Positions 1 to 64,000 are shown, counted from the stretch's first letter. The stretch is 64,000 nt of DNA from Acidobacteriota bacterium (GCA_963666215.2 CAXWPL010000005.1:1536001-1600000); one strand, 5' to 3'. Notes: generated from the sequence alone by a model not told the origin. Translations and numbers: made by a program.

Positions 1-7
1 GATGGGG

Positions 8-1123
8 GGCCTTGTTGCACGATTCAACCCGGAGCGAGTCGGGACCGCTTTCCCAATCCCCTCGCTCAGGACACTACGGCGTAGGACTTCGGTCTGCCGA
101 GCTCGGCCATCCGGTTGAGGATGTGACACCCGATCATGACTTCTCTCGTCTGCGCCTTGCTGTGCCTCGCCTTCAGGCCGCCTCCCAGCAGCGACTTGTA
201 TCGGAAGAACCCGTTCTCAACCCGAGCCTGCTGCCGATAGCCCGACTCCTTCTGCCATTCTCGTCGTCCGACGTTGTGGATACTCTGCAAAGCCGCGTCT
301 CGCTGCGCCCACGGACCGTCCGTGGACTCCGCGGACACCGCCGAGTGACGAGGCGGGATCACGATCAGGACGTCCTCTGTACCGGCCGCCCCGATGCGAT
401 CGTAGATCGATCTGTGGTCATAGGCTCCGTCCGCCGTGAAACGCCGGATTGGAGCCTCGATCTGGTCGAGGAGATCAGGGAGGGTGGAGGCGTCGCCCTC
501 GCTGCTCGCCGTGAGCTCGGCCGCCACGATGAAGCCCTCGTCATCCACTCCGATGTGCAGCTTCCGCCAGTCCCGGCGCTTCCTCGATGCCTTGTACTTG
601 TGCACGTTCCACTCGCCAGAACCCAGGATCTTGAGCCCCGTGGAATCGACGACCAGGTGGATCGGGCCATCGTGGGCTCGGATCAAGGGCGGCACCTCGA
701 CGTCCTGGTTCCGGCGCGAGAGTGTGGTGTGGTCTGGGGCCTTGAGGTCCAGGCCCATCAAGCTCAGCAGCGAGTCCAGGAATCCCTCGGTCTGGCGAAG
801 CGGCAGACAGAAGACCATTCTCAGCGTCAACGCAGTCAAGATCGCGAGGTTCGAGTAAAGTCGCTGGCCTCCACGGAGGCCGTTCTTCGGTGGTGTCCAC
901 GCGGCGATCGCCTCCTCGCTCAGCCAGATCGTGACATCGCCGCGGCTCCTGAGGCCACGCTCGTACTTCCTCCAGTTCCGGACTCTGTACTTTGTCTTGT
1001 ACTCGCGGTTGACTCGGCTCGACTTCCGTGCGGCCATGGCATTGCCCCCTCGATCTCCATGAATGATCGGGCTCCGAACCGATGCTACCGTCGGGGCCAA
1101 AGGCGATTTCATGCACCAACGCC
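8..1123 (-). mobile_element. IS5-family (IS903-like) insertion sequence, copy 1
   Basis: Imperfect terminal IRs GGCCTTGTTGCACGATTC (8-25) and rc GGCGTTGGTGCATGAAAT (ending 1123) flank a DDE transposase. No target duplication is visible; the left flank is cut by the window edge. Confidence 0.9.
66..1037 (-). CDS. IS5-family transposase (intact)
   Basis: YRVRNW..Y..GL..RG, PDHTTLSRR, VDSTGLK, WRKLHIGVD, ADGAYD, GYRQQARVE motifs. Likely start MAARKS at 1037. Confidence 0.93.
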   Translation of the reverse strand: MAARKSSRVNREYKTKYRVRNWRKYERGLRSRGDVTIWLSEEAIAAWTPPKNGLRGGQRLYSNLAILTALTLRMVFCLPLRQTEGFLDSLLSLMGLDLKAPDHTTLSRRNQDVEVPPLIRAHDGPIHLVVDSTGLKILGSGEWNVHKYKASRKRRDWRKLHIGVDDEGFIVAAELTASSEGDASTLPDLLDQIEAPIRRFTADGAYDHRSIYDRIGAAGTEDVLIVIPPRHSAVSAESTDGPWAQRDAALQSIHNVGRREWQKESGYRQQARVENGFFRYKSLLGGGLKARHSKAQTREVMIGCHILNRMAELGRPKSYAVVS

Positions 1124-1213
1124 GTGGGGATCAAGAAGCGCGGGTCGGGAGTGCCTAGTACCTCTCACCCAGGGGGCGGGTGCTTCGTGGAAGGTCGGCG
1201 GCGGCTCGTTGCA

Positions 1214-1708
1214 TCAATCCTCTTCGGCGACTCTGGTCTTGAGGTACCCAACGTCGGCTGCGTCGCTCGGGCGAACCGTGTCCTTCATCCGGATGAGCAT
1301 TTCCTTGGTCGCTACAGGTACTGGAACGCCTTCAATCTCGATCGTCTCGACGCCCGCTTCGATGGTTGCCTGGGCGAAGTCGATGCCGCACGCCCTCGCC
1401 ATCAGATCCACGATGATTTCGTCCGCCACCCGCACTACGGCATAGCGCGAGATCTCGTCATCCCTCACCTCTGCGACTGCATTGTCCTCTAGATACGAGA
1501 GCGCCTCGCGAATCCTCTGCACGTTCGCTGGTGTGGTGTCGACCAGAAGGTCGATGTCTTTGGTCCCGCGTACGAACCCATGAAGGATCACCGCGAAACC
1601 CCCGATAAGGATGTAGCGGACCCCGGCTTCGTTTAGCCGCCGGCAGAGCTCGACGAGGTCTTCGAGCTCTGGCGCGCGTGAATACGTGCCATCTGGCGAA
1701 TCAGCCAC
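1214..1708 (-). CDS. Minimal nucleotidyltransferase (DUF6036/AbiEii-like fold)
   Basis: YILIGGFAVILHG..RGTKDIDLLV motif and C-terminal K...R..D..D. Confidence 0.8.
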   Translation of the reverse strand: MADSPDGTYSRAPELEDLVELCRRLNEAGVRYILIGGFAVILHGFVRGTKDIDLLVDTTPANVQRIREALSYLEDNAVAEVRDDEISRYAVVRVADEIIVDLMARACGIDFAQATIEAGVETIEIEGVPVPVATKEMLIRMKDTVRPSDAADVGYLKTRVAEED

Positions 1709-1863
1709 TTGTCCGCATCCTCGTGGGTGGTGAAACGGTGCACACCTCTCGGGGCCAAGCCAACGCCCCGCAACCGGTTGATGAGTCGCTGCATCGCTCG
1801 ACTTTCGGCGATCGGGCTCTGAGAGCCTTTGCGTTTGGTGTGGATTCGTTGATCGTTGCTCAC
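1633..1863 (-). CDS. Small basic protein overlapping the nucleotidyltransferase gene (possible antitoxin/partner)
   Basis: 76 aa, PRGVHRFTTHEDADKW, overlaps the NTase start by 76 nt on the same strand. Confidence 0.55.
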   Translation of the reverse strand: MSNDQRIHTKRKGSQSPIAESRAMQRLINRLRGVGLAPRGVHRFTTHEDADKWLIRQMARIHARQSSKTSSSSAGG

Positions 1864-1888
1864 GCGTTCTTCTTCCCGGACTCTAAGT

Positions 1889-2108
1889 CTATCCTTGCCG
1901 GTGCCAGCGGACGACCGTCTCGGGCTGGACGATCACGAGCGCCTGCTTCCAACGACTCCATCGGCGCCGGAGAATGCTCCAGAAGACCCGATCGACGGTG
2001 GTCAACAACGGCCGCTTCGCGGCCTGAAGCACTGAGAGCTGCTGCCGAAGAGCCAGGTTTTCGAGGGCGAGCTCGCGGCGAGTCTGGAAAGCCGCCAGTC
2101 CTGAGCGA
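1889..2108 (-). pseudogene. N-terminal remnant of an integrase-core transposase
   Basis: ELALENLALRQQL..KRP.L...DRVFW...W...LVIVQPETVVRWHRQG is homologous to the N-terminus of 9568-10622. Cut by IS6 at 2109. Confidence 0.8.
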
Positions 2109-2913
2109 GGTACTGTCAGGTTGAGCCGATGGGTGGCAGAGTCAGCCCATGAAGAGCAGCACACCCAGCTACCGCGGCCACCGGTTCCCGCCCGAGATCA
2201 TCACTCACGCCGTCTGGCTCTACTATCGCTTCTGCCTGAGCCTTCGCGACGTCGAGGATCTCCTTGCGGAGCGGGGAATCGTCGTCTCCTACGAGACCAT
2301 CCGTCAATGGTGCCGGAAGTTTGGCACCGAGTACGCCCGTAAGCTGAAGCGGCGCGACGGGCGATTGGGCGACACGTGGTTCTTGGACGAAGTCTTCGTG
2401 ACCATCCAGGGCAAGAGGCAGTACCTGTGGCGTGCCGTCGACCAGGACGGCGACGTGATCGACATCCTTGTGCAGCCACGTCGTGATCGAAAGGCAGCCG
2501 AACGCTTCTTCCGCAAGCTGTTGAAGGGCCAAGGAGCAGAGCCGCTACGCCTAGTGACCGACAAGCAGGAGCTACGGCGCGGCGCAGCGGACCATCATGC
2601 CCTCCGTCCGGCACGAAACGAGGCAGTACGCCAACAACCGAGCTGAGGTTTCCCACCAGCCGACGCGTCAGCGAGAGCGACAGATGCGTCGCTTCAAGTC
2701 GCCCGGCCAAGCGCAACGCTTTCTCTCCGCTCACGCAGTCATCCAGAACCTGTTCCGCGTTGGGCGGCACCTCGTCAGCTCAGCCAACCACCGGACGCTG
2801 CGAGATCGCTCCTTCGGCGTCTGGAGGCAGGTGACGTGTGTCTCCTGAATCCGAGCCGGCAGACCCTCGATAACGCCAGATCTCGCCTCGACCAAGGCCA
2901 AGTTGACAATGCC
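2109..2913 (+). mobile_element. IS6-family insertion sequence, copy 1 (frameshifted transposase 2149-2848)
   Basis: Ends GGTACTGTCAGGTTG and rc GGCATTGTCAACTTG. Motifs YRGHRFP.EII, LDEVFV, YLWRAVDQDG, NNRAE.SH. 2-nt deletion near 2566 relative to copy 2. Different truncated genes on each side, no TSD. Confidence 0.92.
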
Positions 2914-3160
2914 CCGGCGGGTCCTCGAGAAAGAAGTAGCGGAAGTTATCGCCGAAACTCTCGACGAGGCCGGGCGCCAACGGCTGAGACGAACCGTTCT
3001 CGACCACGATCACCTCGTACTCCCGCGGGCCGACTCTTCGCTGAAAGGCCGCCGACAACGAGTACAGAGTGCGCGGGGCTTCCCGGCGCATGTTGTGGAC
3101 GGCCACGACGATCGAGAGCCTCGGCTCCGCCACCTCGCTCGACCCGCGCTGCCCCGTCAT
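2914..3160 (-). pseudogene. Glycosyltransferase family 2, N-terminal fragment
   Basis: PRLSIVVAVHN...YEVIVVENGSS. Truncated at the IS6 end. Confidence 0.85.
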
Positions 3161-4554
3161 GGGAGATACCCGAGCGCTCGTAGCTCCTCGATGTCCTCGG
3201 CTTCCAGTTCGCTGGCCGGGGACTCTTGGACGGACAGCCAGTAGGCCGCGAGGAGTCTCACCAACTCTCGATGCCGAGGGTCGTCGGGATCCGGAGCGCC
3301 GCCGTCAAGCTCTTCCGGGTCCTGCACGAGATCGAAGAAGCGAAATGAGCCCTCGCTCCAGATCGCCTTCAGATTGGAGTCGAAGACCGCAAAGTGGTCC
3401 ACGTCCGGGGCCTCGTCAAACTGCTGCTCGCCGAGAGAACGGACCTCGGCGAAGTAGCGGCGGGGCGCAAGCGGCTCGCCCCTCAGGGCAGCGGCCAGCG
3501 AACGCCCCGCGAGGTTCTGCGGAATCGGGACGCCGAGCAAGTCCAGGATCGTCGGCGTGACGTCGATCAAGCCCACCCGGCCTGCGATCCTCTTTGGCGT
3601 ACGAGCTTCAGGCACTCGGATGATCAGGGGGACGTGGAGCACGGGCTGCCAGAGAATCCAGCCGTGGCCTATTGCGTCGTGCTCCCCGAGCGCTTCCCCA
3701 TGGTCCGACGCCAGGACAACGAGAGTGGTGCCCATCAGATCGCGATCGCGCAATTCGGCCAGCACCTGCCCAACGAATCGGTCCACCGCGAGCACTTCGC
3801 CGTCGTAGAGCGCCCTGAGCGCCGCTCGCTCCTCGGCGCTCCAGGGAATCGCATCACCGAGGCCAAGCAGCGCCCCAACCTCGGCACCCTCTGCAAACGG
3901 CCCCTTGTATCCCGCGCTGGCATGTCTCTCCCGAGCATGGGGCGACAGGCGATAGGGAGTGTGAGTGTCAAAGTAGTGAAGCCACTAGAAAAAGGGCTCT
4001 TCCGAGCGAACATCGAGCCAGGACAGGGCTCGTTGGTTGACTTCCTCGCTCGGCAGGGCATGGGGCGACTTCTCCGGCGGATCGATCTGGACGGAGAAGC
4101 CCTGGTGCAAGCCTCCACGGGTCAGCAGGGAACTGACGCTGACGAAGGCGGCCGTCTGATAGCCGCGCTCGGCGAGCGTCTCAGCGAGGGTTGTGAACCC
4201 GTCGCCGAGCCCATCACCGTTCCAGCGCACGCCGTGGTCTCTCGGATAGAGGCCGGTGAGCATGGTGGTATGGGAGGGGAAAGTCGTTCCGATGGCGCTC
4301 ACGGCGTTATCGAAAACCGTCGCCGACGCAGCCAGCGTGTCGATGTGGGGCGAAAGGCCCAAGGGGTTGCCATACGTGCCGAGCGCGTCCGCCCGCAGAG
4401 TGTCGAGCGTTATGAGGACGACATTCAGGGCCTCGGATGGGCGCGAGCACGCACCCAGGCTCGACGTCACGATCAGAGCCGCCCCGACCCGCATCCACCT
4501 CGTCGTTCGCCGGCTCTTCGGGAAGAGTTCGCGAGGCAAGGCGTGCGCAGTCAA
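3157..4554 (-). pseudogene. Sulfatase-like lipoprotein (alkaline phosphatase superfamily, TxPSH motif) with one in-frame TAG at 3985-3987
   Basis: NVVLITLDTLRAD, TTFPSHTTMLTGLYP..HG, PFF*WLHYFDTHTPY, YDGEV..VD, SDHGE and C-terminal LRALGYL all lie in one frame. Confidence 0.85.
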
Positions 4555-5189
4555 GGGCAGCGCCTCAAGTAGCCGTTGGGGTTGTAAGTCGCGTTGGTCC
4601 CGAACATATCGGTGTAGTCAGTGACTACCTCGAACGACCCTGGCCATCTCTCGAAGAACTCCGCGATCGCGCGGTTGGGCCCACCGGAGTACTTGTCCGA
4701 CAGCCCAAGCTCCGCCAGGACACCGTCTTCGATCACCAGGAGCTCACCGGCGCAAAGGTGACTCCGGAAGAAGTCCAGAGCCGCTAGGCAGCCCGCGTGA
4801 GTATGAGCCGAGTCCTCGACCACCAGCCACGGACGAGGTAAAGAGAAAAGGTCTTGCTGCGTGAACACCTCGTCCAGGTTCCCGACATCACCTTCGAGGA
4901 AGCGGCCGTCACAGTCCGGCGGATTCGTCGGAGTGTTCATGTCGATCGAAACAACGGTGGCGCCGAGGTCGAAAGTCGCGGCAGAGTCACAAAAGAACAA
5001 GGCACTGCCCCCCTCCTTCGAGCCGATTTCGAGAATTGTCTTCGGTTTCTCGGCCCACAGCAGGCGGAGGTAGATCGCCAGATCGATCGGACTCTTGAGA
5101 CAGGGCACGCCCTTGTACGTGTAGCCGAGGGACCCCTGTTGGTAGGCATCCAGGAAGTCCGCGGAAAAGGCGGTCTCAAACGACCTCAT
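4551..5189 (-). CDS. CmcI/cephalosporin-hydroxylase-family (rhamnosyl O-) methyltransferase
   Basis: YKGVPCLKSPIDL..Y, ILEIGS..GGS, VEDSAH, VIEDG, GGP..AI.EF, TYNPNGYL. Start uncertain. Confidence 0.85.
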   Translation of the reverse strand: MRSFETAFSADFLDAYQQGSLGYTYKGVPCLKSPIDLAIYLRLLWAEKPKTILEIGSKEGGSALFFCDSAATFDLGATVVSIDMNTPTNPPDCDGRFLEGDVGNLDEVFTQQDLFSLPRPWLVVEDSAHTHAGCLAALDFFRSHLCAGELLVIEDGVLAELGLSDKYSGGPNRAIAEFFERWPGSFEVVTDYTDMFGTNATYNPNGYLRRCP

Positions 5190-5193
5190 CTCC

Positions 5194-6087
5194 CTATCCC
5201 CTACGGCCTTCGCCACCAAACCGCTGTCCAATCGACCTCCTCGTATCGGGCAATGCCTCTCCTCGCCTGCCGAAGAAGTCTTCGACAGCGGCCCGACACT
5301 CGGCGATGTTGTTGAAATCATCGACAATGACAATGCCGCCCGGCACCACATTCTCGTACTGATGGACCAGTGTATCCATCGTCGAGCTGTAGAGATCTCC
5401 GTCGAGTCGCAGGAGCGCGAGCCGATCCACCGGAGCCGCCGGCAGAGTCTCGCTGAACCATCCCTCCAGGAAGATCACCTGCTCGTCCAGTAGATTGTAG
5501 CGCTCGAAGTTGCGCTCGACCTCTTCGCGGCTCACGGCCAGTTCTGGAAACTGGGCCTTGCTGAGGTCAAGGCTATCGCTCTCCATCGGCGTGGGCAGGC
5601 CATCGAAAGAATCCGCCACAAAGACCCGCCGATCGGCCATTGAGAAGGCGCGAAGATAGCCACGCATGAAGATGCAGGCACCTCCTCTCCATACACCGCA
5701 CTCCATCAGGTCGCCTGGAATACCCTCGCGCCGGATCAGCTCCATGCAGTGATGGAGGTTGTCCATTCGTAGCTTGCCGATCATCGAATGGTTGAAGCCC
5801 GAGTTGTGGATGTCCCGATACGGGAACTGACCGATTCGCCGCGAGCGCAGGTACTCCTGGTGGACTTCGGGCGACGCCAGGCTCACGTCATGAAGTGCCC
5901 TGTAGTCGAACTGAGCTTCGCCCCGCAGGCAACGGCATAGGTAAGAGATGCGCTCCTCGTCCTCGAGGTAGAGCGTGTTGATCAACGCCCTCTTCAGCAA
6001 GTCCAGGTAGAGGTCCTGCGACCCGACCGAGTCTCGCTCGGGATCGGTGCGCTCCTCCTCTTCGCTGCAGCTACGTAACTCGGCCAA
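5194..6087 (-). CDS. TylF/MycF-type (macrocin) O-methyltransferase, probable frameshift near the C-terminus
   Basis: YLDLLK, SMIG..RMDNL, PGDLMECGVWRGG, DSFDGLP, GWFSETLP, LRLDGDLYSST, GGIVIVDD. The family-typical tail VDWTAVWWRRP* is in another frame, ending at 5201. Confidence 0.9.
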   Translation of the reverse strand: MAELRSCSEEEERTDPERDSVGSQDLYLDLLKRALINTLYLEDEERISYLCRCLRGEAQFDYRALHDVSLASPEVHQEYLRSRRIGQFPYRDIHNSGFNHSMIGKLRMDNLHHCMELIRREGIPGDLMECGVWRGGACIFMRGYLRAFSMADRRVFVADSFDGLPTPMESDSLDLSKAQFPELAVSREEVERNFERYNLLDEQVIFLEGWFSETLPAAPVDRLALLRLDGDLYSSTMDTLVHQYENVVPGGIVIVDDFNNIAECRAAVEDFFGRRGEALPDTRRSIGQRFGGEGRRG

Positions 6088-6318
6088 CTCGCTTCATCTC
6101 CTTCATTGCTTGTTCACCGACGCTACCGGGACTTTACCTCGTTGGCTCGCCACCACTCGAAGATGGCCTGCCCCGCCGCAGCGTATCCGCTTGGCGTCAT
6201 GTGCCCGTCGTAGCTCCAGTAGGTTCGATTGCCCGTACTCTCCAACCGCCGCAGGGACGCTGTCAAGTCGAGGAATGGCAGCGGGTGCACGACACCAGAG
6301 TGATGAGCTGGATCCGGG

Positions 6319-6373
6319 TTGACGTTCCGTAGGTCTTGGCGATAGTGTTCTGACAGCTCTATAGACTGTCAGA
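6319..6373 (+). promoter_or_regulatory. Putative ISKra4 promoter with palindromic operator/hairpin
   Basis: TTGACG (6319), GATAGT/TAGTGT near 6341, and inverted repeat TCTGACAG-N9-CTGTCAGA (6349-6373) directly before the ATG. Confidence 0.45.
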
Positions 6374-6805
6374 ATGGAGGCTGCCATGACCGACACTCCG
6401 CCCCGCCTTGCCGAGCTAGAGAAGCGACGCCGAGAAGTGCGAGAGCTGCTGGGCAATATCGGCGAGATGCGCCCCGGATCTTTGGTCGGACGCTACCGCA
6501 AGTGCGGCAAGCCGGGCTGCCACTGTGCGCGGCCCTCCGAGCCGGGGCATGGCCCGAGCTGGTCACTCACCCGCCGGGTCGAGGGCAAGACTGTGACCAA
6601 GGTCATCCCCCCAGGCCCAGGCGTCGAGCGCACCAGAGCGCAGATTGACGAGTGCCGGCGCTTTCGGCGCCTGGCTCGGGAGCTGATCGAGATCAGCGAG
6701 CAGCTGTGCGACGCGGCACTGCGAAGGGCGGAGGATCCGGAGGAGCAAAAAGGGGGCTCCAGACGATTTTCGAGGCCGAGATCGCGACCGAAGTCGAGGC
6801 GCTGA
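6374..6805 (+). CDS. ISKra4 accessory orfA (DUF6788-like)
   Basis: MRPGSL..RYRKCGKPGCHC....GHGP.W.LT...GKT motif. Confidence 0.8.
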   Translation: MEAAMTDTPPRLAELEKRRREVRELLGNIGEMRPGSLVGRYRKCGKPGCHCARPSEPGHGPSWSLTRRVEGKTVTKVIPPGPGVERTRAQIDECRRFRRLARELIEISEQLCDAALRRAEDPEEQKGGSRRFSRPRSRPKSRR

Positions 6806-8108
6806 TCAGCCCAGAGGCGCTCGAGGCGCTCGACTTCGAGGCCTTGGAGACGAGCGCGCGCCGGCGGGCCCTCGAGCTGGCGGCACGGGCAGTGGAGCAG
6901 CGGCTCAATTCGGATCACACCGATCACGTCGGTGCGGCGGCGCCGTGCGACTGCGCTCAGACGGCTCGCTACGCCGGTCGTCGGGCCAAACGCTTCGAGA
7001 CCGTCCTCGGATCGATGCACCTGGAGCGGGCGTATTACGACTGTCTGCACTGTCAGAAAGGCTTCTGCCCTCGCGACCGTGTGCTGGGTCTCGAAGGCCG
7101 CTCGCTGTCGCCGGCCGTCACCCGGATGGTGGGCACCGTCGGTGCCCTGGTGAGCTTCCAGGAGGGCAGCGAGCTTCTCTCGGAGCTTTCGGGGATCGAG
7201 GTCGGCGCCAAACAGGTGGAGCGCACCTCGGAGGCCTTGGGGCGCGAGATTGCGGCCTACGAGCAACAGGTCATCGAGCCCGTCGAGTCTTCACACATCC
7301 CGCAGACGCTCTACCTGGGAGTGGACGGCACCGGGGTGCCGATGCGCCGCTGCGAGCTTACCGGCCGCCCGGGCAAGCAGCCCGACGGATCGGCCAAGAC
7401 CCGGGAGGTGAAGCTTTGTACGCTCTGGAGCGCCGAAACCCGCGACGACGAGGACCGCCCGGTGCGCGATCGGGGCTCGGTGAGCTACTCCGCCGCCATC
7501 GAGACGGCGGCTACTCAGGACGTGGACTCAACTCAACCGTGGCTCCCTTCTGGCAGCGAGTCGAGCGCGAAGCGAAGCGTCGAGGCTTCGATCGAGCCCG
7601 ACGCCAGGTCTTCCTCGGCGATGGGGCACTGTGGATCTGGAATCTCGCCGACGAGCTCTTTCCCAAAGCGACCCAGATCGTCGACCTCTTCCACGCCATG
7701 GAGCACCTCAGCGAGGTGGCGCGGGCGATCTATGGAGCCTCCAGCGACCTCGCCACCGCCTGGGCTCGGCAGCGCTATGACGAGCTCGAGGCCGGAGACC
7801 TCGACGCCCTTCTCGGAGTCCTCCGTACGCACCAGACCAGCTGTGAGGAGGCTCGCAAGGCGGCGGCGTACTTCCAACGCAACCAACACCGTATGCGCTA
7901 CGATCGCTTCCGCGCCAAAGGGCTCTGCACCTCGACCGGCGTCGTTGAAGCCGGGTGCAAGGTCGTCGTCGGCCACCGCCTCAAGCGCGCTGGGATGCAC
8001 TGGAGCCTCAACGGCGCTAACGCCATCCTGGCTCTGCGCTGTGCGAGGCTCAGCGGCCGATTCGAGATGTTCTGGAACTCCACACACCGCTGCCGACACA
8101 CTGCGTAA
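6740..8108 (+). pseudogene. ISKra4 transposase, frameshifted by a 5-bp tandem duplication at 7526-7535
   Basis: C-C..RY, RAYY.C..C..G..P.D, GVDGTGVP, REVK, then in a shifted frame LGDGA.WIW, D.FHA.EHL, RMRY, GVVEAGCK, RLKRAGMHW. Start uncertain. Confidence 0.85.
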
Positions 8109-9384
8109 CAGCCGCACCCAACCACCTCATCTCACAAATCTGACGTACGCCCAATGGCAGCGAGAGTTCTCGTGTGGTCGCCTCGAGGCTTCGCGCCTGG
8201 GCTTGGTACCGCTCATCGAGCAGCGACTCTCCACTACCTTCCGAGAACTCGAGCTGATGCGGCAAGTAGCCATCCCAAACCTGGAGCAACGTCGGCAGGT
8301 AGACGACCCAGAGACGGCACGAGTAACCGGCCACGTAGTCCCTGACGGAGGTGAGATACTCGCCCAACTCAGCCGGCTTTTGAAGGGTTTCCCTCATGCG
8401 CGCATAGTGATTCGCCACGAAGGCGTTGAAACGGCCCATCCTCATCGCCTCGGCGATGTCGGGGCGCACGTACTGCTCCATCTCGGACGCTCTCCGGCCG
8501 TCCGACCACGGATTCCGAGGATCCGGAACGGCCGCGACGAAAGACGCCGGCTCCCCTCGCCAGCGGGGAGCGATCGGCCTGCCCCGTGCCAGCCCACGCA
8601 CCAGGTAGTAGAACCGCGGGATCCACCACCGTGAGACCTCTGGCTCCACGGCGCCCTCCTGCCAGCCGGGGCCCAGCTCGAACGGGGCGATAAGGTCATT
8701 CGGATAGAGAACGAGAATGAGATGGTCTGGACGGAAAAGCGGGACGGAGTCTCGGACCAGCATCGAGTACTCGCGCAAGCCGGCTGCTCCAACTCCCATG
8801 TTCAGGACTTCGCCACCCCGATCGCGATCGAGCTCAGCCTCGAATGCCGCCGGAATCGTGTCGGACGCGCCGGCCATGAATCCCTCCACCATACTGTCCC
8901 CGACGATGGCGATGCGCGGCCCGTTCACTGGCTTGGGGCGCCAATTGTGGTCCCGGAAGCCATAGAGGCTGAGCCGGTGAGTGATGTCGACGCCGTCCGG
9001 ATCGGAGATCCATCGAATCCGCGCGTTGGCCCGCGACGACCGCGGCTCGAGGGCCCCGGCGGTTACCGCCAGACTGTAGGTGCCGCGGTCGAAGTTGAGA
9101 ATCTCGGGGACCGGGAAGACCAGACGAAGAAGACTCTCGAGCAAAACAAGACCGTAGACGGTCACGCCGATCCAGCGGCGGTTCTTCCGGTTCACCATGT
9201 TGCGAGTCTCGAGAGGACGCAGTGCCCTATCGCCATCGTTCGATGCGCCCGGCGCGGCTCCGGCCCGCAAGACGCACGGCGATGATACGTCAGCCAACCC
9301 GAGAATCCAGGCAATGAACTCTGACCAGCCCGGCGGTCCGATGTTGCCTGGGCGCGGCGGAGTGAAAACCCGGGTCGGCCGGGC

Positions 9385-9419
9385 AACAAAGAAAGGGAGC
9401 GGCCCGAAAGCCGCTCCCT
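9385..9419 (-). terminator. Rho-independent terminator
   Basis: AGGGAGCGGC-ccgaaa-GCCGCTCCCT 10-bp stem followed on the minus strand by TTCTTTGTT. Confidence 0.7.
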
Positions 9420-9567
9420 GGTTGTCCTCTCGACCGCTGCTCTGCCGGCTAGGTGTCGCTCCTCAAAACAGATCCGCCTGTGAAATCAGCAGATTAGAGC
9501 GCGAGTCCTCACCCCTGGCGCGATTGGCTGTTGCGTCCCCGAACCGCTTCCGTCAGTCTATACGGCC

Positions 9568-10622
9568 ATGACCAAGCTCTTCCTCATGCTAGTCACGATC
9601 GTTCTCCGAGCGCGCCGACTTGTCTTTCGGTCGCGGTCCGATCTTGTTCTAGAGAACGTCGCCTTGAAACAGCAGGTCGACGCGCTGAAGCAGAAGCGAC
9701 CTGGCCCGCGACTCGACGACGCCGGTCGGGCCTTCTGGGTGGCGATGAGAAGAGTGTGGAGCGGCTGGGCCGAACGCCTCGTCATTGTGAAGCCGGAGAC
9801 CGTAGTGAAGTGGCATCGTGAGCGTTTTCGGCGCTACTGGACCGAGATCTCCCGACACAAGCGCTGCCCAGGGCGGCCGAGAGTTGAGGGGGAGATCCGC
9901 GAGTTGATCCGTAGGATGGCTCTGGAAAACAACTGGGGAGCTCCGCGGATTCACGGTGAACTGGAGAAGCTGGGCTTCAGCCTCTCCGAGGCGACCGTCT
10001 CCCGGTACATGCCGCGACGGCCGGCAGATCTCGACGTCGTCCAACGGTGGTTGAGTTTCCTGCGCAACCACAAGGAATGCATCGCAGCGATGGACTTCTT
10101 CACCGTCCCGACCGCCTCGTTCGTGTTCTGTACTGCTGGTTCGTCATCCACCACGACCGACGACGGATCCTTCACTTCAACGCCACGTATAACCCGAGCT
10201 CTGCCTGGGTTATCCAGCAGCTGAGGGAGGCGTTCCCCTACGACACGGCACCGAGGTATCTGATCTTCGACCGCGACGCCATCTTCAGCAAGGCGGTGGC
10301 CGGGTTCGTCCGGTCGATGGGAACCAAGGTGTGTCGAACTGCCTATCGAAGCCCCTGGCAAAACCCTGTGGCAGAGCGCTGGATCGGTGGGTGCCGCCGC
10401 GAGCTCTTCGATCACGTGATCGTGGTCCACGAGCTGCACGCCATCCGGCTCGCCCGCGCCTACATCGACTACTTCCATGAGGACCGCACCCATCTCGGCC
10501 TCGGCAAGGACACGCCGTCTAGGCGACCAGTGACACCGCCCCCGGCGCCGACCGCGAAGGTCGTCTCGATGCCTCGTGTCGGAGGGCTCCATCACCGATA
10601 CGAGTGGCGCGAAGCCGCCTGA
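9568..10622 (+). pseudogene. Integrase-core-domain (rve) transposase with a 1-nt frameshift near 10120
   Basis: PETVVKWHR, WGAPRIHGEL, AMDFFTV; then RYLIFDRD, SPWQN..AERWIG..RRE, YFHEDRTH.GL, GGLHHRY in the next frame. Confidence 0.87.
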
Positions 10623-10912
10623 ACGTGCGGGCCTCGGAGCGGCTCTCTCCACGGGCTGTCTTGAGGAAACAAAGCCTCACCTGGCCAGCGCTAGCGCACC
10701 TGCACCGCGCGAGAGAATCGTTCACCATATCATTCCTACCGATTCTCGCGGTAGATGAGGCCGACTGCCGTTCTGAGCGAACCTCCAGCGTCGACCCTGT
10801 CGGCAGACGAGTATTGAGGAGGCACAAGGTTGCCTTGAAGAGAATTGAGAGAAACGCACCACCCCGGTGTAATCAAGCGGTGTATACTAGTGGTGACTTC
10901 AAAGGCACGCCC

Positions 10913-11119
10913 ATGAGCCGTATGACGATCACGGTCGACCCTGAGCTGTTGGAGCAAGCGAAAGTAGCTCTCGAAGCGCCGACAAAAGCGGAGACCATCC
11001 GCATTGCCCTGTCGGAGGTCGTACGTAGGCGCCGCCTCAGAGCCGCCTTGACGCACCGGGGGCGGATCCAGTTGGATCTCGACCAGGAGGCCTTGCAGCA
11101 GCTCCGGCGAGATCCATGA
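10913..11119 (+). CDS. vapB: VapB-type RHH antitoxin
   Basis: MSRMTITVDPELLEQAK...TKAETIRIAL; ATGA overlap with the PIN gene. Confidence 0.85.
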   Translation: MSRMTITVDPELLEQAKVALEAPTKAETIRIALSEVVRRRRLRAALTHRGRIQLDLDQEALQQLRRDP

Positions 11120-11511
11120 TCGTCGTGGATAGCTCGGCTTTCATAGAGTACTACCGGAGCTCCGGTTTGCGGAGCGTCCAGGATGCCGTTGCAAACGTGA
11201 TCGCCGCGGATCAGGTCGCTGTCAACGGCGTCATCCAGGTTGAGATCTGCTCCTACGCGTCAGGGGACTCGGAGCGTCGGCAACTGGAGGCGGATTTTCA
11301 GGGTTTCCACTGGCTCGACCTCGGGCCTCCAGATTTTGATCTCGCCACCGATCTCGGATTTCAGCTTCGGCGGCTAGGGCTCACCATTCCAGCCACCGAC
11401 CTGATAATCGCAGCCTCTACGATCCTCGCCAACGCGCGCCTCCTTCATCGGGATGCGCACTTCGACCTGCTGGCACAGCACTCGAAGCTTCAGGGCTTTT
11501 CCACAGATTGA
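11116..11511 (+). CDS. vapC: VapC PIN-domain toxin
   Basis: MIVVDSS, E, DLIIAA, LLHRDAHF acidic PIN residues. Confidence 0.9.
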   Translation: MIVVDSSAFIEYYRSSGLRSVQDAVANVIAADQVAVNGVIQVEICSYASGDSERRQLEADFQGFHWLDLGPPDFDLATDLGFQLRRLGLTIPATDLIIAASTILANARLLHRDAHFDLLAQHSKLQGFSTD

Positions 11512-11691
11512 CGAGACGGGAGTAGGAGCCGGAGGGCGTTGAGACGCGGCCCCACGGAGAATACGACGATCAGGCCGAGCCCCAGTCGTCGTAGATAGAG
11601 GAGGCCGCCGGCGAGGGCCGAAGCGGGGCGCTGAGAGGAGAAGGCTCAGGCCCTGGCTACTCCGGGCTTTCCCGGATGTCGCCCTTCAAGC

Positions 11692-11731
11692 TGAAGTTGG
11701 GGCTCGCTCCGCAGACGCAGCAGATCTTCAT
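11692..11731 (-). pseudogene. 13-codon remnant resembling the start of UDP-GlcNAc 2-epimerase (WecB)
   Basis: MKICCVCGASPNF compared with family MKI..V.GARPNF; lies directly downstream of a nucleotide-sugar dehydrogenase. Confidence 0.5.
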
Positions 11732-11754
11732 ATTGGAGATCCGACCCTATGCCT

Positions 11755-12247
11755 TCACACACGGGCATCGACGGAGCTGGGGTCCGAGAAGACGTTGCGC
11801 GTATCTACGACCAGCCCGGCGAGCTTGCCGACGCTCTCCCAGTCAATCGCACGGTGGTCGGTGACGATCAAGACACAGTCCTGCGATCGCAAAAAGTGCT
11901 CGCTCAGAGGCTCCGATGTCAACTCGATGTCGTACCTTCGCATCGGCGGGAAAACGGGGACATGGGGGTCGTGGTACGAAACCTCGGCTCCCTCCGCTAA
12001 AAGGCGCTTGATGATTTCGGCCGCCGGCGTCTCCCGAACGTCCGCTACGTCGGCCTTGTAGGCGATACCGCAGATGAGGATTCGGGCTCCCCGCAGTGCC
12101 TTACCCTCATCGTTGAGGGCCGTGGCCACGCGGGAGATTACAAAGTTGGGCATCCACGCGTTGATCGCCCCGGCCAGCTCGATGAAACGTGTGTTGAGGC
12201 CCACCTCTTTCGCCTTCCAGGTCAGATAGAAGGGATCGATGGGAATG
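11755..12247 (-). pseudogene. UDP-glucose/GDP-mannose dehydrogenase family, C-terminal half
   Basis: IPIDPFYLTWKA, GIAYKADVADVRETP, YHDPHV, VTDH, DTRN. Cut by IS5 at the position of the catalytic Cys. Confidence 0.9.
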
Positions 12248-13357
12248 GGCGTTGGTGCATGAATCGACTTCGGCCCCGACGGTAGCATTGGCTCGGGATC
12301 CCGACCATTCATGGAGGGGGGCGATGCCATGGCCGCACGCAAGTCGAGCCGAGTCAACCGCGAGTACAAGACGAAGTACAGGGTCAGAAACTGGAGCGAG
12401 TACGAGTGTGGCCTCAGGAGCCGTGGCGATGTCACGATCTGGTTGAGCGAGGAGGCGATCGCTGCGTGGACGCCACAGAAGAACGGTCTGCGCGGAGGGC
12501 AGCGACGATACTCGAACCTCGCGATCTTGACCGGGTTGACGCTGCGCGCCGTGTTCCGCCTACCGCTTCGCCAGACCGAGGGATTCCTGGACTCGCTGCT
12601 GAGCTTGATGGGCCTGGACCTCAAGGCCCCAGACCACACCACACTCTCGCGCCGGAACCAGGACGTCGAGGTGCCACCCCTGACCCGAGCCCAGGACGGC
12701 CCGATGCACCTGGTGGTCGATTCCACGGGGCTCAAGATCCTGGGTTCTGGCGAGTGGAACCAGCACAAGTACAAGGCATCGAGGAAGCGCCGGGACTGGC
12801 GGAAGCTGCACAGCGGAGTGGATGACGAGGGCTTCATCGTGGCGGCCGAGCTCACGGCGAGCAGCGAGGGCGACGCCTCCACGCTCCCTGATCTCCTCGC
12901 CCAGATCGAGGTTCCAATCCGGCGTTTCACGGCAGACGGGGCCTATGACCACAGGTCGATCTACGATCGGGTCGCGGCGGCCGGTACAGAGGACATCATG
13001 ATCGTGATCCCACCTCGTCGCTCGGCGGTGTGTGCGGGGCCCACGGACGGCCCGTGGGCGCAGCGAGAAGCGGCTCTTCAGAGGATTCGTGAGGTCGGAC
13101 GACGAGAGTGGCAGAAGGAGTCGGGTTACCGACAGCAGGCTCGCGTTGAGAACGGGTTCTTCCGATACAAGTCACGGCTCGGAGGCGACCTGAAGGCGAG
13201 CAACAGCAAGGCGCAGACGAGAGAGGCCATGATCGGGTGTTTCACATCCTTAACCGGATGGCAGGGCTCGGCAGGCCAGAGTCCTACGCTGTGTCGTGAC
13301 GGAATGGCTGGGAAAAGCGGCCCAGGCTCGCTCTGGGTCGAATCGTGCAACAGCGCC
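12248..13357 (+). mobile_element. IS5-family insertion sequence, copy 2 (transposase with 2-nt insertion near 3' end)
   Basis: IRs GGCGTTGGTGCATGAATC and rc GGCGCTGTTGCACGATTC; close paralog of 8-1123. Extra TT near 13240 alters the C-terminus. Flanks differ, no TSD. Confidence 0.92.
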
Positions 13358-14104
13358 CTAACGCGGTAACAGACGACCGACGAACGACTCGGCGAAGGAC
13401 CCAGGAGGCGACGGCGTCAGCTGCTCCGGGGCACAGATCTGTCGGATCGTGCCACCTTCGAGGATGGCTACCCGGTCGGCCAGGGCGCCGGCCTCGTCGG
13501 GATCGTGGGTGACCAGAAGCGTCGGCACCTGGCGCTCGGCAAGCAGCTCACGCACCAAACCGATGAGCTGTTCCTTCAGCGCGATGTCCAGACTCCCAAA
13601 AGGCTCGTCAAGCAGCAGAGCTGTTGGCTCGTAGACCAAAGCGCGCGCCAGAGCTACCCGCTGACGCTCGCCTCCAGACAAGTCTCCAGGGTAGGCGCGA
13701 CCTCGGTCGCCCAGGCCCACTCTTTCCAGCCACTCATCCACCAGCACGTGTCGATCGGACCTCTTGAAGCCCTTGGCCGAGAGCACGAACCCGAGATTGC
13801 GCGCGACGGTGAGGTGCGGCCACAGAGCCAGATCCTGAAAGACGACGGCGAGGTTCCTCTCCTCCGGAGGAACGAGAATCCGCGCGCCTCGGCTCACCTC
13901 GCGTCCCGCGATACGGACGACACCCTGGCGCGGCCGAGCTAGACCGAGCACGGCACGCAAGAGAGTCGTCTTGCCAGTTCCCGAGGCTCCCGCCACCGCG
14001 ACCACCTCGCCTTGCGCGACGGCGAGCGAGAGATCGTGGACGACGGCCCTAGTGCCGAATGCGAGCTCGAGGCCCTCGATCTGGAGAACGGTCGATTCTT
14101 TCAC
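13358..14104 (-). CDS. ABC transporter ATP-binding protein (FbpC/Fe3+-type)
   Basis: GASGTGKT, VFQDLALWPHLTV, LSGGERQRVALAR, LLLDEPF, VTHD. GTG start overlaps the permease stop. Confidence 0.92.
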   Translation of the reverse strand: MKESTVLQIEGLELAFGTRAVVHDLSLAVAQGEVVAVAGASGTGKTTLLRAVLGLARPRQGVVRIAGREVSRGARILVPPEERNLAVVFQDLALWPHLTVARNLGFVLSAKGFKRSDRHVLVDEWLERVGLGDRGRAYPGDLSGGERQRVALARALVYEPTALLLDEPFGSLDIALKEQLIGLVRELLAERQVPTLLVTHDPDEAGALADRVAILEGGTIRQICAPEQLTPSPPGSFAESFVGRLLPR

Positions 14105-15735
14105 CGGCGTCGAGCCCCCAACGACAGCAGCAGCGAGCCCACGGTCACCGCCCCGGCTACCAGCACCACTTGAACCAGCGCCAGTGCGGCCACGAGCCGC
14201 GGAGGTCCGTTGGCTTCGAGGGTGAAGAGGCGCACCGTTAGCGGCTCTGCGCCAGGCGGATAGAAGAGGACGACGGTATCGAGGTCTCGCATACAGAAGA
14301 CAAGAGTGAGCAGAAAGGCCAGCGCCAACCCCCGCCAGTGGGGCCGTAGCACTAACATGACGAGCCGGCGCAAGAAAGACGCGCCGGCAACCTGGCCGCC
14401 CTCCTCCAGCTGCGGCGAAGACTGCGCGAACGCAACGGCCGAGGAGCGGACCGCCAGAATCGCGTACCGACCACAGCCGGCGATCACCAGAATCGCGGTC
14501 GTTGTATACACCCACTGAGTCGCCGGCCGGTTCCAGGCCGAGATCAACCCCACGCCGAGCACAGCCGACGGCATCACGAAAGCGAGAAAGAGACAGCCGT
14601 CCAAGATCGACGCAATCCTCGACCTCCGCACCAGGGCGTGCCCGACAACGCAAGCGATCGCGGTGGCAGCGGCGGCCGCTATAAACGCCGTCGACAGGCT
14701 CGTCCAAAGACTGTCGCCCAACGCCAGCTTCTGCCCTGGCCGAATCGGGCCTACCATCGCACGCCAGACCAGGCCCGCGAGCGGAGCCACCCCCGCTGCC
14801 GCCAATGCGAGCACGACCGCTGTCGCAAGGCTCCGCCAACGTCCCAGCTCTATCGGCTGTCGTGACTCGCGAAGGCCGAGCAGATCGAAGCGGCGCCGAC
14901 CGAAGAGTCGGCGCTCGGCGACGACCAGGAGAAGACCGGCGACAAGCAGCGGCGTCGCCAGTGCGACCGCCTCGCCGGGGTTGAAGTCGATCCCCGCCAA
15001 GCGGGAAAACACGACTTCGCTGTAGGCGCGCGTGCCAAAAAACAGAGGCACCCCGAGCTCGGAGATGGCCAGCGAAAAGACGACGACAGAGGCGAGGGCG
15101 ACGGCAGGCGCGGCGCCCGGGAGCAGGACCGAGCGGAACACGTGCAGCGGCCTAGCCACCACCAGAGCCGCCTCTTCGAGAGAAGGCTCGATGCCGCGCA
15201 GCGCAAACGCGGTCAGGGTGGTCACGATCGGCGCCAGCGCGAAGGTCAGCACCCAAGTCACGGCCGGCTCACCAGAGAGCGAACGACCGCCGATACCGGC
15301 GCCGGCCACACCGCTCAGATCGACGAGGTGAAACCAACCCAGTGCCAGTAGGAAAGGCGGCAGAAAGAGCGGGAAGGCATGGACCAGCCACAGTATGCGC
15401 CGCAGCGGAAGATCACTGCGGCCGAAAAGGCACCCCAGCGGGATGCCGACGGCCAGGGAAAGGAGGGTCACGAGGAGAGCTCGTGCTGCAGAGCGAAGAA
15501 AAAGCGCCCACAGATCCCACCGCTGAAGAAGGCTGAGACTGTCGACAGTAGACGAAGTCAGCTCGGCCACGAGGGCGAGAAGAGGCAGGGAGGCGACGAG
15601 CGCGACGCAGACCGTCGCGAGCACGAGCGCGCCGACTCGCTGGTAACGTCGCCAGCGTTCGTGCACGGCCGTGTGCAGCCAGCCGTGACCGACCCCAGCG
15701 CCAAGGCTCAGAGACCGACCCATTCGCGGAGCCAC
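14101..15735 (-). CDS. ABC transporter permease (FbpB-like, duplicated TM module)
   Basis: Two EAA-like loops (SLEEAA, QLEEGG) and many TM helices. Start uncertain. Confidence 0.9.
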   Translation of the reverse strand: MAPRMGRSLSLGAGVGHGWLHTAVHERWRRYQRVGALVLATVCVALVASLPLLALVAELTSSTVDSLSLLQRWDLWALFLRSAARALLVTLLSLAVGIPLGCLFGRSDLPLRRILWLVHAFPLFLPPFLLALGWFHLVDLSGVAGAGIGGRSLSGEPAVTWVLTFALAPIVTTLTAFALRGIEPSLEEAALVVARPLHVFRSVLLPGAAPAVALASVVVFSLAISELGVPLFFGTRAYSEVVFSRLAGIDFNPGEAVALATPLLVAGLLLVVAERRLFGRRRFDLLGLRESRQPIELGRWRSLATAVVLALAAAGVAPLAGLVWRAMVGPIRPGQKLALGDSLWTSLSTAFIAAAAATAIACVVGHALVRRSRIASILDGCLFLAFVMPSAVLGVGLISAWNRPATQWVYTTTAILVIAGCGRYAILAVRSSAVAFAQSSPQLEEGGQVAGASFLRRLVMLVLRPHWRGLALAFLLTLVFCMRDLDTVVLFYPPGAEPLTVRLFTLEANGPPRLVAALALVQVVLVAGAVTVGSLLLSLGARRR

Positions 15736-16730
15736 GGTTGCAAGCTCTCCATCGTTTTCGCTACTTCGGCGTAGTCGACCTGCATCGCGTTCAGGCTCGA
15801 CACCGCTGGTACCGAAGCAGGGGCCACCGTGTCGTCGCGGAGCGGCATGTGAGCGGCGCTCATTGCCAACAGACGTTCGCTTGTGGCAGAGAGAAGACAG
15901 TCGACGAGGCGTCTGCCCGCAGCAGGATGTGGCGCACCCGCGATCAGCACCACGGAGGTCGGCATCACCAGGGTTCCGATGCCGTCCTGGTCCGGGTAGG
16001 CAACCTCGACGGGATCACCTTCCGAGAGCGCGACGAACGCATCGTCGGTGTCAGTCAGTCCGAAAGCCACCTGCCCAGAAGCGACGAGACGTCTCACCTC
16101 ACCGTTCGAGCTGGCGACGCGCACCTGGTTGTCCTGAAGGGCCTCGAGGAAGGCGCGTGCCTCATCTACGCCCCAGATCACCGCCAGCGCGGCGACGTGC
16201 ATGGTGGTGGTGCCGAAGAGCGGATTGGCGATGGCGCTCTGCCCACGCCAGCGCGGATCGGCAAGATCGCGGATCGAGTCGGGGCGATCCCCCTCGGAGA
16301 GGAGCTCACGATTCACCAGCAAGACGCGGGCCCGCGCCGCGATGCCAGTCCAGGTTCCGTCCTCGGCGCGGAACCCCACCGGCACGGCAGCCGCCTCCGG
16401 AGAGACGTAGGGGTCGATGAGACCACGTTCGTCGAGCAGAAACGGCCGCACCGGGTCTCCGGACCAGAAGACGTCGGCCTGCGGATGGTCGGCCTCGGCG
16501 AGGAGACGATTGAGAATGCCGGTGCTCTTCGTCTCCTCGGTGTCGAAGACGCCCCTGACTCGGAGCCCGAGGCGCTCCTCGCACGAGCGGAAGACGGGCT
16601 CGGAGAACACCTGATCGACTGAGGTGTAGACCACGACTTCGCCCTCGCCACTGCCAGAGCCACATCCGAGGGCGAAGACGGAAACTAGCGCGAAGCCGAG
16701 CAGGGCACAGTTGCTGACAGGTTTCCTCAT
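15708..16730 (-). CDS. ABC substrate-binding lipoprotein (Fe3+/FbpA-like)
   Basis: Lipobox ALGC, VVVYTSVDQ, PQADVFW, ANPLFGTT, GLTDTDD. Confidence 0.88.
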   Translation of the reverse strand: MRKPVSNCALLGFALVSVFALGCGSGSGEGEVVVYTSVDQVFSEPVFRSCEERLGLRVRGVFDTEETKSTGILNRLLAEADHPQADVFWSGDPVRPFLLDERGLIDPYVSPEAAAVPVGFRAEDGTWTGIAARARVLLVNRELLSEGDRPDSIRDLADPRWRGQSAIANPLFGTTTMHVAALAVIWGVDEARAFLEALQDNQVRVASSNGEVRRLVASGQVAFGLTDTDDAFVALSEGDPVEVAYPDQDGIGTLVMPTSVVLIAGAPHPAAGRRLVDCLLSATSERLLAMSAAHMPLRDDTVAPASVPAVSSLNAMQVDYAEVAKTMESLQPWLREWVGL

Positions 16731-16734
16731 GGCA

Positions 16735-17526
16735 TCAGTCGCCTTCGGTCAGATCGGCGGCCTCGCCGCTTGCCCCTTCATCGAAGGTCGCCAAGCGCAG
16801 ATCGTCGAACCAGGTGACGCTGTCGGCTTTGGTCCACAGGCCCACGCGCCCCGGGTTCTGGAAAGTCTCGTCAGTCACCTGGAACAGCTCGCGACCGTCG
16901 AGAAAGGCAGTGAAGAGCTGCCCCTCTGCGCGCACGCCGAGCTTCGACCAGGACCGCAACGGCACGTCGACGTCTATGCCGTAGGAACGTCCCTTGCCGA
17001 GGAGAGGAAGATCTGTCCGCTCGCCGTTCTCCATCTTGTAGAGGACCACATTGTCTTCGAGAGCGTTCGCCCGCAGGACATAGTAGTTGTCGGGGTCCTG
17101 GTACCTCCATATCAAGCCGATGGCCTGGTCCTTTGTGCCCGAGACTGGATGGCCCATCACCGACAGCTCCACATCGCGCGCCCGAGGCGCGTCGAGCACC
17201 AACAGCGGAAAGCGGTAGTTGGTGCGATCGACGTCGAGCTGCGCGACTGCGAGGTGGCCGGACGGAGCGGGTCCGGCCTCGATCACCTCCCACCGGCCCT
17301 CGGCACCGCGACCTGAGTGGGCCGCTGAGAAGCCGTGGGGAAGCATGCCGAGCGGATCCCCCTCGAAATCGTAGAGCTGTGAAGACGGCACGTTTTCCAG
17401 GCCAGCCTGCTCGCCTGCGGCGGCCCCTGCACTCGCGGCCGCCGGGTCATCTTTTCCCCTGGGCTCACCGCAGGCGACAGCCCAGAGCAGCAATAGGACG
17501 GTCGGGCCGAGCGTTCTGTGTTTCAT
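16735..17526 (-). CDS. Lipoprotein with ConA/LamG-like (DUF1080-type) domain
   Basis: Lipobox AVAC, DQAIGLIWRYQD.DNYY, W..L.V, GRVGLWTKADSVTWFDD. First gene of the ABC operon. Confidence 0.7.
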   Translation of the reverse strand: MKHRTLGPTVLLLLWAVACGEPRGKDDPAAASAGAAAGEQAGLENVPSSQLYDFEGDPLGMLPHGFSAAHSGRGAEGRWEVIEAGPAPSGHLAVAQLDVDRTNYRFPLLVLDAPRARDVELSVMGHPVSGTKDQAIGLIWRYQDPDNYYVLRANALEDNVVLYKMENGERTDLPLLGKGRSYGIDVDVPLRSWSKLGVRAEGQLFTAFLDGRELFQVTDETFQNPGRVGLWTKADSVTWFDDLRLATFDEGASGEAADLTEGD

Positions 17527-17680
17527 GCAGGGCACCTTTCTGGCCAACAAGGCTACCGCTAGCTAGTTGTAACACGATCATCTCGCTCCGAGTGTCATTA
17601 CTCCTTCTACGCCCTTCAGGTATTAGCCTCCGCGGATTGATGGCAGCTGCGAAGGGAGATTACGGAAGAGCCCTTGGGAG

Positions 17681-18487
17681 AGCATTGTCAACTTGGCCTT
17701 GGCCGAGGCGAGATCTGGCGTCATCAAGGGTTGGTCGGCTCGGATTCAGCGGGCGCACGTCACCTGCCGCCAGACGCCGAAAGAACGATCTCTCAGCGTA
17801 CGGTGGTCGCCTGCGCTCACGAGATGCCGCCCGACGCGGAAAAGGTTCCGGATGACTCCGTGAGCGGAGAGGAATCGCTGCGCCTGGCCGGGCGACTTGA
17901 AGCGGCGCATCTTTCGCTCTCGCTGCCGGGTCGGCTGATGGGAGACCTCAGCCCGATTGTTCGCGTACTGGCTCGTATCGTGCCTGACGGAGGGCATGGT
18001 GGTCCGATGCGCTGCGCCATAACTCCTCAGCTTGTCGGTCACCAGGAGCACCGGTTCTGCCCCTTGGCCCTTCAAGAGCTTGCGGAAGAAGCGTTCCGCT
18101 GCTTTTCGATCACGGCGTGGCTGCACGAGGATGTCGATCACACCTCCGTCCTGATCGATGGCACGCCAAAGATACTGCCGCTGGCCCTGGATATTCACGA
18201 AGACTTCGTCCAAGAACCACGTGTCACCGAGTCGGCCGCCTCGCCGCTTCAAGTTGCGGGCGTACTCGGTGCCGAACTTCCGGCACCATTGACGGATGGT
18301 CTCGTAGGAGACGACGATTCCTCGCTCCGCCAGAAGATCCTCGACGTCGCGAAGGCTCAGGCAGAAGCGATGATAGAGCCAGACTGCGTGAGTGATGATC
18401 TCGGGCGGAAACCGGTGACCGCGGTAGCTGGGCGTGCTGCTTTTCATGGGCCGACTCTGCCACCCATCGGCTCAACCTGACAGTACC
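17681..18487 (-). mobile_element. IS6-family insertion sequence, copy 2
   Basis: Same ends as 2109-2913 (one terminal G changed to A at 17681), opposite orientation. Confidence 0.92.
17746..18447 (-). CDS. IS6-family transposase (intact)
   Basis: 233 aa with LDEVF, VTDKLRSY, NNRAE.SH DDE motifs. Confidence 0.93.
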   Translation of the reverse strand: MKSSTPSYRGHRFPPEIITHAVWLYHRFCLSLRDVEDLLAERGIVVSYETIRQWCRKFGTEYARNLKRRGGRLGDTWFLDEVFVNIQGQRQYLWRAIDQDGGVIDILVQPRRDRKAAERFFRKLLKGQGAEPVLLVTDKLRSYGAAHRTTMPSVRHDTSQYANNRAEVSHQPTRQRERKMRRFKSPGQAQRFLSAHGVIRNLFRVGRHLVSAGDHRTLRDRSFGVWRQVTCAR

Positions 18488-18606
18488 GTCCTGAGGCCTC
18501 GAGATCAGATTCTCCTTGACGCCCTGGGCAAGGATGTAGTCCATGCGCCCGAGCGGCGCCGCTTCTTCCTGCTCACCACGATCGCTTGGTAGCGCCGTCC
18601 CCAGAA

Positions 18607-18750
18607 TATTGGCAACGGTTGGAAAGTGAGCCACTCACCGTTTTAGAAGTGAGCCACCCTCGGCAAGTTTGAGTGTACGAGAATTCTCTCCGTTTCTCCT
18701 TTTCTTCAGTTCTTTAGATCGAGCTCGTCGTCGCGGCTACGGTAGCCAGC
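18607..18750 (-). mobile_element. IS21-family terminal remnant
   Basis: TATTGGCAACG end with AAGTGAGCCAC repeated at 18624 and 18647. On the minus strand, YRSRDDELDLKN* could be an IstB tail. Confidence 0.6.
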
Positions 18751-18814
18751 CTAGCTGCCGCCGCTCTCGTTCAGGGCGCGGCCAGCATCGCCAGCCTCGG
18801 CAGCCGGGCTCGGT

Positions 18815-19963
18815 CTACAGATCGAAGGGCGCCAGGAAGTGCCACTTGTCCCGAGTCTCGCCGGCATTCTTGATCGCTTCGCGCGAATCCAGAATCGCCT
18901 TGCCGGCAAGCGTCTTATGGAAGAACCAGCGTGTCGCCTCGTACGCTTCCGGCGTGTGGTCGGCAAGCGCGATGGCGGCCATCTCGTAGTAGCCGCGGAT
19001 ATCCTGGGCGACACGGGCGGGAATGCCCGGGATACCCGCTTTCTTCCAGTGGGTTCCCTCGGCGCAGCGGGCAAAGGCCCCGACCGCCTCGGGGATCTGG
19101 TCGGCGTCCACCGTCCGACCGGTGCCCACCGCGTTTCCCCAGTCCGAGACGGCGCGATCGTAGGCGCCGCGAATGCCGAGTGCCTCGTCGACCGCGGGGT
19201 GCGCGTCGGGGTCGTGGCGCGGCGGCAGCGGGCACGCCAACGCGGTCTCGCCGTCATCGATGATCGTGTCGGGAAAGTCCTCGATGGTCTGCTCGCTGAC
19301 GCGATCAACCATGCTCAGCGCCTGCCATAGAACGTGGTGCTGGAATTCGGCATCATTGGGCCGCCCCAGAGGACGGCCGAGCGGGAAGTTGCAGTAGAGA
19401 CCGCGCGGCGCCGCGGTGCCCTCGAGCTGAGCTCGGATCGAGCCCAGAGTCACGGTTGCCATTCCGGCCGCTTCGAAGGCGTGTGCCAGCGTACTCACGG
19501 TACGCGTACAGATCTGTCAGACAGGGGTCAGCAGCACGACGTCGACGCCGGCCTCTCGCAGGATCTTCGCCCCGGCCGGTCCGCTGTCGAGCTGGATGCC
19601 CGAGAGCTGAGGTTGGTTGCCGGCAAACGCCATGTGCACATCCGAGACATGCCCGATCTTGCCCTCGGACTCGAGCTCGCGAAGGCGATCGATGGGGAAA
19701 ACCACGTTGTGGTCCAGAGCGAAGCCGGTGCTATCGAGGCCGGGACTCCAGTGGCTCAGCACCAGATCATCGCGACGGCCGTCGAGCAACCGGAACGAGA
19801 TGTCGTGAGGGGCGTAGTTGTCCTGGTCCGGATGCCGCAATGTCGCCGAGGAGACGATCGCGACCGTGGACTCGGAAAGTGGCTTCGCTGTCGTGAAAAC
19901 TGGATTCTCGGGGGGCAGGCACTCCAGCCCCGCCGTCATCGCCTTGAGCTCTTGATCTCCCAT
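18815..19963 (-). CDS. GrdB/PrdB-like (glycine/betaine/proline reductase selenoprotein B family) selenoprotein, Sec at TGA 19517-19519
   Basis: Track ORFs 19517-20041 and 18815-19498 are in one frame: DHNVVFPIDRLRELESEGKIG..AGVDVVLLTPV-TGA-QICTRTVSTLAHAFEAAG..FPLGRPLG.P, giving UxxC. Confidence 0.9.
19489..19505 (-). promoter_or_regulatory. Bacterial SECIS-like hairpin
   Basis: GCGUAC-CGUGA-GUACGC stem-loop starting 11 nt 3' of the UGA, with G near the start of the apical loop. Confidence 0.75.
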
Positions 19964-20031
19964 GGCACTAGCTATAGCTAGTCTACTCCTCGGGAGGGGC
20001 TCGACGCTAGTAGGTAGAATCGCCCAGCAGC

Positions 20032-20280
20032 ATGACTTCATCGAGGCGACACACTTTCACCGCCTTCGCGCTGGCGCCGCTTCTCGCCGCGACCGTCTTC
20101 GCCTATGAGCCACCACGAACCGCCGACGGCAGACCCGACCTGCAGGGAGTCTGGACCAACTCGTCTCTGACCGGATTGTCGCGCCCGCGAGGGATCGACA
20201 AACGGGTGCTGAGCCCAGACCAGGCCGAGCAGTTGGCTGCTGGCCATTTTCACAACCTCCGCCTGGCCAAAGAGCTCGAG
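20032..20280 (+). pseudogene. N-terminal fragment of a secreted 'PRT.DG.PDLQGVW' family protein
   Basis: Signal peptide plus YEPPRTADGRPDLQGVWTNSSLT.L.RP, then the sequence degenerates. Confidence 0.6.
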
Positions 20281-20377
20281 AAAGGGATAGGCGTTTCCTT
20301 GGGCGCCAGGCATCGTATCGGTTTGGTCGAGCGAACGCATGGGCAGCTCGACGCCGTAATGCGCGGCTCGACGCGCG

Positions 20378-20636
20378 CCGAGCGGCGTGATTAGCAGGTA
20401 ATGGCGCCGCTATGGCAGCTATGCCGTGCGCGGCGCGGCGCATTGGCTGAACTCGGCTGAGCTAGTGCACAGCTCTGCCACGCCGATGGAATGAGGATCA
20501 GCTCACTGGCTAGGGAGTCGTGCGGTCGCTGCCGGCGCCGATGACCTTCGAGCACGAGGGCAAACAGTACATCGTCGTGGCCTTCGGCGACCGCACGACG
20601 AAGCCCGAGTTCATCGCCTTCGTGCTCAGGACCTAG
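20378..20636 (+). repeat. ~260-bp direct repeat, copy 1
   Basis: Near-identical to 22451-22715. The 3' part encodes APMTFEHEGKQYIVVA..* (PQQ-dehydrogenase-like C-terminus). Confidence 0.92.
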
Positions 20637-20771
20637 TAGGCGTCTGCGCGGCAGGAAACGAAACCGCACCAGTGCCCCCACTCTTCCGCCTTCCCGCGTG
20701 GTTTCTAGAATACCCATCCCTATCGCTACGTCGCCCTTCTTGCCTCGCGCCCAGGCTCATATAATCCAGCG

Positions 20772-22223
20772 ATGCCATTCTATCTCCAGGTCCACTCAGC
20801 GAAGCGCGCGAGTGGATCGCGACTCGCCTGTCTCGCACTGCTCTTCATCGCACTTCTAGGCGCCTCGTGCTCTACAGAGCCGGCGGTCGACAAGCCAAAC
20901 GTGCTGCTCATTACTCTCGACACCTTGCGAGCCGACCACCTTTCTTGCTACGGCTACGAGAAGGAGACCAGCCCCTTCCTGGACAGCCTGGCGGCAACGG
21001 GAACTCGGTTCGACGCGGCCTATGCAGCCAGCAACATCACCAAGCCATCGCACGCCTCCATTCTGACCGGCCTTTACCCGAAAAACCACGGCCTCCTGAG
21101 TAACAGCGAGGGGCTGCTCAATGATGCCATCACCACCTTGGCGGAATCGTTCAAAGATAGCGGCTACTTCACCTTCGCCGTCGTCGGTACCGATCTGCTG
21201 AACGACCGTCGTAGCGGCCTCGGGCAAGGATTCGACATTTTCGAAAACTCACCCCAACCTCAGCGCCGAGCGGAGGCAGTCACCCAGCTGGCGGTGGACC
21301 AGCTACACGAGTTGCCGAACAAACCGTTTTTCGCCTGGATTCATTTCTACGACCCCCACATCCCGTACAACCCGCCAAAGGTTTTGGTAGAGCATTTTTC
21401 ATCGCCAACACCCAACTCCGTGCCGACCAATCTGGAGGTAAGGCCATTTCGCGAGGACCAGATGGTCAAGGGAGCCATCCCTGCTTCATCGAGTCTGCCA
21501 GGCGTCACCGATCCAAGCGTTTACTCGGCGGCCTATGACGGTGAAATCGCCTACCTGGACTATGCCCTCAAGATCTTGTTTAACAACCTGGAACTTGTCG
21601 GTCGGCGCAACAACACAATCGTCGGTATCACGGCAGACCACGGCGAGATGCTCGGCGAGCGCGGAATTTTCTACAACCACGCCTCCCTCTACGAGCCCGT
21701 GATAAGAGTGCCCATGATCCTCGTGGCAACCGACCATCGACTGCCTCCGGTAGTCGAAACGGTAGTCGAGAACATCGACCTCGGGCTGACCTTGCTGGAG
21801 CTCGCCGGGCTGGAAGCGCCGAGCAATCTCGACGCCAAGAGCCTTATTCCCGCCTTGGCCGGCCGAGCATCACCAGCAACAAATCGAGCCTTCTCGCAGC
21901 ACTCCTACGACCTGTTGATCTCGCTACGCACCTCAACCGACACGCTAGTTCTTCCCATCCCATCGGCGGAAAAGATCATCGTGACCCCCTTCTCACGCTT
22001 CGATCGATCGACCTATCTACAATACGTCAGCGGCGAGCTGCCCATTCTCATAAGTAGCTCCGAGCCCGGCCAAAACATCTACTCAAAGAATCCCGAGCGA
22101 GCGCAGAGCTTGCAGGCAGACCTGGAAGACTGGTATGCGGAACGCCGGCAAACTCCAGCACCAATTCGGGGAAACCTGAGCGAAGAGGAAAAACGACAGC
22201 TGGAAGCTCTCGGCTATCTGTAG
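20772..22223 (+). CDS. Sulfatase-like lipoprotein (TxPSH motif)
   Basis: Lipobox GASC, NVLLITLDTLRADH, ITKPSHASILTGLYP..HG, PFFAWIHFYDPH.PY, ADHGE, LEALGYL. Confidence 0.9.
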   Translation: MPFYLQVHSAKRASGSRLACLALLFIALLGASCSTEPAVDKPNVLLITLDTLRADHLSCYGYEKETSPFLDSLAATGTRFDAAYAASNITKPSHASILTGLYPKNHGLLSNSEGLLNDAITTLAESFKDSGYFTFAVVGTDLLNDRRSGLGQGFDIFENSPQPQRRAEAVTQLAVDQLHELPNKPFFAWIHFYDPHIPYNPPKVLVEHFSSPTPNSVPTNLEVRPFREDQMVKGAIPASSSLPGVTDPSVYSAAYDGEIAYLDYALKILFNNLELVGRRNNTIVGITADHGEMLGERGIFYNHASLYEPVIRVPMILVATDHRLPPVVETVVENIDLGLTLLELAGLEAPSNLDAKSLIPALAGRASPATNRAFSQHSYDLLISLRTSTDTLVLPIPSAEKIIVTPFSRFDRSTYLQYVSGELPILISSSEPGQNIYSKNPERAQSLQADLEDWYAERRQTPAPIRGNLSEEEKRQLEALGYL

Positions 22224-22450
22224 CGCTCTCAGGGCCTAGCCCTGGGCAGAGGTTGGACGCACTCGACAACCGTGACACCGCGGTGTCGATGACGACCGGC
22301 GGGAACTGAGTCGGGCAGCAAGTCCGCTAGCGGCAGGAGCTGAACCTCGCACAGCCTCCTCTCTGACGACCGCCGCTGACTACCGGAACGGATCACACCT
22401 GAGGAGCACCAAGGCCAGAAATCCGATTGCAGAACTTGACGCACACAACT

Positions 22451-22715
22451 CCGAGCGGCGTGATTAGCAGGTAATGGCGCCGCTATGGCAGCTATGCCGT
22501 GCGCGTCGCGTCGCACTCGCTGAACTCGGCTGAGCTAGTGCTAGTGCACAGCTCTGCCACGCCGATGGAATGAGGATCAGCTCACTGGCTAGGGAGTCGT
22601 GCGGTCGCTGCCGGCGCCGATGACCTTCGAGCACGAGGGCAAACAGTACATCGTCGTGGCCTTCGGCGACCGCACGACGAAGCCCGAGCTCATCGGCTTC
22701 GTGCTCGGGACCTAG
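22451..22715 (+). repeat. ~260-bp direct repeat, copy 2
   Basis: Matches 20378-20636, with an extra CTAGTG duplication. Confidence 0.92.
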
Positions 22716-22863
22716 AGGAGCGTGTCCGAGTGTTCCTTCTGAGCCGTTCCCCGGAGCGAATAGGAAGCACCGCCCGGGTGCGCCGTCCTCGGCGCCAAAA
22801 GGCAACTAGCCGGGGCGCGCCTAGCGCAGGAAATGATAGCCATCATTTCCTGCGCTAGGCTAG
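22716..22863 (+). repeat. Interspersed CTAG-bounded repeat, B-type unit
   Basis: AGGAGCGTGTCCGAG..GAGCGAATAGGAAGCA..GTGCGCCGTCCTCGGCGCCAA..CAACTAG, then a perfect 19-bp hairpin (22819-22860). Confidence 0.9.
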
Positions 22864-24431
22864 TTCTCGAAGCCGATCGGCTCGATGTTGCAGATCGAGT
22901 AGGTCAACGGCGGGCGAGGACCCCAAAGCGGCTCGACCGTGATCGATCGCCAGTCTTCGATCTCCTCCTCGAGCGACTGGATCACCTCGGGGCGCTCACC
23001 CGCGAGGTTGTTCTGTTCGCGCACGTCCACAGATAGGTCGTAGAGGAAGCCCAGGGGCTCATCCTGGTTGGGCTTGATGAGCTTCATATCGCCCTGGCGA
23101 ACCGCAATGGCCGGAGACATGCGGAATACCAGACGGTCGTGATGCGAACCCCCACCCCCTTCCTCGAACAGCGGCAGGAGATTGTGACCGTCGAGGGCGA
23201 GACCCTCGGGCGCGGTCTGCCCCGCGGCGGCGATTGCGGTTGGCAGGATGTCGAGTGAAGACACCGGCGTGCTCACCCGGCTACCCGCTTCGATCGCCTG
23301 TGGCCACCGCATCAAGAACGGCACTCGCACGCCGCCCTCGTAGAAGGTGGCCTTGCCGCCCGAAAGCGGCTCGCAAGAGCACAGTCCCGGGACATAGCCT
23401 GCGCAGCCGTTATCGCCGAGGAAAACGACGAGGGTGTTGTCGGCAAGACCGTTCTCCTCGAGAGTGTCGAGGATGCGCCCGACCGCATCGTCGAGGGCAG
23501 CGATCATCCCGAAGTAGATGCGCAGGAGCTCGTTTTTCTGGTCCGGAAAGCGGTCGTAGTGCTCCTGGGTGACTTGAAAGGGCGAATGCGGCGCATTGAA
23601 CGCGGACTAAAGAAAAAAGGGCTCGTCTTTGTGCCGGCTGATGAAGTCGACCGATCTCTCACCGAATACGTCGGTGATGTACTCCGCCACTTCGCGGACC
23701 GTCCTCTCGGGCCCTTCGACGATTTGGTTGCCTCCGCTTCGGTTGGGCGGAGAGAGGGGCTCGCTTCCACGAACGAGGAGATCAGTGCGCGGGTCTTCAG
23801 GCGGTCTGGCACGAAGTTCGTCGTCGAACGCCATCGAATGAACCCCTTGCGAGAGCACATTGACGAATTGCGTTGCTCCCGAGAGATGACCGTAGAACTC
23901 GTCGAAGCCGCGATGGGTCGGATAGTGTTCGTCTTTGAAACCGAGGTGCCACTTGCCAACGATGCCGGTCGCGTAGCCGGCGCGCTTGAGATGATCGGCG
24001 ATCGTCAGCTCACCGGCGATGAGGCCGACATCAGGCACCTCGGGTGACTCGCGAGCGTTGTGCTCGAAGCCATAGCGCTGCTGGTAACGACCGGTCATGA
24101 GGGCCGCGCGCGAAGGCGAGCAAACCGGCGTGGTCACATAGCCCTGCTCGAAGATCGCGCCCTCTTTGCCGATGCGATCGATGTTGGGTGTCGCCACCCG
24201 GTCGCCGTAGGTCGAGATGTCGGCATAGCCGAGATCGTCGGCGAGGATCACGATGATGTTCGGTTGACGTGCCGGCTCCGGAGCCTGGGCTCTCTCCGCC
24301 GCTGAGGGATCCGACCCCTCGTTTGCGCAGGCGCTCAAGGCCAACGCGACAAGACATATCAACCCTAGACCAGCGTTTCCGAAGTTCGCGCCACCTATCT
24401 CGGCCCCTTCTGCCCGCTGGCAGCGTTGCAC
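22860..24431 (-). pseudogene. Formylglycine-type arylsulfatase lipoprotein with one in-frame TAG at 23607-23609
   Basis: PNIIVILADDLG, CSPSRAALMTGRY, GKWHLG, PFFL*SAFNAPHSP, GDNG, GGKATFYEGGVRVP in one frame. Start uncertain. Confidence 0.87.
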
Positions 24432-24650
24432 CTCCTCGACAGATTCCCAATATGCCTGCGTCGGCGCGCCTTGCCAGCGAACAGAATGACCTCGAGCTAT
24501 GCGACTCGAACTTCGGAAACGCTGGTCTACTGTCAGCGTTCTCATTTACAGTGCCTCCGCCAAATCCGCCAGGGGTCTACAGCCTCGGTGCGCTCATCGC
24601 GGGCCGCGCTTCTTTGAGTATACTACCGGCAACAGAGGAGAGGAGATCTG

Positions 24651-25199
24651 ATGTCGACCTTCACGCAGAGAGTGATCGGAGCCGCGAAACTCGACGTCGA
24701 TATCTACGAAGAGGTCGAGGCGGACACCAGCGCCATGGGTCAGGCGATGACCCTGGTGGTTCTGTCGAGCTTGGCGGCCGGCGTCGTGAGCTTCCGCGAG
24801 GTCGGCATTGTCGGTGTCCTAATCACCAGCATACTTTCCCTCCTTGGCTGGTTCATTTGGGCGGGTGTGACCTACCTGATCGGCACGAAGATCCTCCCCG
24901 AGCCGCAGACCGATTCGAACGTCGGCGAGCTGTTGCGCACCATCGGCTTCGCGTCGAGTCCCGGCTTGCTTCGCGTCTTCGGGTTCCTGCCGGCCGTCGG
25001 CTCCATCATCAACTTCGTCGTGGGCATCTGGATGCTGGTCGCGATGGTGGTGGCGGTACGACAGGCTCTCGACTACAAGGGCACCGGTCGAGCGATCGGA
25101 GTTTGTCTGATCGGCTGGCTCTTCTACTTTCTTGTGGGGGTCTTTGCCATCTTCATCCTGGCCGGCCTGGGTCTCGTCGCCGGGGACTCCGCCGGCTGA
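24651..25199 (+). CDS. YIP1-family membrane protein
   Basis: GAAKLD...YEEVEAD, LLRTIGFASSPG, AVRQALDY; about 5 TM helices; RBS GAGGAGG. Confidence 0.8.
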   Translation: MSTFTQRVIGAAKLDVDIYEEVEADTSAMGQAMTLVVLSSLAAGVVSFREVGIVGVLITSILSLLGWFIWAGVTYLIGTKILPEPQTDSNVGELLRTIGFASSPGLLRVFGFLPAVGSIINFVVGIWMLVAMVVAVRQALDYKGTGRAIGVCLIGWLFYFLVGVFAIFILAGLGLVAGDSAG

Positions 25200-25467
25200 A
25201 TAGCGCCGCCGATGGCCTGACGGCACCGGCCCTCGCTTACCGCGGGCGCTAGCGCCAACTCACGAAAGAACGCGCCGAGGAAGCGGTCCGCTGGATCGAG
25301 CTCCTGGCACAACTGGTTCCAGGATCGCGAAAGTCTCGTGCCGATCGATCGGGATGTCGCCTTCTTCATGGACGCAACACGGAGAGAGGCCTGGTGCCAC
25401 TTGCGAGGCCGACTGTGATAAACAGTCCACGACCTAACGACAATCTCAATCTCGAGGAGGGAACGCT

Positions 25468-26292
25468 ATGACAAGCATGGTGAAGGGGCAGGCCCGTTCC
25501 AAAAGCAGCGTGCTGGGCTGGGTAGGGGTTTCGATCGTGATCGCGGTGGTGCTTGCACTCGGCTGTGGCGGCGGCGGGGCGCCGGACGAGGGCGAGGCAG
25601 CCGCCGACGCCGAGGCGGCCGCCGACGTCGAGGCGCCGGTATCGTACCCGGATGCGGTGACCGCCGATCCGGATCACTACTCGGTGGAGTTCGAGAACGA
25701 TGCGGTGCGGGTGCTGCGCATCCGCTACGGCGCCGGCGAGTCGTCGGTGATGCACCATCACCCCCCGAACTGCGCGGTGTTCCTGTCGGACCAGCCGACG
25801 ACGTTCGAGCTGCCGTCAGGAGAGGTCGTGGAGCAGCCGCAGGGCGAGACCGGTCAGGTGACGTGCACGGACGGTGAGGACCATCTGCCGACCAACACCG
25901 GCGACGAGGGCCTCGAGCTTATCCTGGTAGAGATGAGTGACAGCGCGATGGCCGGCACGGACGCGATGCCGGAGTACCCGGATGCGGTGACCGCCGATCC
26001 GGATCACTACTCGGTGGAGTTCGAGAACGACACGGTAAGGCTGGTGAGGATTCGCTACGGGCCGGGCGAGACGTCGGTGATGCACCACCATCCGGCGAAC
26101 TGCGTGATCTTCCTGAAGGACCAGCCGACGACGTTCGAGTTGCCGTCGGGAGAGGTCGTGGAGCAGCCGCAGGGCGAGACCGGTCAGGTGGCCTGCGACG
26201 ACGCGGAGGCGCACCTGCCGACGAACACCGGCGACGAGGGGCTCGAGGTATTGCTGGTGGAGATGAAGGGGCGCGCGGCGGCCGGCGGGTGA
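25468..26292 (+). CDS. Lipoprotein with two tandem cupin domains
   Basis: Lipobox ALGC; two copies of PDAVTADP.HY.VEFEND.VR..RIRY..GE.S.MHHHP..H.P.N.G..E. Confidence 0.85.
   Translation: MTSMVKGQARSKSSVLGWVGVSIVIAVVLALGCGGGGAPDEGEAAADAEAAADVEAPVSYPDAVTADPDHYSVEFENDAVRVLRIRYGAGESSVMHHHPPNCAVFLSDQPTTFELPSGEVVEQPQGETGQVTCTDGEDHLPTNTGDEGLELILVEMSDSAMAGTDAMPEYPDAVTADPDHYSVEFENDTVRLVRIRYGPGETSVMHHHPANCVIFLKDQPTTFELPSGEVVEQPQGETGQVACDDAEAHLPTNTGDEGLEVLLVEMKGRAAAGG
25645..26265 (+). repeat. Intragenic tandem duplication, 330-bp period
   Basis: The long block starting TACCCGGATGCGGTGACCGCCGATCC occurs at 25645 and 25975. Confidence 0.9.
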
Positions 26293-26460
26293 GGCTCGGC
26301 GCGCGTTCTGGCGCGCTGTGTAGGCAGGCTAGCCCCGACAGATGCTTGCCGCAGTGCCGTAAAGCATCACCTTCCTTCGTCGTCGTCGGGGTGACCGGGG
26401 GGATACTAGGAAAATACAAGCCCTGTGTGGCACGATGAGGCTATCAACCGGGGGAGTACC

Positions 26461-27738
26461 ATGGACCAGCGCAAGGTCATCGCGAATCAAATTGCAGCGG
26501 TTGGGGAGACAGTCTTGTCGGCTTATGTGCCTCCCCCGCAACGCACGAAAGGGCAGCCGGCACCCATCGCTGCGAACGGAGGTTTGTCCTACATGTCGCT
26601 CGATCGGGGCGGGGATGCAGGAACTGCGGCGGCGACGGAGGCGGCGTTCACCCAGATTGCCGAGGGGCACGGGCGGGCGGTTATCGACATGCTCGACAAC
26701 GCTCCCCCCGGACCCATCGAGACCAAGTGGGGCGCCGGGTTTCGTCGCTACGCAGAGTGCCTGGAATATATTAGGGCGAACAACATCGAAGCTCCTGAAG
26801 GCGGCCTCGCTCTTCCGCTGCGCTACACCGTCCACGAGCAGCCGTCCTACTCCATCGTCTCGTCCAACGCCCTCTGGCGGGACCCGGCGCGTGAGGCCGA
26901 GGCAGAAGCATTGCGCAAGGAGGAGAAGGACATCGGGCGGCGATGCCTCTATTTTCCGCAGGTGATGCGCGATGCTCGACGAGTGGAGGAGTACTACCCA
27001 GGTCTGAAGCCGACCAGCCCCGAGTGTATGGACAAGCTTGGCCTCTCGCTGGCGCACTGCGAGTCCGAGTGCGCGAACTTCTACGACGCAGCGGAGGTGG
27101 AGCGCGTGTTCTACCCGGAGATCGAGAAGCTCCTGCTGGAGTTTTTCCCGGGCGCGACGGATGCGTTCGTGTACAACCACGACGTATTCGACAAGGACTA
27201 CCAGGGAGACCGCACCGAGGACCAGGACAACAAGAACCCCGGTGTGAACGCCAACTACGCCAACCTCGTGCACAACGACTTGAACGACAACAGTGGTCGC
27301 ATGCGCTGCCGCGAGCTGCTAACCAAGAACCTGCGAAACTTCGGGCGCGAGCAGCGCTATACGGAAGAGCAGGCCGACGCGAAGATGTCGCGGCGCTTCA
27401 TGTCGATCAACCTCGCCAAGCCGATAGAGACTGTGCGTCAGAACCCTTTCGTGCTCTGCGCCTGGCCCTCTTTCGTCGACCAGCCGTACATCACCAACTA
27501 CCGCGTCTACGATGACCGCGTCGGCGAGACCACCCGCTTCACCTACCACCCAGACCACGAGTGGTACTGGTTCCCCCAGCAGACGCCCAGCGAGGTCTCG
27601 ATGCTCAAGTGCTACGACTCTGTCACCGACGGCTCCGTCTCGCGCTGGTCTTTCCACACTGCCTGCATCGACCCGACCGCGCCCGACGATGCTCCCTGCC
27701 GCAGGAACGTCGTGGTCCGATCCTACGTCTTCTTCTAG
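26461..27738 (+). CDS. CmcJ/NvfI-family oxidoreductase with N-terminal extension
   Basis: FYPEIE.LL, VHND, YHPDHEWYWFPQQ.P.EV.MLKCYDS, FHTA..DP.AP..A..R. Confidence 0.75.
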   Translation: MDQRKVIANQIAAVGETVLSAYVPPPQRTKGQPAPIAANGGLSYMSLDRGGDAGTAAATEAAFTQIAEGHGRAVIDMLDNAPPGPIETKWGAGFRRYAECLEYIRANNIEAPEGGLALPLRYTVHEQPSYSIVSSNALWRDPAREAEAEALRKEEKDIGRRCLYFPQVMRDARRVEEYYPGLKPTSPECMDKLGLSLAHCESECANFYDAAEVERVFYPEIEKLLLEFFPGATDAFVYNHDVFDKDYQGDRTEDQDNKNPGVNANYANLVHNDLNDNSGRMRCRELLTKNLRNFGREQRYTEEQADAKMSRRFMSINLAKPIETVRQNPFVLCAWPSFVDQPYITNYRVYDDRVGETTRFTYHPDHEWYWFPQQTPSEVSMLKCYDSVTDGSVSRWSFHTACIDPTAPDDAPCRRNVVVRSYVFF

Positions 27739-27854
27739 GCGCGATAGACGCGCGCGGCGATGCCGTAGAACATCGCCTGCTTCTCTCGTCCTCCGAGAAG
27801 CCAGCCACGATCTTCCTTAAGCCGTTCCACAGCACGGGGTAGGAGATCGAGAGT

Positions 27855-27950
27855 TTGTCGACCGCGATTCGGACTTCTCGGCGGCAGTTTCACCGTGTGC
27901 ACACCGCTGCACTCGAGGATCTCCTTGAACATGTGGGCGTCGCGCCAGCG
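27855..27950 (-). pseudogene. Integrase-core transposase fragment
   Basis: FKEILECSGVHTVKLPPRSPN motif. Confidence 0.55.
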
Positions 27951-28017
27951 GAGCCTCGACCTTGAACTCTCTCTAGGGTACTGTCGAATTAGACCTCTGG
28001 GCGCCAGAGTCGACAAA

Positions 28018-29751
28018 ATGGACGACGGCCGTAGACCACCGCTTCCTCGGAAGCCGCTCAGGCTGTGGCCCGGCGTGCTCGCCGCGGCTCTGCTGTGTCT
28101 GTTCAGGTTCGTGGTCCCTTTCGTCTGGCCCGAAACCATGATTTTCGGGATCCTTGGCGGAGCCATCTGCTCGTTGGCGATCATCGTGTGGTGGGCACTC
28201 TTGAGTCGGGCACCAGGGCTCGAGCGTTGGGGGACACTCGGCCTCATGGTGATCACCCTCTTCGCGACGCGGCCCCTCCTCCACGAATCACTGGCGCAGG
28301 CGGGTCAGGGGATCTTGTTTTTCGTCTACGCTGTCCCTGCTCTGGTCCTCGGCCTCGTAGCGGGGGCGATGGCCGGCCGTCGCCTTTCCACCGGGGGTCG
28401 GCGCGCGACGATGGTCGCGACGATCCTGATCGCGAGTGGAGTGTGGATCCTCCTTCGGACTGGTGGCGTCAGTGGCAGCGGCGCATCGGACTTCGCTTGG
28501 CGCTGGTCGCCGACCCCCGAAGAGCGATTGCTTGCTGCAGCCGACGAGGATATGGCCCGGGTGTCGCCGACTCCGCCGGAGGGGGTTGCGGGCGCCGATT
28601 GGCCCGGCTTTCGCGGGCCGCATCGCAACGGCATCATCCGGGGTGTTCGAGTCAAAACGGACTGGTCCGCTTCGCCGCCGGTCGAGCTCTGGCGCCGGCC
28701 CGTCGGACCGGGCTGGTCGTCTTTCGCCGTCTATGGCGACCTGTTCTACACCCAAGAGCAGAGAGGCGGCGATGAGGTCGTGGCCGCCTACCGTCTAGCC
28801 AGCGGCGAGCCGGTATGGAGACATAGCGATTCGGCTCGGTTCTGGGAGGCGAACGGCGGCGCGGGTCCGCGCGCAACACCGACTGTCAGCAACGGTCGCG
28901 TCTACACCTTCGGCGCGACGGGCATCGTGAACGCACTCGATGCCGCTGACGGCACCCTCTTGTGGTCGCGCAGCGCAGCGGCCGACACGGGAGCCGAGGC
29001 CCCGTTCTGGGGCTTTTCGAGCTCGCCGCTGCTGGTCGGCGACATCGTGGTCATCTCCGCGGACGACGCGCTCGTCGCCTACGAGCTCGCCTCCGGCGAT
29101 CCGCGTTGGTTCGGCCCGAGACCGGTGGGGAGCGAGAGCTATAGCTCCCCACATCTGGCGACGATCGACGGGATCGAGCAGATCCTGCTGATCAGCGGAG
29201 CCGGAGCGGTCGGCGTAGCGCCGGCCGACGGCACGCTGCTCTGGCAGCACCCCTGGCCCGGTAGCCCCATCGTACAGCCGGCCCTGACCGCCGACGGCGA
29301 TGTCCTGATAACCATTCCCGGTGCCAGTGGTTCGCTCGGTATGCGCCGCATCGGTGTCGCTTACGCATCCGGCCGATGGAGCATCGAAGAGCGCTGGACC
29401 TCGAACCGGCTGAAGCCGTTCTTCAATGATTTCGTCATCCACAAGGGCCACGTTTACGGCTTCGACGGTGGCATTCTCGCCTGCATCGACATCGAGGACG
29501 GCACTCGTCAATGGAAAGGTGGGCGCTACGGTCACGGCCAGCTCGTCTTGCTGGCCGACCAGGACGTGCTGCTGGTGTTGTCTGAGCGCGGCGAGCTCGC
29601 GCTGGTCGGCGCGACCCCGGACGAGTTCACAGAGCTCGGGCGCTTCCCGGCGATCGAGAGCAAGACGTGGAACCATCCGGCGCTGGTCGGCGACATCCTT
29701 CTGGTACGCAACGCCCAGGAGATGGCCGCCTTCCGGCTGGCCCTCGAGTAG
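28018..29751 (+). CDS. Membrane-anchored PQQ-like beta-propeller (BamB-like) protein
   Basis: N-terminal TM helices, DWPGFRGP.R.G, LWRRPVG.GWSS, repeated A.D..G..W blades, TWNHPA. Confidence 0.85.
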   Translation: MDDGRRPPLPRKPLRLWPGVLAAALLCLFRFVVPFVWPETMIFGILGGAICSLAIIVWWALLSRAPGLERWGTLGLMVITLFATRPLLHESLAQAGQGILFFVYAVPALVLGLVAGAMAGRRLSTGGRRATMVATILIASGVWILLRTGGVSGSGASDFAWRWSPTPEERLLAAADEDMARVSPTPPEGVAGADWPGFRGPHRNGIIRGVRVKTDWSASPPVELWRRPVGPGWSSFAVYGDLFYTQEQRGGDEVVAAYRLASGEPVWRHSDSARFWEANGGAGPRATPTVSNGRVYTFGATGIVNALDAADGTLLWSRSAAADTGAEAPFWGFSSSPLLVGDIVVISADDALVAYELASGDPRWFGPRPVGSESYSSPHLATIDGIEQILLISGAGAVGVAPADGTLLWQHPWPGSPIVQPALTADGDVLITIPGASGSLGMRRIGVAYASGRWSIEERWTSNRLKPFFNDFVIHKGHVYGFDGGILACIDIEDGTRQWKGGRYGHGQLVLLADQDVLLVLSERGELALVGATPDEFTELGRFPAIESKTWNHPALVGDILLVRNAQEMAAFRLALE

Positions 29752-29816
29752 AGCGCTCGCTCCGGGCGCATGATGAGTGGGAACCAGCTCACTCAGCCGC
29801 TCCCCCAGCAGCACGC

Positions 29817-29945
29817 CTAGCCTCCAGAAATGATTCCTATCATTTCCTGCGGCTAGTTGTCCTTTGGCGCCGAGGACGGCGCACTCAGGCGTTGCTTCCT
29901 ATTCGCTCACGGAAACGGCTCAGGAAGAATACTCGGAACGCTCCT
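29817..29945 (-). repeat. Interspersed CTAG-bounded repeat, B-type unit
   Basis: Reverse complement of the units at 22716 and 42455. Confidence 0.9.
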
Positions 29946-30058
29946 GGCCCAGTCAAAGCGACGCAGTCCGTGTCCGTCTGGGGCCGCTGGTATTGCGGTC
30001 TCGAGTCGGTTCATGGGAGGTAGAATGCTCGACGCGAACCACCACCAAGGAGAGAACC

Positions 30059-31153
30059 ATGAAGGCCGCAGTGCTCCGAGAAGTAGGAAAGCCCCTTGCC
30101 ATCGAAAACGTCGAGATTGACAAGCCGGGCCCCTTGGAGGTGCTCATCCGCACCGCCGCTGCCGGGGTCTGCCACAGCGACCTCCATTTCGTCGACGGGC
30201 TGTGGCCGACTCAGCTCCCGATCATTCTCGGCCACGAATCAGCCGGTATCGTCGAGCAGGTGGGTGAGCTCGTGCGCCACGTTCAGCCGGGCGATCACGT
30301 CATCACCTGCCTTTCCGTCTTCTGCGGTCACTGCGATCACTGTCTCAGCGGGTCCCCGGCCCGCTGCGGTGGACGGGAAACGGACCGTTCTTCTACGGAG
30401 CCCGCACGCCTGCGCCGCGGCGAGGAGAGCATCGGGCAGTTCGCCCATCTCTCGTCTTTCGCGGAGCAGATGCTGGTGCACGAGAACGCCGTAGTGAAGA
30501 TCCGTGAAGACATGCCGCTGGACAAAGCCGCCCTCATCGGCTGTGGCGTCATGACGGGTGTCGGCTCGGTCTTTCGTACCGCCGCCGTCGAGCCTGGCAG
30601 CACCGTGGCGGTGATCGGCTGCGGCGGCGTTGGCCTTTCGACGATCAACGGCGCCGACCTGGCAGGTGCCAGCAGAGTGATTGCGGTCGACGTGGTGCCG
30701 TCGAAGCTCGAGCTGGCTCGGGTCTTCGGAGCTACTGATGTGGTCAATGCAAAAGAGTGCGACGCGGTGCAGGCCGTAAAGGAGCTCACGAGCGGGGGCG
30801 TGCATTACTCCTTCGAGGCGATCGGTTTGAAGCAGACCGCGGAGCAGGCCTGGTCGATGCTTCGGCCCGGGGGAACTGCCACCATCATCGGCATGATCCC
30901 CTTCGGGATCAAGATCGAGATCACCGGGCATCAGCTGCTGGCGGAGCGCAAGCTACAGGGCTCGAGCATGGGCTCGAACCGCTTCCGCATCGACATGCCT
31001 CGCTTCGTCGACTTTTATCTCGCAGGGAAGCTCCGCCTCGACGATCTGCTTTCGGCTCACATCGAGCTGCCTCAAGTGAACGAGGCGCTGCAGAATCTGA
31101 AGACGGGGGAGGTGGCTTGTCAAGTCATTCTCTTCGACGGTGCTGAAGCTTGA
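30059..31153 (+). CDS. Zn-dependent alcohol dehydrogenase (class III-like MDR)
   Basis: GVCHSD, GHESAG, C..C..C...C, GCGVMTG, GCGGVG. Confidence 0.93.
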   Translation: MKAAVLREVGKPLAIENVEIDKPGPLEVLIRTAAAGVCHSDLHFVDGLWPTQLPIILGHESAGIVEQVGELVRHVQPGDHVITCLSVFCGHCDHCLSGSPARCGGRETDRSSTEPARLRRGEESIGQFAHLSSFAEQMLVHENAVVKIREDMPLDKAALIGCGVMTGVGSVFRTAAVEPGSTVAVIGCGGVGLSTINGADLAGASRVIAVDVVPSKLELARVFGATDVVNAKECDAVQAVKELTSGGVHYSFEAIGLKQTAEQAWSMLRPGGTATIIGMIPFGIKIEITGHQLLAERKLQGSSMGSNRFRIDMPRFVDFYLAGKLRLDDLLSAHIELPQVNEALQNLKTGEVACQVILFDGAEA

Positions 31154-31224
31154 AGGAGTGCCTACCCTCGACCCGGACAACCTCTCATCCCTCGATCGCA
31201 GGCAGGATGAACTTCTCGACGGGA

Positions 31225-31849
31225 AGCCAGGGATCGCCTTCATCCCGAGAGGTCGGAACAGACGCTCGTTGGCGAGCTCTCGCGCCGACATCCCGGTGGT
31301 GCGTGTGAGGATCGCGGAGAGCAGGTGGGGACAGACGCTGCTGTACTGGAACCGCCCAAGCTCGCCGCTTCGGCCCAGTAGATCCAGGCCGTACTGGACC
31401 CAGTCCCGCTGCCTGCGCAGGCGATTGAGCGGCTCGGCTCCCCAGGCTCCCGTCTTCCAGGCTACCGGCGCGGTCATCGTGAGAAGGTGCCGGAGGGTGA
31501 GGATGCGCTTCTGCGTCTCATCGGCTCCAGGGACGTACTCGGGAAAGAACTCGAGGACCTCCTGATCCACACTATCGATGCAGCCGTCCTCGATGGCGAT
31601 CCCGACCAGGGCGGAAAGGAAGCTCTTGGTCACCGAGGCGACGTTGTGGGTGTCGGTGAGACCCCATCCCGCGCCATATCGCTCGAAGACCACATACCCT
31701 CTCCTGACGACTACGATGCCGTTCATGTGGCGGTACCGGGAGCCGAGGGCCCTATCGAGCTCGTCAAGAGGGTGGGCGCACATGCCCACCGCTTCGGGCT
31801 CGGCCGTCCGCCAGCTCTCCGTCGGCCAGTAGTCGCGCGCATCGATCAT
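31225..31849 (-). pseudogene. Serine hydrolase (class C beta-lactamase fold), C-terminally truncated
   Basis: SVTK, TLRHLLTMT, FQYSS, LFRPLGM; family-like sequence ends shortly after. Confidence 0.78.
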
Positions 31850-31859
31850 GCGTGTTGTT

Positions 31860-34047
31860 TCAGAAATCGATCGGCAGATACCTGCCGGTGATCGAGTCCG
31901 GATCTCTCCGCAGGTTTGCTGGTGTCCCCTGTGCGATGATCCGACCTCCGTTCGCGCCTCCTTCCGGACCGAGCTCTATGATCCAGTCACATCTCGAAAG
32001 AACGACCGGATCATGCTCGACGACGATCGCGGAGCTCCCGCTGCGGACCAGCTCGTACAGCAGCTCGATGAGTCGGGCCGTGTCGAAGAGGCTCAGGCCG
32101 GTCGTGGGCTCGTCGAGCACATAGAGCACGTTGCCCTTCCGCCGCCTGCCGAGCTCCTTCGCGATCTTGATTCTCTGAGACTCGCCTCCGCTCAGACTCG
32201 GCGTGGGTTGCCCGAGCCCGATGTAGCCCATGCCGATCCGATCCAGCAGTCCCAGCCTGGATCGGATCCCCTTGTCGTCCGCGAAGAACGAGACGGCCTC
32301 CGAGACGCGCATCTCCAATACCTCGACGATCGTCTTTCCCCGATAGCGCGCCGACAGAGCTTCGTCGTTGTATCTCTTGCCCTCGCATTCCGGACAGGGG
32401 CTGTCGAGCCTGAGATTGCCACCCAGCAGGATCGTCTGACGGCCGCTGCCGCCGCACGCGGAACACGCCCCCTTCGAGTTGAAGGAGAAGTGGCCCGCAG
32501 ACAGCTGGCGCGCGACCGCTTCCGGAGACGCCCGCTATCCCGACGAGGACTCCGAGTGGAAACGACACGGTCAGATCCTGGAGATTGTGGGTCCGGGCAT
32601 GCCGGAGCGTCAGGCAGGGGATCAAATCGTTCAAGGCGTTCGCGGCTCCCGTCTCGGCACCGGCGAGAGCGGAATCGATGGACCGCGTCGGCATCTCGAC
32701 CCGCCCGGAGAGATACTGCCCGGTGATCGATTGGTCGCACCGGAGGAGGCCCTCGAAGTCACCCTGGTACACGACGCGTCCGCCTTCGATTCCCGCTCCC
32801 GGTCCCAGATCGACGATCTGATCCGCCATCTCGATTGTGTTGCGGTCGTGCTCGACCACGATCACCGTGTTCCCCAGCTCCTTCAACGCGTTGATCCCGC
32901 GCAGCAGCTCGGCCTTCTCCGATTCGTGCAGCCCCACCGTGGGCTCATCGAGGATGTAGATCAGAGAGTCCATTCGTGAGTCGAGATGAGAGCTCAGGAA
33001 CAGGCGCTGGATCTCACCTCCGCTCAACGAAGGCATCTCCCTGTAGAGAGACAGATGGCCCAGGCGGGAATCGACCAGTGCACTCGTCTTGCGCAGGATC
33101 TCTGCCAGTAGGCTGGTTCCGTAGGACGTCAGCGCATTCCGTTTCGGCAGCGCTTGCAGCCAATCCCTGGTCTCGGTCAGGGTCATCTTCCCGAGAGCGC
33201 CGATATGCCTCCCGCCCAGCAGGACTCTGCGGGCTTCCTCGCCGACCCGGAACCCATCACAGCCCGAGCACACACGCAGCGCATAGATGCCGCTCGGGTC
33301 TTCGCCGTACTTGAGGACCCGACCTTCGAAGATCCGCGTCAGGCAGTAGCTGCGTCTCCGGGAATTGCTGTCGACATGGTGGCCATGGACGGCATCTTCC
33401 TTGACCTCATCCGGGAGCTCGGAGAAGGGCGTATCGAGGAAGTCACCAAACGACCTCAGCAGCAGCCTCGCATAACCGGGTGTCATTCCGAGCGAGTCGA
33501 AGACCTCCTTCAGTGTGGTGCACCGGTCCGGAACGAGGCGGTCCAGGTCGATCTCGTAGTACGCCCCCCGGCCGGAGCACTTCATGCACATGCCGTCGGG
33601 TGCGTTGTACGAGAAGCAGCGCGCCTCCAGGCGTTCTTCCGTTGTGCCGCAGGCGCCGCAGCTCAGGTCGTCATCCACCGGCGTGCCGCAGGAGGAGCAG
33701 GTGACCCCTCCTTCCGCGGCGTCGAGGACACCAAGCAGGCTCAGGATCCGGGTCCGCGAGCCGACCGTCGAGCGCGGATTGCTCTGGCGGATGATGCTCT
33801 GTTGCACCGCGATCGTGGGTGCAAGGCCCGAGATCGTGTCGAACATGTCCTCGTCATCAAGTCCGGAGAGGATGCCCAGCGACCGCAGGTATTGCTTGCG
33901 TCCTTCCTCGAAGAGGATGTCGAATACGAGGCTGGACTTGCCCGAGCCGCTCACTCCGGTGACGACGATCAGCTGGTTCTTGGGGATCGAGACGTCGATG
34001 CCCCTGAGGTTGTGGGCCCGCGCGTTGGTGATCCGGATGTCGTGCAT
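31860..34047 (-). pseudogene. UvrA-like (class II/DrrC-type) ATPase with internal deletion and frameshift near 32510
   Basis: AHNL, GVSGSGKSS, LSGGE, LDEPTVGLH, EHD. The second Walker A (GVSGSG) jumps directly to FSFNSKGAC..C in another frame; second LSGGE/LDEPTTGL follows. Confidence 0.85.
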
Positions 34048-34300
34048 GGACTCGCCTCAGCGTGTGTCCCTGGCCCGAAGAATCCTCCCTTCTTGCCCGG
34101 GTGGCGTCAACTCGATCCTAGCCAAGAAGGCGGCGCTACACCATGGGTCGCCGAGCCTAGGGCGACATGCGGGGGCAGGAAAGCCGTAATCTGTGCGGCG
34201 CTGCGGCGGGTGCGCATGCCGGGCTTTGGGCCTTCGCCCTGTCGGAATATCATTCTCGAGAGAGAGAGGCTCTAGACCGACAACCCACATCGGAGATCTC

Positions 34301-34848
34301 ATGAATAGACCTGTCGACTACCACGCCGAGAACGGGATCGCCACGGTAACGCTCAATCGACCGGAAAAGCTAAATGCCATGAACGCCGATCTGATGCGCG
34401 GTGCGATTGCGGCACTGGAGGGCGCCGCCGCCGATGAGAGCATCCGCGTGGTGGTACTCACCGGCGCCGGACGAGGATTCTGCGCCGGTGGCGACCTGGG
34501 CGCCAAGAACACACTGGGCACCGGCGGCACGGATTCACGGATCGGCGTTCTCCAGGACCTGCAGCGCTCCTCCAAGCTACTCCGTGAAATGCCGAAGGTT
34601 ACGATCGCGGCGATCAACGGACCTTGCGCCGGCGGTGGTTTCTCGTGGGCGGCTGCGGCTGATCTGCGTTATGCGGCGGCGTCGGCAAAGTTCACCACGG
34701 CATATCTGAACGCTGGGTTGTCCGGCGACTTCGGAGGTACCTGGACCCTGCCTCGCATCGTCGGCTCGGCACGGGCCCGTGAGCTGTACCTGTTGTCAGA
34801 AAAGTTCAGCGCCGAGGAAGCCGAGCGATTCGGCTTCGTCTCAAAAGC
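34301..34848 (+). pseudogene. Enoyl-CoA hydratase/isomerase, C-terminally truncated
   Basis: TLNRPEKLNA, LTGAGRGFCAGGDL, IAAINGPCAGGG, AEEAERFGFVS, then homology is lost. Confidence 0.82.
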
Positions 34849-35151
34849 GAGTTTCAGGACGACGACCCGAAGCGCACGGCCGAGCGATGGGGCGCGATTG
34901 CCGGAATCGAGGTGGCGCAGCGGGCCGACGGCTTCTGCCTCGCGCTGGCCAATGGCGAGTTGCGCTTCGTGCCTGACGAGGACGGTCGTGGAGCGGGGAT
35001 GAGTGGCGTTGATCTCGAAGTCCAGGGCCGCGTCGGTGTTCTAGGGGCTGCGGAACGGGTGGGAGCTTGCCGAAGCGACAGATGTATCGAGCTTTGCGGC
35101 ACACGCTTCTACCTCAGCGAGGTGGCGCGCTCAACCGAGAATTCGCCTTAG
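34849..35151 (+). pseudogene. C-terminal fragment of a probable VOC/glyoxalase-like protein
   Basis: DDPKRTAERWGAI...LANGELRFV..DGRG.G.SGVDL...IELCGTRF, joined to the ECH remnant. Confidence 0.45.
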
Positions 35152-36219
35152 GGCCTCCCGGCCTAGCAGGGTGGCGCCTCTACCCGCGCCCGCGCGGCCG
35201 GCCGAGACGAACATCACGGCTAGATAGAGACCCCATGCCTTGCCACGCTGCCAGGTGTCGTCGTCGAGCCGGCCACATGTTTCACGGAAGCGCGGGTGTT
35301 CCGACCGTGGCAGCAGGAGCCACGCGACGGCGAGGTCCGGGGCCGGTTCGGCGGCATGGAAGTCACCCCAGTCGAGCACCGCGGAGAGCCGACCGTTCTC
35401 GACCAGGAGGTTGAAAGGGTGCAAATCTCCATGGCACCACACCGGCGGCCCGGTCCAGTCCTGAACGTCAGTGAGTGCATGCCAAACTCTGGCGATCCGG
35501 TCTCCATCGACCGAGTCGCGGAGCCCGGCAAGGGTGGAGAGAAAGGGCTCGCCGCGCAGGCGGGGCGGCACGCCTCGGTGCGCGCTCGACGGGGCACCCT
35601 CAGGCACTTCGAGCGCGTGGAGGGCGGCTAGGAACCGTCCGAGAACCGTCGCCGCGCCATGCGGATCGAGATCGGAGCCCGCTGCCGGGCGTCCCGGTAG
35701 CCAGCGCGAGATCGACCAAGGCCAGGGATAGCCCGCACCGGGGAGGCCCGCTCGAATCGGAACCGGGAGCGCCAGGGGCAGCTCGGGTGCAAAGCGCGGC
35801 AACCACTCGAGCTCGAGCGCGACGAGCGGCGCGGCCACTGAACGACGAGGGAGACGGGCGAGCCAGGACTCTCCGATACGAAAGAGGCTGTTGTCCCAGC
35901 CTTCGGCGTATTTGGAGATCGGCTGCGTCGCCAGATCAGGATGCTGCGCCTCGAGCAGCCGGCGAACGAGATCGGCATCGACCTCGACTTCGGCAGCGAC
36001 GCTGCTCGGCGGTGATAGGAGAAGGGGCTCCGGATCCTCTCCACGCTCAGACACGGCCAGCAGCCTACCAATCACTCGAGCCCGCGCTCGCCCAGCCCGC
36101 ATGGGGAGAGGGGAAAAGTTGGTTTCGCCCCTGTCGCCGTCTTGGAGCGGGCGCCCAGCGAGCAATGCCGAGTCGCTGGCTATACATAACGCGATCACGA
36201 CTGTTCCTCTTCTGTACAA
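35131..36219 (-). CDS. Aminoglycoside phosphotransferase (APH)-family kinase
   Basis: EGWDN, RLPR, E..WLP, HGDLHPFNLLV, LDWGD, DLA. True start is probably further in. Confidence 0.85.
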   Translation of the reverse strand: MYRRGTVVIALCIASDSALLAGRPLQDGDRGETNFSPLPMRAGRARARVIGRLLAVSERGEDPEPLLLSPPSSVAAEVEVDADLVRRLLEAQHPDLATQPISKYAEGWDNSLFRIGESWLARLPRRSVAAPLVALELEWLPRFAPELPLALPVPIRAGLPGAGYPWPWSISRWLPGRPAAGSDLDPHGAATVLGRFLAALHALEVPEGAPSSAHRGVPPRLRGEPFLSTLAGLRDSVDGDRIARVWHALTDVQDWTGPPVWCHGDLHPFNLLVENGRLSAVLDWGDFHAAEPAPDLAVAWLLLPRSEHPRFRETCGRLDDDTWQRGKAWGLYLAVMFVSAGRAGAGRGATLLGREALRRILG

Positions 36220-37736
36220 TGAGTGGCATGTGGAATGAAGAAAGACCCTTTGCAGAGGGTGTGGCGGCTCTTGCCTATTGCAACCCCTTCCTGCCGCGCC
36301 GAGTCGAGCTCGAAAGGGCCGCGCTGGGGAGTGATTTCGAGGCTCATGGCGAGACCTGGAATCCGATTGCCGGTTCCATTTCCAGCCCTAACGTCGCCAA
36401 GATCCAAGATCGACTCGGAGCACGGATACCGGTATGGAGAGATCGTCTGCTGACGGGCTCGACAACCAAAGCCGGCGACCTTGCGCTCTATCGAGATGTC
36501 GTCTACTACGCGCTCTACAACCACTACGCGGAGGAGCTACTCGAGCTCATCAAGGCGGAAGGCTCCACCGTCCGGATGCCGAATTGGGAGACGTTCTTGG
36601 AAGATCTCGAGACCTTCCTGCCTGCGGAGATCGAGGTGCAAGGACGCGTCCCGCCCGATCTCCTCCTCGCCTGGTTCTTCCAATTGCGCCGAGCATTTCA
36701 CCACATCTTCAGGTCGATCTACGGCTCCTCGTTACCCGTGGCCGAGCTGCGGGCGCAAGTTTGGCAGTCGGTCTTCACCCACGATATGCGGCGCTACCAG
36801 TCGGGTCTCTACGAGCGAATGCGGGAGACCACGACCCTCATCACCGGCCCTTCCGGCACCGGCAAGGAACTGGTGGCGCGGGGAATCGCGCTATCGCAGT
36901 ACATACCTTTCGATTCGCGCCGCAAGGTTTTCAAGGCCGATTTCAGAGACGCATTTCGCGCGCTGAATCTCTCGGCACTATCACCGACCCTGATCGAGTC
37001 CGAGCTCTTTGGGCATCGAAAGGGCGCCTTCACCGGAGCGCTCGACGACCGGCGGGGCTGGCTTGAAGGCTGCCCGGCGCATGGGACTGTCTTTCTCGAC
37101 GAGATCGGCGACGTGTCGGAGGAGATCCAGGTAAAGCTGCTTCGAGTTCTCCAGACCCGGGCATTCCAGCGCCTGGGAGACACCGAGGATCGATCCTTCG
37201 AGGGGAAATTGGTGGCCGCAACCAACCGCGAGCCCGAGGCGGAGATGGAGGCCGGCAGAATGAGGACCGACTTCTACTACCGGATCTGCGCCGACCAGGT
37301 CCGGACGCCGTCACTGCAGCAGCAGCTCGACCGGTCGGGCAAGGAGCTGACTCTTCTTCTGCAGGTGATCGTCAGCGATCTCGTTGGGCCCGAGAACGCA
37401 GAGTCACTGACCCACGAAGTCGCGGACTGGGTCGTGACCCACCTCGGCCACGACTACCCGTGGCCCGGGAACTTCCGGGAGCTGGAACAGTGTGCGCGCA
37501 ATGTGATGATCCGCGGCAGCTACCGGCCCGCTCATCCGGCCACCTTGACGCCGAGTCTGGCGAGCGAGATCTCGGAGCTGAGTCTCGATGCCGAGACCTT
37601 GCTTCGACGCTACGCTACTCTCGCTTACCACCGCACCGGTAGCTACGTGGGCGCTGCGGACAAGATCGGCCTCGATCGCAGAACAATCAAGGCCAAAGTC
37701 GACCCTGAGTACCTGGCCGCACTTCGTAGCGCCTAG
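36219..37736 (+). CDS. Sigma54-dependent enhancer-binding protein (AAA+, GAFTGA) without receiver domain
   Basis: GPSGTGKE, ESELFGHRKGAFTGA, FLDEIG, AATN, WPGNFREL, C-terminal HTH. Confidence 0.92.
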   Translation: MSGMWNEERPFAEGVAALAYCNPFLPRRVELERAALGSDFEAHGETWNPIAGSISSPNVAKIQDRLGARIPVWRDRLLTGSTTKAGDLALYRDVVYYALYNHYAEELLELIKAEGSTVRMPNWETFLEDLETFLPAEIEVQGRVPPDLLLAWFFQLRRAFHHIFRSIYGSSLPVAELRAQVWQSVFTHDMRRYQSGLYERMRETTTLITGPSGTGKELVARGIALSQYIPFDSRRKVFKADFRDAFRALNLSALSPTLIESELFGHRKGAFTGALDDRRGWLEGCPAHGTVFLDEIGDVSEEIQVKLLRVLQTRAFQRLGDTEDRSFEGKLVAATNREPEAEMEAGRMRTDFYYRICADQVRTPSLQQQLDRSGKELTLLLQVIVSDLVGPENAESLTHEVADWVVTHLGHDYPWPGNFRELEQCARNVMIRGSYRPAHPATLTPSLASEISELSLDAETLLRRYATLAYHRTGSYVGAADKIGLDRRTIKAKVDPEYLAALRSA

Positions 37737-37740
37737 AGAG

Positions 37741-38862
37741 TCAGATCAGGGCCCTGAAGATGGGCATTTCTGCCGACACCTCAATCCCGAGCCCTGGCCG
37801 AGAAGAAAGGTCGAGCGCATCGCAGTCGAGCACACCTCCGGCGCCGAACATGAGAGGCGGATCGCACACATCCTCGGCGAGAAGGAGAGTGCCGAAGGCG
37901 CCCTCTTGTGCTACCAATGAGGCGCCGGCAACGCCGGCGACCACGATACCGGCACGGGTCAGTAGGCTGGTCTCTCCCACCTGTGCCCCGACGATGATTG
38001 GAAGCCCTAACTCTCGGGCGCGTCGAAGCACTTCTAGAGAGCGTCGGATCCCGCCCATCTTCGAAACTCGGACATTGAGGATCCAAGTCTGGGGGTCGGA
38101 GGCCAATGCCTCTAGCTGTGAGGCTCGCGAAAAGCTCTCATCGAGAATGATTCTGCACTCCGTGCGCCGATGGATCTCTCGCAGGGCGTTGAGGTCACTC
38201 GCAGCGACCGGTTCCTCGATACCGAAGAAGGCTGCCTCCATTCCGGAGAGGTGGCGCAGCGCCTCCGTCGCGTTGCTCCAAAGGTTGTTGGCGTCGACAC
38301 GAACGCTGTCGTCCGCAATGCCCTGAGATCGCAGGATCGAGAGCTTGTTCGAGTCTCTCGCCAGGTTGCGGGAGAGTTTGATCTTGAATTCGCAAAAGCC
38401 CATCTCTCGGTAGCGCTCGACGGTCTCTTCGAAGCCGGCGGCGTCATCGTCCCCGACCACCGCCGTGTATCGAAAGACCCCGCGAGTAGGCGCCAGTGAA
38501 AGGCACTCCTCAATCGACTGGCCGCGTTGCTTGGCGAAGAGGTCAAGGTAAGCGAGCTCGACCGCGCACCAGGCGGCTGGATCGGCATCGATCAACGGCT
38601 CGTGCGCGCTCGCCCAATCGGCCAAGTCTCGGTAGCTGTGGAAGCTCGACTCCCACGACGCCTGATGCTCCGCGAAGAAGCTGGCGGCAGAGTCGAGGGT
38701 CTCCCCGGTGACGTACTCTCGCGGGCAGCCCTCGCCGACACCTCGCAGGCCTCCTTGCGAAGCTTCCACCCACACCGCTTGCGTTTCGGCTCGCTCCGCC
38801 GAGCCGTGCTTGAAGCGTTGCCGAAAGGGAATGACGACGCGGAAGAAGCGAAGCTGGCTCAT
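37741..38862 (-). CDS. Enolase-superfamily enzyme (mandelate racemase/MLE, dipeptide-epimerase-like)
   Basis: GEGCPREYVTGE, KIK, RVDAN, IEEP, LDES, SKMGG, GETS. Confidence 0.87.
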   Translation of the reverse strand: MSQLRFFRVVIPFRQRFKHGSAERAETQAVWVEASQGGLRGVGEGCPREYVTGETLDSAASFFAEHQASWESSFHSYRDLADWASAHEPLIDADPAAWCAVELAYLDLFAKQRGQSIEECLSLAPTRGVFRYTAVVGDDDAAGFEETVERYREMGFCEFKIKLSRNLARDSNKLSILRSQGIADDSVRVDANNLWSNATEALRHLSGMEAAFFGIEEPVAASDLNALREIHRRTECRIILDESFSRASQLEALASDPQTWILNVRVSKMGGIRRSLEVLRRARELGLPIIVGAQVGETSLLTRAGIVVAGVAGASLVAQEGAFGTLLLAEDVCDPPLMFGAGGVLDCDALDLSSRPGLGIEVSAEMPIFRALI

Positions 38863-38869
38863 CGCGGCT

Positions 38870-40540
38870 CTAGCCAGTCCTGCGAGGCCGCATCGTCGAG
38901 AAATCGAAGGAGCAGTCTTCGGCATACTGCAGCGGCAACAATTTGAATTGACCCTCTCGCTGACCCTGGGCAAGCATGTGCCGCTTGTAGGCCTCTCCAG
39001 CACCGGCCGCCACCGGAACGATGTCGAGGGGCCCTAGCCTCCCGCTCTTTCTCTTTGAACCGTACTCGATGTTGATCTCGCCTAGAGCGCTCTCCACGGC
39101 TTCCTCCCATCGCCCGACCTCCGAAACATCGAGGTCGAGCTCGAGAACGAGTCGGTATCGCGACTCCCTGGCTTGCGCCAGCATCAACATGAAGGCCGGC
39201 GAAGTACCGAGCTCTCGTTCCGCTCTCCGGACCGCGGCGATGACCTGGCTCTCGTAGAGCTTCTCACCGGTGATACTCGTGACGCCCTTTCCCTTCTGAA
39301 CGAACCGGATCGTGGGAGTGGCGTGGAAGCTCCCACTGACTTCGATCAGGTCGTTCATGAAGTAACGCCACAGCCCGGCGTCGGTAGTGACGATCACGTA
39401 GTACTGGACCCCCTCTTGCAGCTGATCGACGGTGAGGGTGCGAGTGTCTCCGCCATCCCAGCTGTCGCGCTCCGCAAACTCGAAGTAGTTGTCGAGTATC
39501 GTGGGCATTCCCAGACCGTGTTGGAGGTCGACCGTTATGGTGCCGCGAAACTCACTCGAGAGGTAGCCGAGCTCGGCGATCTCGGTAGATTCGGGGAGAG
39601 CCGACAACACCCCTCCCAATGCGATGCCACAGCTTCCACCGGTCCAGGTGGTGAGCAGGCGGAGCTCCGGCCATACGTCCTTGAAGGCCGGAGCGGGCAA
39701 GCGGAGAGCACTTTCCAATTCCGAGACTCTCTTGGGAGTCGTTCGGAGGCGGGCTCGAATGGCAGCCTTGATCGAGTCCGGCAGTCGCTCGAGGTAGCGG
39801 AAGTCCTGAGCGCAGATATCTTCGAGTAGCTCCTCTCGTCGCTCTCGCATCAGCTCGAGCAGGCGAACAAAGGTCGAGGGGTTAGCGCTGCCCATGAAAC
39901 TCACGTCGCGGTAGGGGAGGGCGAGACGGAGAATGGTGAGGTATTTGAGATCGTAGTCCTCGATCTCGAATACCTCGTAAGGCAGAACGTACTTAGCTCG
40001 CGCCAATCGAGGCATGTTTTTGTAGACGTGACCCGAGGCCGAACCGAAGGGCCTGCCCGAGGCGAGTGCGCCTTCGACAGCCGGGCTGACAATCGGCAGA
40101 AGTCGGCCGGAGTAGGCGCCAGGCACCTTCCTGTATTGAATGTAGGCCTGAGCTCCTTGGCTCCTTCGATGGGCGTCCAAGGTCGATTGGAGGTAGGGGA
40201 TCAACTTGGGCTTGCCGGTGGTTCCGCTGGTCTGCGCGTACAGGACCGGCGGGTCACGGTTCAGTGAGCGCTCACCGGTCTCCTCCTGCTCTTCGATGTA
40301 GGGCCTCAGCGACTCGTAGCTCTGGATGGGCACCCGGCTGGAGAATTCGTCGATCGTCCTGATCGACGCGAAGTCGTGCTCGCGGCCGAAGCGTGTTTCG
40401 GCGTTGCGAGCCAACTGTCGCATCAGCCAACGCTCTTGCTCCGCGCGTGGGTTCTTTGCCGCCGCAACCAAGGGCCTCCAATGGGTCCAGCGATAGAGCT
40501 GCATCCGACACCAGAGCATGAGATTCAGCGCGGCCCTCAT
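38870..40540 (-). CDS. GH3-family acyl-acid amido synthetase
   Basis: TSGTTGKPK.IP, GYLSSE, YYVIVTT.AGLWRYFMNDL, GEKL; ATGA overlap with the desaturase stop. Confidence 0.9.
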   Translation of the reverse strand: MRAALNLMLWCRMQLYRWTHWRPLVAAAKNPRAEQERWLMRQLARNAETRFGREHDFASIRTIDEFSSRVPIQSYESLRPYIEEQEETGERSLNRDPPVLYAQTSGTTGKPKLIPYLQSTLDAHRRSQGAQAYIQYRKVPGAYSGRLLPIVSPAVEGALASGRPFGSASGHVYKNMPRLARAKYVLPYEVFEIEDYDLKYLTILRLALPYRDVSFMGSANPSTFVRLLELMRERREELLEDICAQDFRYLERLPDSIKAAIRARLRTTPKRVSELESALRLPAPAFKDVWPELRLLTTWTGGSCGIALGGVLSALPESTEIAELGYLSSEFRGTITVDLQHGLGMPTILDNYFEFAERDSWDGGDTRTLTVDQLQEGVQYYVIVTTDAGLWRYFMNDLIEVSGSFHATPTIRFVQKGKGVTSITGEKLYESQVIAAVRRAERELGTSPAFMLMLAQARESRYRLVLELDLDVSEVGRWEEAVESALGEINIEYGSKRKSGRLGPLDIVPVAAGAGEAYKRHMLAQGQREGQFKLLPLQYAEDCSFDFSTMRPRRTG

Positions 40541-41454
40541 TTGTTTGGCTCGGTCCTTTTGTCGAGTCCGGCCGAAAAGGGTGTCTTCATCTGGGAGCCG
40601 AAATCGAGTGGATAGCCGCGATTGACCAGGCCTAGATCGCCGACTCGCCGATCCTTGGGGAGAAACCAGCTGCCGAATAGGAGGTCCCACAGAATCAGGT
40701 TGTTGCCGTAGTTTCGATTGGACTCCTCGATGACCATGGAGTGGTGCCAGCGGTGCAATTCGGCGCCGCTGATCACGTAGTTGAGAAGGCCGTACCTCGC
40801 GTCCACGTTCGAGTGCTGGAAGAATCCGTTGACGGCGTAAAAGACGAAGTAGAGCGCTAGCACCTCTTCGCTCACTCCGACCAGGATGAACGGCAGCATG
40901 TCGAGCATGTACTGCAGAGCTTTCTCTATCGGGTGGAAGCGACCGACGTTGAGCCAGTAGAGCTTGTGGGGAGAGTGATGCACTGCGTGCAGACGCCACA
41001 GAAGCGGTACCTTGTGAGCCGCGACGTGAAGCCAGTAACGAAGGAACTCGGCAACGAGCAGCATGATCCCAACCTGGGCGATCAGCGGAAGGTGGTGAGG
41101 CCAGATCGCCAGAGCTCGATTGGATGCGCTCAGGATGCGCACCAGGCTCACTCCGGCCAGGAGAGTCAGCATCTGCGGCAGAACCATCTGCACCAGCATC
41201 ATGAAGATGAGATCGTTCTTGACGTCGCCGGTATCCGGCTGCCACTCGCGGTCGTAGGGGATGACCATCTCCAGCAAAGTGACTGCGGCGGCGCCCAGGA
41301 CCACGGCCGCGTACGAGCTCAGCAGGATCGAGGCGTCCATGAAGTCGAGTTGGGCATAGAGCGCGAACGCCCCCAACATCGTGCCCGGGTATGCGATCCA
41401 GGGCAGGAGCTGACGTCTGAGTCTGTTCACAAAGGCTGTTTTGCGGTGAGGCAT
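40537..41454 (-). CDS. Sterol desaturase/fatty acid hydroxylase family
   Basis: His boxes YWLHVAAH, LHAVHHS, RFHP, QHSN, HRWHH, NYG...WD.LFG. Start 41454 or GTG 41430. Confidence 0.92.
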   Translation of the reverse strand: MPHRKTAFVNRLRRQLLPWIAYPGTMLGAFALYAQLDFMDASILLSSYAAVVLGAAAVTLLEMVIPYDREWQPDTGDVKNDLIFMMLVQMVLPQMLTLLAGVSLVRILSASNRALAIWPHHLPLIAQVGIMLLVAEFLRYWLHVAAHKVPLLWRLHAVHHSPHKLYWLNVGRFHPIEKALQYMLDMLPFILVGVSEEVLALYFVFYAVNGFFQHSNVDARYGLLNYVISGAELHRWHHSMVIEESNRNYGNNLILWDLLFGSWFLPKDRRVGDLGLVNRGYPLDFGSQMKTPFSAGLDKRTEPNK

Positions 41455-41467
41455 CCTACCCGTCTGT

Positions 41468-41483
41468 AGCACTTCCCATGCCA
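41468..41483 (-). promoter_or_regulatory. Sigma54 (-24/-12) promoter
   Basis: TGGCATG-GGAA-GTGCT versus consensus TGGCACG-N4-TTGCW, with exact GG/GC spacing, just upstream of the desaturase. Confidence 0.7.
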
Positions 41484-41579
41484 ACTCGGCGGCAGAGCCA
41501 TGGCTCTGCCGCTGAGGGCGCCCTCGCTTCGCACGCACACTCCGGTCTACAATCACTCATCGACCCAAGAGGAGAGCGT

Positions 41580-42371
41580 ATGCAGTCAGTGACGGCTCAG
41601 GTCCGATATCTCAACCCTGATTGGAGAGGTCGCAGCGAAATGCCTCGCATCGGCGATCGCGAGTCGCGGCATGCCAACACCAGCAAGCGCGCGGTCGACA
41701 TCTTCGACGCACGGGGCATGGACCTCGGCCTCGACTCGGCAGGCTTCATGCTCACCAAGCACCGATCGAAGGTCGGAGACTTTCACCAGGATGGGGAAGT
41801 CCGCGCCACTTATTACGTCGAGATCGCTCGTCTACTCCAAGAGCTCACCGGGGCGGAGCATGCCCTCATCCTCCAGCATGTCGTTCGGACCGAGGACACC
41901 AGCGACTTCAACAAGGCCTACGCGCGCTTCGTTCACTGCGACTACTCGGTCAGAGATGCTCGAGGAAACGCCGAGAGAACCTTGCTCGCTCACGGCTTGG
42001 AGCTGACTCCGTCCCAGCAATGGGAATTCGCCTGGTTCAACACCTGGCAGCCGATCGAGCGCGAAGTGCTCAAGAATCCGCTGGCGATGATCGACGCAAG
42101 AACTCTCTCGTTCGACGACGTTGTCGACTATGAGTACAGTGGGTACGGAGAGCCGGTGCGCAGCTCGATGCCGGCCTTCAATCCGGACCACAAGCTCTAT
42201 TTCTTCCCGCGAATGCAGACCGACGAAGTGCTCGTGATGAAGCAGCTCGACACGCGACTCGACCGCGCCAGGCTGTGTCCGCACACTTCCTTCGACATCG
42301 ACGCGCCGGCGGACGCGCCGGGCCGCCGCAGCATCGAAGTAAGGATCATGTGTGCCTTTCGTAAACGCTAG
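41580..42371 (+). CDS. CmcJ/NvfI-family oxidoreductase
   Basis: IFDARG, LDSAGF, YY.E...L...TGA, VHCDY, N.W.PI, PLA.ID, PHTSF, RRSIEVR. Confidence 0.85.
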   Translation: MQSVTAQVRYLNPDWRGRSEMPRIGDRESRHANTSKRAVDIFDARGMDLGLDSAGFMLTKHRSKVGDFHQDGEVRATYYVEIARLLQELTGAEHALILQHVVRTEDTSDFNKAYARFVHCDYSVRDARGNAERTLLAHGLELTPSQQWEFAWFNTWQPIEREVLKNPLAMIDARTLSFDDVVDYEYSGYGEPVRSSMPAFNPDHKLYFFPRMQTDEVLVMKQLDTRLDRARLCPHTSFDIDAPADAPGRRSIEVRIMCAFRKR

Positions 42372-42594
42372 GAGCGTGTCCGAGAATTCGGACAGGCGAG
42401 TAGTTCTCAGGCGGGGATGGGCCGGAGAACGGGCCGCAGGTCCGTTCTCCGGGGCTAGGAGCGTGTCCGAGTATTCGTCCTGAGCCGTTTCCGTGAGCGA
42501 ATAGGAAGCAACGCCCAAGTGCGCCGTCCTCGGCGCCAAGAGACAACTAGGCGGAGGAAATGATAGCCATCATTTCTGGAGCCTAGGAGCGTGT
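42368..42594 (+). repeat. Tandem mosaic repeat A-B-A' (each unit starts CTAGGAGCGTGTCCGAG); third unit interrupted by IS
   Basis: Units start at 42368 (A), 42455 (B) and 42583 (A', first 12 nt). Confidence 0.92.
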
Positions 42595-42659
42595 ATCTGG
42601 ACTCCCGTGTCAAGTAGTTGATTTCAACTCATAGAGAGATTCTGGTTTTCTCGGTCTTC

Positions 42660-42850
42660 GGGCTGAGAGTGGTAGGTCAGACAGCAGACGTATCTCCGGC
42701 CTCAGATTGGCGTGACGATGTGTGCACGCCGGGCCATGATGGAAAAGTGCGCGTGAGGGAGCCGAATCGTCCGAGAAAACGGCCTCGAGGGCCAACGCTC
42801 CTAGCGGCTTGTGCCCTCACGCCAGTCTGACTGGAAACCATCAAAGTCCT
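42660..42850 (-). ncRNA. Predicted bridge RNA/seekRNA of the IS1111 element
   Basis: Loop closed by AGCCG/CGGCT holds CUAGGAGCGU and UCUCGGAC (the two target halves) around a GGCC hairpin. A second loop holds CAUCAU and AGAUA (donor junction). RNA ends are approximate. Confidence 0.8.
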
Positions 42851-42906
42851 TGGATCGAGCTGTGAGTGGATGGGGGTTACGAGTAGGTTGTGGTCGTTCG
42901 GTCGTC

Positions 42907-43944
42907 TTAGGCAGCAGCGAGCAACGGCTTGGGCTCGAAGGCGCGCTTACGGGTCCACACGGCCCAGACAATGCGGGCCAACTTGTTGGCGAGGGCAACG
43001 GCGGCTTTGTTGGATCCTCGGCGGGTATCGACGTGCAGCGCCCACTGTTGGAGGCGGCCTTGGGGTTGTTTTCTCTTCGCCCACGACAGCACGGAGCGGG
43101 CCCCGTGGATCAGGAGCGTGCGCAGATAGCCGTCGCCGCGTTTGCTGATGCGTCCGAGCCAGCGTCGTGCGCCACTGGAGTGTTCGCGCGGCGTGAGCCC
43201 GAGATAGCTGGCAAGATGGCGTCCGCTCTTGAAGCGAGAGACATCTCCGATCCAGGCCACCAGGGCCGTGGCGGTCAGGACCCCGATGCCAGGAATGGTC
43301 ATCAGCAGCTGCACGGCTTCGAGCTGTTTGGCGAGCGCTTGGATGTGGTTGTCGATCTCCGCGATACGCTCGTGGAACTGCTCGATCTGATCGCATTGCG
43401 CTGCGAAGTGAGGGCGCAATGCCATGGGGATGTCCGTCTCGGCGTCGGCGATCAGCTCTCGGACCCTCGGCACGACGCGCGCACGTCCTAGAGGGATGAA
43501 GTGTCCGAATTCTCGCAAGTGCCCGCGTAGAGCGTTGCAGTGAGCCGTACGATCGCCGATGTAGGCCGCGCGCATCCGATGCAGAGTGGTGAGCGTTTGT
43601 TGCTCGAGCGACTTGACAGGGACAGGCAGGATGTCTTCGTTGCGATACGCCTCGAGCATGCCTTTGGTGTCGGTTCGATCGGTCTTGTGGGCGCCGACAT
43701 AGCGGTGGGTCAGGTGGGGTGGCAGCAGGACGACCGAGTGGCCGAGCTCTCCTATTTCCCGGCCCCAGTAGTGCGCGGAGCCACAGGCCTCCATGACCAC
43801 CGTCGTGGGCTTGCGTTGTGCGAAGAAAGACAAAAAGCCAGCTCTTCGGACTCGATGCCGGTCCGCCACCTTTCCCGGCTCATGCGACACGGCGATCTCG
43901 AACACATCCTTGGCCAGGTCGACACCGATAACGGTATGCTTCAT
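42907..43944 (-). CDS. IS110-family DEDD recombinase/transposase (intact)
   Basis: IGVDLAK, VMEAC, KTDRTD, IPGIG, YLGLTPREHSSG (catalytic Ser), GRISKRGD.YLR.LL, VALANKLAR. Confidence 0.95.
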   Translation of the reverse strand: MKHTVIGVDLAKDVFEIAVSHEPGKVADRHRVRRAGFLSFFAQRKPTTVVMEACGSAHYWGREIGELGHSVVLLPPHLTHRYVGAHKTDRTDTKGMLEAYRNEDILPVPVKSLEQQTLTTLHRMRAAYIGDRTAHCNALRGHLREFGHFIPLGRARVVPRVRELIADAETDIPMALRPHFAAQCDQIEQFHERIAEIDNHIQALAKQLEAVQLLMTIPGIGVLTATALVAWIGDVSRFKSGRHLASYLGLTPREHSSGARRWLGRISKRGDGYLRTLLIHGARSVLSWAKRKQPQGRLQQWALHVDTRRGSNKAAVALANKLARIVWAVWTRKRAFEPKPLLAAA

Positions 43945-44033
43945 GGGGCTCCCTTCCAGTACTAGAGTTTCGGTTTGGGCGACCCGCGGCACACAGATGC
44001 CGATCGAAGTCGCCAGGGAGTCCATTTCATCAT

Positions 44034-44111
44034 CCGAGTATCGGACAGGCGAGTAGTTCTCAGGAGGGGATGGGCCGGAGAACGGGCCGCGGGCCCATTC
44101 TCCGGGGCTAG
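44034..44111 (+). repeat. Remainder of interrupted A-type repeat unit
   Basis: CCGAGTATCGGACAGGCGAGTAGTTCTCAGG..CCGGAGAACGGGCC..TTCTCCGGGGCTAG matches 42380-42458. Confidence 0.92.
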
Positions 44112-45334
44112 GTGGAGCTCTGCCGTTTAAAGGAGCTGGAGCGGCGCAGCCAGAGGACTACTGAACCGACCGCGAGACCCATGACGGCCAAAGCCGTCCG
44201 CTCGCCCAAGACGTCGGCAAGATAGCCGATCGGCAGTCCCATCAAACCGAAGCCGGCGAAAGAAAGCATGGTCAGCGACATCACTCGCCCCACGTATCTC
44301 GGCTCGGTCGCGCCTACGATCACGGCGCCGGCGAGAGTCTGGAAACCGCCACTGAACACTCCCGCCACGAAGACGATCACGGTAAGGCCGAAGAAGCTCG
44401 GGGCGGCGGCGACGGCCAATAGACTTAGGGCGAACCCCAGGGCCATCAGTGAGAAGAGAGCGGGGGAGCGGGGAGAGTCGGCGTAGCGCGCAACCACCAC
44501 GCTCGCCGTCAGAGCACCGAGAGCAGTGACTCCGAATTGCACACTCGAAGACTCGGTGGGCAAGCCGAGCTGGTTCTGTACAAAGCCAGGCAATAGGGTG
44601 ATGTATGGAAAGCCGAGGATGATGACAAGCGTAAAGAGGAGCATGAGCGGGCGCAGCTGGGGGTGATCACGCACGTAGCGAAGGCCGGCGAGGATGTCAT
44701 CGAGTAGACGGGCTCGGGACGCGCCGCTAGACACGACGGATCGCGGGAGCAAGCCCAGGCTCAGAACCGAGATCAGGTAGAGAACGCCCATCACGATGTA
44801 GGCGGCCCACACTCCGTCGGTCGACCACGCCAGAAAAGCCCCCGCAACCGCTGGGCCGAGCACCCTGCATCCACTATTCGCGACCTGAGTCAGTGCTATT
44901 GCGTTGCCTCGGCGTGCCTTTCCGACCAGCTCCACCGCCAGTGACTGGCGCGCCGGGCCCATGAACGCGAAGGAAGTGCCCATCACCGCCGAGCCCATCA
45001 TCAGCCAACCAATCTGGATGCGCTCGCTGGCGATACCCCACGCGATCCAAAAGAAGACCGACATCGTCAACAGCTGGCAGACTGCGATCACCCGGCGCTT
45101 GGGCCAGCGATCGGCAAGCGCGCCGCCCAGAGGGGCGAGGGTGAACATCATGATGCCCTGCGAGAAGACCACAAACCCCACGGCTCGGTTCTGCCCGGTG
45201 AGCTCAAAGGCCACCACACTCTGGGTAACCATCGACATGAAAAAGGCGACGAAGGCGAAAATCGTTCCGATCCACAGGATGCGGAACGGGCGAACGGAGA
45301 GCGCCGCAAAAGTCTGTCTCAGATGTCCAGGCAC
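44108..45334 (-). CDS. MFS transporter (MFS_3/H+ antiporter type)
   Basis: FRILW.G, GGALADRWPKR, PARQS, GRVMS; about 12 TM helices. Confidence 0.9.
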   Translation of the reverse strand: MPGHLRQTFAALSVRPFRILWIGTIFAFVAFFMSMVTQSVVAFELTGQNRAVGFVVFSQGIMMFTLAPLGGALADRWPKRRVIAVCQLLTMSVFFWIAWGIASERIQIGWLMMGSAVMGTSFAFMGPARQSLAVELVGKARRGNAIALTQVANSGCRVLGPAVAGAFLAWSTDGVWAAYIVMGVLYLISVLSLGLLPRSVVSSGASRARLLDDILAGLRYVRDHPQLRPLMLLFTLVIILGFPYITLLPGFVQNQLGLPTESSSVQFGVTALGALTASVVVARYADSPRSPALFSLMALGFALSLLAVAAAPSFFGLTVIVFVAGVFSGGFQTLAGAVIVGATEPRYVGRVMSLTMLSFAGFGLMGLPIGYLADVLGERTALAVMGLAVGSVVLWLRRSSSFKRQSST

Positions 45335-45491
45335 GATCAGCTAGCGGGGAGGGAGAGGAACCGAGGTCGGAGTCCCGGGGGCTCCTCGCGGCCGACACTA
45401 GCACTATGATCGTGCTTGGATCGGCGCGAAGACGATAGGGTTGGGCCCGCGGTCGCGGACCTCCACGACCCGAGCTCGGAAGGGAAGGATC

Positions 45492-46970
45492 ATGAGACTG
45501 AGAGGCCGGCTCTTGCCATCGGCGGCACTGGTTTGGGTGGGCTGCGCCGGGCCCACGGAGGAGGTCGTCCTGCCAGCGGCGATCGAGACAGTGGCCTCGG
45601 CACCCACACGGGCTCGTACGCAGCAGGGGAGCTACATTTCCTGGCGCGAACACCTGATCGACACTGAGTCCATCGGCGGAGTCCCAATCCGCGGCAGCGA
45701 CGGGCTGAAGATGGCCGATCTAGACCTCGACGGTCACCTGGATATTGTGTCCGTTCACGAATCGGACACCACCTACGATGGAGTGGCCGACGGTCATATC
45801 CGGCTGGCCTTCGGATCTGAGAGCCCCGACCAGTGGGAGCTGGTGACTCTCGGAGAAGGGCAAGAAGTAGGGGCGCCGGAAGACGTCTCTATCGGCGATA
45901 TGAACGGCGATGGCTATCCCGACGTGGTGGCTGCCTGCGAGCTGGCGCATCTCATCTATTTTCAGAACCCGGGGAAGAATGCGCGCAGTGAAACCTGGGA
46001 GCGTGTCATTCCCGAGGCGACGCTCGGCCGCGGCTCTTTCATCCACGCCTATCTTGCCGATCTCGATGCGGACGGCCGTCTCGAGGTAGTGACTCCAAAC
46101 AAGGGAGGCCAAAACCCGGATAACGCCGCTGCTGAGCCGACGTCGATCTCCTGGTTTCGAATCCCCGACGATCCACTCCAGGGTGATCGCTGGGAAGAGC
46201 ACGTGGTGGCGAGGATGCCGGTCCCGATCAACTCCCGCCCGGTGGATCTCGACGGCGACGGTGATCTCGACATCGTCGGCGGTACCCGCGGGGAAGAGCG
46301 AGTCATGTGGTTCGAGAATACCGGCAGCGCCGAGGTCGAGCTCGTGGAGCACCGGATCGAGGTCGTCGAGGCCGAGCCGGAGCTCGTCGGTACCGAACGC
46401 CGGATCGCCGGCAACCACATCGAGTTTGCCGACCTCAGTGGCGACGGACGCCTCGACATTCTGATGACCGAGGCGGTCGTCAACATCGTGTGGTTGGAGC
46501 AGCCGGCGGACCCACGCTCCCCGGATGCACGCTGGCGACTCCATCCCCTGGGTGACATTGCACCGGACCACCCGGCAGGCTTCGCCGTCGCCGACATCAA
46601 CGGCGATGGCCTCGTCGATATCATCGCCGGCGGTTATAGCGCCGGAGCGCGAGACCACGATGCCGACGTGCCGCTCACCGATCGGATGGGCCGGCTGGCC
46701 TGGTTCGAGCAAGCGGAGAACCAGGCCGGTGCATGGACCCGCCACGACATCTCGCGGCGCAAGCGCGGCGTTTTCGACGAATTCGTGCCCCGCGACATGG
46801 ATGGCGACGGCGACATCGACTTCGTCGGAACCCGAGGAAACTGCGCCCCCTATGACGGCGTCTACTGGCTCGAGCAGGTACGAAGCGACGCTCCACGCCC
46901 GGCCTTCGAGGGCGCCCGTGAGAACGAGAGTGAGCAGATGCCCTTGCCCGAGGCACTGCGACAGCGGTGA
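45492..46970 (+). CDS. FG-GAP/VCBS repeat lipoprotein
   Basis: Seven D.(D/N)GDG..D-like repeats; lipobox WVGC. Confidence 0.85.
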   Translation: MRLRGRLLPSAALVWVGCAGPTEEVVLPAAIETVASAPTRARTQQGSYISWREHLIDTESIGGVPIRGSDGLKMADLDLDGHLDIVSVHESDTTYDGVADGHIRLAFGSESPDQWELVTLGEGQEVGAPEDVSIGDMNGDGYPDVVAACELAHLIYFQNPGKNARSETWERVIPEATLGRGSFIHAYLADLDADGRLEVVTPNKGGQNPDNAAAEPTSISWFRIPDDPLQGDRWEEHVVARMPVPINSRPVDLDGDGDLDIVGGTRGEERVMWFENTGSAEVELVEHRIEVVEAEPELVGTERRIAGNHIEFADLSGDGRLDILMTEAVVNIVWLEQPADPRSPDARWRLHPLGDIAPDHPAGFAVADINGDGLVDIIAGGYSAGARDHDADVPLTDRMGRLAWFEQAENQAGAWTRHDISRRKRGVFDEFVPRDMDGDGDIDFVGTRGNCAPYDGVYWLEQVRSDAPRPAFEGARENESEQMPLPEALRQR

Positions 46971-47139
46971 GCGCGGTCGGGCGCTGGTGGCAGAGGCTCG
47001 CCCAGGCTGACGCGCCGCCTGTCGCCGCCGAGGCGGACGAGCACGATTACGCAACTCTCGACGCCATTCGCGAGATGGAGAAGGGGTTGCTCCCCATGGC
47101 TGACACTGAGCTAGTGCTAGTCGAGTGAGCCGGCACCCT

Positions 47140-48337
47140 TCGACCTCGATGAGTACGCGAACAACATCTTCCTGACTAATCCCGGCATCGCAGTGGCGGA
47201 TGTTTGCTGCAATGCGGGAACCTCTTCGGCGCCGACAACATTCAGCTGCAGGCCGAGCTGCGCAACGCACTTCACGTCGAGTCTCTACTGCAGCGGGACG
47301 TTGATTACATCGTGCGAGAGAAACGCATCGAGCTCGTCGACGAGCTCACCGGCCGTGTTGCAAAAGATCGCCACTGGGCCGACGGAATTCAAGCGGCACT
47401 CGAGGCAAAGGAAGGCCTGTTCTTGGGCCACGAGGGACAGGTTCTCGGCTCGATCACGGTCCAGCACTTCTTGCACAAGTACCCGCAGCTTTGTGGCATG
47501 ACCGCCACTGCGAAGACCGCTGTGCCTGAGCTCGCCGAAGTCTATGGCCTGACGGTGCAAAGGATCGCAACCAACCGAGCCTGCGCCCGAATCGACGCTC
47601 CCGACCTCATTTTCCGAAGCCAGGAGAGCAAGCGCCCTGCGTTGGTCGATGCGATCTCCTGCGCTCACCGCCGTGTGCAGCCTACGCTGGTCGGCACCCT
47701 CAGTGTCAGAGAGTCCGAAGAGCTGGCCGGTGAGCTCGAGCGCGCCGAGGTACCCTGTCGCGTCCTCAACGCCAAGAGGGACGAAGAGGAGGCCTCGATC
47801 ATCGCCGAGGCCGGAGCGCCGGGCGCGGTGACGATCTCTACCAATATGGCAGGGCGAGGCACCGATATCCGCCTCGGAGGGTCAAACGAGAGTGAGCGAG
47901 ACCAGGTGTTGGCTGTCGGCGGCTTGGCGGTCTTTGGCACCAACCGACACGAGAGCCGTCGCATCGACGACCAGCTGCGCGGGCGAGCCGGTCGACAAGG
48001 CGATCCAGGCTCTTCTCGCTTCTTCGTCAGTCTCGAGGATCCGCTACTCCGGCGCTATGGCATCGAGCGACTGCTTCCCTCACGGAGCGCCGAGGCGCTC
48101 GATCACCCCATTGTTGCGCGGGAAGTCGCACGCGCGCAGCGCATCATCGAGGGGCAGCACGCCGACGCCCGCACCCGCCTGGTGCGCTACGAGCAGGTCC
48201 TGGAGCGGCAGCGCTCGGAGCTCCAGGGGCGGCGTCAGGCTGTCCTCGAGGGCAGAGAAGACTCGGGCCTGGTGGCGAAGCTCAGCCCGGAGCGGTGGCG
48301 CGAGCGTCGATTGGCTTCCGCAAGGGAGAAGTCGTAG
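47140..48337 (+). pseudogene. Internal fragment of a SecA/SecA2 paralog
   Basis: DVDYIV, VDELTGR, QAALEAKEG, GMTATA, VLNAK, STNMAGRGTDI, RRIDDQLRGRAGRQGDPG.S.FFVSLED. Lacks N-terminal NBD1 and C-terminus. Confidence 0.85.
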
Positions 48338-48465
48338 AATGCCACGGCGAACCTACGGGAAGCCTCCTCGGGGTTACCCGCCCTCCGAAAAAGACCAGCG
48401 TCCTTGTTCCCACCGTCGGCACGGCGCAATCGCTGCGCGCAAAGTGATCTCTTGAGTTTCCAATT

Positions 48466-49689
48466 TTGAGTAATCTAGTCGTTCACGGCATACCTCAGCC
48501 CTCGACCGATGAATCCGGTCAGGGGTTCGCCGATCTCGGCCTCGGAGAGTCGGTCATCGAGGTGCTCGATCAGATCGGCTTCGAGCGACCGACTCCGATT
48601 CAAGCCGCCATCATTCCGCTCGCCCTGGAGGGCGGCGATCTCATCGGACTGGCCCAGACCGGATCGGGTAAGACCGCGGCCTTCGTGCTGCCGATGCTCG
48701 AGACTTTGGAACCGCGTGGTGGGGTTCAGGCGCTGATCGTATGTCCGACCCGAGAGATCGCGGTCCAGACCAAAGAGTTCCTCGATGCGACCGCCCCCTC
48801 CCAAGATCTCTCTTCGGTGGTCCTGATCGGAGGAGTGAGCATCGGGCCGCAGCTCGATCAGCTAAAGAGAGGGATCGAGATCGTGGTGGCGACACCCGGT
48901 CGCCTGCTCGACCACATGGACCGTCGCACCGTGCGCTTGAATCGACTCAGAGAGCTGGTGATCGACGAGGCGGACCATATGCTCGATCTCGGCTTCTTGC
49001 CGCAGATCCGAGACATTCTCCAGGAGCTACCCGAAAAGCGTCGCACGATGATGTTCTCGGCGACGATGTCTGCCCCTATCGAGCGTCTAGCGCAGCGCTT
49101 CATGGCTGACGCCGTAAGAATCGATCTGCGACCTGCCAGCCGCGCCGCCGAGGGGATCGAGCACCGCCTCTACCTGATCGAGTCCGCCGACAAGAAGGCC
49201 TGTCTTCTTGCTCTGGCAGAGGAGGAGAAGGGGTGCATCCTGATGTTCATGCGTCGCAAGATCGACACCGAGTGGGCGTGTCGGCAGCTTGCCCTGGAAG
49301 GGCATGCGGTCGAACGGATGAACTCGGATCTGTCCCAACAGCAGCGCCAGGCGGCTCTGCGTGGCTTCAAAGATGGTAAATATCGAATCCTCGTAGCCAC
49401 CGACGTCGCCGCGCGGGGGATCGACATCCCCAAGATCGAGCACATCATCAACCATGACCCCCCGGAGACGGTCGAGGACTACATCCATCGAGCGGGGCGC
49501 ACCGCAAGGGGAAGTCTCGGCGGTACGGTCTCGACAGTTGCGACTTGGCGCGACAAGGGAACGGTAGAGGCCATCGAGAAGGCCATCGGCCAGAGTCTCC
49601 CACGCTGCAAGGCGCCAGGCGTCGAGCCTTGGGTCGAAGCCAAGGACCGCCCGCGAGCGCGCAGAATCGTACGAGGCCGCCTACGCTGA
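48466..49689 (+). CDS. DEAD-box RNA helicase
   Basis: PTPIQ, AQTGSGKT, PTRE, TPGRL, DEAD, SAT, ARGID, HRAGRTAR. Confidence 0.95.
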   Translation: MSNLVVHGIPQPSTDESGQGFADLGLGESVIEVLDQIGFERPTPIQAAIIPLALEGGDLIGLAQTGSGKTAAFVLPMLETLEPRGGVQALIVCPTREIAVQTKEFLDATAPSQDLSSVVLIGGVSIGPQLDQLKRGIEIVVATPGRLLDHMDRRTVRLNRLRELVIDEADHMLDLGFLPQIRDILQELPEKRRTMMFSATMSAPIERLAQRFMADAVRIDLRPASRAAEGIEHRLYLIESADKKACLLALAEEEKGCILMFMRRKIDTEWACRQLALEGHAVERMNSDLSQQQRQAALRGFKDGKYRILVATDVAARGIDIPKIEHIINHDPPETVEDYIHRAGRTARGSLGGTVSTVATWRDKGTVEAIEKAIGQSLPRCKAPGVEPWVEAKDRPRARRIVRGRLR

Positions 49690-49708
49690 GCCTCGCCCCG
49701 GCGGCGGG

Positions 49709-50101
49709 CTACCAGCGACTCTCTCTCTGCTCGCCCGCGGTCAGAAAACGGAGGCCCACGCCGCGCAGCTCAGGGTGCGGGGCGCCACCGTCGTCTGTAT
49801 GACTCCACATCACGAGGGCGTCGGTACGCCGGCTGGGAGCGCCGGTCTTTTCGAGCTCGAGTCGGATGCGAGTGCCCTGGGAAACGCCGTCGGCCTCGAC
49901 GAAAGCTCCAGTGGCGGAAATGTCACGCAGGTAGCCGAGGTGCGGCTGCGAGTCGCCCTGGATCCAAAAGCGCACGGCTTCTCGCCGGTCGTGGCGCCTT
50001 GCTCCTCTTCGCTCGGCCTGTTTGTCGAGAGATGCGAGAATCTGGCCCCACGATCGCAGGTCGTGGGTGGGCGGTGGATCGTTGTTCATTGGCCCCTCCA
50101 A
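49709..50101 (-). CDS. PilZ-domain protein
   Basis: RRHDR (RxxxR), DISATG (DxSxxG), GVGLRF. Confidence 0.8.
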   Translation of the reverse strand: MEGPMNNDPPPTHDLRSWGQILASLDKQAERRGARRHDRREAVRFWIQGDSQPHLGYLRDISATGAFVEADGVSQGTRIRLELEKTGAPSRRTDALVMWSHTDDGGAPHPELRGVGLRFLTAGEQRESRW

Positions 50102-50280
50102 CGCGTCAGCTCGAACACTCTCGCGAGTTCCCCAGGGTTCGTCGCAGATTGCGCAAGGTGTTCCGTCTACGGTAGTTAACTAACCTAGTCTACTATGATT
50201 CTCTGTTTCAGTCCCGGCGCAATCGCCAAGCAATCCCATTCTCAGAGCGCTCCTCACCGATCCCGAAAGGAGAAGTCCGC

Positions 50281-51028
50281 TTGAGCGCTACATTCTGGTG
50301 GATCCTCGGCAGCGGGCTTGTGATGAGCTCGTTTGCTCTCGTCGGCGCAGTCGGACTTCTGGTCGAGGAAAGGACCTTGCGCCGCTTCCTGCTGCCGCTA
50401 GTGGCGCTCGCCGCAGGCTCCCTTCTCGGCGGCGCCTTTTTCCACATGATCCCTGCAGGCGTGGATACTCTGGGCAACACGACGGCTCTCTGGGTCTGGG
50501 TAACGCTGGGTTTCGTTACCTTTTTTTGCTTCGAACAGTTTCTTCACTACCACCACTGCCACAGCGCTACCCACGACCACAGGCATCCGGTGGGGCACAT
50601 GATTCTCTTCGCCGACACGCCACAACTTCGTCGGTGGTCTGGCGGTAGAGGGAGCTTTCTTGGTCGACACCCGGGTTGGGATCACGGCTTGGCTGGCTGC
50701 GGCCAGTCACGAGATCCCCCAGGAGCTTGGCGACTTTGGAGCTCTCGTTCACGCCGGCTGGAGTCGCCGCGCGGCGCTTCTTTTCAACGGGCTCTCCGGT
50801 CTCGGGTTTCTGGCCGGCGGCATGTCCACCCTATTGCTGTCCCGCGGTGCGGACGTCCGCTTCCTGGTCCCCTTTGCGGCCGGGAACTTCATCTACATTG
50901 CTTGTGCGGATCTGGTCCCGGAAATCAATCGACATGAAGATTGGCGCACCAATGTGCTTCATTTCCTCGCTTTTGCCAGCGGATTGGGGCTTCTCTTGGG
51001 CGTCAAATTGGCACTTTCGCACTCTTAG
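50281..51028 (+). pseudogene. ZIP-family metal transporter, frameshift near 50620
   Basis: ALAAGSLLG.AF.H, His-rich loop, D..HNF..G broken, then HEIPQELGDF and GNFIYIA..DL.PE in the next frame. Confidence 0.85.
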
Positions 51029-51063
51029 TGCTCAATTTTTTGTCAACTGAACGCGAAAACGCC

Positions 51064-51092
51064 TTGACGGGAGCTCCTGAATGATCTATAGT
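51064..51092 (+). promoter_or_regulatory. Sigma70-type promoter of carD
   Basis: TTGACG-N17-TATAGT. Confidence 0.7.
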
Positions 51093-51183
51093 TCTGTTCC
51101 TAAGTCTTGTCCCTCCAATACTTTACTTTGAATCTCCCCGCCCGTCTCCTGGGCCCAACGCGTCGACATCGGAAAGGATTTCT

Positions 51184-51699
51184 GTGGCATTCAAGATAGG
51201 TCAGAAAATCGTGTATCCGAATCACGGGGTCGGCGTTGTCGAGAAGATCGAAGACGGGGATATTGCAGGTCTGGAGCAGACCTTCTACCACCTTCGTCTG
51301 CTCACGAACGACTCGAAAGTCATGGTCCCGATCGACAACCTCGACCTGGTCGGTCTACGCAGCCTCGGTGGCAAAACAGAGATTCGCGACCTCTTCAAAG
51401 TTCTCGAGAACGGCGATATCGATACCTATAAAGACTGGAAGGGCCGCTACAAGCAGAATCTCGACAAGATGAAGACCGGGCGGCTCATCGACGTTGCTGA
51501 AGTGCTCAAGAATCTGCGCTTGGTCAGTCAAAAGAAGAGTCTCTCCTTCCGCGAAAAGAAGATGTATGAGCGCGCCAAGCAGTTCATCGTCAGTGAGATA
51601 TCCCATGTGCAGGACATGGAAGCCACCGATGCGGCGAAGAAGGTCGAGAAGTCTCTCGAGGAAAGCCTGGCCAAGAGGGTCCAGGCTGAGGCGAGCTAG
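51184..51699 (+). CDS. carD: CarD/CdnL-family transcription factor
   Basis: FKIGQKIVYPNHGVG, VMVP, WKGRYK.N..K...G, LSFREKKM. Confidence 0.92.
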   Translation: MAFKIGQKIVYPNHGVGVVEKIEDGDIAGLEQTFYHLRLLTNDSKVMVPIDNLDLVGLRSLGGKTEIRDLFKVLENGDIDTYKDWKGRYKQNLDKMKTGRLIDVAEVLKNLRLVSQKKSLSFREKKMYERAKQFIVSEISHVQDMEATDAAKKVEKSLEESLAKRVQAEAS

Positions 51700-51728
51700 G
51701 AGCCGAACGCCGGCCTCGAGACCGGAGC

Positions 51729-52037
51729 GTGACGAGACTCCTAGCGATCCTCCTGTTCCTGGTGCTCGCCTGGGTGGGGTTGCAGCGAGCGCTAGCCCGC
51801 TTTCGCCTGTCGCCCCTTGCACGTCAGCTCATCGCCATCTTCCGGGCCTTGAACGGAGCGCAGCGTCGTCAGCCGGGAGCCTCGCAAGGGCCGTCTTCGC
51901 CGCGAGCGGCTCCGGCGCAGCTGGTCCGTTGTCGGGTGTGCAGCACCCACATCCCCGCGGAGCGAGCGGTTCGGTCTCAAAGTGGGGAAGCCGCCTATTG
52001 CTCTGAGGAGTGCCTGCGCGAGGCGGCTGCCAGTTGA
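51729..52037 (+). CDS. Small membrane protein with C..C/H..CS..C motif (PP0621-like)
   Basis: N-terminal TM, LVRCRVCSTHIP..RA, YCSEEC. Confidence 0.7.
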   Translation: MTRLLAILLFLVLAWVGLQRALARFRLSPLARQLIAIFRALNGAQRRQPGASQGPSSPRAAPAQLVRCRVCSTHIPAERAVRSQSGEAAYCSEECLREAAAS

Positions 52038-54484
52038 GCGAGGTCGCGGCGGCCCCTTCACAGCCGGCCCGTTTCGCTGAAGTAGCGGTTCCGATTCCGC
52101 TTCACGGTGCCCTCACCTACGCCATTCCCGAGCCACTACTTGGCTTCGTTCAGCCAGGATGTCGCGTGCGAGTCCCGGTGGGGAAGCGACACCTCACCGG
52201 AATCGTAGTTGACCTCGTGGATGCGGCGCCGGTCGCCATCGAGGAGGTGCGCGAGATCGAGGACCTCCTCGACCCGACCCCGGTCCTCACCGAGGAGATG
52301 CTGCGCCTCGCTGCCTTCGTTTCCGAGTACTACGTAGCGCCCTTGGGGGAGACCCTGCGTGGCGCGGTGCCCGCCCGCTTGCCGGCCTGGGGAGCGGCCC
52401 GCCTGCGGCTGACTCGCAAGGGCGCCTTCCTGCCATCGAGCGACGAGGGAGACTTACCGATACTGCAGACCCTGCTCGAGATGGGAGAGCTGAGCCTCGC
52501 CGAGCTACGGCGGCGAATCAGCGCCCCCGACTTGGAGCGAAGGATCGAAGAGCTCAAGGAGCGCGGCCTGGTCTCCCTGGAGAGCAAGGAGGGCTCGAGG
52601 GGGCGCTACCGCAGCGCCGTGGAGCTACCCGCGGGCGTCCTCGCGGATCAGCTCGAAGCCTGCGGTAGGTCTCAGCAGGCGCGAGGGGTGGTCGAGTACC
52701 TTGCCAGCCTAGAGCGGCCCGCTACCGTCGACGAGGTCGTTCGCGAGGTCTCCTGCGGAGCCAGCGTAGTGCGCAGGTTGGTTCAGCTCAGGGTACTGCG
52801 CTCTTTCACCCAGCTCGAGCACGTGCCTCTGGATCGGCACCTCACGGCCGCCAAAGCGCGGATCGAGCACCAGCTCACCGACGAACAGGGGAGCGCGCTG
52901 GCGGCTCTCGAAGGCGCGATCGAGATCGGGGCGTACTGCGGATTTCTGCTTCGAGGCGTGACTGGATCCGGCAAGAGTGAGGTTTATCTGAGGGCAGCGA
53001 AGCGGGTTCTCGACAAGGGTGGGGCTGTAATTCTGCTGGTCCCGGAAATCTCCCTGGTTCCGGCCCTTGCCTCCGAAGCCAAGGGGCGCTTTGGCGAGGA
53101 ATTGGCGATTCTCCATTCAGCGCTCAGCGAAAGTGAGAAAGCTCAGGAGTGGGAACGGGCTCGATCGGGGAGAGCGCGAGTGGTCCTCGGGCCGCGTTCG
53201 GCGGTATTCGCACCGGTTCCCAATCTGGGATTGGTGGTTGTCGACGAGGAGCACGACTCGTCTTTCAAGCAGGAGCACACCCCGCGCTACAACGCCAGAG
53301 ACCTCGCACTGGTTCGAGCGCGGCAGGCGGGGGCAGTCTGTGTGCTGGTTTCGGCAACGCCCAGCTTGGAGAGTCGCTACAACGTAGAGAGCGCAAAACT
53401 GTCGGGCCTGGACCTACCACGCCGAGTCGGAGGGGCGACCTTGCCGGAGGGCATCTTGGTGGACCTGAGGAAAGAGGCCACCGAAAGCCGAAAGCCCGGA
53501 GAGATCCAGTTCTCCGGCCGTCTCCTCGAAGAGATTGAGCGATCCCTGGCCGCGAAGGAGCAAATCATTCTTCTGCGCAACCGCCGGGGCTACGCTCCGG
53601 TCCTTCTTTGTCGGGCCTGCGGCGACAAGCTCGAGTGTGACGACTGCGGTCTGCCTCGAACCTTTCATCGCAGAGACAGTCGCCTGGTCTGCCACTACTG
53701 TGGCTCGACCCGAGGGGTGCCCGAGGTCTGCCCGAGCTGCGGAGAAAGAGCTTTCGAGCCTGTGGGCTCGGGGACCGAAAGGATCGAAGAACGCATCAAG
53801 GAGCTCTACCCCGGTGTGCCGATCGACGTGCTCGATCGCGATGCGAGTCGACGACCGGGTGGAGCCGCAGTGGTGTTGGATCGTTTCGGAGCAGGGGAGA
53901 CCCGGATCCTGGTGGGCACCCAGATGGTGGCGAAGGGCCATCACTTCCCTGGAGTCGCTCTGACCGCGGTGCTTTCGGCCGATAGTTATCTTGGCTTCCC
54001 GGACTTTCGGGCAGTGGAGAGGACCTATTCTCTTCTCACCCAGCTGGCCGGACGGGCGGGCCGAGGGACAACGCCGGGTCGAGTGGTGGTGCAGACCTAC
54101 TACCCCGACCACTACGCCATCAAGGCGGCGCTTCGCCACGACGATCGCTCCTTCGCGGCCGAAGAGAGGCGCTTTCGGGAGACCTTCGGCTACCCCCCCT
54201 TCTCGCGCATGCTCCAAGTGATCATTCGCGGGCGCAACCGCCAGTCGACTCGTGAGAAGGTCCAGGCCTTCGCTCAACGCCTTCGTGCCCACCCGCTGGC
54301 ACGCGAGACGCGCATCTCGGGGCCCGCTCCGGCACCGTTGGAAAGGTTGAAGGGCTACTGGCGCTTTCAGCTACTGTTGCGGCACGGCTCGAGCCGCCGG
54401 CTGCGCGAGCTGGTGACAGCGACAATGCCAGAGGACCAGCGCGCCAATGTGGTGATCGACGTCGACCCACAGGATCTGTTCTAG
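52034..54484 (+). CDS. priA: Primosomal protein N'
   Basis: GVTGSGKSEVY, LVPEI, DEEHD, SATPS, RRGYAP, Zn fingers, GTQMVAKG, QLAGRAGR, DVDP. Confidence 0.96.
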   Translation: MSEVAAAPSQPARFAEVAVPIPLHGALTYAIPEPLLGFVQPGCRVRVPVGKRHLTGIVVDLVDAAPVAIEEVREIEDLLDPTPVLTEEMLRLAAFVSEYYVAPLGETLRGAVPARLPAWGAARLRLTRKGAFLPSSDEGDLPILQTLLEMGELSLAELRRRISAPDLERRIEELKERGLVSLESKEGSRGRYRSAVELPAGVLADQLEACGRSQQARGVVEYLASLERPATVDEVVREVSCGASVVRRLVQLRVLRSFTQLEHVPLDRHLTAAKARIEHQLTDEQGSALAALEGAIEIGAYCGFLLRGVTGSGKSEVYLRAAKRVLDKGGAVILLVPEISLVPALASEAKGRFGEELAILHSALSESEKAQEWERARSGRARVVLGPRSAVFAPVPNLGLVVVDEEHDSSFKQEHTPRYNARDLALVRARQAGAVCVLVSATPSLESRYNVESAKLSGLDLPRRVGGATLPEGILVDLRKEATESRKPGEIQFSGRLLEEIERSLAAKEQIILLRNRRGYAPVLLCRACGDKLECDDCGLPRTFHRRDSRLVCHYCGSTRGVPEVCPSCGERAFEPVGSGTERIEERIKELYPGVPIDVLDRDASRRPGGAAVVLDRFGAGETRILVGTQMVAKGHHFPGVALTAVLSADSYLGFPDFRAVERTYSLLTQLAGRAGRGTTPGRVVVQTYYPDHYAIKAALRHDDRSFAAEERRFRETFGYPPFSRMLQVIIRGRNRQSTREKVQAFAQRLRAHPLARETRISGPAPAPLERLKGYWRFQLLLRHGSSRRLRELVTATMPEDQRANVVIDVDPQDLF

Positions 54485-54532
54485 GCGGCCACCAGAGCCT
54501 TCCGCAACGGCGATCGCTCGATCGCGATCGTT

Positions 54533-54859
54533 TTGCTGGTTGACCCTCCTTTCTTTCGGCGTTCTCGGAGAGGAGTTGAGCTGGGGACAGCGTATCTTCG
54601 GATGGTCGACGCCGGCGTCCTGGCACGAGCTCAACTACCAGGCGTCTCGGTCCTCATCGGGCGTCGGCTCGATCTCGGTGGCCTCGCCCCCGGTCCCGAG
54701 CTACTGATCCCCGCCGCGACGGTGCTCGTCGCCAACTACGGATTCGATGCCAGACTCGTCGAGGCGGAGGTTACGGAGCTCCAGCTCTTCCTCTGCCTCG
54801 CTCTCTACGCGGCGCATCAGTGGCGACTTCGGAAGCTCGGCGATCGCTCGGCTCCTTGA
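54533..54859 (+). CDS. Hypothetical membrane protein
   Basis: Same-strand ORF between priA and accA with hydrophobic segments. Start uncertain. Confidence 0.4.
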   Translation: MLVDPPFFRRSRRGVELGTAYLRMVDAGVLARAQLPGVSVLIGRRLDLGGLAPGPELLIPAATVLVANYGFDARLVEAEVTELQLFLCLALYAAHQWRLRKLGDRSAP

Positions 54860-54891
54860 CCTGTGATCCAGGCGCTTGCTAACTTGCCCGC

Positions 54892-55845
54892 GTGGCGGAA
54901 CATAGCCCAGCGTTCGACGCACCCCTGAGCGATCTGCGCAAGCGTATCGAGGAGCTCGAGGCCTACCCGGCGGCAGCGGGGGCGGAGCGCGAGCTGGAGA
55001 AATTGCGTAAAGAGCTGCGGCGGAGCACGAGGGAGGCCTACCATGGCCTGAGCGCTTGGGAAAAGACTCGCATCGCCCGCGACTTCGAGCGCCCCTATAC
55101 TCTCGATTTCGTCAGCGGTTTGATGTCCGACTGGGTAGAGCTGCACGGAGACCGAGCCTTCGGCGACGACACCTCCATGATCTCGGGTCTTGCCACTTTT
55201 CGAGGCCGCTCCATCGCGGTCGTGGGCCACGAGAAGGGACGAGGCACGACCGAACGCATTCACCGCAACTTCGGCCAGGCCCGACCTGAGGGTCACCGCA
55301 AGGCGCTGCGAGTGATGGAGCTCGCCGCTCGTTTCGGACTGCCGATCGTTTCTTTCATCGACACCCCCGGTGCCTACCCGGGTATGGGAGCAGAGGAGCG
55401 GGGGCAAGCCGAGAGCATCGCTCGTAACCTCATCGAGATGGCGGGGCTTCCGGTTCCGATCGTCGCCGTCATCACCGGCGAAGGTTGGAGTGGCGGCGCA
55501 CTGGCGCTGGCGGTCGCCGATCGAATCTTGATGCTCGAATACGCGGTCCACTCGGTCATCACTCCCGAGGGTTGTGCTGCGATTCTTTGGCGCGATCAAG
55601 AGAAGAAGACCGAAGCCGCCGAAGCTCTCAAGATCACCGGGCCCGACCTGGTGGACCTCGGAGTCATCGACGAAGTGGTCCCCGAGCCCCTCGGTGGCGC
55701 TCAGGCGGACCACGCGGAGGCCTGCCTGCTGCTCGGCGACCGCTTGGACGCCCAGCTCCGCAAGCTCGAGAGCCTCGACCCACAGAGGCTTCTCGACCGC
55801 CGTTATCGGAAGTACCGCGAGATCGGCAGCTTCAACGAGAGGTAG
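54892..55845 (+). CDS. accA: Acetyl-CoA carboxylase carboxyltransferase alpha
   Basis: RPYTLD, ELHGDR.FGDD, NFG...PEG.RKA, DTPGAYPG..AEERGQ, SVITPEGCAAILW. Confidence 0.96.
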   Translation: MAEHSPAFDAPLSDLRKRIEELEAYPAAAGAERELEKLRKELRRSTREAYHGLSAWEKTRIARDFERPYTLDFVSGLMSDWVELHGDRAFGDDTSMISGLATFRGRSIAVVGHEKGRGTTERIHRNFGQARPEGHRKALRVMELAARFGLPIVSFIDTPGAYPGMGAEERGQAESIARNLIEMAGLPVPIVAVITGEGWSGGALALAVADRILMLEYAVHSVITPEGCAAILWRDQEKKTEAAEALKITGPDLVDLGVIDEVVPEPLGGAQADHAEACLLLGDRLDAQLRKLESLDPQRLLDRRYRKYREIGSFNER

Positions 55846-57528
55846 GTCGTTACGCTCGCTGACGATTGGTCGCAAAAGCCGACTCCCCCCGAGACGGCTC
55901 GGCTTCTCGCCGAAGGCATAGCGGCCCGTCTGGCGCCGCTTCTCGCTCGCCGCGGCATTCACGATGCCGAGGCGGCGCGAAGCTTCTTTGATCCCTCTAT
56001 TTCGGGGCTCCACGACCCATTTTTGCTGCACGGCATGAACGAGTCCGTCGAGCGGCTCTTTCAGGCCCGGGAGCAGGGCGAGCGGGTTGCTATCGTCGGT
56101 GACTACGATGTAGATGGGGTCAGCGGAACTGCGCTCCTAGTGGCGGTTCTGAGCGCCTGTGGAATTGCTGTCGAGGCGATCCTTCCGAACCGGCTGGTCG
56201 ACGGCTACGGCTTTCGGGCCCCTCAGGTAGAGCGCGCCAAGGAGGCTGGCTGCAGCGTCATCGTTACCGTGGATTGCGGGACCACTTCAGCGCCGGCGGT
56301 GGCGATGGCTCGCGAGGAAGGTCTCGAGGTGATCATTACCGATCACCATCTCCCGTCTTCCGACCTACCCACGGAGACTCTCCAGATCAACCCTCGGCAG
56401 CAGGAGTGTAGCTACCCGTTCGCCGATCTCTCGGGAGCGGGCCTAGCGCTCAAACTGGCGCAGGCGGTGGCGCATAGGTGCGGTCGCGATACTCCGATCG
56501 AGCCACTCCTGCGAGTCGCCTGCCTTGGCACCATTGCCGATTTGGTTCCACTCGTGGGCGAGAATCGAATCATCGCCTCGCTCGGACTCAAGGCTCTCGA
56601 GCAGACTCGATCACTCGGTCTTCGCGCGCTGATGCGAATCTCGCGAGTACGCCCACCTTTTCGCGCTTCCGACGTCGGATTTCGGCTCGGCCCGCGCCTC
56701 AATGCCGCCGGCCGCCTCCGCCGCCCCGACGAAGCGCTCGAGCTGCTGCTCACTCGCGACGAAGATCGAGCGAACCGACTGGCGGAGGAGCTCGACCAGT
56801 GCAACACCGAGCGCCGCGCCGAAGAGGTCAAGGCGGCGTCTGAAGCTCATAAGCTCTTCGCCGAAAGGGATCCGCTTCCTCAGATCCTGGTCGGATGGAG
56901 CGAGACTTGGCATCGGGGTGTGGTTGGAATCGCTGCTTCGCGCATCGCCAGGGCCTTTCACCGCCCGACGGTGTTGCTCGCGATCGACGGAGACGAGGCC
57001 GTCGGCTCGGGCCGTAGCGTTCCAGGCATCTCACTCCATGCTTTCTTGGTCCAGTGGGAAGAGGAGCTCGAGCGTTTCGGCGGTCATGCCCAGGCGATCG
57101 GAATGAGTGTCGCCGTCGACAAACTCGAAAGTCTTCGCGAGCACTGGGAGAGCGTGGCCGACTGGCCCGAAGAACTGTTGCGGCGGCGAGAGCACTACGA
57201 GCTCGAGCTTGACCCGTCCGAGGTCAATGAAGAGCTGCTCGCCGAGCTTCGCTCTTTCGAGCCTCATGGCATGGACAATCCACAGCCGATACTGCGCGTG
57301 GGGCCCCTGACTGCGACGAGCCCGCCAAGAGAGTTCGGGAGGGGGCATCTCAAACTGCGTGCGACCGGCGATAGCGGCGGCGAGGTCAATCTTCTCTGCT
57401 GGAAGCGCGAAGGTCAGCCGGCCCCAGATTTTTCTGGGCGCTTCGAAGTGCTTGCCCGCCTAGAGTGGGATTCCTACGCTCGAGCACCGGTACTCGAGAT
57501 ACAGGCCGCACGACCGCTGGGTGGATAG
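55846..57528 (+). CDS. recJ: ssDNA-specific exonuclease RecJ (start codon unclear)
   Basis: LARRGI, LHDPFLL.GM, GDYDVDG, PNR..DGYG, TVDCG, TDHH, GTIAD, PRLNAAGR, GSGRS, GGH..A.G. Confidence 0.93.
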   Translation, partial: VVTLADDWSQKPTPPETARLLAEGIAARLAPLLARRGIHDAEAARSFFDPSISGLHDPFLLHGMNESVERLFQAREQGERVAIVGDYDVDGVSGTALLVAVLSACGIAVEAILPNRLVDGYGFRAPQVERAKEAGCSVIVTVDCGTTSAPAVAMAREEGLEVIITDHHLPSSDLPTETLQINPRQQECSYPFADLSGAGLALKLAQAVAHRCGRDTPIEPLLRVACLGTIADLVPLVGENRIIASLGLKALEQTRSLGLRALMRISRVRPPFRASDVGFRLGPRLNAAGRLRRPDEALELLLTRDEDRANRLAEELDQCNTERRAEEVKAASEAHKLFAERDPLPQILVGWSETWHRGVVGIAASRIARAFHRPTVLLAIDGDEAVGSGRSVPGISLHAFLVQWEEELERFGGHAQAIGMSVAVDKLESLREHWESVADWPEELLRRREHYELELDPSEVNEELLAELRSFEPHGMDNPQPILRVGPLTATSPPREFGRGHLKLRATGDSGGEVNLLCWKREGQPAPDFSGRFEVLARLEWDSYARAPVLEIQAARPLGG

Positions 57529-57537
57529 AATCAGCTT

Positions 57538-59556
57538 GTGTCTGCGCGATCGCATCAGATTGTCATCCGACTGCTACGGGGATCTCTAGCGCTGGGGTTT
57601 CTGTGCTTCCTCGGAGTGGTCGGTCTCTATCTCTTTGGAAGGACGGGCCGTCCCGAATCAGCTGAGCAGATCAATCGCACGAACTCCTCATCCAGCGACA
57701 CCGAGTTTGCCATTCGGACCGAAGGTTTCGAGTTCGCGCTGACTCGTGGAAATCAGGTGGTCTTCGAGATCGAGGGCGGAGAGCAGGTGACCGGTCGCGA
57801 CGGCAAGGTGCACCTCAAAGAAGTAGCCATTTCGATTGCCCGCAAGGACGGGATGTACAAAGTGGAAGGAGCCGAGGCTCTGTTCAATCCGGATACCAAC
57901 GACGCGCGTCTCGAGGGCAACGTCGTCGTTCGCGGACCTCGCGGGCTGAGGGTCGAGACCGACTGGCTCGACCTTGGCGAAGGAGGCCGCAGCCTCCACG
58001 CCAGGAATGGAGTCCGTTTCCGCTCCGAGGACGGGATCGAGGGCAGCTCAGACGAACTGCGCGCCGATCTCGAGGGAAGGGCGATGGAGATGGCAGGCAA
58101 CGTCGTGGTCAGCAGCACCTCGCAGGCCCAAACGCCTTTCAGGTTGGAAGCCCGTGAGCTTTCGATGATGCAGGGTGGCTCATCGCTCAATGCTCGCGGA
58201 GACGTGACCCTGATCAGTCGCGGCGATCGCATGCTCGCCCAGCGGCTGAACATTCTTCTAGACCCCGACACTCGAGAGGTCACATTGCTGCGATTTCGGT
58301 CGCAGGTGCGGGGCCAGTTGGTTTCTTGGAAGGCGGGGCAGGTGAGTGGGAAGGCCGCCGCGGGAGCGCTCGCGCTGCGAGGTACATCCCTGACTCTCCG
58401 CTTCGACGCGGTGAGTGGAGAACCCACCGAATTCGAGCTCCACGGTCTGAGAAGGAGACCGGCACTGGTGCGACAAGTGCAACCCAATGGCAGAGTGTCG
58501 AGCCTCAGTGTCGGTGCGATGACCTCCACCCTGATCGGCGGGGTCCTCACTCAAGCCCAGCTTTCGGGCCCGGTCGAGATCGTCGAGCGTGGCGCCGGAG
58601 GCGAGCAGAGAAAGGCACAGGCCCTCGACGGCGAGGTGCGTTTCGACCCGGATACCGGAGACATCTCCGGCCTGACGTTGGTCGGCGAAGTGGTCATCGA
58701 GGACGAGGAGATCTTGGCCTGGGGAGATCGTGCCTATCTCACCGCGAACGGAGAGGATGTGGAGATACTGGGCAGCCCGTGCAGAATCGAGCATTCTCGA
58801 GGTGAGCTCGAGAGTCCTCGGGCTGTATTTCGCAAAAGTGCGGGAGTCCTGCGCGCGCAAGAGGGTGTGACGACGATCCTCCGCGCCGGCAACGAAGCCA
58901 GCGGACTCCGACTGGGCGCCGGGGGAGGGGACGAGCCGGTTCACGTGCAGTCCGAAGAGGCGATCTGGCACACCGCGGACGAGCAGGTCGTCTTTACCCG
59001 TTCGGTTCGCGCCTGGCAGGGGACTAACACGATCTTCGCCGATCAGCTCCGCGGCGAGCCGCGGGCCGGGCGAATGTCGGCGAGCGGCAATGTGCGCACT
59101 CTGTGGCAACCTCCCGAGGAGGAAGACGGTAACGCCGAGGTCGACGAGGATCCGGAGCCTACCGGTCCCATGAACATTACCTCCGATGAGATGACGTACC
59201 GAGAAGGAGACGGTGAGCTGATCTATACCGGTTCGGTACACGCGGAGCAGGCGTGGACCTCGTTGCGGTGCGAGACGCTCCGTGTCCTTCTCGATGAGGA
59301 GGGTGAGACCCGCGAGCTCTACTGCGAGGAGGCAGTCCGCATCGACGACACCCGCAACGGCCGCATCCTCGAAGGAGACGAGGCGGTCTACGACCCCTCG
59401 ACCTTGATGGTTCAGGTCTATGGCAATCCGCTGAAGATGACCGATCGCGAGGGCGGCAAGGTCGAGGGCGGCCGCCACTTCATCTACGACCTCGAGAACG
59501 GAAAGCTTCGTCTCAGCTCGAAGGAAAGAGGCGCTTCAGAGGTAGCGACGCCATGA
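57538..59556 (+). CDS. LptC/LptA (OstA-repeat) fused LPS transport protein
   Basis: N-terminal TM, repeated beta-jellyroll motifs (L.GNV, GD.A.Y, V.G.P); overlaps the lptB start. Confidence 0.8.
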
Positions 59557-60281
59557 CGAGCGGCTCGTTGAGCGCCGAGGGCTTGCGAAAGGTCTATCGG
59601 GGGAAAGTGGCGGTCGACGACGTCTCGCTCGAGATCAACCTCGGCGAAATTGTCGGTCTCTTGGGTCCGAACGGCGCCGGAAAGACCACTACCTTCTATA
59701 TGGTCGTCGGTCTCACGCCGCCAGACGCAGGCAAGGTCATACTGAACGGTGAAGACATCACCACCTTGCCGATGTACCTCCGAGCCAAACAGGGAATCAG
59801 CTATCTGCCGCAGGAGCCCTCGGTCTTTAGGCGGATGACGGTGGAGGACAACCTGAGAGCGATTTTCGAGATTCTGGATCTGAGCGCTCAAGAGCGTCGG
59901 CGCCGCACCGAGCAGCTACTGCAGGATTTCGGGCTCGCTCGCGTGCGCGACAATCTGGGACACAATCTGTCCGGCGGCGAGCGGCGGCGGGTAGAGATCG
60001 CGAGGGCCCTGGCGATCAATCCGAGCTACCTGCTCCTCGACGAACCCTTTGCCGGCATCGATCCCATCGCCGTGGAGGACATTCAAGGTATTATCGAACA
60101 CTTGAAGTCGATTGGAATCGGCGTTCTGATCACCGATCACAATGTCCGCGAGACCCTGAAGATCACCGACCGCGCATACATCATCAACAATGGCAAGATT
60201 CTACGAAGCGGCGCCCCCCAAGACCTCTCGCAGGACCCGGAAGTGCGAAAGATCTACCTGGGCGATGACTTCACCCTGTAG
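59553..60281 (+). CDS. lptB: LPS export ABC ATPase
   Basis: [59 protein letters not shown]. Confidence 0.96.
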
Positions 60282-60302
60282 TCGCTAGCCTCGACGAGGC
60301 TC

Positions 60303-61772
60303 ATGGCTCTCGAACAGAAACTATCCCTCAAGCTGCATCAACGACTGGTGATGACGCCGTCGCTTCAGCAGGCGATCAAGCTGCTGCAGATGACGCGGAT
60401 GGAGCTTGAAGGGGCGGTCAGCCAGGAGCTTGAGGAGAATCCCGTCCTCGAAGAGCAAGAGGACGGGCCTGAAGAGGAAGAGACGCCGGAGCCCGAGACC
60501 GCTGCCGATGGGACCCCGGAGGAGAGCGCGGCGGAGGCCGAGGTCGCGGAGCGTGAGTCGATGGAAGACATCGATATCGAGGCTTACTTTCGTGACTATA
60601 TCGAGAGCTCTTCCACGCCGAACAACTACGAGGAAAGGGAGGCGACGGGCCTCGAGAACCGAGTCACTCGTGAGCCGGATCTCTACGATCATCTGCTGTG
60701 GCAATTGCACATGTCGGAGGCGGACCCGGCGACCCGTCAGATCGGCGAGCTGCTGATCGGGAATCTGGAGCCCGACGGTTTTCTGGTAGCCACGCTCGAA
60801 GAGATCAAGGCGATGGGGAATGAGAACGGTACCAAGCAGTTCTCCGACGAACAGATCGAGGCCGCCGAGCAGCTTCTCCAGAGCTTCGATCCACCGGGCG
60901 TGGGGTGCCGTACTCTGCGTGAGAGCCTGCTTATCCAACTCGACTTCGCCGGTGAAGAGGAAGACTCCCTTGCCATGGTCATCGTTCGAGACCACTGGGA
61001 GCTCTTCCTCAAACGTCACTTCCAGGCCCTGGCAAAGACGCTAGTGGTTCCTCTCCGCGATCTCGAGCCCATAGTGGAGGCGATCCGCTGTCTCGAGACC
61101 CATCCCGGACGCCGCTTCAGTACTGAGCGCACGCACTACGTCGAGCCTGACGTGCTGATCGTCAAACTGGATGGCGAGTACGTCATCCAGCTCAACGACG
61201 ACGGTCTTCCACGCCTCCGGGTCTCGCACCACTACCGCCGCCTTCTCCAGCAGTGGCGCTCAGGCAAGCGCCAGTCCGAGGCCCAGCAATACGTCAAGGA
61301 GAAGATGCGCTCAGCGATCTGGTTGATCAAGAGTCTCGATCAACGCCAGCGAACGATATACAAAGTCGCTGAATCCATTGTGCGCCAGCAGCGCGACTTT
61401 CTTGACCGTGGGCTGGATCACCTGAGGCCGATGGTCCTACGCGACGTCGCAGATGACATCGATATGCACGAGTCGACGGTCAGTCGCGTCGTGTCGAACA
61501 AATACATTCATACGCCGCGCGGGCTCTTTCCGATGAAGTTCTTCTTCCACAGCGGCATCGATCGCGAGTACGGCGAGAGCATCTCTTCGCTTATTGTAAA
61601 GCGTAAGATCGGCGCCCTAATCCAAGGTGAGCAGCCAAAACGGCCGCTGTCGGATAGCGAGTTGATGAGAGCGCTCAATCGAGAGGGCATTCATATCGCA
61701 CGACGCACCGTCGCCAAGTATCGCGACGAGCTCGGCATCGCTTCATCGACAGATCGAAAGCAGATTTTTTGA
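60303..61772 (+). CDS. rpoN: RNA polymerase sigma54
   Basis: MTPSLQQAIKLLQ, ENP.LE, MHESTVSR, RpoN box ARRTVAKYR. Confidence 0.97.
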   Translation: MALEQKLSLKLHQRLVMTPSLQQAIKLLQMTRMELEGAVSQELEENPVLEEQEDGPEEEETPEPETAADGTPEESAAEAEVAERESMEDIDIEAYFRDYIESSSTPNNYEEREATGLENRVTREPDLYDHLLWQLHMSEADPATRQIGELLIGNLEPDGFLVATLEEIKAMGNENGTKQFSDEQIEAAEQLLQSFDPPGVGCRTLRESLLIQLDFAGEEEDSLAMVIVRDHWELFLKRHFQALAKTLVVPLRDLEPIVEAIRCLETHPGRRFSTERTHYVEPDVLIVKLDGEYVIQLNDDGLPRLRVSHHYRRLLQQWRSGKRQSEAQQYVKEKMRSAIWLIKSLDQRQRTIYKVAESIVRQQRDFLDRGLDHLRPMVLRDVADDIDMHESTVSRVVSNKYIHTPRGLFPMKFFFHSGIDREYGESISSLIVKRKIGALIQGEQPKRPLSDSELMRALNREGIHIARRTVAKYRDELGIASSTDRKQIF

Positions 61773-62254
61773 AATTGACGAACTCGCCGAATCTCGACGT
61801 CCTCCTCGACCCCGCTCACGTCTTCCCTGACCTTCACGGCGAGGACAAGAGCGGCATCCTGCTCAGCCTGTCCTGTGAGCTCGAGAAGCTTGGCGCCGTT
61901 CCGAGCTCAGAAGAGCTCTATCGCAAGCTGCTCGAGCGTGAAGAGCTCGGCTCTACCGCGGTCGGCCAAGGCGTCGCCATACCTCACTGTAAGCTCTCCG
62001 AGCTCGACAAAGTCGTGATGGCGGTGGGCTTGGTCCCGGAGGGTGTGGCGCTGGAGACCCCAGACAGCGAGCCGGTGCGCGTCTTCTTTCTCCTCGCGTC
62101 TCCTGAAGCCTCGCCCAGCGCACATCTGCAGGGCCTGGCGACCATCTCGAAATGGCTCAAGAACGGCGACAACGTGGACCGGATCCAGAGGGCAACCTCC
62201 AAGGAGGACTTGTTCGCCTGTCTATCCGAGGACGCCGGAGAGGGCGGTGAGTGA
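61769..62254 (+). CDS. ptsN: PTS EIIA (Ntr/fructose type)
   Basis: LLEREELGSTAVG.GVAIPH, HL..LA.IS. Confidence 0.9.
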   Translation: MKLTNSPNLDVLLDPAHVFPDLHGEDKSGILLSLSCELEKLGAVPSSEELYRKLLEREELGSTAVGQGVAIPHCKLSELDKVVMAVGLVPEGVALETPDSEPVRVFFLLASPEASPSAHLQGLATISKWLKNGDNVDRIQRATSKEDLFACLSEDAGEGGE

Positions 62255-63215
62255 GACCACCGACTCGGTGACCGTCGCCGAGGTCCTAGGAGAGGAGCTC
62301 CAAGGGCTGCAGCTCGAAATTCTGTGCGGGCGCGGGCATCTAGAGAACAGGATCACCAACCCTAGAGTGCAGAAGCCCGGACTGGCTTTCGCCGGTCACT
62401 ACCCCTACATCAAGCCGGGTCGGGTGCAGATTATCGGTGAGAGCGAGCTCGCCTATCTTCACACTCTGGATCCGGCGGAGCGTTTCGAGCGCTTTCGAGC
62501 GATCACCGCTCTTCCGGTGCCGCTTTTCATTGTCACCAAGGGGCTCGATGCTCCCCCGGAGTTTCTCGACCTGTGCCGCGAGAGAGAAGTGCCGGTCTTC
62601 AGGTCACCAAGACTCTCATCGGTGGTGATCAAGCGGGTTGGCTACTTCCTCGAGGAGCATCTCGTCCCGTCGACAACGGTTCACGGTGTGCTGATGGACG
62701 TCTTCGGCTTGGGAGTCCTTCTCATTGGGCGTAGCGGAGTCGGCAAGAGCGAGTCGGCGCTCGATCTCATCACGCGCGGTCATAGTCTGATCGGCGACGA
62801 CCGGGTTCGTATTCGCCGCTACCCCAACGACGAGCTGATGGGAGACTGCGCGGAGCCGCTGCGGCATCATATGGAGCTGCGCGGAATCGGCATCATCAAC
62901 GTCAAAGACCTTTTCGGGCTGGCGGCGGTGCGCTCCCGTAAGGCGATCGATCTGGTAGTCGAGCTGGAGCGCTGGGAGCCCGGCAGAGCCTACGACCGCC
63001 TCGGCCTCGAAGAGAGTGTCTACCGGATCCTCGATTCGCCTTGCCCCTATCTTCGAATGCCGGTGGCGCCGGGTCGCAACGTCGCCATTCTGGTCGAGAT
63101 CGCGGCTCGCAATCACGTGCTGAAACTTCAGGGACACTTCTCGGCGCACGAGTTCGCGCGCTCTCTGGAGGAGGAGCTCGAGCGAAAGCGCTCGGTCAAG
63201 CGCAAGCCGGCATGA
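62247..63215 (+). CDS. hprK: HPr kinase/phosphorylase
   Basis: PGLAFAG, RVQIIG.SE, HGVLMDVFG.GVL..GRSGVGKSE, MELRGIGII, PV.PGRN. Confidence 0.95.
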   Translation: MSETTDSVTVAEVLGEELQGLQLEILCGRGHLENRITNPRVQKPGLAFAGHYPYIKPGRVQIIGESELAYLHTLDPAERFERFRAITALPVPLFIVTKGLDAPPEFLDLCREREVPVFRSPRLSSVVIKRVGYFLEEHLVPSTTVHGVLMDVFGLGVLLIGRSGVGKSESALDLITRGHSLIGDDRVRIRRYPNDELMGDCAEPLRHHMELRGIGIINVKDLFGLAAVRSRKAIDLVVELERWEPGRAYDRLGLEESVYRILDSPCPYLRMPVAPGRNVAILVEIAARNHVLKLQGHFSAHEFARSLEEELERKRSVKRKPA

Positions 63216-64000
63216 GGGTCGAAGTCGCACTGATCACAGGGCTCTCGGGCTCCGGCAAGAGCTCGGTGGCCAAGTGTTTCGAGGACCTTGGCTATTTTTG
63301 CGTCGACAACTTGCCCTTGAGCCTCCTCGGACCCCTTCTGCGCTCACCCCGAGAGCACGTCGGTGATCGCGATCGACTCGCAGTGGTAGCCGACGTCAGG
63401 GCACCGGGCTTCATCGACGAGATTCCGCGGCTTCTCGATCTCCGTGACGCGCAGGAATCCCACCTGACTCTGCTCTTTCTCGAAGCTTCCGACGAGACCC
63501 TCGTCCGCAGGTTCTCCGAGACGAGAAGGCGCCATCCTTTGACGCGAAGTCACTCCGGCAGTCTCATTGACGCGATCGTCGAGGAGCGCCGAGTCCTGGC
63601 CGATCTAAGGGGCGTGGCCGACATGATCTTCGATACCAGCGAATGGTCCGTCCACGAGATCCGACGCCAAGTCTGGGAGCGGTTCGCCGATCCGGAGGTG
63701 GCGAGTCCGCAGTTGGTGGTCTCGCTCGTGAGCTTCGGGTTCAAACACGGAATACCCTACGGCAGCGACCTCCTCTTCGACGTCCGCTTCCTCTCCAACC
63801 CCTACTTCGTCGCCGAGCTTCGCGAGCTCAGCGGCAGGGATCTGCCGGTGCAACGTTTTCTTATGGAAGAGGGGGACTTCAGCGAGCTGGTGGAACGTAT
63901 GCTCGATTTTCTGAGTTTTCTCCTACCGAGATATGCGGAGGAGAAACGCAGCTATCTCTCGGTGGCGGTAGGCTGCACGGGTGGGCAGCACCGTTCCGTT
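63212..64000 (+). CDS. rapZ: RNase adapter RapZ (partial, runs off the window)
   Basis: ITGLSGSGKS, EDLGYFCVDNLP, RRFSETRRRHP, SFGFKHG, FDVRFLSNP, GCTGGQHRSV. Confidence 0.95.
   Translation, partial: MRVEVALITGLSGSGKSSVAKCFEDLGYFCVDNLPLSLLGPLLRSPREHVGDRDRLAVVADVRAPGFIDEIPRLLDLRDAQESHLTLLFLEASDETLVRRFSETRRRHPLTRSHSGSLIDAIVEERRVLADLRGVADMIFDTSEWSVHEIRRQVWERFADPEVASPQLVVSLVSFGFKHGIPYGSDLLFDVRFLSNPYFVAELRELSGRDLPVQRFLMEEGDFSELVERMLDFLSFLLPRYAEEKRSYLSVAVGCTGGQHRSV

Follow-up and report, generated by a model that had tools for sequence, protein, structure and literature searches.

The hydroxylase, GH3 and enolase-type genes at 37741-41454 are, with a probability of roughly 0.55, one example of a widespread and so far undescribed cassette for the synthesis of a modified N-acyl amino acid at the membrane, and one that is probably sigma-54-dependent here. 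The product is most likely a modified fatty-acyl amino acid. Our best reading is that the cassette acts in association with the membrane and yields an N-acyl amino acid that is hydroxylated and probably stereo-inverted. No description of a hydroxylase–GH3–enolase cassette was found in the literature searched. In what follows, the window is the whole 64-kb stretch of DNA that was analysed. Its relevant features are these:

36219..37736, plus strand: sigma-54 enhancer-binding protein (N-domain, AAA+ domain with GAFTGA, helix-turn-helix-like tail)
38862..37741, minus strand: enolase-type gene, cassette gene 3, 7 nt past the GH3 stop
40540..38870, minus strand: GH3 gene, cassette gene 2, its ATG overlapping the hydroxylase stop by 4 nt
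41454..40537, minus strand: hydroxylase gene, cassette gene 1, with an alternative start GTG at 41430
41483..41468, minus strand: sigma-54-type -24/-12-like motif TGGCATGGGAAGTGCT, upstream of the hydroxylase gene
41485..41516, no strand: inverted repeat of 16 + 16 nt without spacer (arms 41485-41500 and 41501-41516, 94% complementary)
41580..42371, plus strand: CmcJ/NvfI-family oxidoreductase (NCBIfam NF041278, 203.5 bits against a cut-off of 80)
42907-44025: IS110-family transposase, adjoining the CmcJ/NvfI gene
60303..61772, plus strand: rpoN, encoding sigma-54 (Pfam Sigma54_AID 64.0, Sigma54_CBD 180.6 and Sigma54_DBD 214.6 bits)

The initial annotation described three tightly coupled genes, and the sequence confirms both the 4-nt overlap and the 7-nt gap. 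At the head of the cassette, GTG at 41430 suits the N-terminal length of the closest hydroxylase homologues better than ATG at 41454.

The same three genes recur far beyond this genome. In species-representative genomes, 475 relatives of the cassette were confirmed, and the best 80 of these 475 were kept as comparison loci. The order hydroxylase–GH3–enolase-type recurs among these 80, whose record titles give 12 phylum labels, with 4 unassigned, and hence at least 12 phyla. GH3 is directly preceded by a hydroxylase gene (≥150 bits) in 74 of the 80, five of the other six ending at the locus edge, and is directly followed by an enolase-type gene (≥150 bits) in 77. Hydroxylase and GH3 share a single reading frame in 44 of the 80, and PF04116 and GH3 domains occur together in one protein of 839-905 residues in 27 of the 120 database homologues listed. 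The fused and separate states have interchanged at least six times on the GH3 tree. The active sites of all three enzymes are conserved across the related loci. This co-conservation of hydroxylase, GH3 and enolase-type genes exceeds chance by far; the synteny search proposed in the initial annotation thus returned a strongly co-conserved unit, often fused. Hosts include Acidobacteriota, Gemmatimonadota, many Pseudomonadota (Thiobacillus, Nitrotoga and Methyloversatilis bins among them), sponge-associated Poribacteria, and others.

From its sequence, the product of 40537..41454 is assigned as a membrane di-iron hydroxylase/desaturase of the fatty acid hydroxylase superfamily, OlsE-like. It belongs to Pfam PF04116 (98.8 bits, cut-off 31). 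The only NCBIfam model listed for it is the OlsE equivalog (NF052566), whose cut-off of 475 it does not reach (196 bits), in an alignment spanning profile positions 5-285 of 293. Ten histidines (H143, H147, H156, H159, H160, H174, H214, H234, H237 and H238) are each present in at least 97% of 74 sequences, and hydrophobic stretches cover residues ~40-68, 81-109, 124-142 and 183-208. The likeness to OlsE of Rhizobium tropici thus comprises near full-length similarity, the histidine boxes of the di-iron superfamily, and membrane location. OlsE is reported to hydroxylate C4 of the ornithine head group (PMC12971839); it is a stand-alone modifier acting on the finished lipid. Unlike OlsE, the hydroxylase here opens a cassette, and it is joined to the amide synthetase in the 44 fused loci.

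The product of 38870..40540 is, to judge by its domains, a GH3-family ATP-dependent acyl-acid amido synthetase. The GH3 N, M and C domains (PF03321, PF23571, PF23572) score 194.8, 61.5 and 45.4 bits, each above the cut-off of 23.6, and the protein matches plant GH3.8 (7dk8) over its full length (E 4.5e-24). Residues T104, S105, G106, T108, K112, Y326, E330, Y393, D397 and K427 are conserved in at least 97% of 79 sequences. The stretches TSGTTGKPK (T104-K112), YLSSE (Y326, E330) and YFMND (Y393, D397), conserved to the same degree, are the nucleotide-binding motifs of adenylating enzymes. The best NCBIfam model is the OlsH equivalog (NF052613), matched in two stretches at 94 bits, below its cut-off of 620; the best of these stretches covers residues 27-208 only.

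OlsH was shown in 2025 to be a bacterial GH3-type ATP-dependent N-acyl-ornithine synthetase, and three nucleotide-binding motifs were reported in it (PMC12493201). The initial annotation's remark that bacterial GH3 proteins are poorly characterised thus no longer holds in full. OlsH and the GH3 protein here have in common the bacterial GH3 type, the three-domain architecture and the nucleotide motifs. OlsH itself N-acylates an amino acid with a free fatty acid at the expense of ATP, and is encoded in an operon with lipid-modifying genes (PMC12493201). Singulisphaera acidiphila has an OlsH-OlsI(-OlsG) ornithine-lipid pathway, in which OlsI is an alpha/beta-hydrolase O-acyltransferase and the operon partner of OlsH in all planctomycete cases reported (PMC12493201). 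Unlike in the OlsH system, GH3 here is linked to a di-iron hydroxylase, in many loci by fusion, and has an enolase-type gene after it whether fused or not; the OlsH paper mentions neither partner, and the words 'fused', 'fusion', 'hydroxylase' and 'epimerase' each have 0 occurrences in it (PMC12493201).

The third product, that of 37741..38862, groups by sequence with the muconate-lactonizing subgroup of the enolase superfamily and appears racemase/epimerase-like. It matches Pfam MR_MLE_C (101.2 bits, cut-off 29.4), and reaches no equivalog cut-off among the 16 NCBIfam models listed. The best of these models is DgcA, N-acetyl-D-Glu racemase (90.7 bits against 400); those for o-succinylbenzoate synthase/NSAR (77.1 against 200.65) and L-Ala-D/L-Glu epimerase (60.9 against 343) also fall short. 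The best solved relative is 2p88 (E 3.4e-24), which we take to be BC0371, with dipeptide epimerases next; N-acylamino acid racemase 2zc8 is also among the nearest relatives. At least 97% of 71 sequences retain K160, K162, D190, E216/E217, D241 and K268, and 2p88 and 1jpm have the same residues at the aligned positions. Lys-x-Lys and the second Lys form the acid/base pair, and Asp/Glu/Asp are the metal ligands. The enzyme thus retains all catalytic residues of the racemase/epimerase subgroup acting on N-acyl amino acids.

These catalytic residues are common to N-acyl and N-succinyl amino acid racemases and dipeptide epimerases (2p88, 1jpm, 3jva, 2zc8, DgcA), whose substrates are N-acylated amino acids in which the carboxylate is free, the class of compound a GH3 enzyme makes. 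None of these enzymes is known to have a GH3 partner. The capping-domain loops of the cassette enzyme differ in having invariant residues of their own: R24, G43, E44, C46, P47, R48 and Y50. Bacillus cereus BC0371 is an N-succinyl-L-Arg racemase (PMC2948282).

Taken together, the three enzymes suggest a model. GH3, whose family and intact nucleotide motifs are plain, would adenylate a carboxylic acid (a fatty acid is the most likely) and form an amide with the alpha-amino group of an amino acid; these substrates are proposed by analogy with OlsH. The enolase-type enzyme, in which the two-lysine, three-carboxylate site is intact, would abstract the alpha-proton of the N-acyl amino acid to give the D form, a racemase outcome suggested by its relatives. 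At some stage, the OlsE-like di-iron membrane enzyme would hydroxylate (or desaturate) the head group or the acyl chain, a step for which the intact histidine boxes and the frequent fusion to GH3 both speak. The initial annotation had predicted a lipoamino acid made by amino-acid ligation and epimerisation; that idea fits the enzyme families found and is in line with OlsH.

Three other products deserve consideration. The cassette could be a GH3-type ornithine-lipid pathway, with orthologues of OlsH and OlsE and the enolase-type enzyme as an accessory. OlsH and OlsE are indeed the closest curated families, the OlsE match runs over the whole profile, and the OlsH authors expect homologues beyond planctomycetes (PMC12493201). 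However, the scores (94 against 620, and 196 against 475) lie far below the two cut-offs, so the substrates may differ from those of ornithine lipids. Pfam scans revealed no OlsI- or OlsG-like gene in the window (OlsG being a methyltransferase), and the Pfam-scanned genes at 24651-54484 include no alpha/beta-hydrolase that could be the OlsI partner. Moreover, no ornithine-lipid pathway covered in a 2026 review assigns a role to the near-universal enolase-type gene ('racemase', 0 occurrences). We consider this explanation unlikely. Quite unlikely, too, is a small conjugate of an amino acid with an aromatic or other acid, serving as a signal, or the salvage of D-amino acids by acylation, racemisation and deacylation. 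Plant GH3 enzymes, the solved relatives, do conjugate auxin, jasmonate and benzoates, and N-succinyl amino acid racemases are known to serve in an acylate-racemise-deacylate route. A CocE/NonD alpha/beta-hydrolase, a possible deacylase, is found with the cassette in 17 of the best 80 of 475 relatives, but it is missing from the other 63 and from the window. Against a small conjugate, 44 of the 80 loci fuse GH3 to the integral-membrane di-iron enzyme, and L015 and L031 fuse it to one more membrane protein; these fusions indicate a hydrophobic substrate.

The last of the three retains the acyl amino acid and alters its fate: hydroxylation beside the alpha-carbon, followed by dehydration by the enolase-type enzyme, would give an N-acyl dehydro-amino acid or a cyclised product in place of a D-amino acid. 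Dehydratases and cycloisomerases of the same subgroup have identical catalytic residues, which leaves racemisation unproven; models for o-succinylbenzoate synthase, cis-3-hydroxy-L-proline dehydratase and muconate cycloisomerase match at 56-78 bits, and the hydroxylase and enolase-type genes always travel together in related loci. Nevertheless, the best-scoring relatives are racemases and epimerases, and OlsE acts on C4, not C3, of ornithine (PMC12971839). This outcome seems improbable, the most doubtful of these alternatives. From sequence alone, nothing separates dehydration from racemisation.

Relatives of the cassette carry accessory genes as well. A four-helix membrane protein of ~150 residues, belonging to no known family, is present in 55 of the best 80 of 475 relatives and absent from the window. 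The copy here, without the small membrane protein and with an IS110 transposase close by, may be incomplete. No O-acyltransferase is linked to the cassette, and a two-chain membrane lipid is therefore not implied. The OlsH and OlsE kinship, the fusions, this fourth conserved membrane protein and the rpoN gene are points absent from the initial annotation.

The divergent gene stands apart. It probably starts at the ATG at 41580, which follows GAGGAGAG, rather than at 41478. The initial annotation correctly noted its divergence and its CmcJ/NvfI family, and listed it alongside the cassette; we rejected it as a member, since no homologue at E ≤1e-5 occurs in any of the best 80 of 475 related loci.

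How might the cassette be controlled? As the initial annotation held, a GAFTGA activator converges on it; GAFTGA is present in the translation, and the gene ends 4 nt from the enolase-type stop. The protein belongs to PF00158 (Sigma54_activat; 150.9 bits, cut-off 20.2) and reaches no NCBIfam equivalog. In its AlphaFold model (pLDDT 88.4), Foldseek matches FleQ, ZraR and NtrC1 (fold match E 1e-15), and the AAA+ domain with GAFTGA resembles that of these NtrC-family proteins. Unlike them, its N-domain (residues ~1-200) contains no receiver, GAF, PAS or V4R domain; the predicted structure is an all-helical, eight-helix fold (pLDDT 89), with no match in the PDB at E ≤0.001 and no matching Pfam family. 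The family to which it belongs has at least 413 proteins. Sigma-54 control needs the sigma factor in trans, and rpoN lies in the window, in a cluster that comprises an LptD_N/LptC-related (LPS-transport-like) gene, an ABC_tran ATPase, rpoN and HPr kinase (hprK).

The motif TGGCATGGGAAGTGCT has the correct GG/GC spacing and fits 9 of 11 consensus positions. Sites with at most two mismatches number 24 in the 64-kb window, against 20.1 ± 4.3 in shuffles, 19 of 100 of which reach 24. The motif alone is thus no more than chance would give; its placement, in the 125-nt intergenic region and on the right strand, exceeds chance (~0.02 for such a match, by arithmetic from the window frequency). The -24/-12 promoter of the initial annotation therefore stands as a motif at 41468-41483, one whose frequency in the window is at chance level. 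Its -12 GC is only 15 nt before the ATG at 41454, leaving almost no leader. No sigma-70-like promoter was found in 35900-42600. The inverted repeat at 41485..41516 abuts the -24 element, and is a candidate regulator site or a possible hairpin in the leader of the divergent gene.

As a general property of the cassette, sigma-54 control fails: motifs lie upstream in 7 of 73 related loci, with ~3.7 expected and hence no enrichment, and an orthologue of the activator adjoins only one of the best 80 of 475 loci, L032. (L001, the closest relative with enough flank to judge, has no activator; L002 extends less than 0.7 kb beyond the enolase gene.) The L032 neighbour is 53% identical to the activator over its full length and likewise converges on the cassette, which has two motifs upstream. 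Both activator-bearing loci, the window and L032, have a motif near the start, versus 1 of 72 others (Fisher p 0.0011, a post hoc comparison). Such control is a lineage-specific addition outside the cassette proper, in at most a few lineages.

In this genome, motif position, the neighbouring activator and rpoN in the window make sigma-54 control plausible. It is a real possibility, and one to be taken seriously, that the motif arose by chance and the activator serves other genes: comparable motifs are at chance level in the window and unenriched across related loci, the leader is almost absent, and an activator family of at least 413 members adjoins the cassette in only 2 of 81 loci, counting the window. 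On the other side are the ~0.02 chance of the placement, the same convergent layout with two motifs in L032, the rpoN gene, and the failure to find a sigma-70-like promoter in 35900-42600. With the cassette beside an orthologous activator and behind a motif both here and in L032, its expression in this genome is probably sigma-54-dependent.

A bolder proposal, speculative and somewhat unlikely as a whole, is that the cassette is a fourth amino-acid-lipid route, separate from the three known; that it makes a hydroxylated N-acyl-D-amino (or dehydro-amino) acid lipid of an unseen class; and that here the all-helical sensor domain of the activator responds to this lipid or a precursor. If true, it would be the first amino-acid-lipid route with a built-in enolase-superfamily epimerase, spread over at least 12 phyla of mostly uncultured bacteria.

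A GH3-dependent route to an amino-acid lipid was shown only in 2025, in one planctomycete, and its authors left open the role of many other bacterial GH3 proteins (PMC12493201). The cassette gives a large group of these proteins a fixed context, namely a fused OlsE-like hydroxylase and an enzyme resembling N-acyl-amino-acid racemases, and with it a concrete, testable prediction: a hydroxylated N-acyl amino acid, possibly D-configured. Three unnamed parts are of interest in themselves: the four-helix membrane protein, the repeated hydroxylase-GH3 fusion, and the new sensor domain on a sigma-54 activator. Moreover, given the spread of the cassette over the phyla listed, its product could be a common, overlooked lipid of soils, sediments and symbionts.

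Three enzymes, intact, co-inherited and repeatedly fused, make up the cassette: a fatty-acid-hydroxylase-superfamily protein, a GH3 protein, and an enolase-type enzyme. In the window, the GH3 ATG overlaps the hydroxylase stop by 4 nt, 7 nt separate the GH3 stop from the start of the enolase-type gene, and a gene for a sigma-54 activator converges on the cassette, ending 4 nt from the enolase-gene stop. The initial annotation had described both the minus-strand trio and the convergent activator, and the coordinates bear it out:

41454..40537, minus strand: fatty-acid-hydroxylase-superfamily protein, 305 residues
40540..38870, minus strand: GH3 protein, 556 residues
38862..37741, minus strand: enolase-superfamily protein, 373 residues
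36219..37736, plus strand: sigma-54 activator, 505 residues, start checked
Likely start ATG 41580 (not 41478), divergent: CmcJ/NvfI-family oxidoreductase, 203.5 bits against a cut-off of 80

At least 2582 proteins match the GH3 protein at E ≤0.001 (8000 candidates scored), and a PF04116 hydroxylase domain stands ahead of the GH3 domains in 27 of the 120 matches listed (839-905 residues). With an alignment of 16 homologues (A1) as query, a scan of one genome per species confirmed 475 relatives; the best 80 of these were retained as loci L001-L080, with flanks of up to 9 kb, and a neighbour was called hydroxylase or enolase-type at 150 bits or more. Their phylum labels are Pseudomonadota (42), Acidobacteriota (14), Gemmatimonadota (4), Poribacteria (4), Fibrobacterota (3), Bacteroidota (2), Latescibacterota (2), and five phyla with one each; four are unassigned.

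Co-conservation of the cassette across genomes, the check proposed in the initial annotation, is strong. A hydroxylase lies directly upstream of GH3 in 74 of the 80 loci, in frame with it in 44 and separate in 30; one of the latter, L027, resembles a fused gene broken within GH3. Five of the six loci lacking a hydroxylase call (L014, L021, L023, L050, and L076) end at the locus edge, leaving L073 as the sole locus truly without the gene. The enolase-type gene lies directly downstream of GH3 in 77 of the 80; of the other three, L040 has it broken into three frame-shifted pieces, L080 stops at the contig edge, and L059 is without it. On a GH3 tree of 79 rows, from which L016 and L027 were omitted for their split GH3, hydroxylase and GH3 switch between fused and separate at least six times. 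The window GH3 clusters, with full support and 70% identity, with two Gemmatimonadota bins, a placement that hints at the window's taxon but falls short of fixing it. An apparent GH3-enolase fusion in L049 was discounted, since its junction is full of ambiguous bases that may hide a stop. Cassette genes are broken across two or three frames in L016, L027, L037, L040, and L042, several of which come from long-read assemblies; either sequencing introduced the frameshifts or the copies are decaying.

Outside the cassette, all-against-all clustering of flanking frames of at least 90 residues turned up no cluster shared by more than 9 of the 81 loci. The resulting view that there is no further companion is superseded: a small membrane protein had escaped the clustering. 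Inspection of the 700 upstream nt, followed by a profile search, located this protein (about 150 residues, apparently four helices) in 55 of the 80 loci. Its usual place is immediately ahead of the hydroxylase, but in L032, L066, and L077 it lies downstream of the enolase gene. In L015 and L031 it is continuous with hydroxylase-GH3 in a single frame, and in L001-L003 and L025 it is fused to a CocE/NonD alpha/beta-hydrolase. The four examples scanned matched no Pfam or NCBIfam family. In 17 of the 80 loci the cassette is joined by an orthologue of the hydrolase (at least 420 bits), which sits upstream, is fused to the small membrane protein, or comes right after the enolase gene; the enzyme could provide a deacylase or acyl-transfer step. 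Neither companion is present anywhere in the 64-kb window. Poribacteria-type loci carry a second, distant member of the fatty-acid-hydroxylase family just past the enolase gene, scoring about 53 bits against the hydroxylase of the window.

L028:7612-8076, L020:7549-8073, L026:7528-8103, L032:11930-12568, and 51 further loci: small membrane protein
L001:3-2264, L003:5791-8076, L036:6672-8477, L028:11728-13590, and 13 further loci: CocE/NonD hydrolase
L043:5666-6499, L051:4303-5139, L072:4856-5746: second hydroxylase-family gene

The initial annotation had also listed a divergent CmcJ/NvfI-type oxidoreductase. The gene is indeed divergent and a clear family member, its ATG 41580 preceded by GAGGAGAG, but a homologue occurs in none of the 80 related loci, and it should be left out of the cassette. 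An aminoglycoside-phosphotransferase-like gene was rejected likewise (0 of 80 loci). The oxidoreductase gene and an IS110 transposase are found upstream of the window's cassette, and the locus may be rearranged.

The IS110-family gene (42907-44025, minus strand) sits beside the oxidoreductase gene. Insertion-sequence genes are abundant in the window, which also holds a DDE_Tnp_1 transposase and two IS240-type DDE pieces (further coordinates 66-1112, minus; 2149-2646, plus; and 17746-18447, minus). Other features of the window include a complete sulfatase (20772-22223) and an apparently split one, with its C-terminal and N-terminal parts in neighbouring frames (22860-23507 and 23607-24545, both minus). 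Of SecA, a 377-residue frame (47204-48337, plus) encodes inner domains only, namely the P-loop with part of the preprotein-binding domain and the beginning of the wing/scaffold; this frame may be a fragment, or the remainder may be encoded in another. Overlapping frames at 4551-6087 (minus) match CmcI/rhamnosyl O-methyltransferase and TylF macrocin O-methyltransferase domains.

Control of the cassette by sigma-54 was a further element of the initial proposal, and three features bear on it:

41483..41468, minus strand: sigma-54-type motif TGGCATGGGAAGTGCT, GG/GC spacing right, 9 of 11 consensus positions
41485-41516: inverted repeat, 16 + 16 nt, 94% complementary, abutting the -24 element
60303-61772, plus strand: sigma-54 (rpoN) gene

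The proposed -24/-12 promoter thus exists as a correctly spaced motif, but sites of like quality occur at chance frequency (24 in the 64-kb window vs 20.1 ± 4.3 in shuffles), so the motif by itself carries no weight. Its placement, unlike the motif alone, does: we estimate a probability of about 0.02 for one match on the right strand of the 125-nt intergenic stretch. Just 15 nt separate the -12 GC from ATG 41454; the hydroxylase mRNA is either nearly leaderless or translated from GTG 41430, a start that gives an N-terminal length equal to that in L001-L003. A scan of 35900-42600 gave no sigma-70-like promoter, and terminator-like hairpins are at chance (6 vs 3.8 ± 2.1). An Rfam scan of 35000-44500 (E up to 1) returned two sub-threshold snoRNA-model matches and nothing else, and hence no riboswitch or leader family in that interval.

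The AAA+ part of the activator is that of a standard sigma-54 enhancer-binding protein. Its first 200 or so residues are confidently predicted to form an eight-helix domain (pLDDT 89.0), which is common to at least 413 proteins and has no Pfam family. Searched alone against the PDB with Foldseek, this domain yields no match at E ≤0.001 (best E 0.65, TM ≤0.25); with the entire activator model, the AAA+ domain dominates the matches. For the same domain, the ESM Atlas returned one 'hypothetical protein' cluster at 0.93, and nothing else.

Among the 80 loci, an orthologue of the activator (53% identical over its full length) occurs only in L032, a Binatia bin whose GH3 is about 51% identical; as in the window, it converges on the cassette end. 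L070 offers a generic 111-bit match, no more. In L032, two motifs matching 9 of 11 positions fall within 90 nt of the start, and a motif between -150 and +20 of the hydroxylase start is present in both activator-bearing loci vs 1 of the 72 others (Fisher p 0.0011, post hoc). As a general cassette feature the motif was rejected: it is present in 7 of 73 loci, where about 3.7 would be expected, and is not enriched. The co-occurrence of activator and motif, together with the window's own rpoN, suggests that this copy is probably under sigma-54 control, at odds of roughly two to one, as a lineage-specific feature. The proposed sigma-54 drive is probable locally and was not borne out generally.

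Some related observations concern these sequences. An imperfect palindrome in L032 (7895-7911, TGTACAC-TGG-CTGCACA) precedes the two sigma-54-like motifs by about 90 to 140 nt, a distance typical for an enhancer site; inspection by eye revealed no counterpart in the window. Two related Poribacteria loci, L043 and L072, carry TGGCAT-N5-(G/A)TGCT about 30 nt ahead of the first gene. The window's rpoN belongs to a classical cluster (57538-63215, plus) with an LptC/LptA-like protein, an ABC ATPase, and HPr kinase.

Conserved residues characterise all three enzymes: in the hydroxylase, ten histidines, with boxes HxxxH, HxxHH, and HxxHH (74 sequences); in GH3, the TSGTTGKPK, YLSSE, and YFMND motifs (79); and in the enolase-type enzyme, K160-x-K162, D190, E216/E217, D241, and K268 (71). 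The sole curated match listed for the hydroxylase is the ornithine-lipid hydroxylase OlsE, along nearly the entire profile (196 bits vs a cut-off of 475). The top curated match of GH3 is the N-acyl-ornithine synthetase OlsH (94 vs 620), the only other curated model listed being a marginal acyl-CoA synthetase (16 bits); GH3 aligns along its whole length with plant GH3.8. For the enolase-type enzyme, 16 models of its subgroup are listed as matches, all well short of their cut-offs and headed by the N-acetyl-D-Glu racemase model DgcA (90.7 vs 400). Its invariant R24, in the capping loop, is offset two positions from 1jpm R24 in the alignment. This residue may be a sign of an acidic side chain, a head-group reading that leans on the role we presume for 1jpm R24; because the alignment is uncertain, it stays a lead. 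The closest solved relative of the enolase-type enzyme is 2p88 (E 3.4e-24), which we take to be Bacillus cereus BC0371, followed by 3s5s (function unnamed) and then dipeptide epimerases, with an N-acylamino acid racemase lower in the list. According to a review, BC0371 is an N-succinyl-L-Arg racemase (PMC2948282).

OlsH of Singulisphaera acidiphila forms N-acyl ornithine from free fatty acid, ATP, and Mg2+, and OlsI attaches the second chain; more than 7500 bacterial homologues, whose amino-acid specificity may vary, are reported alongside. That paper contains no mention of fusions, hydroxylases, or epimerases (PMC12493201). OlsE targets C4 of the ornithine head group according to a 2026 review, from which the word 'racemase' is absent (PMC12971839). 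No description of the hydroxylase-GH3-enolase combination was found in the literature searched.

These comparisons suggest a set of reactions, whose order may differ from that given here. GH3 would make an N-acyl amino acid, and the fusions of GH3 to an integral-membrane enzyme suggest that the acid is hydrophobic. The enolase-type enzyme would invert the alpha-carbon of this product, though it may instead dehydrate it; N-acyl amino acids are the substrate class of its closest racemases and epimerases. The OlsE-like enzyme would hydroxylate the head group or the chain. The lipid or N-acyl-amide pathway of the initial annotation is partly supported and gains a published precedent in the GH3 enzyme OlsH (PMC12493201), but loses the CmcJ/NvfI gene and sigma-54 as a general trait. 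Since its matches to OlsH and OlsE stay below the family cut-offs, the cassette is kept apart from the OlsH/OlsE pathway and, on sequence grounds, is filed as a putative variant of GH3-dependent amino-lipid synthesis.
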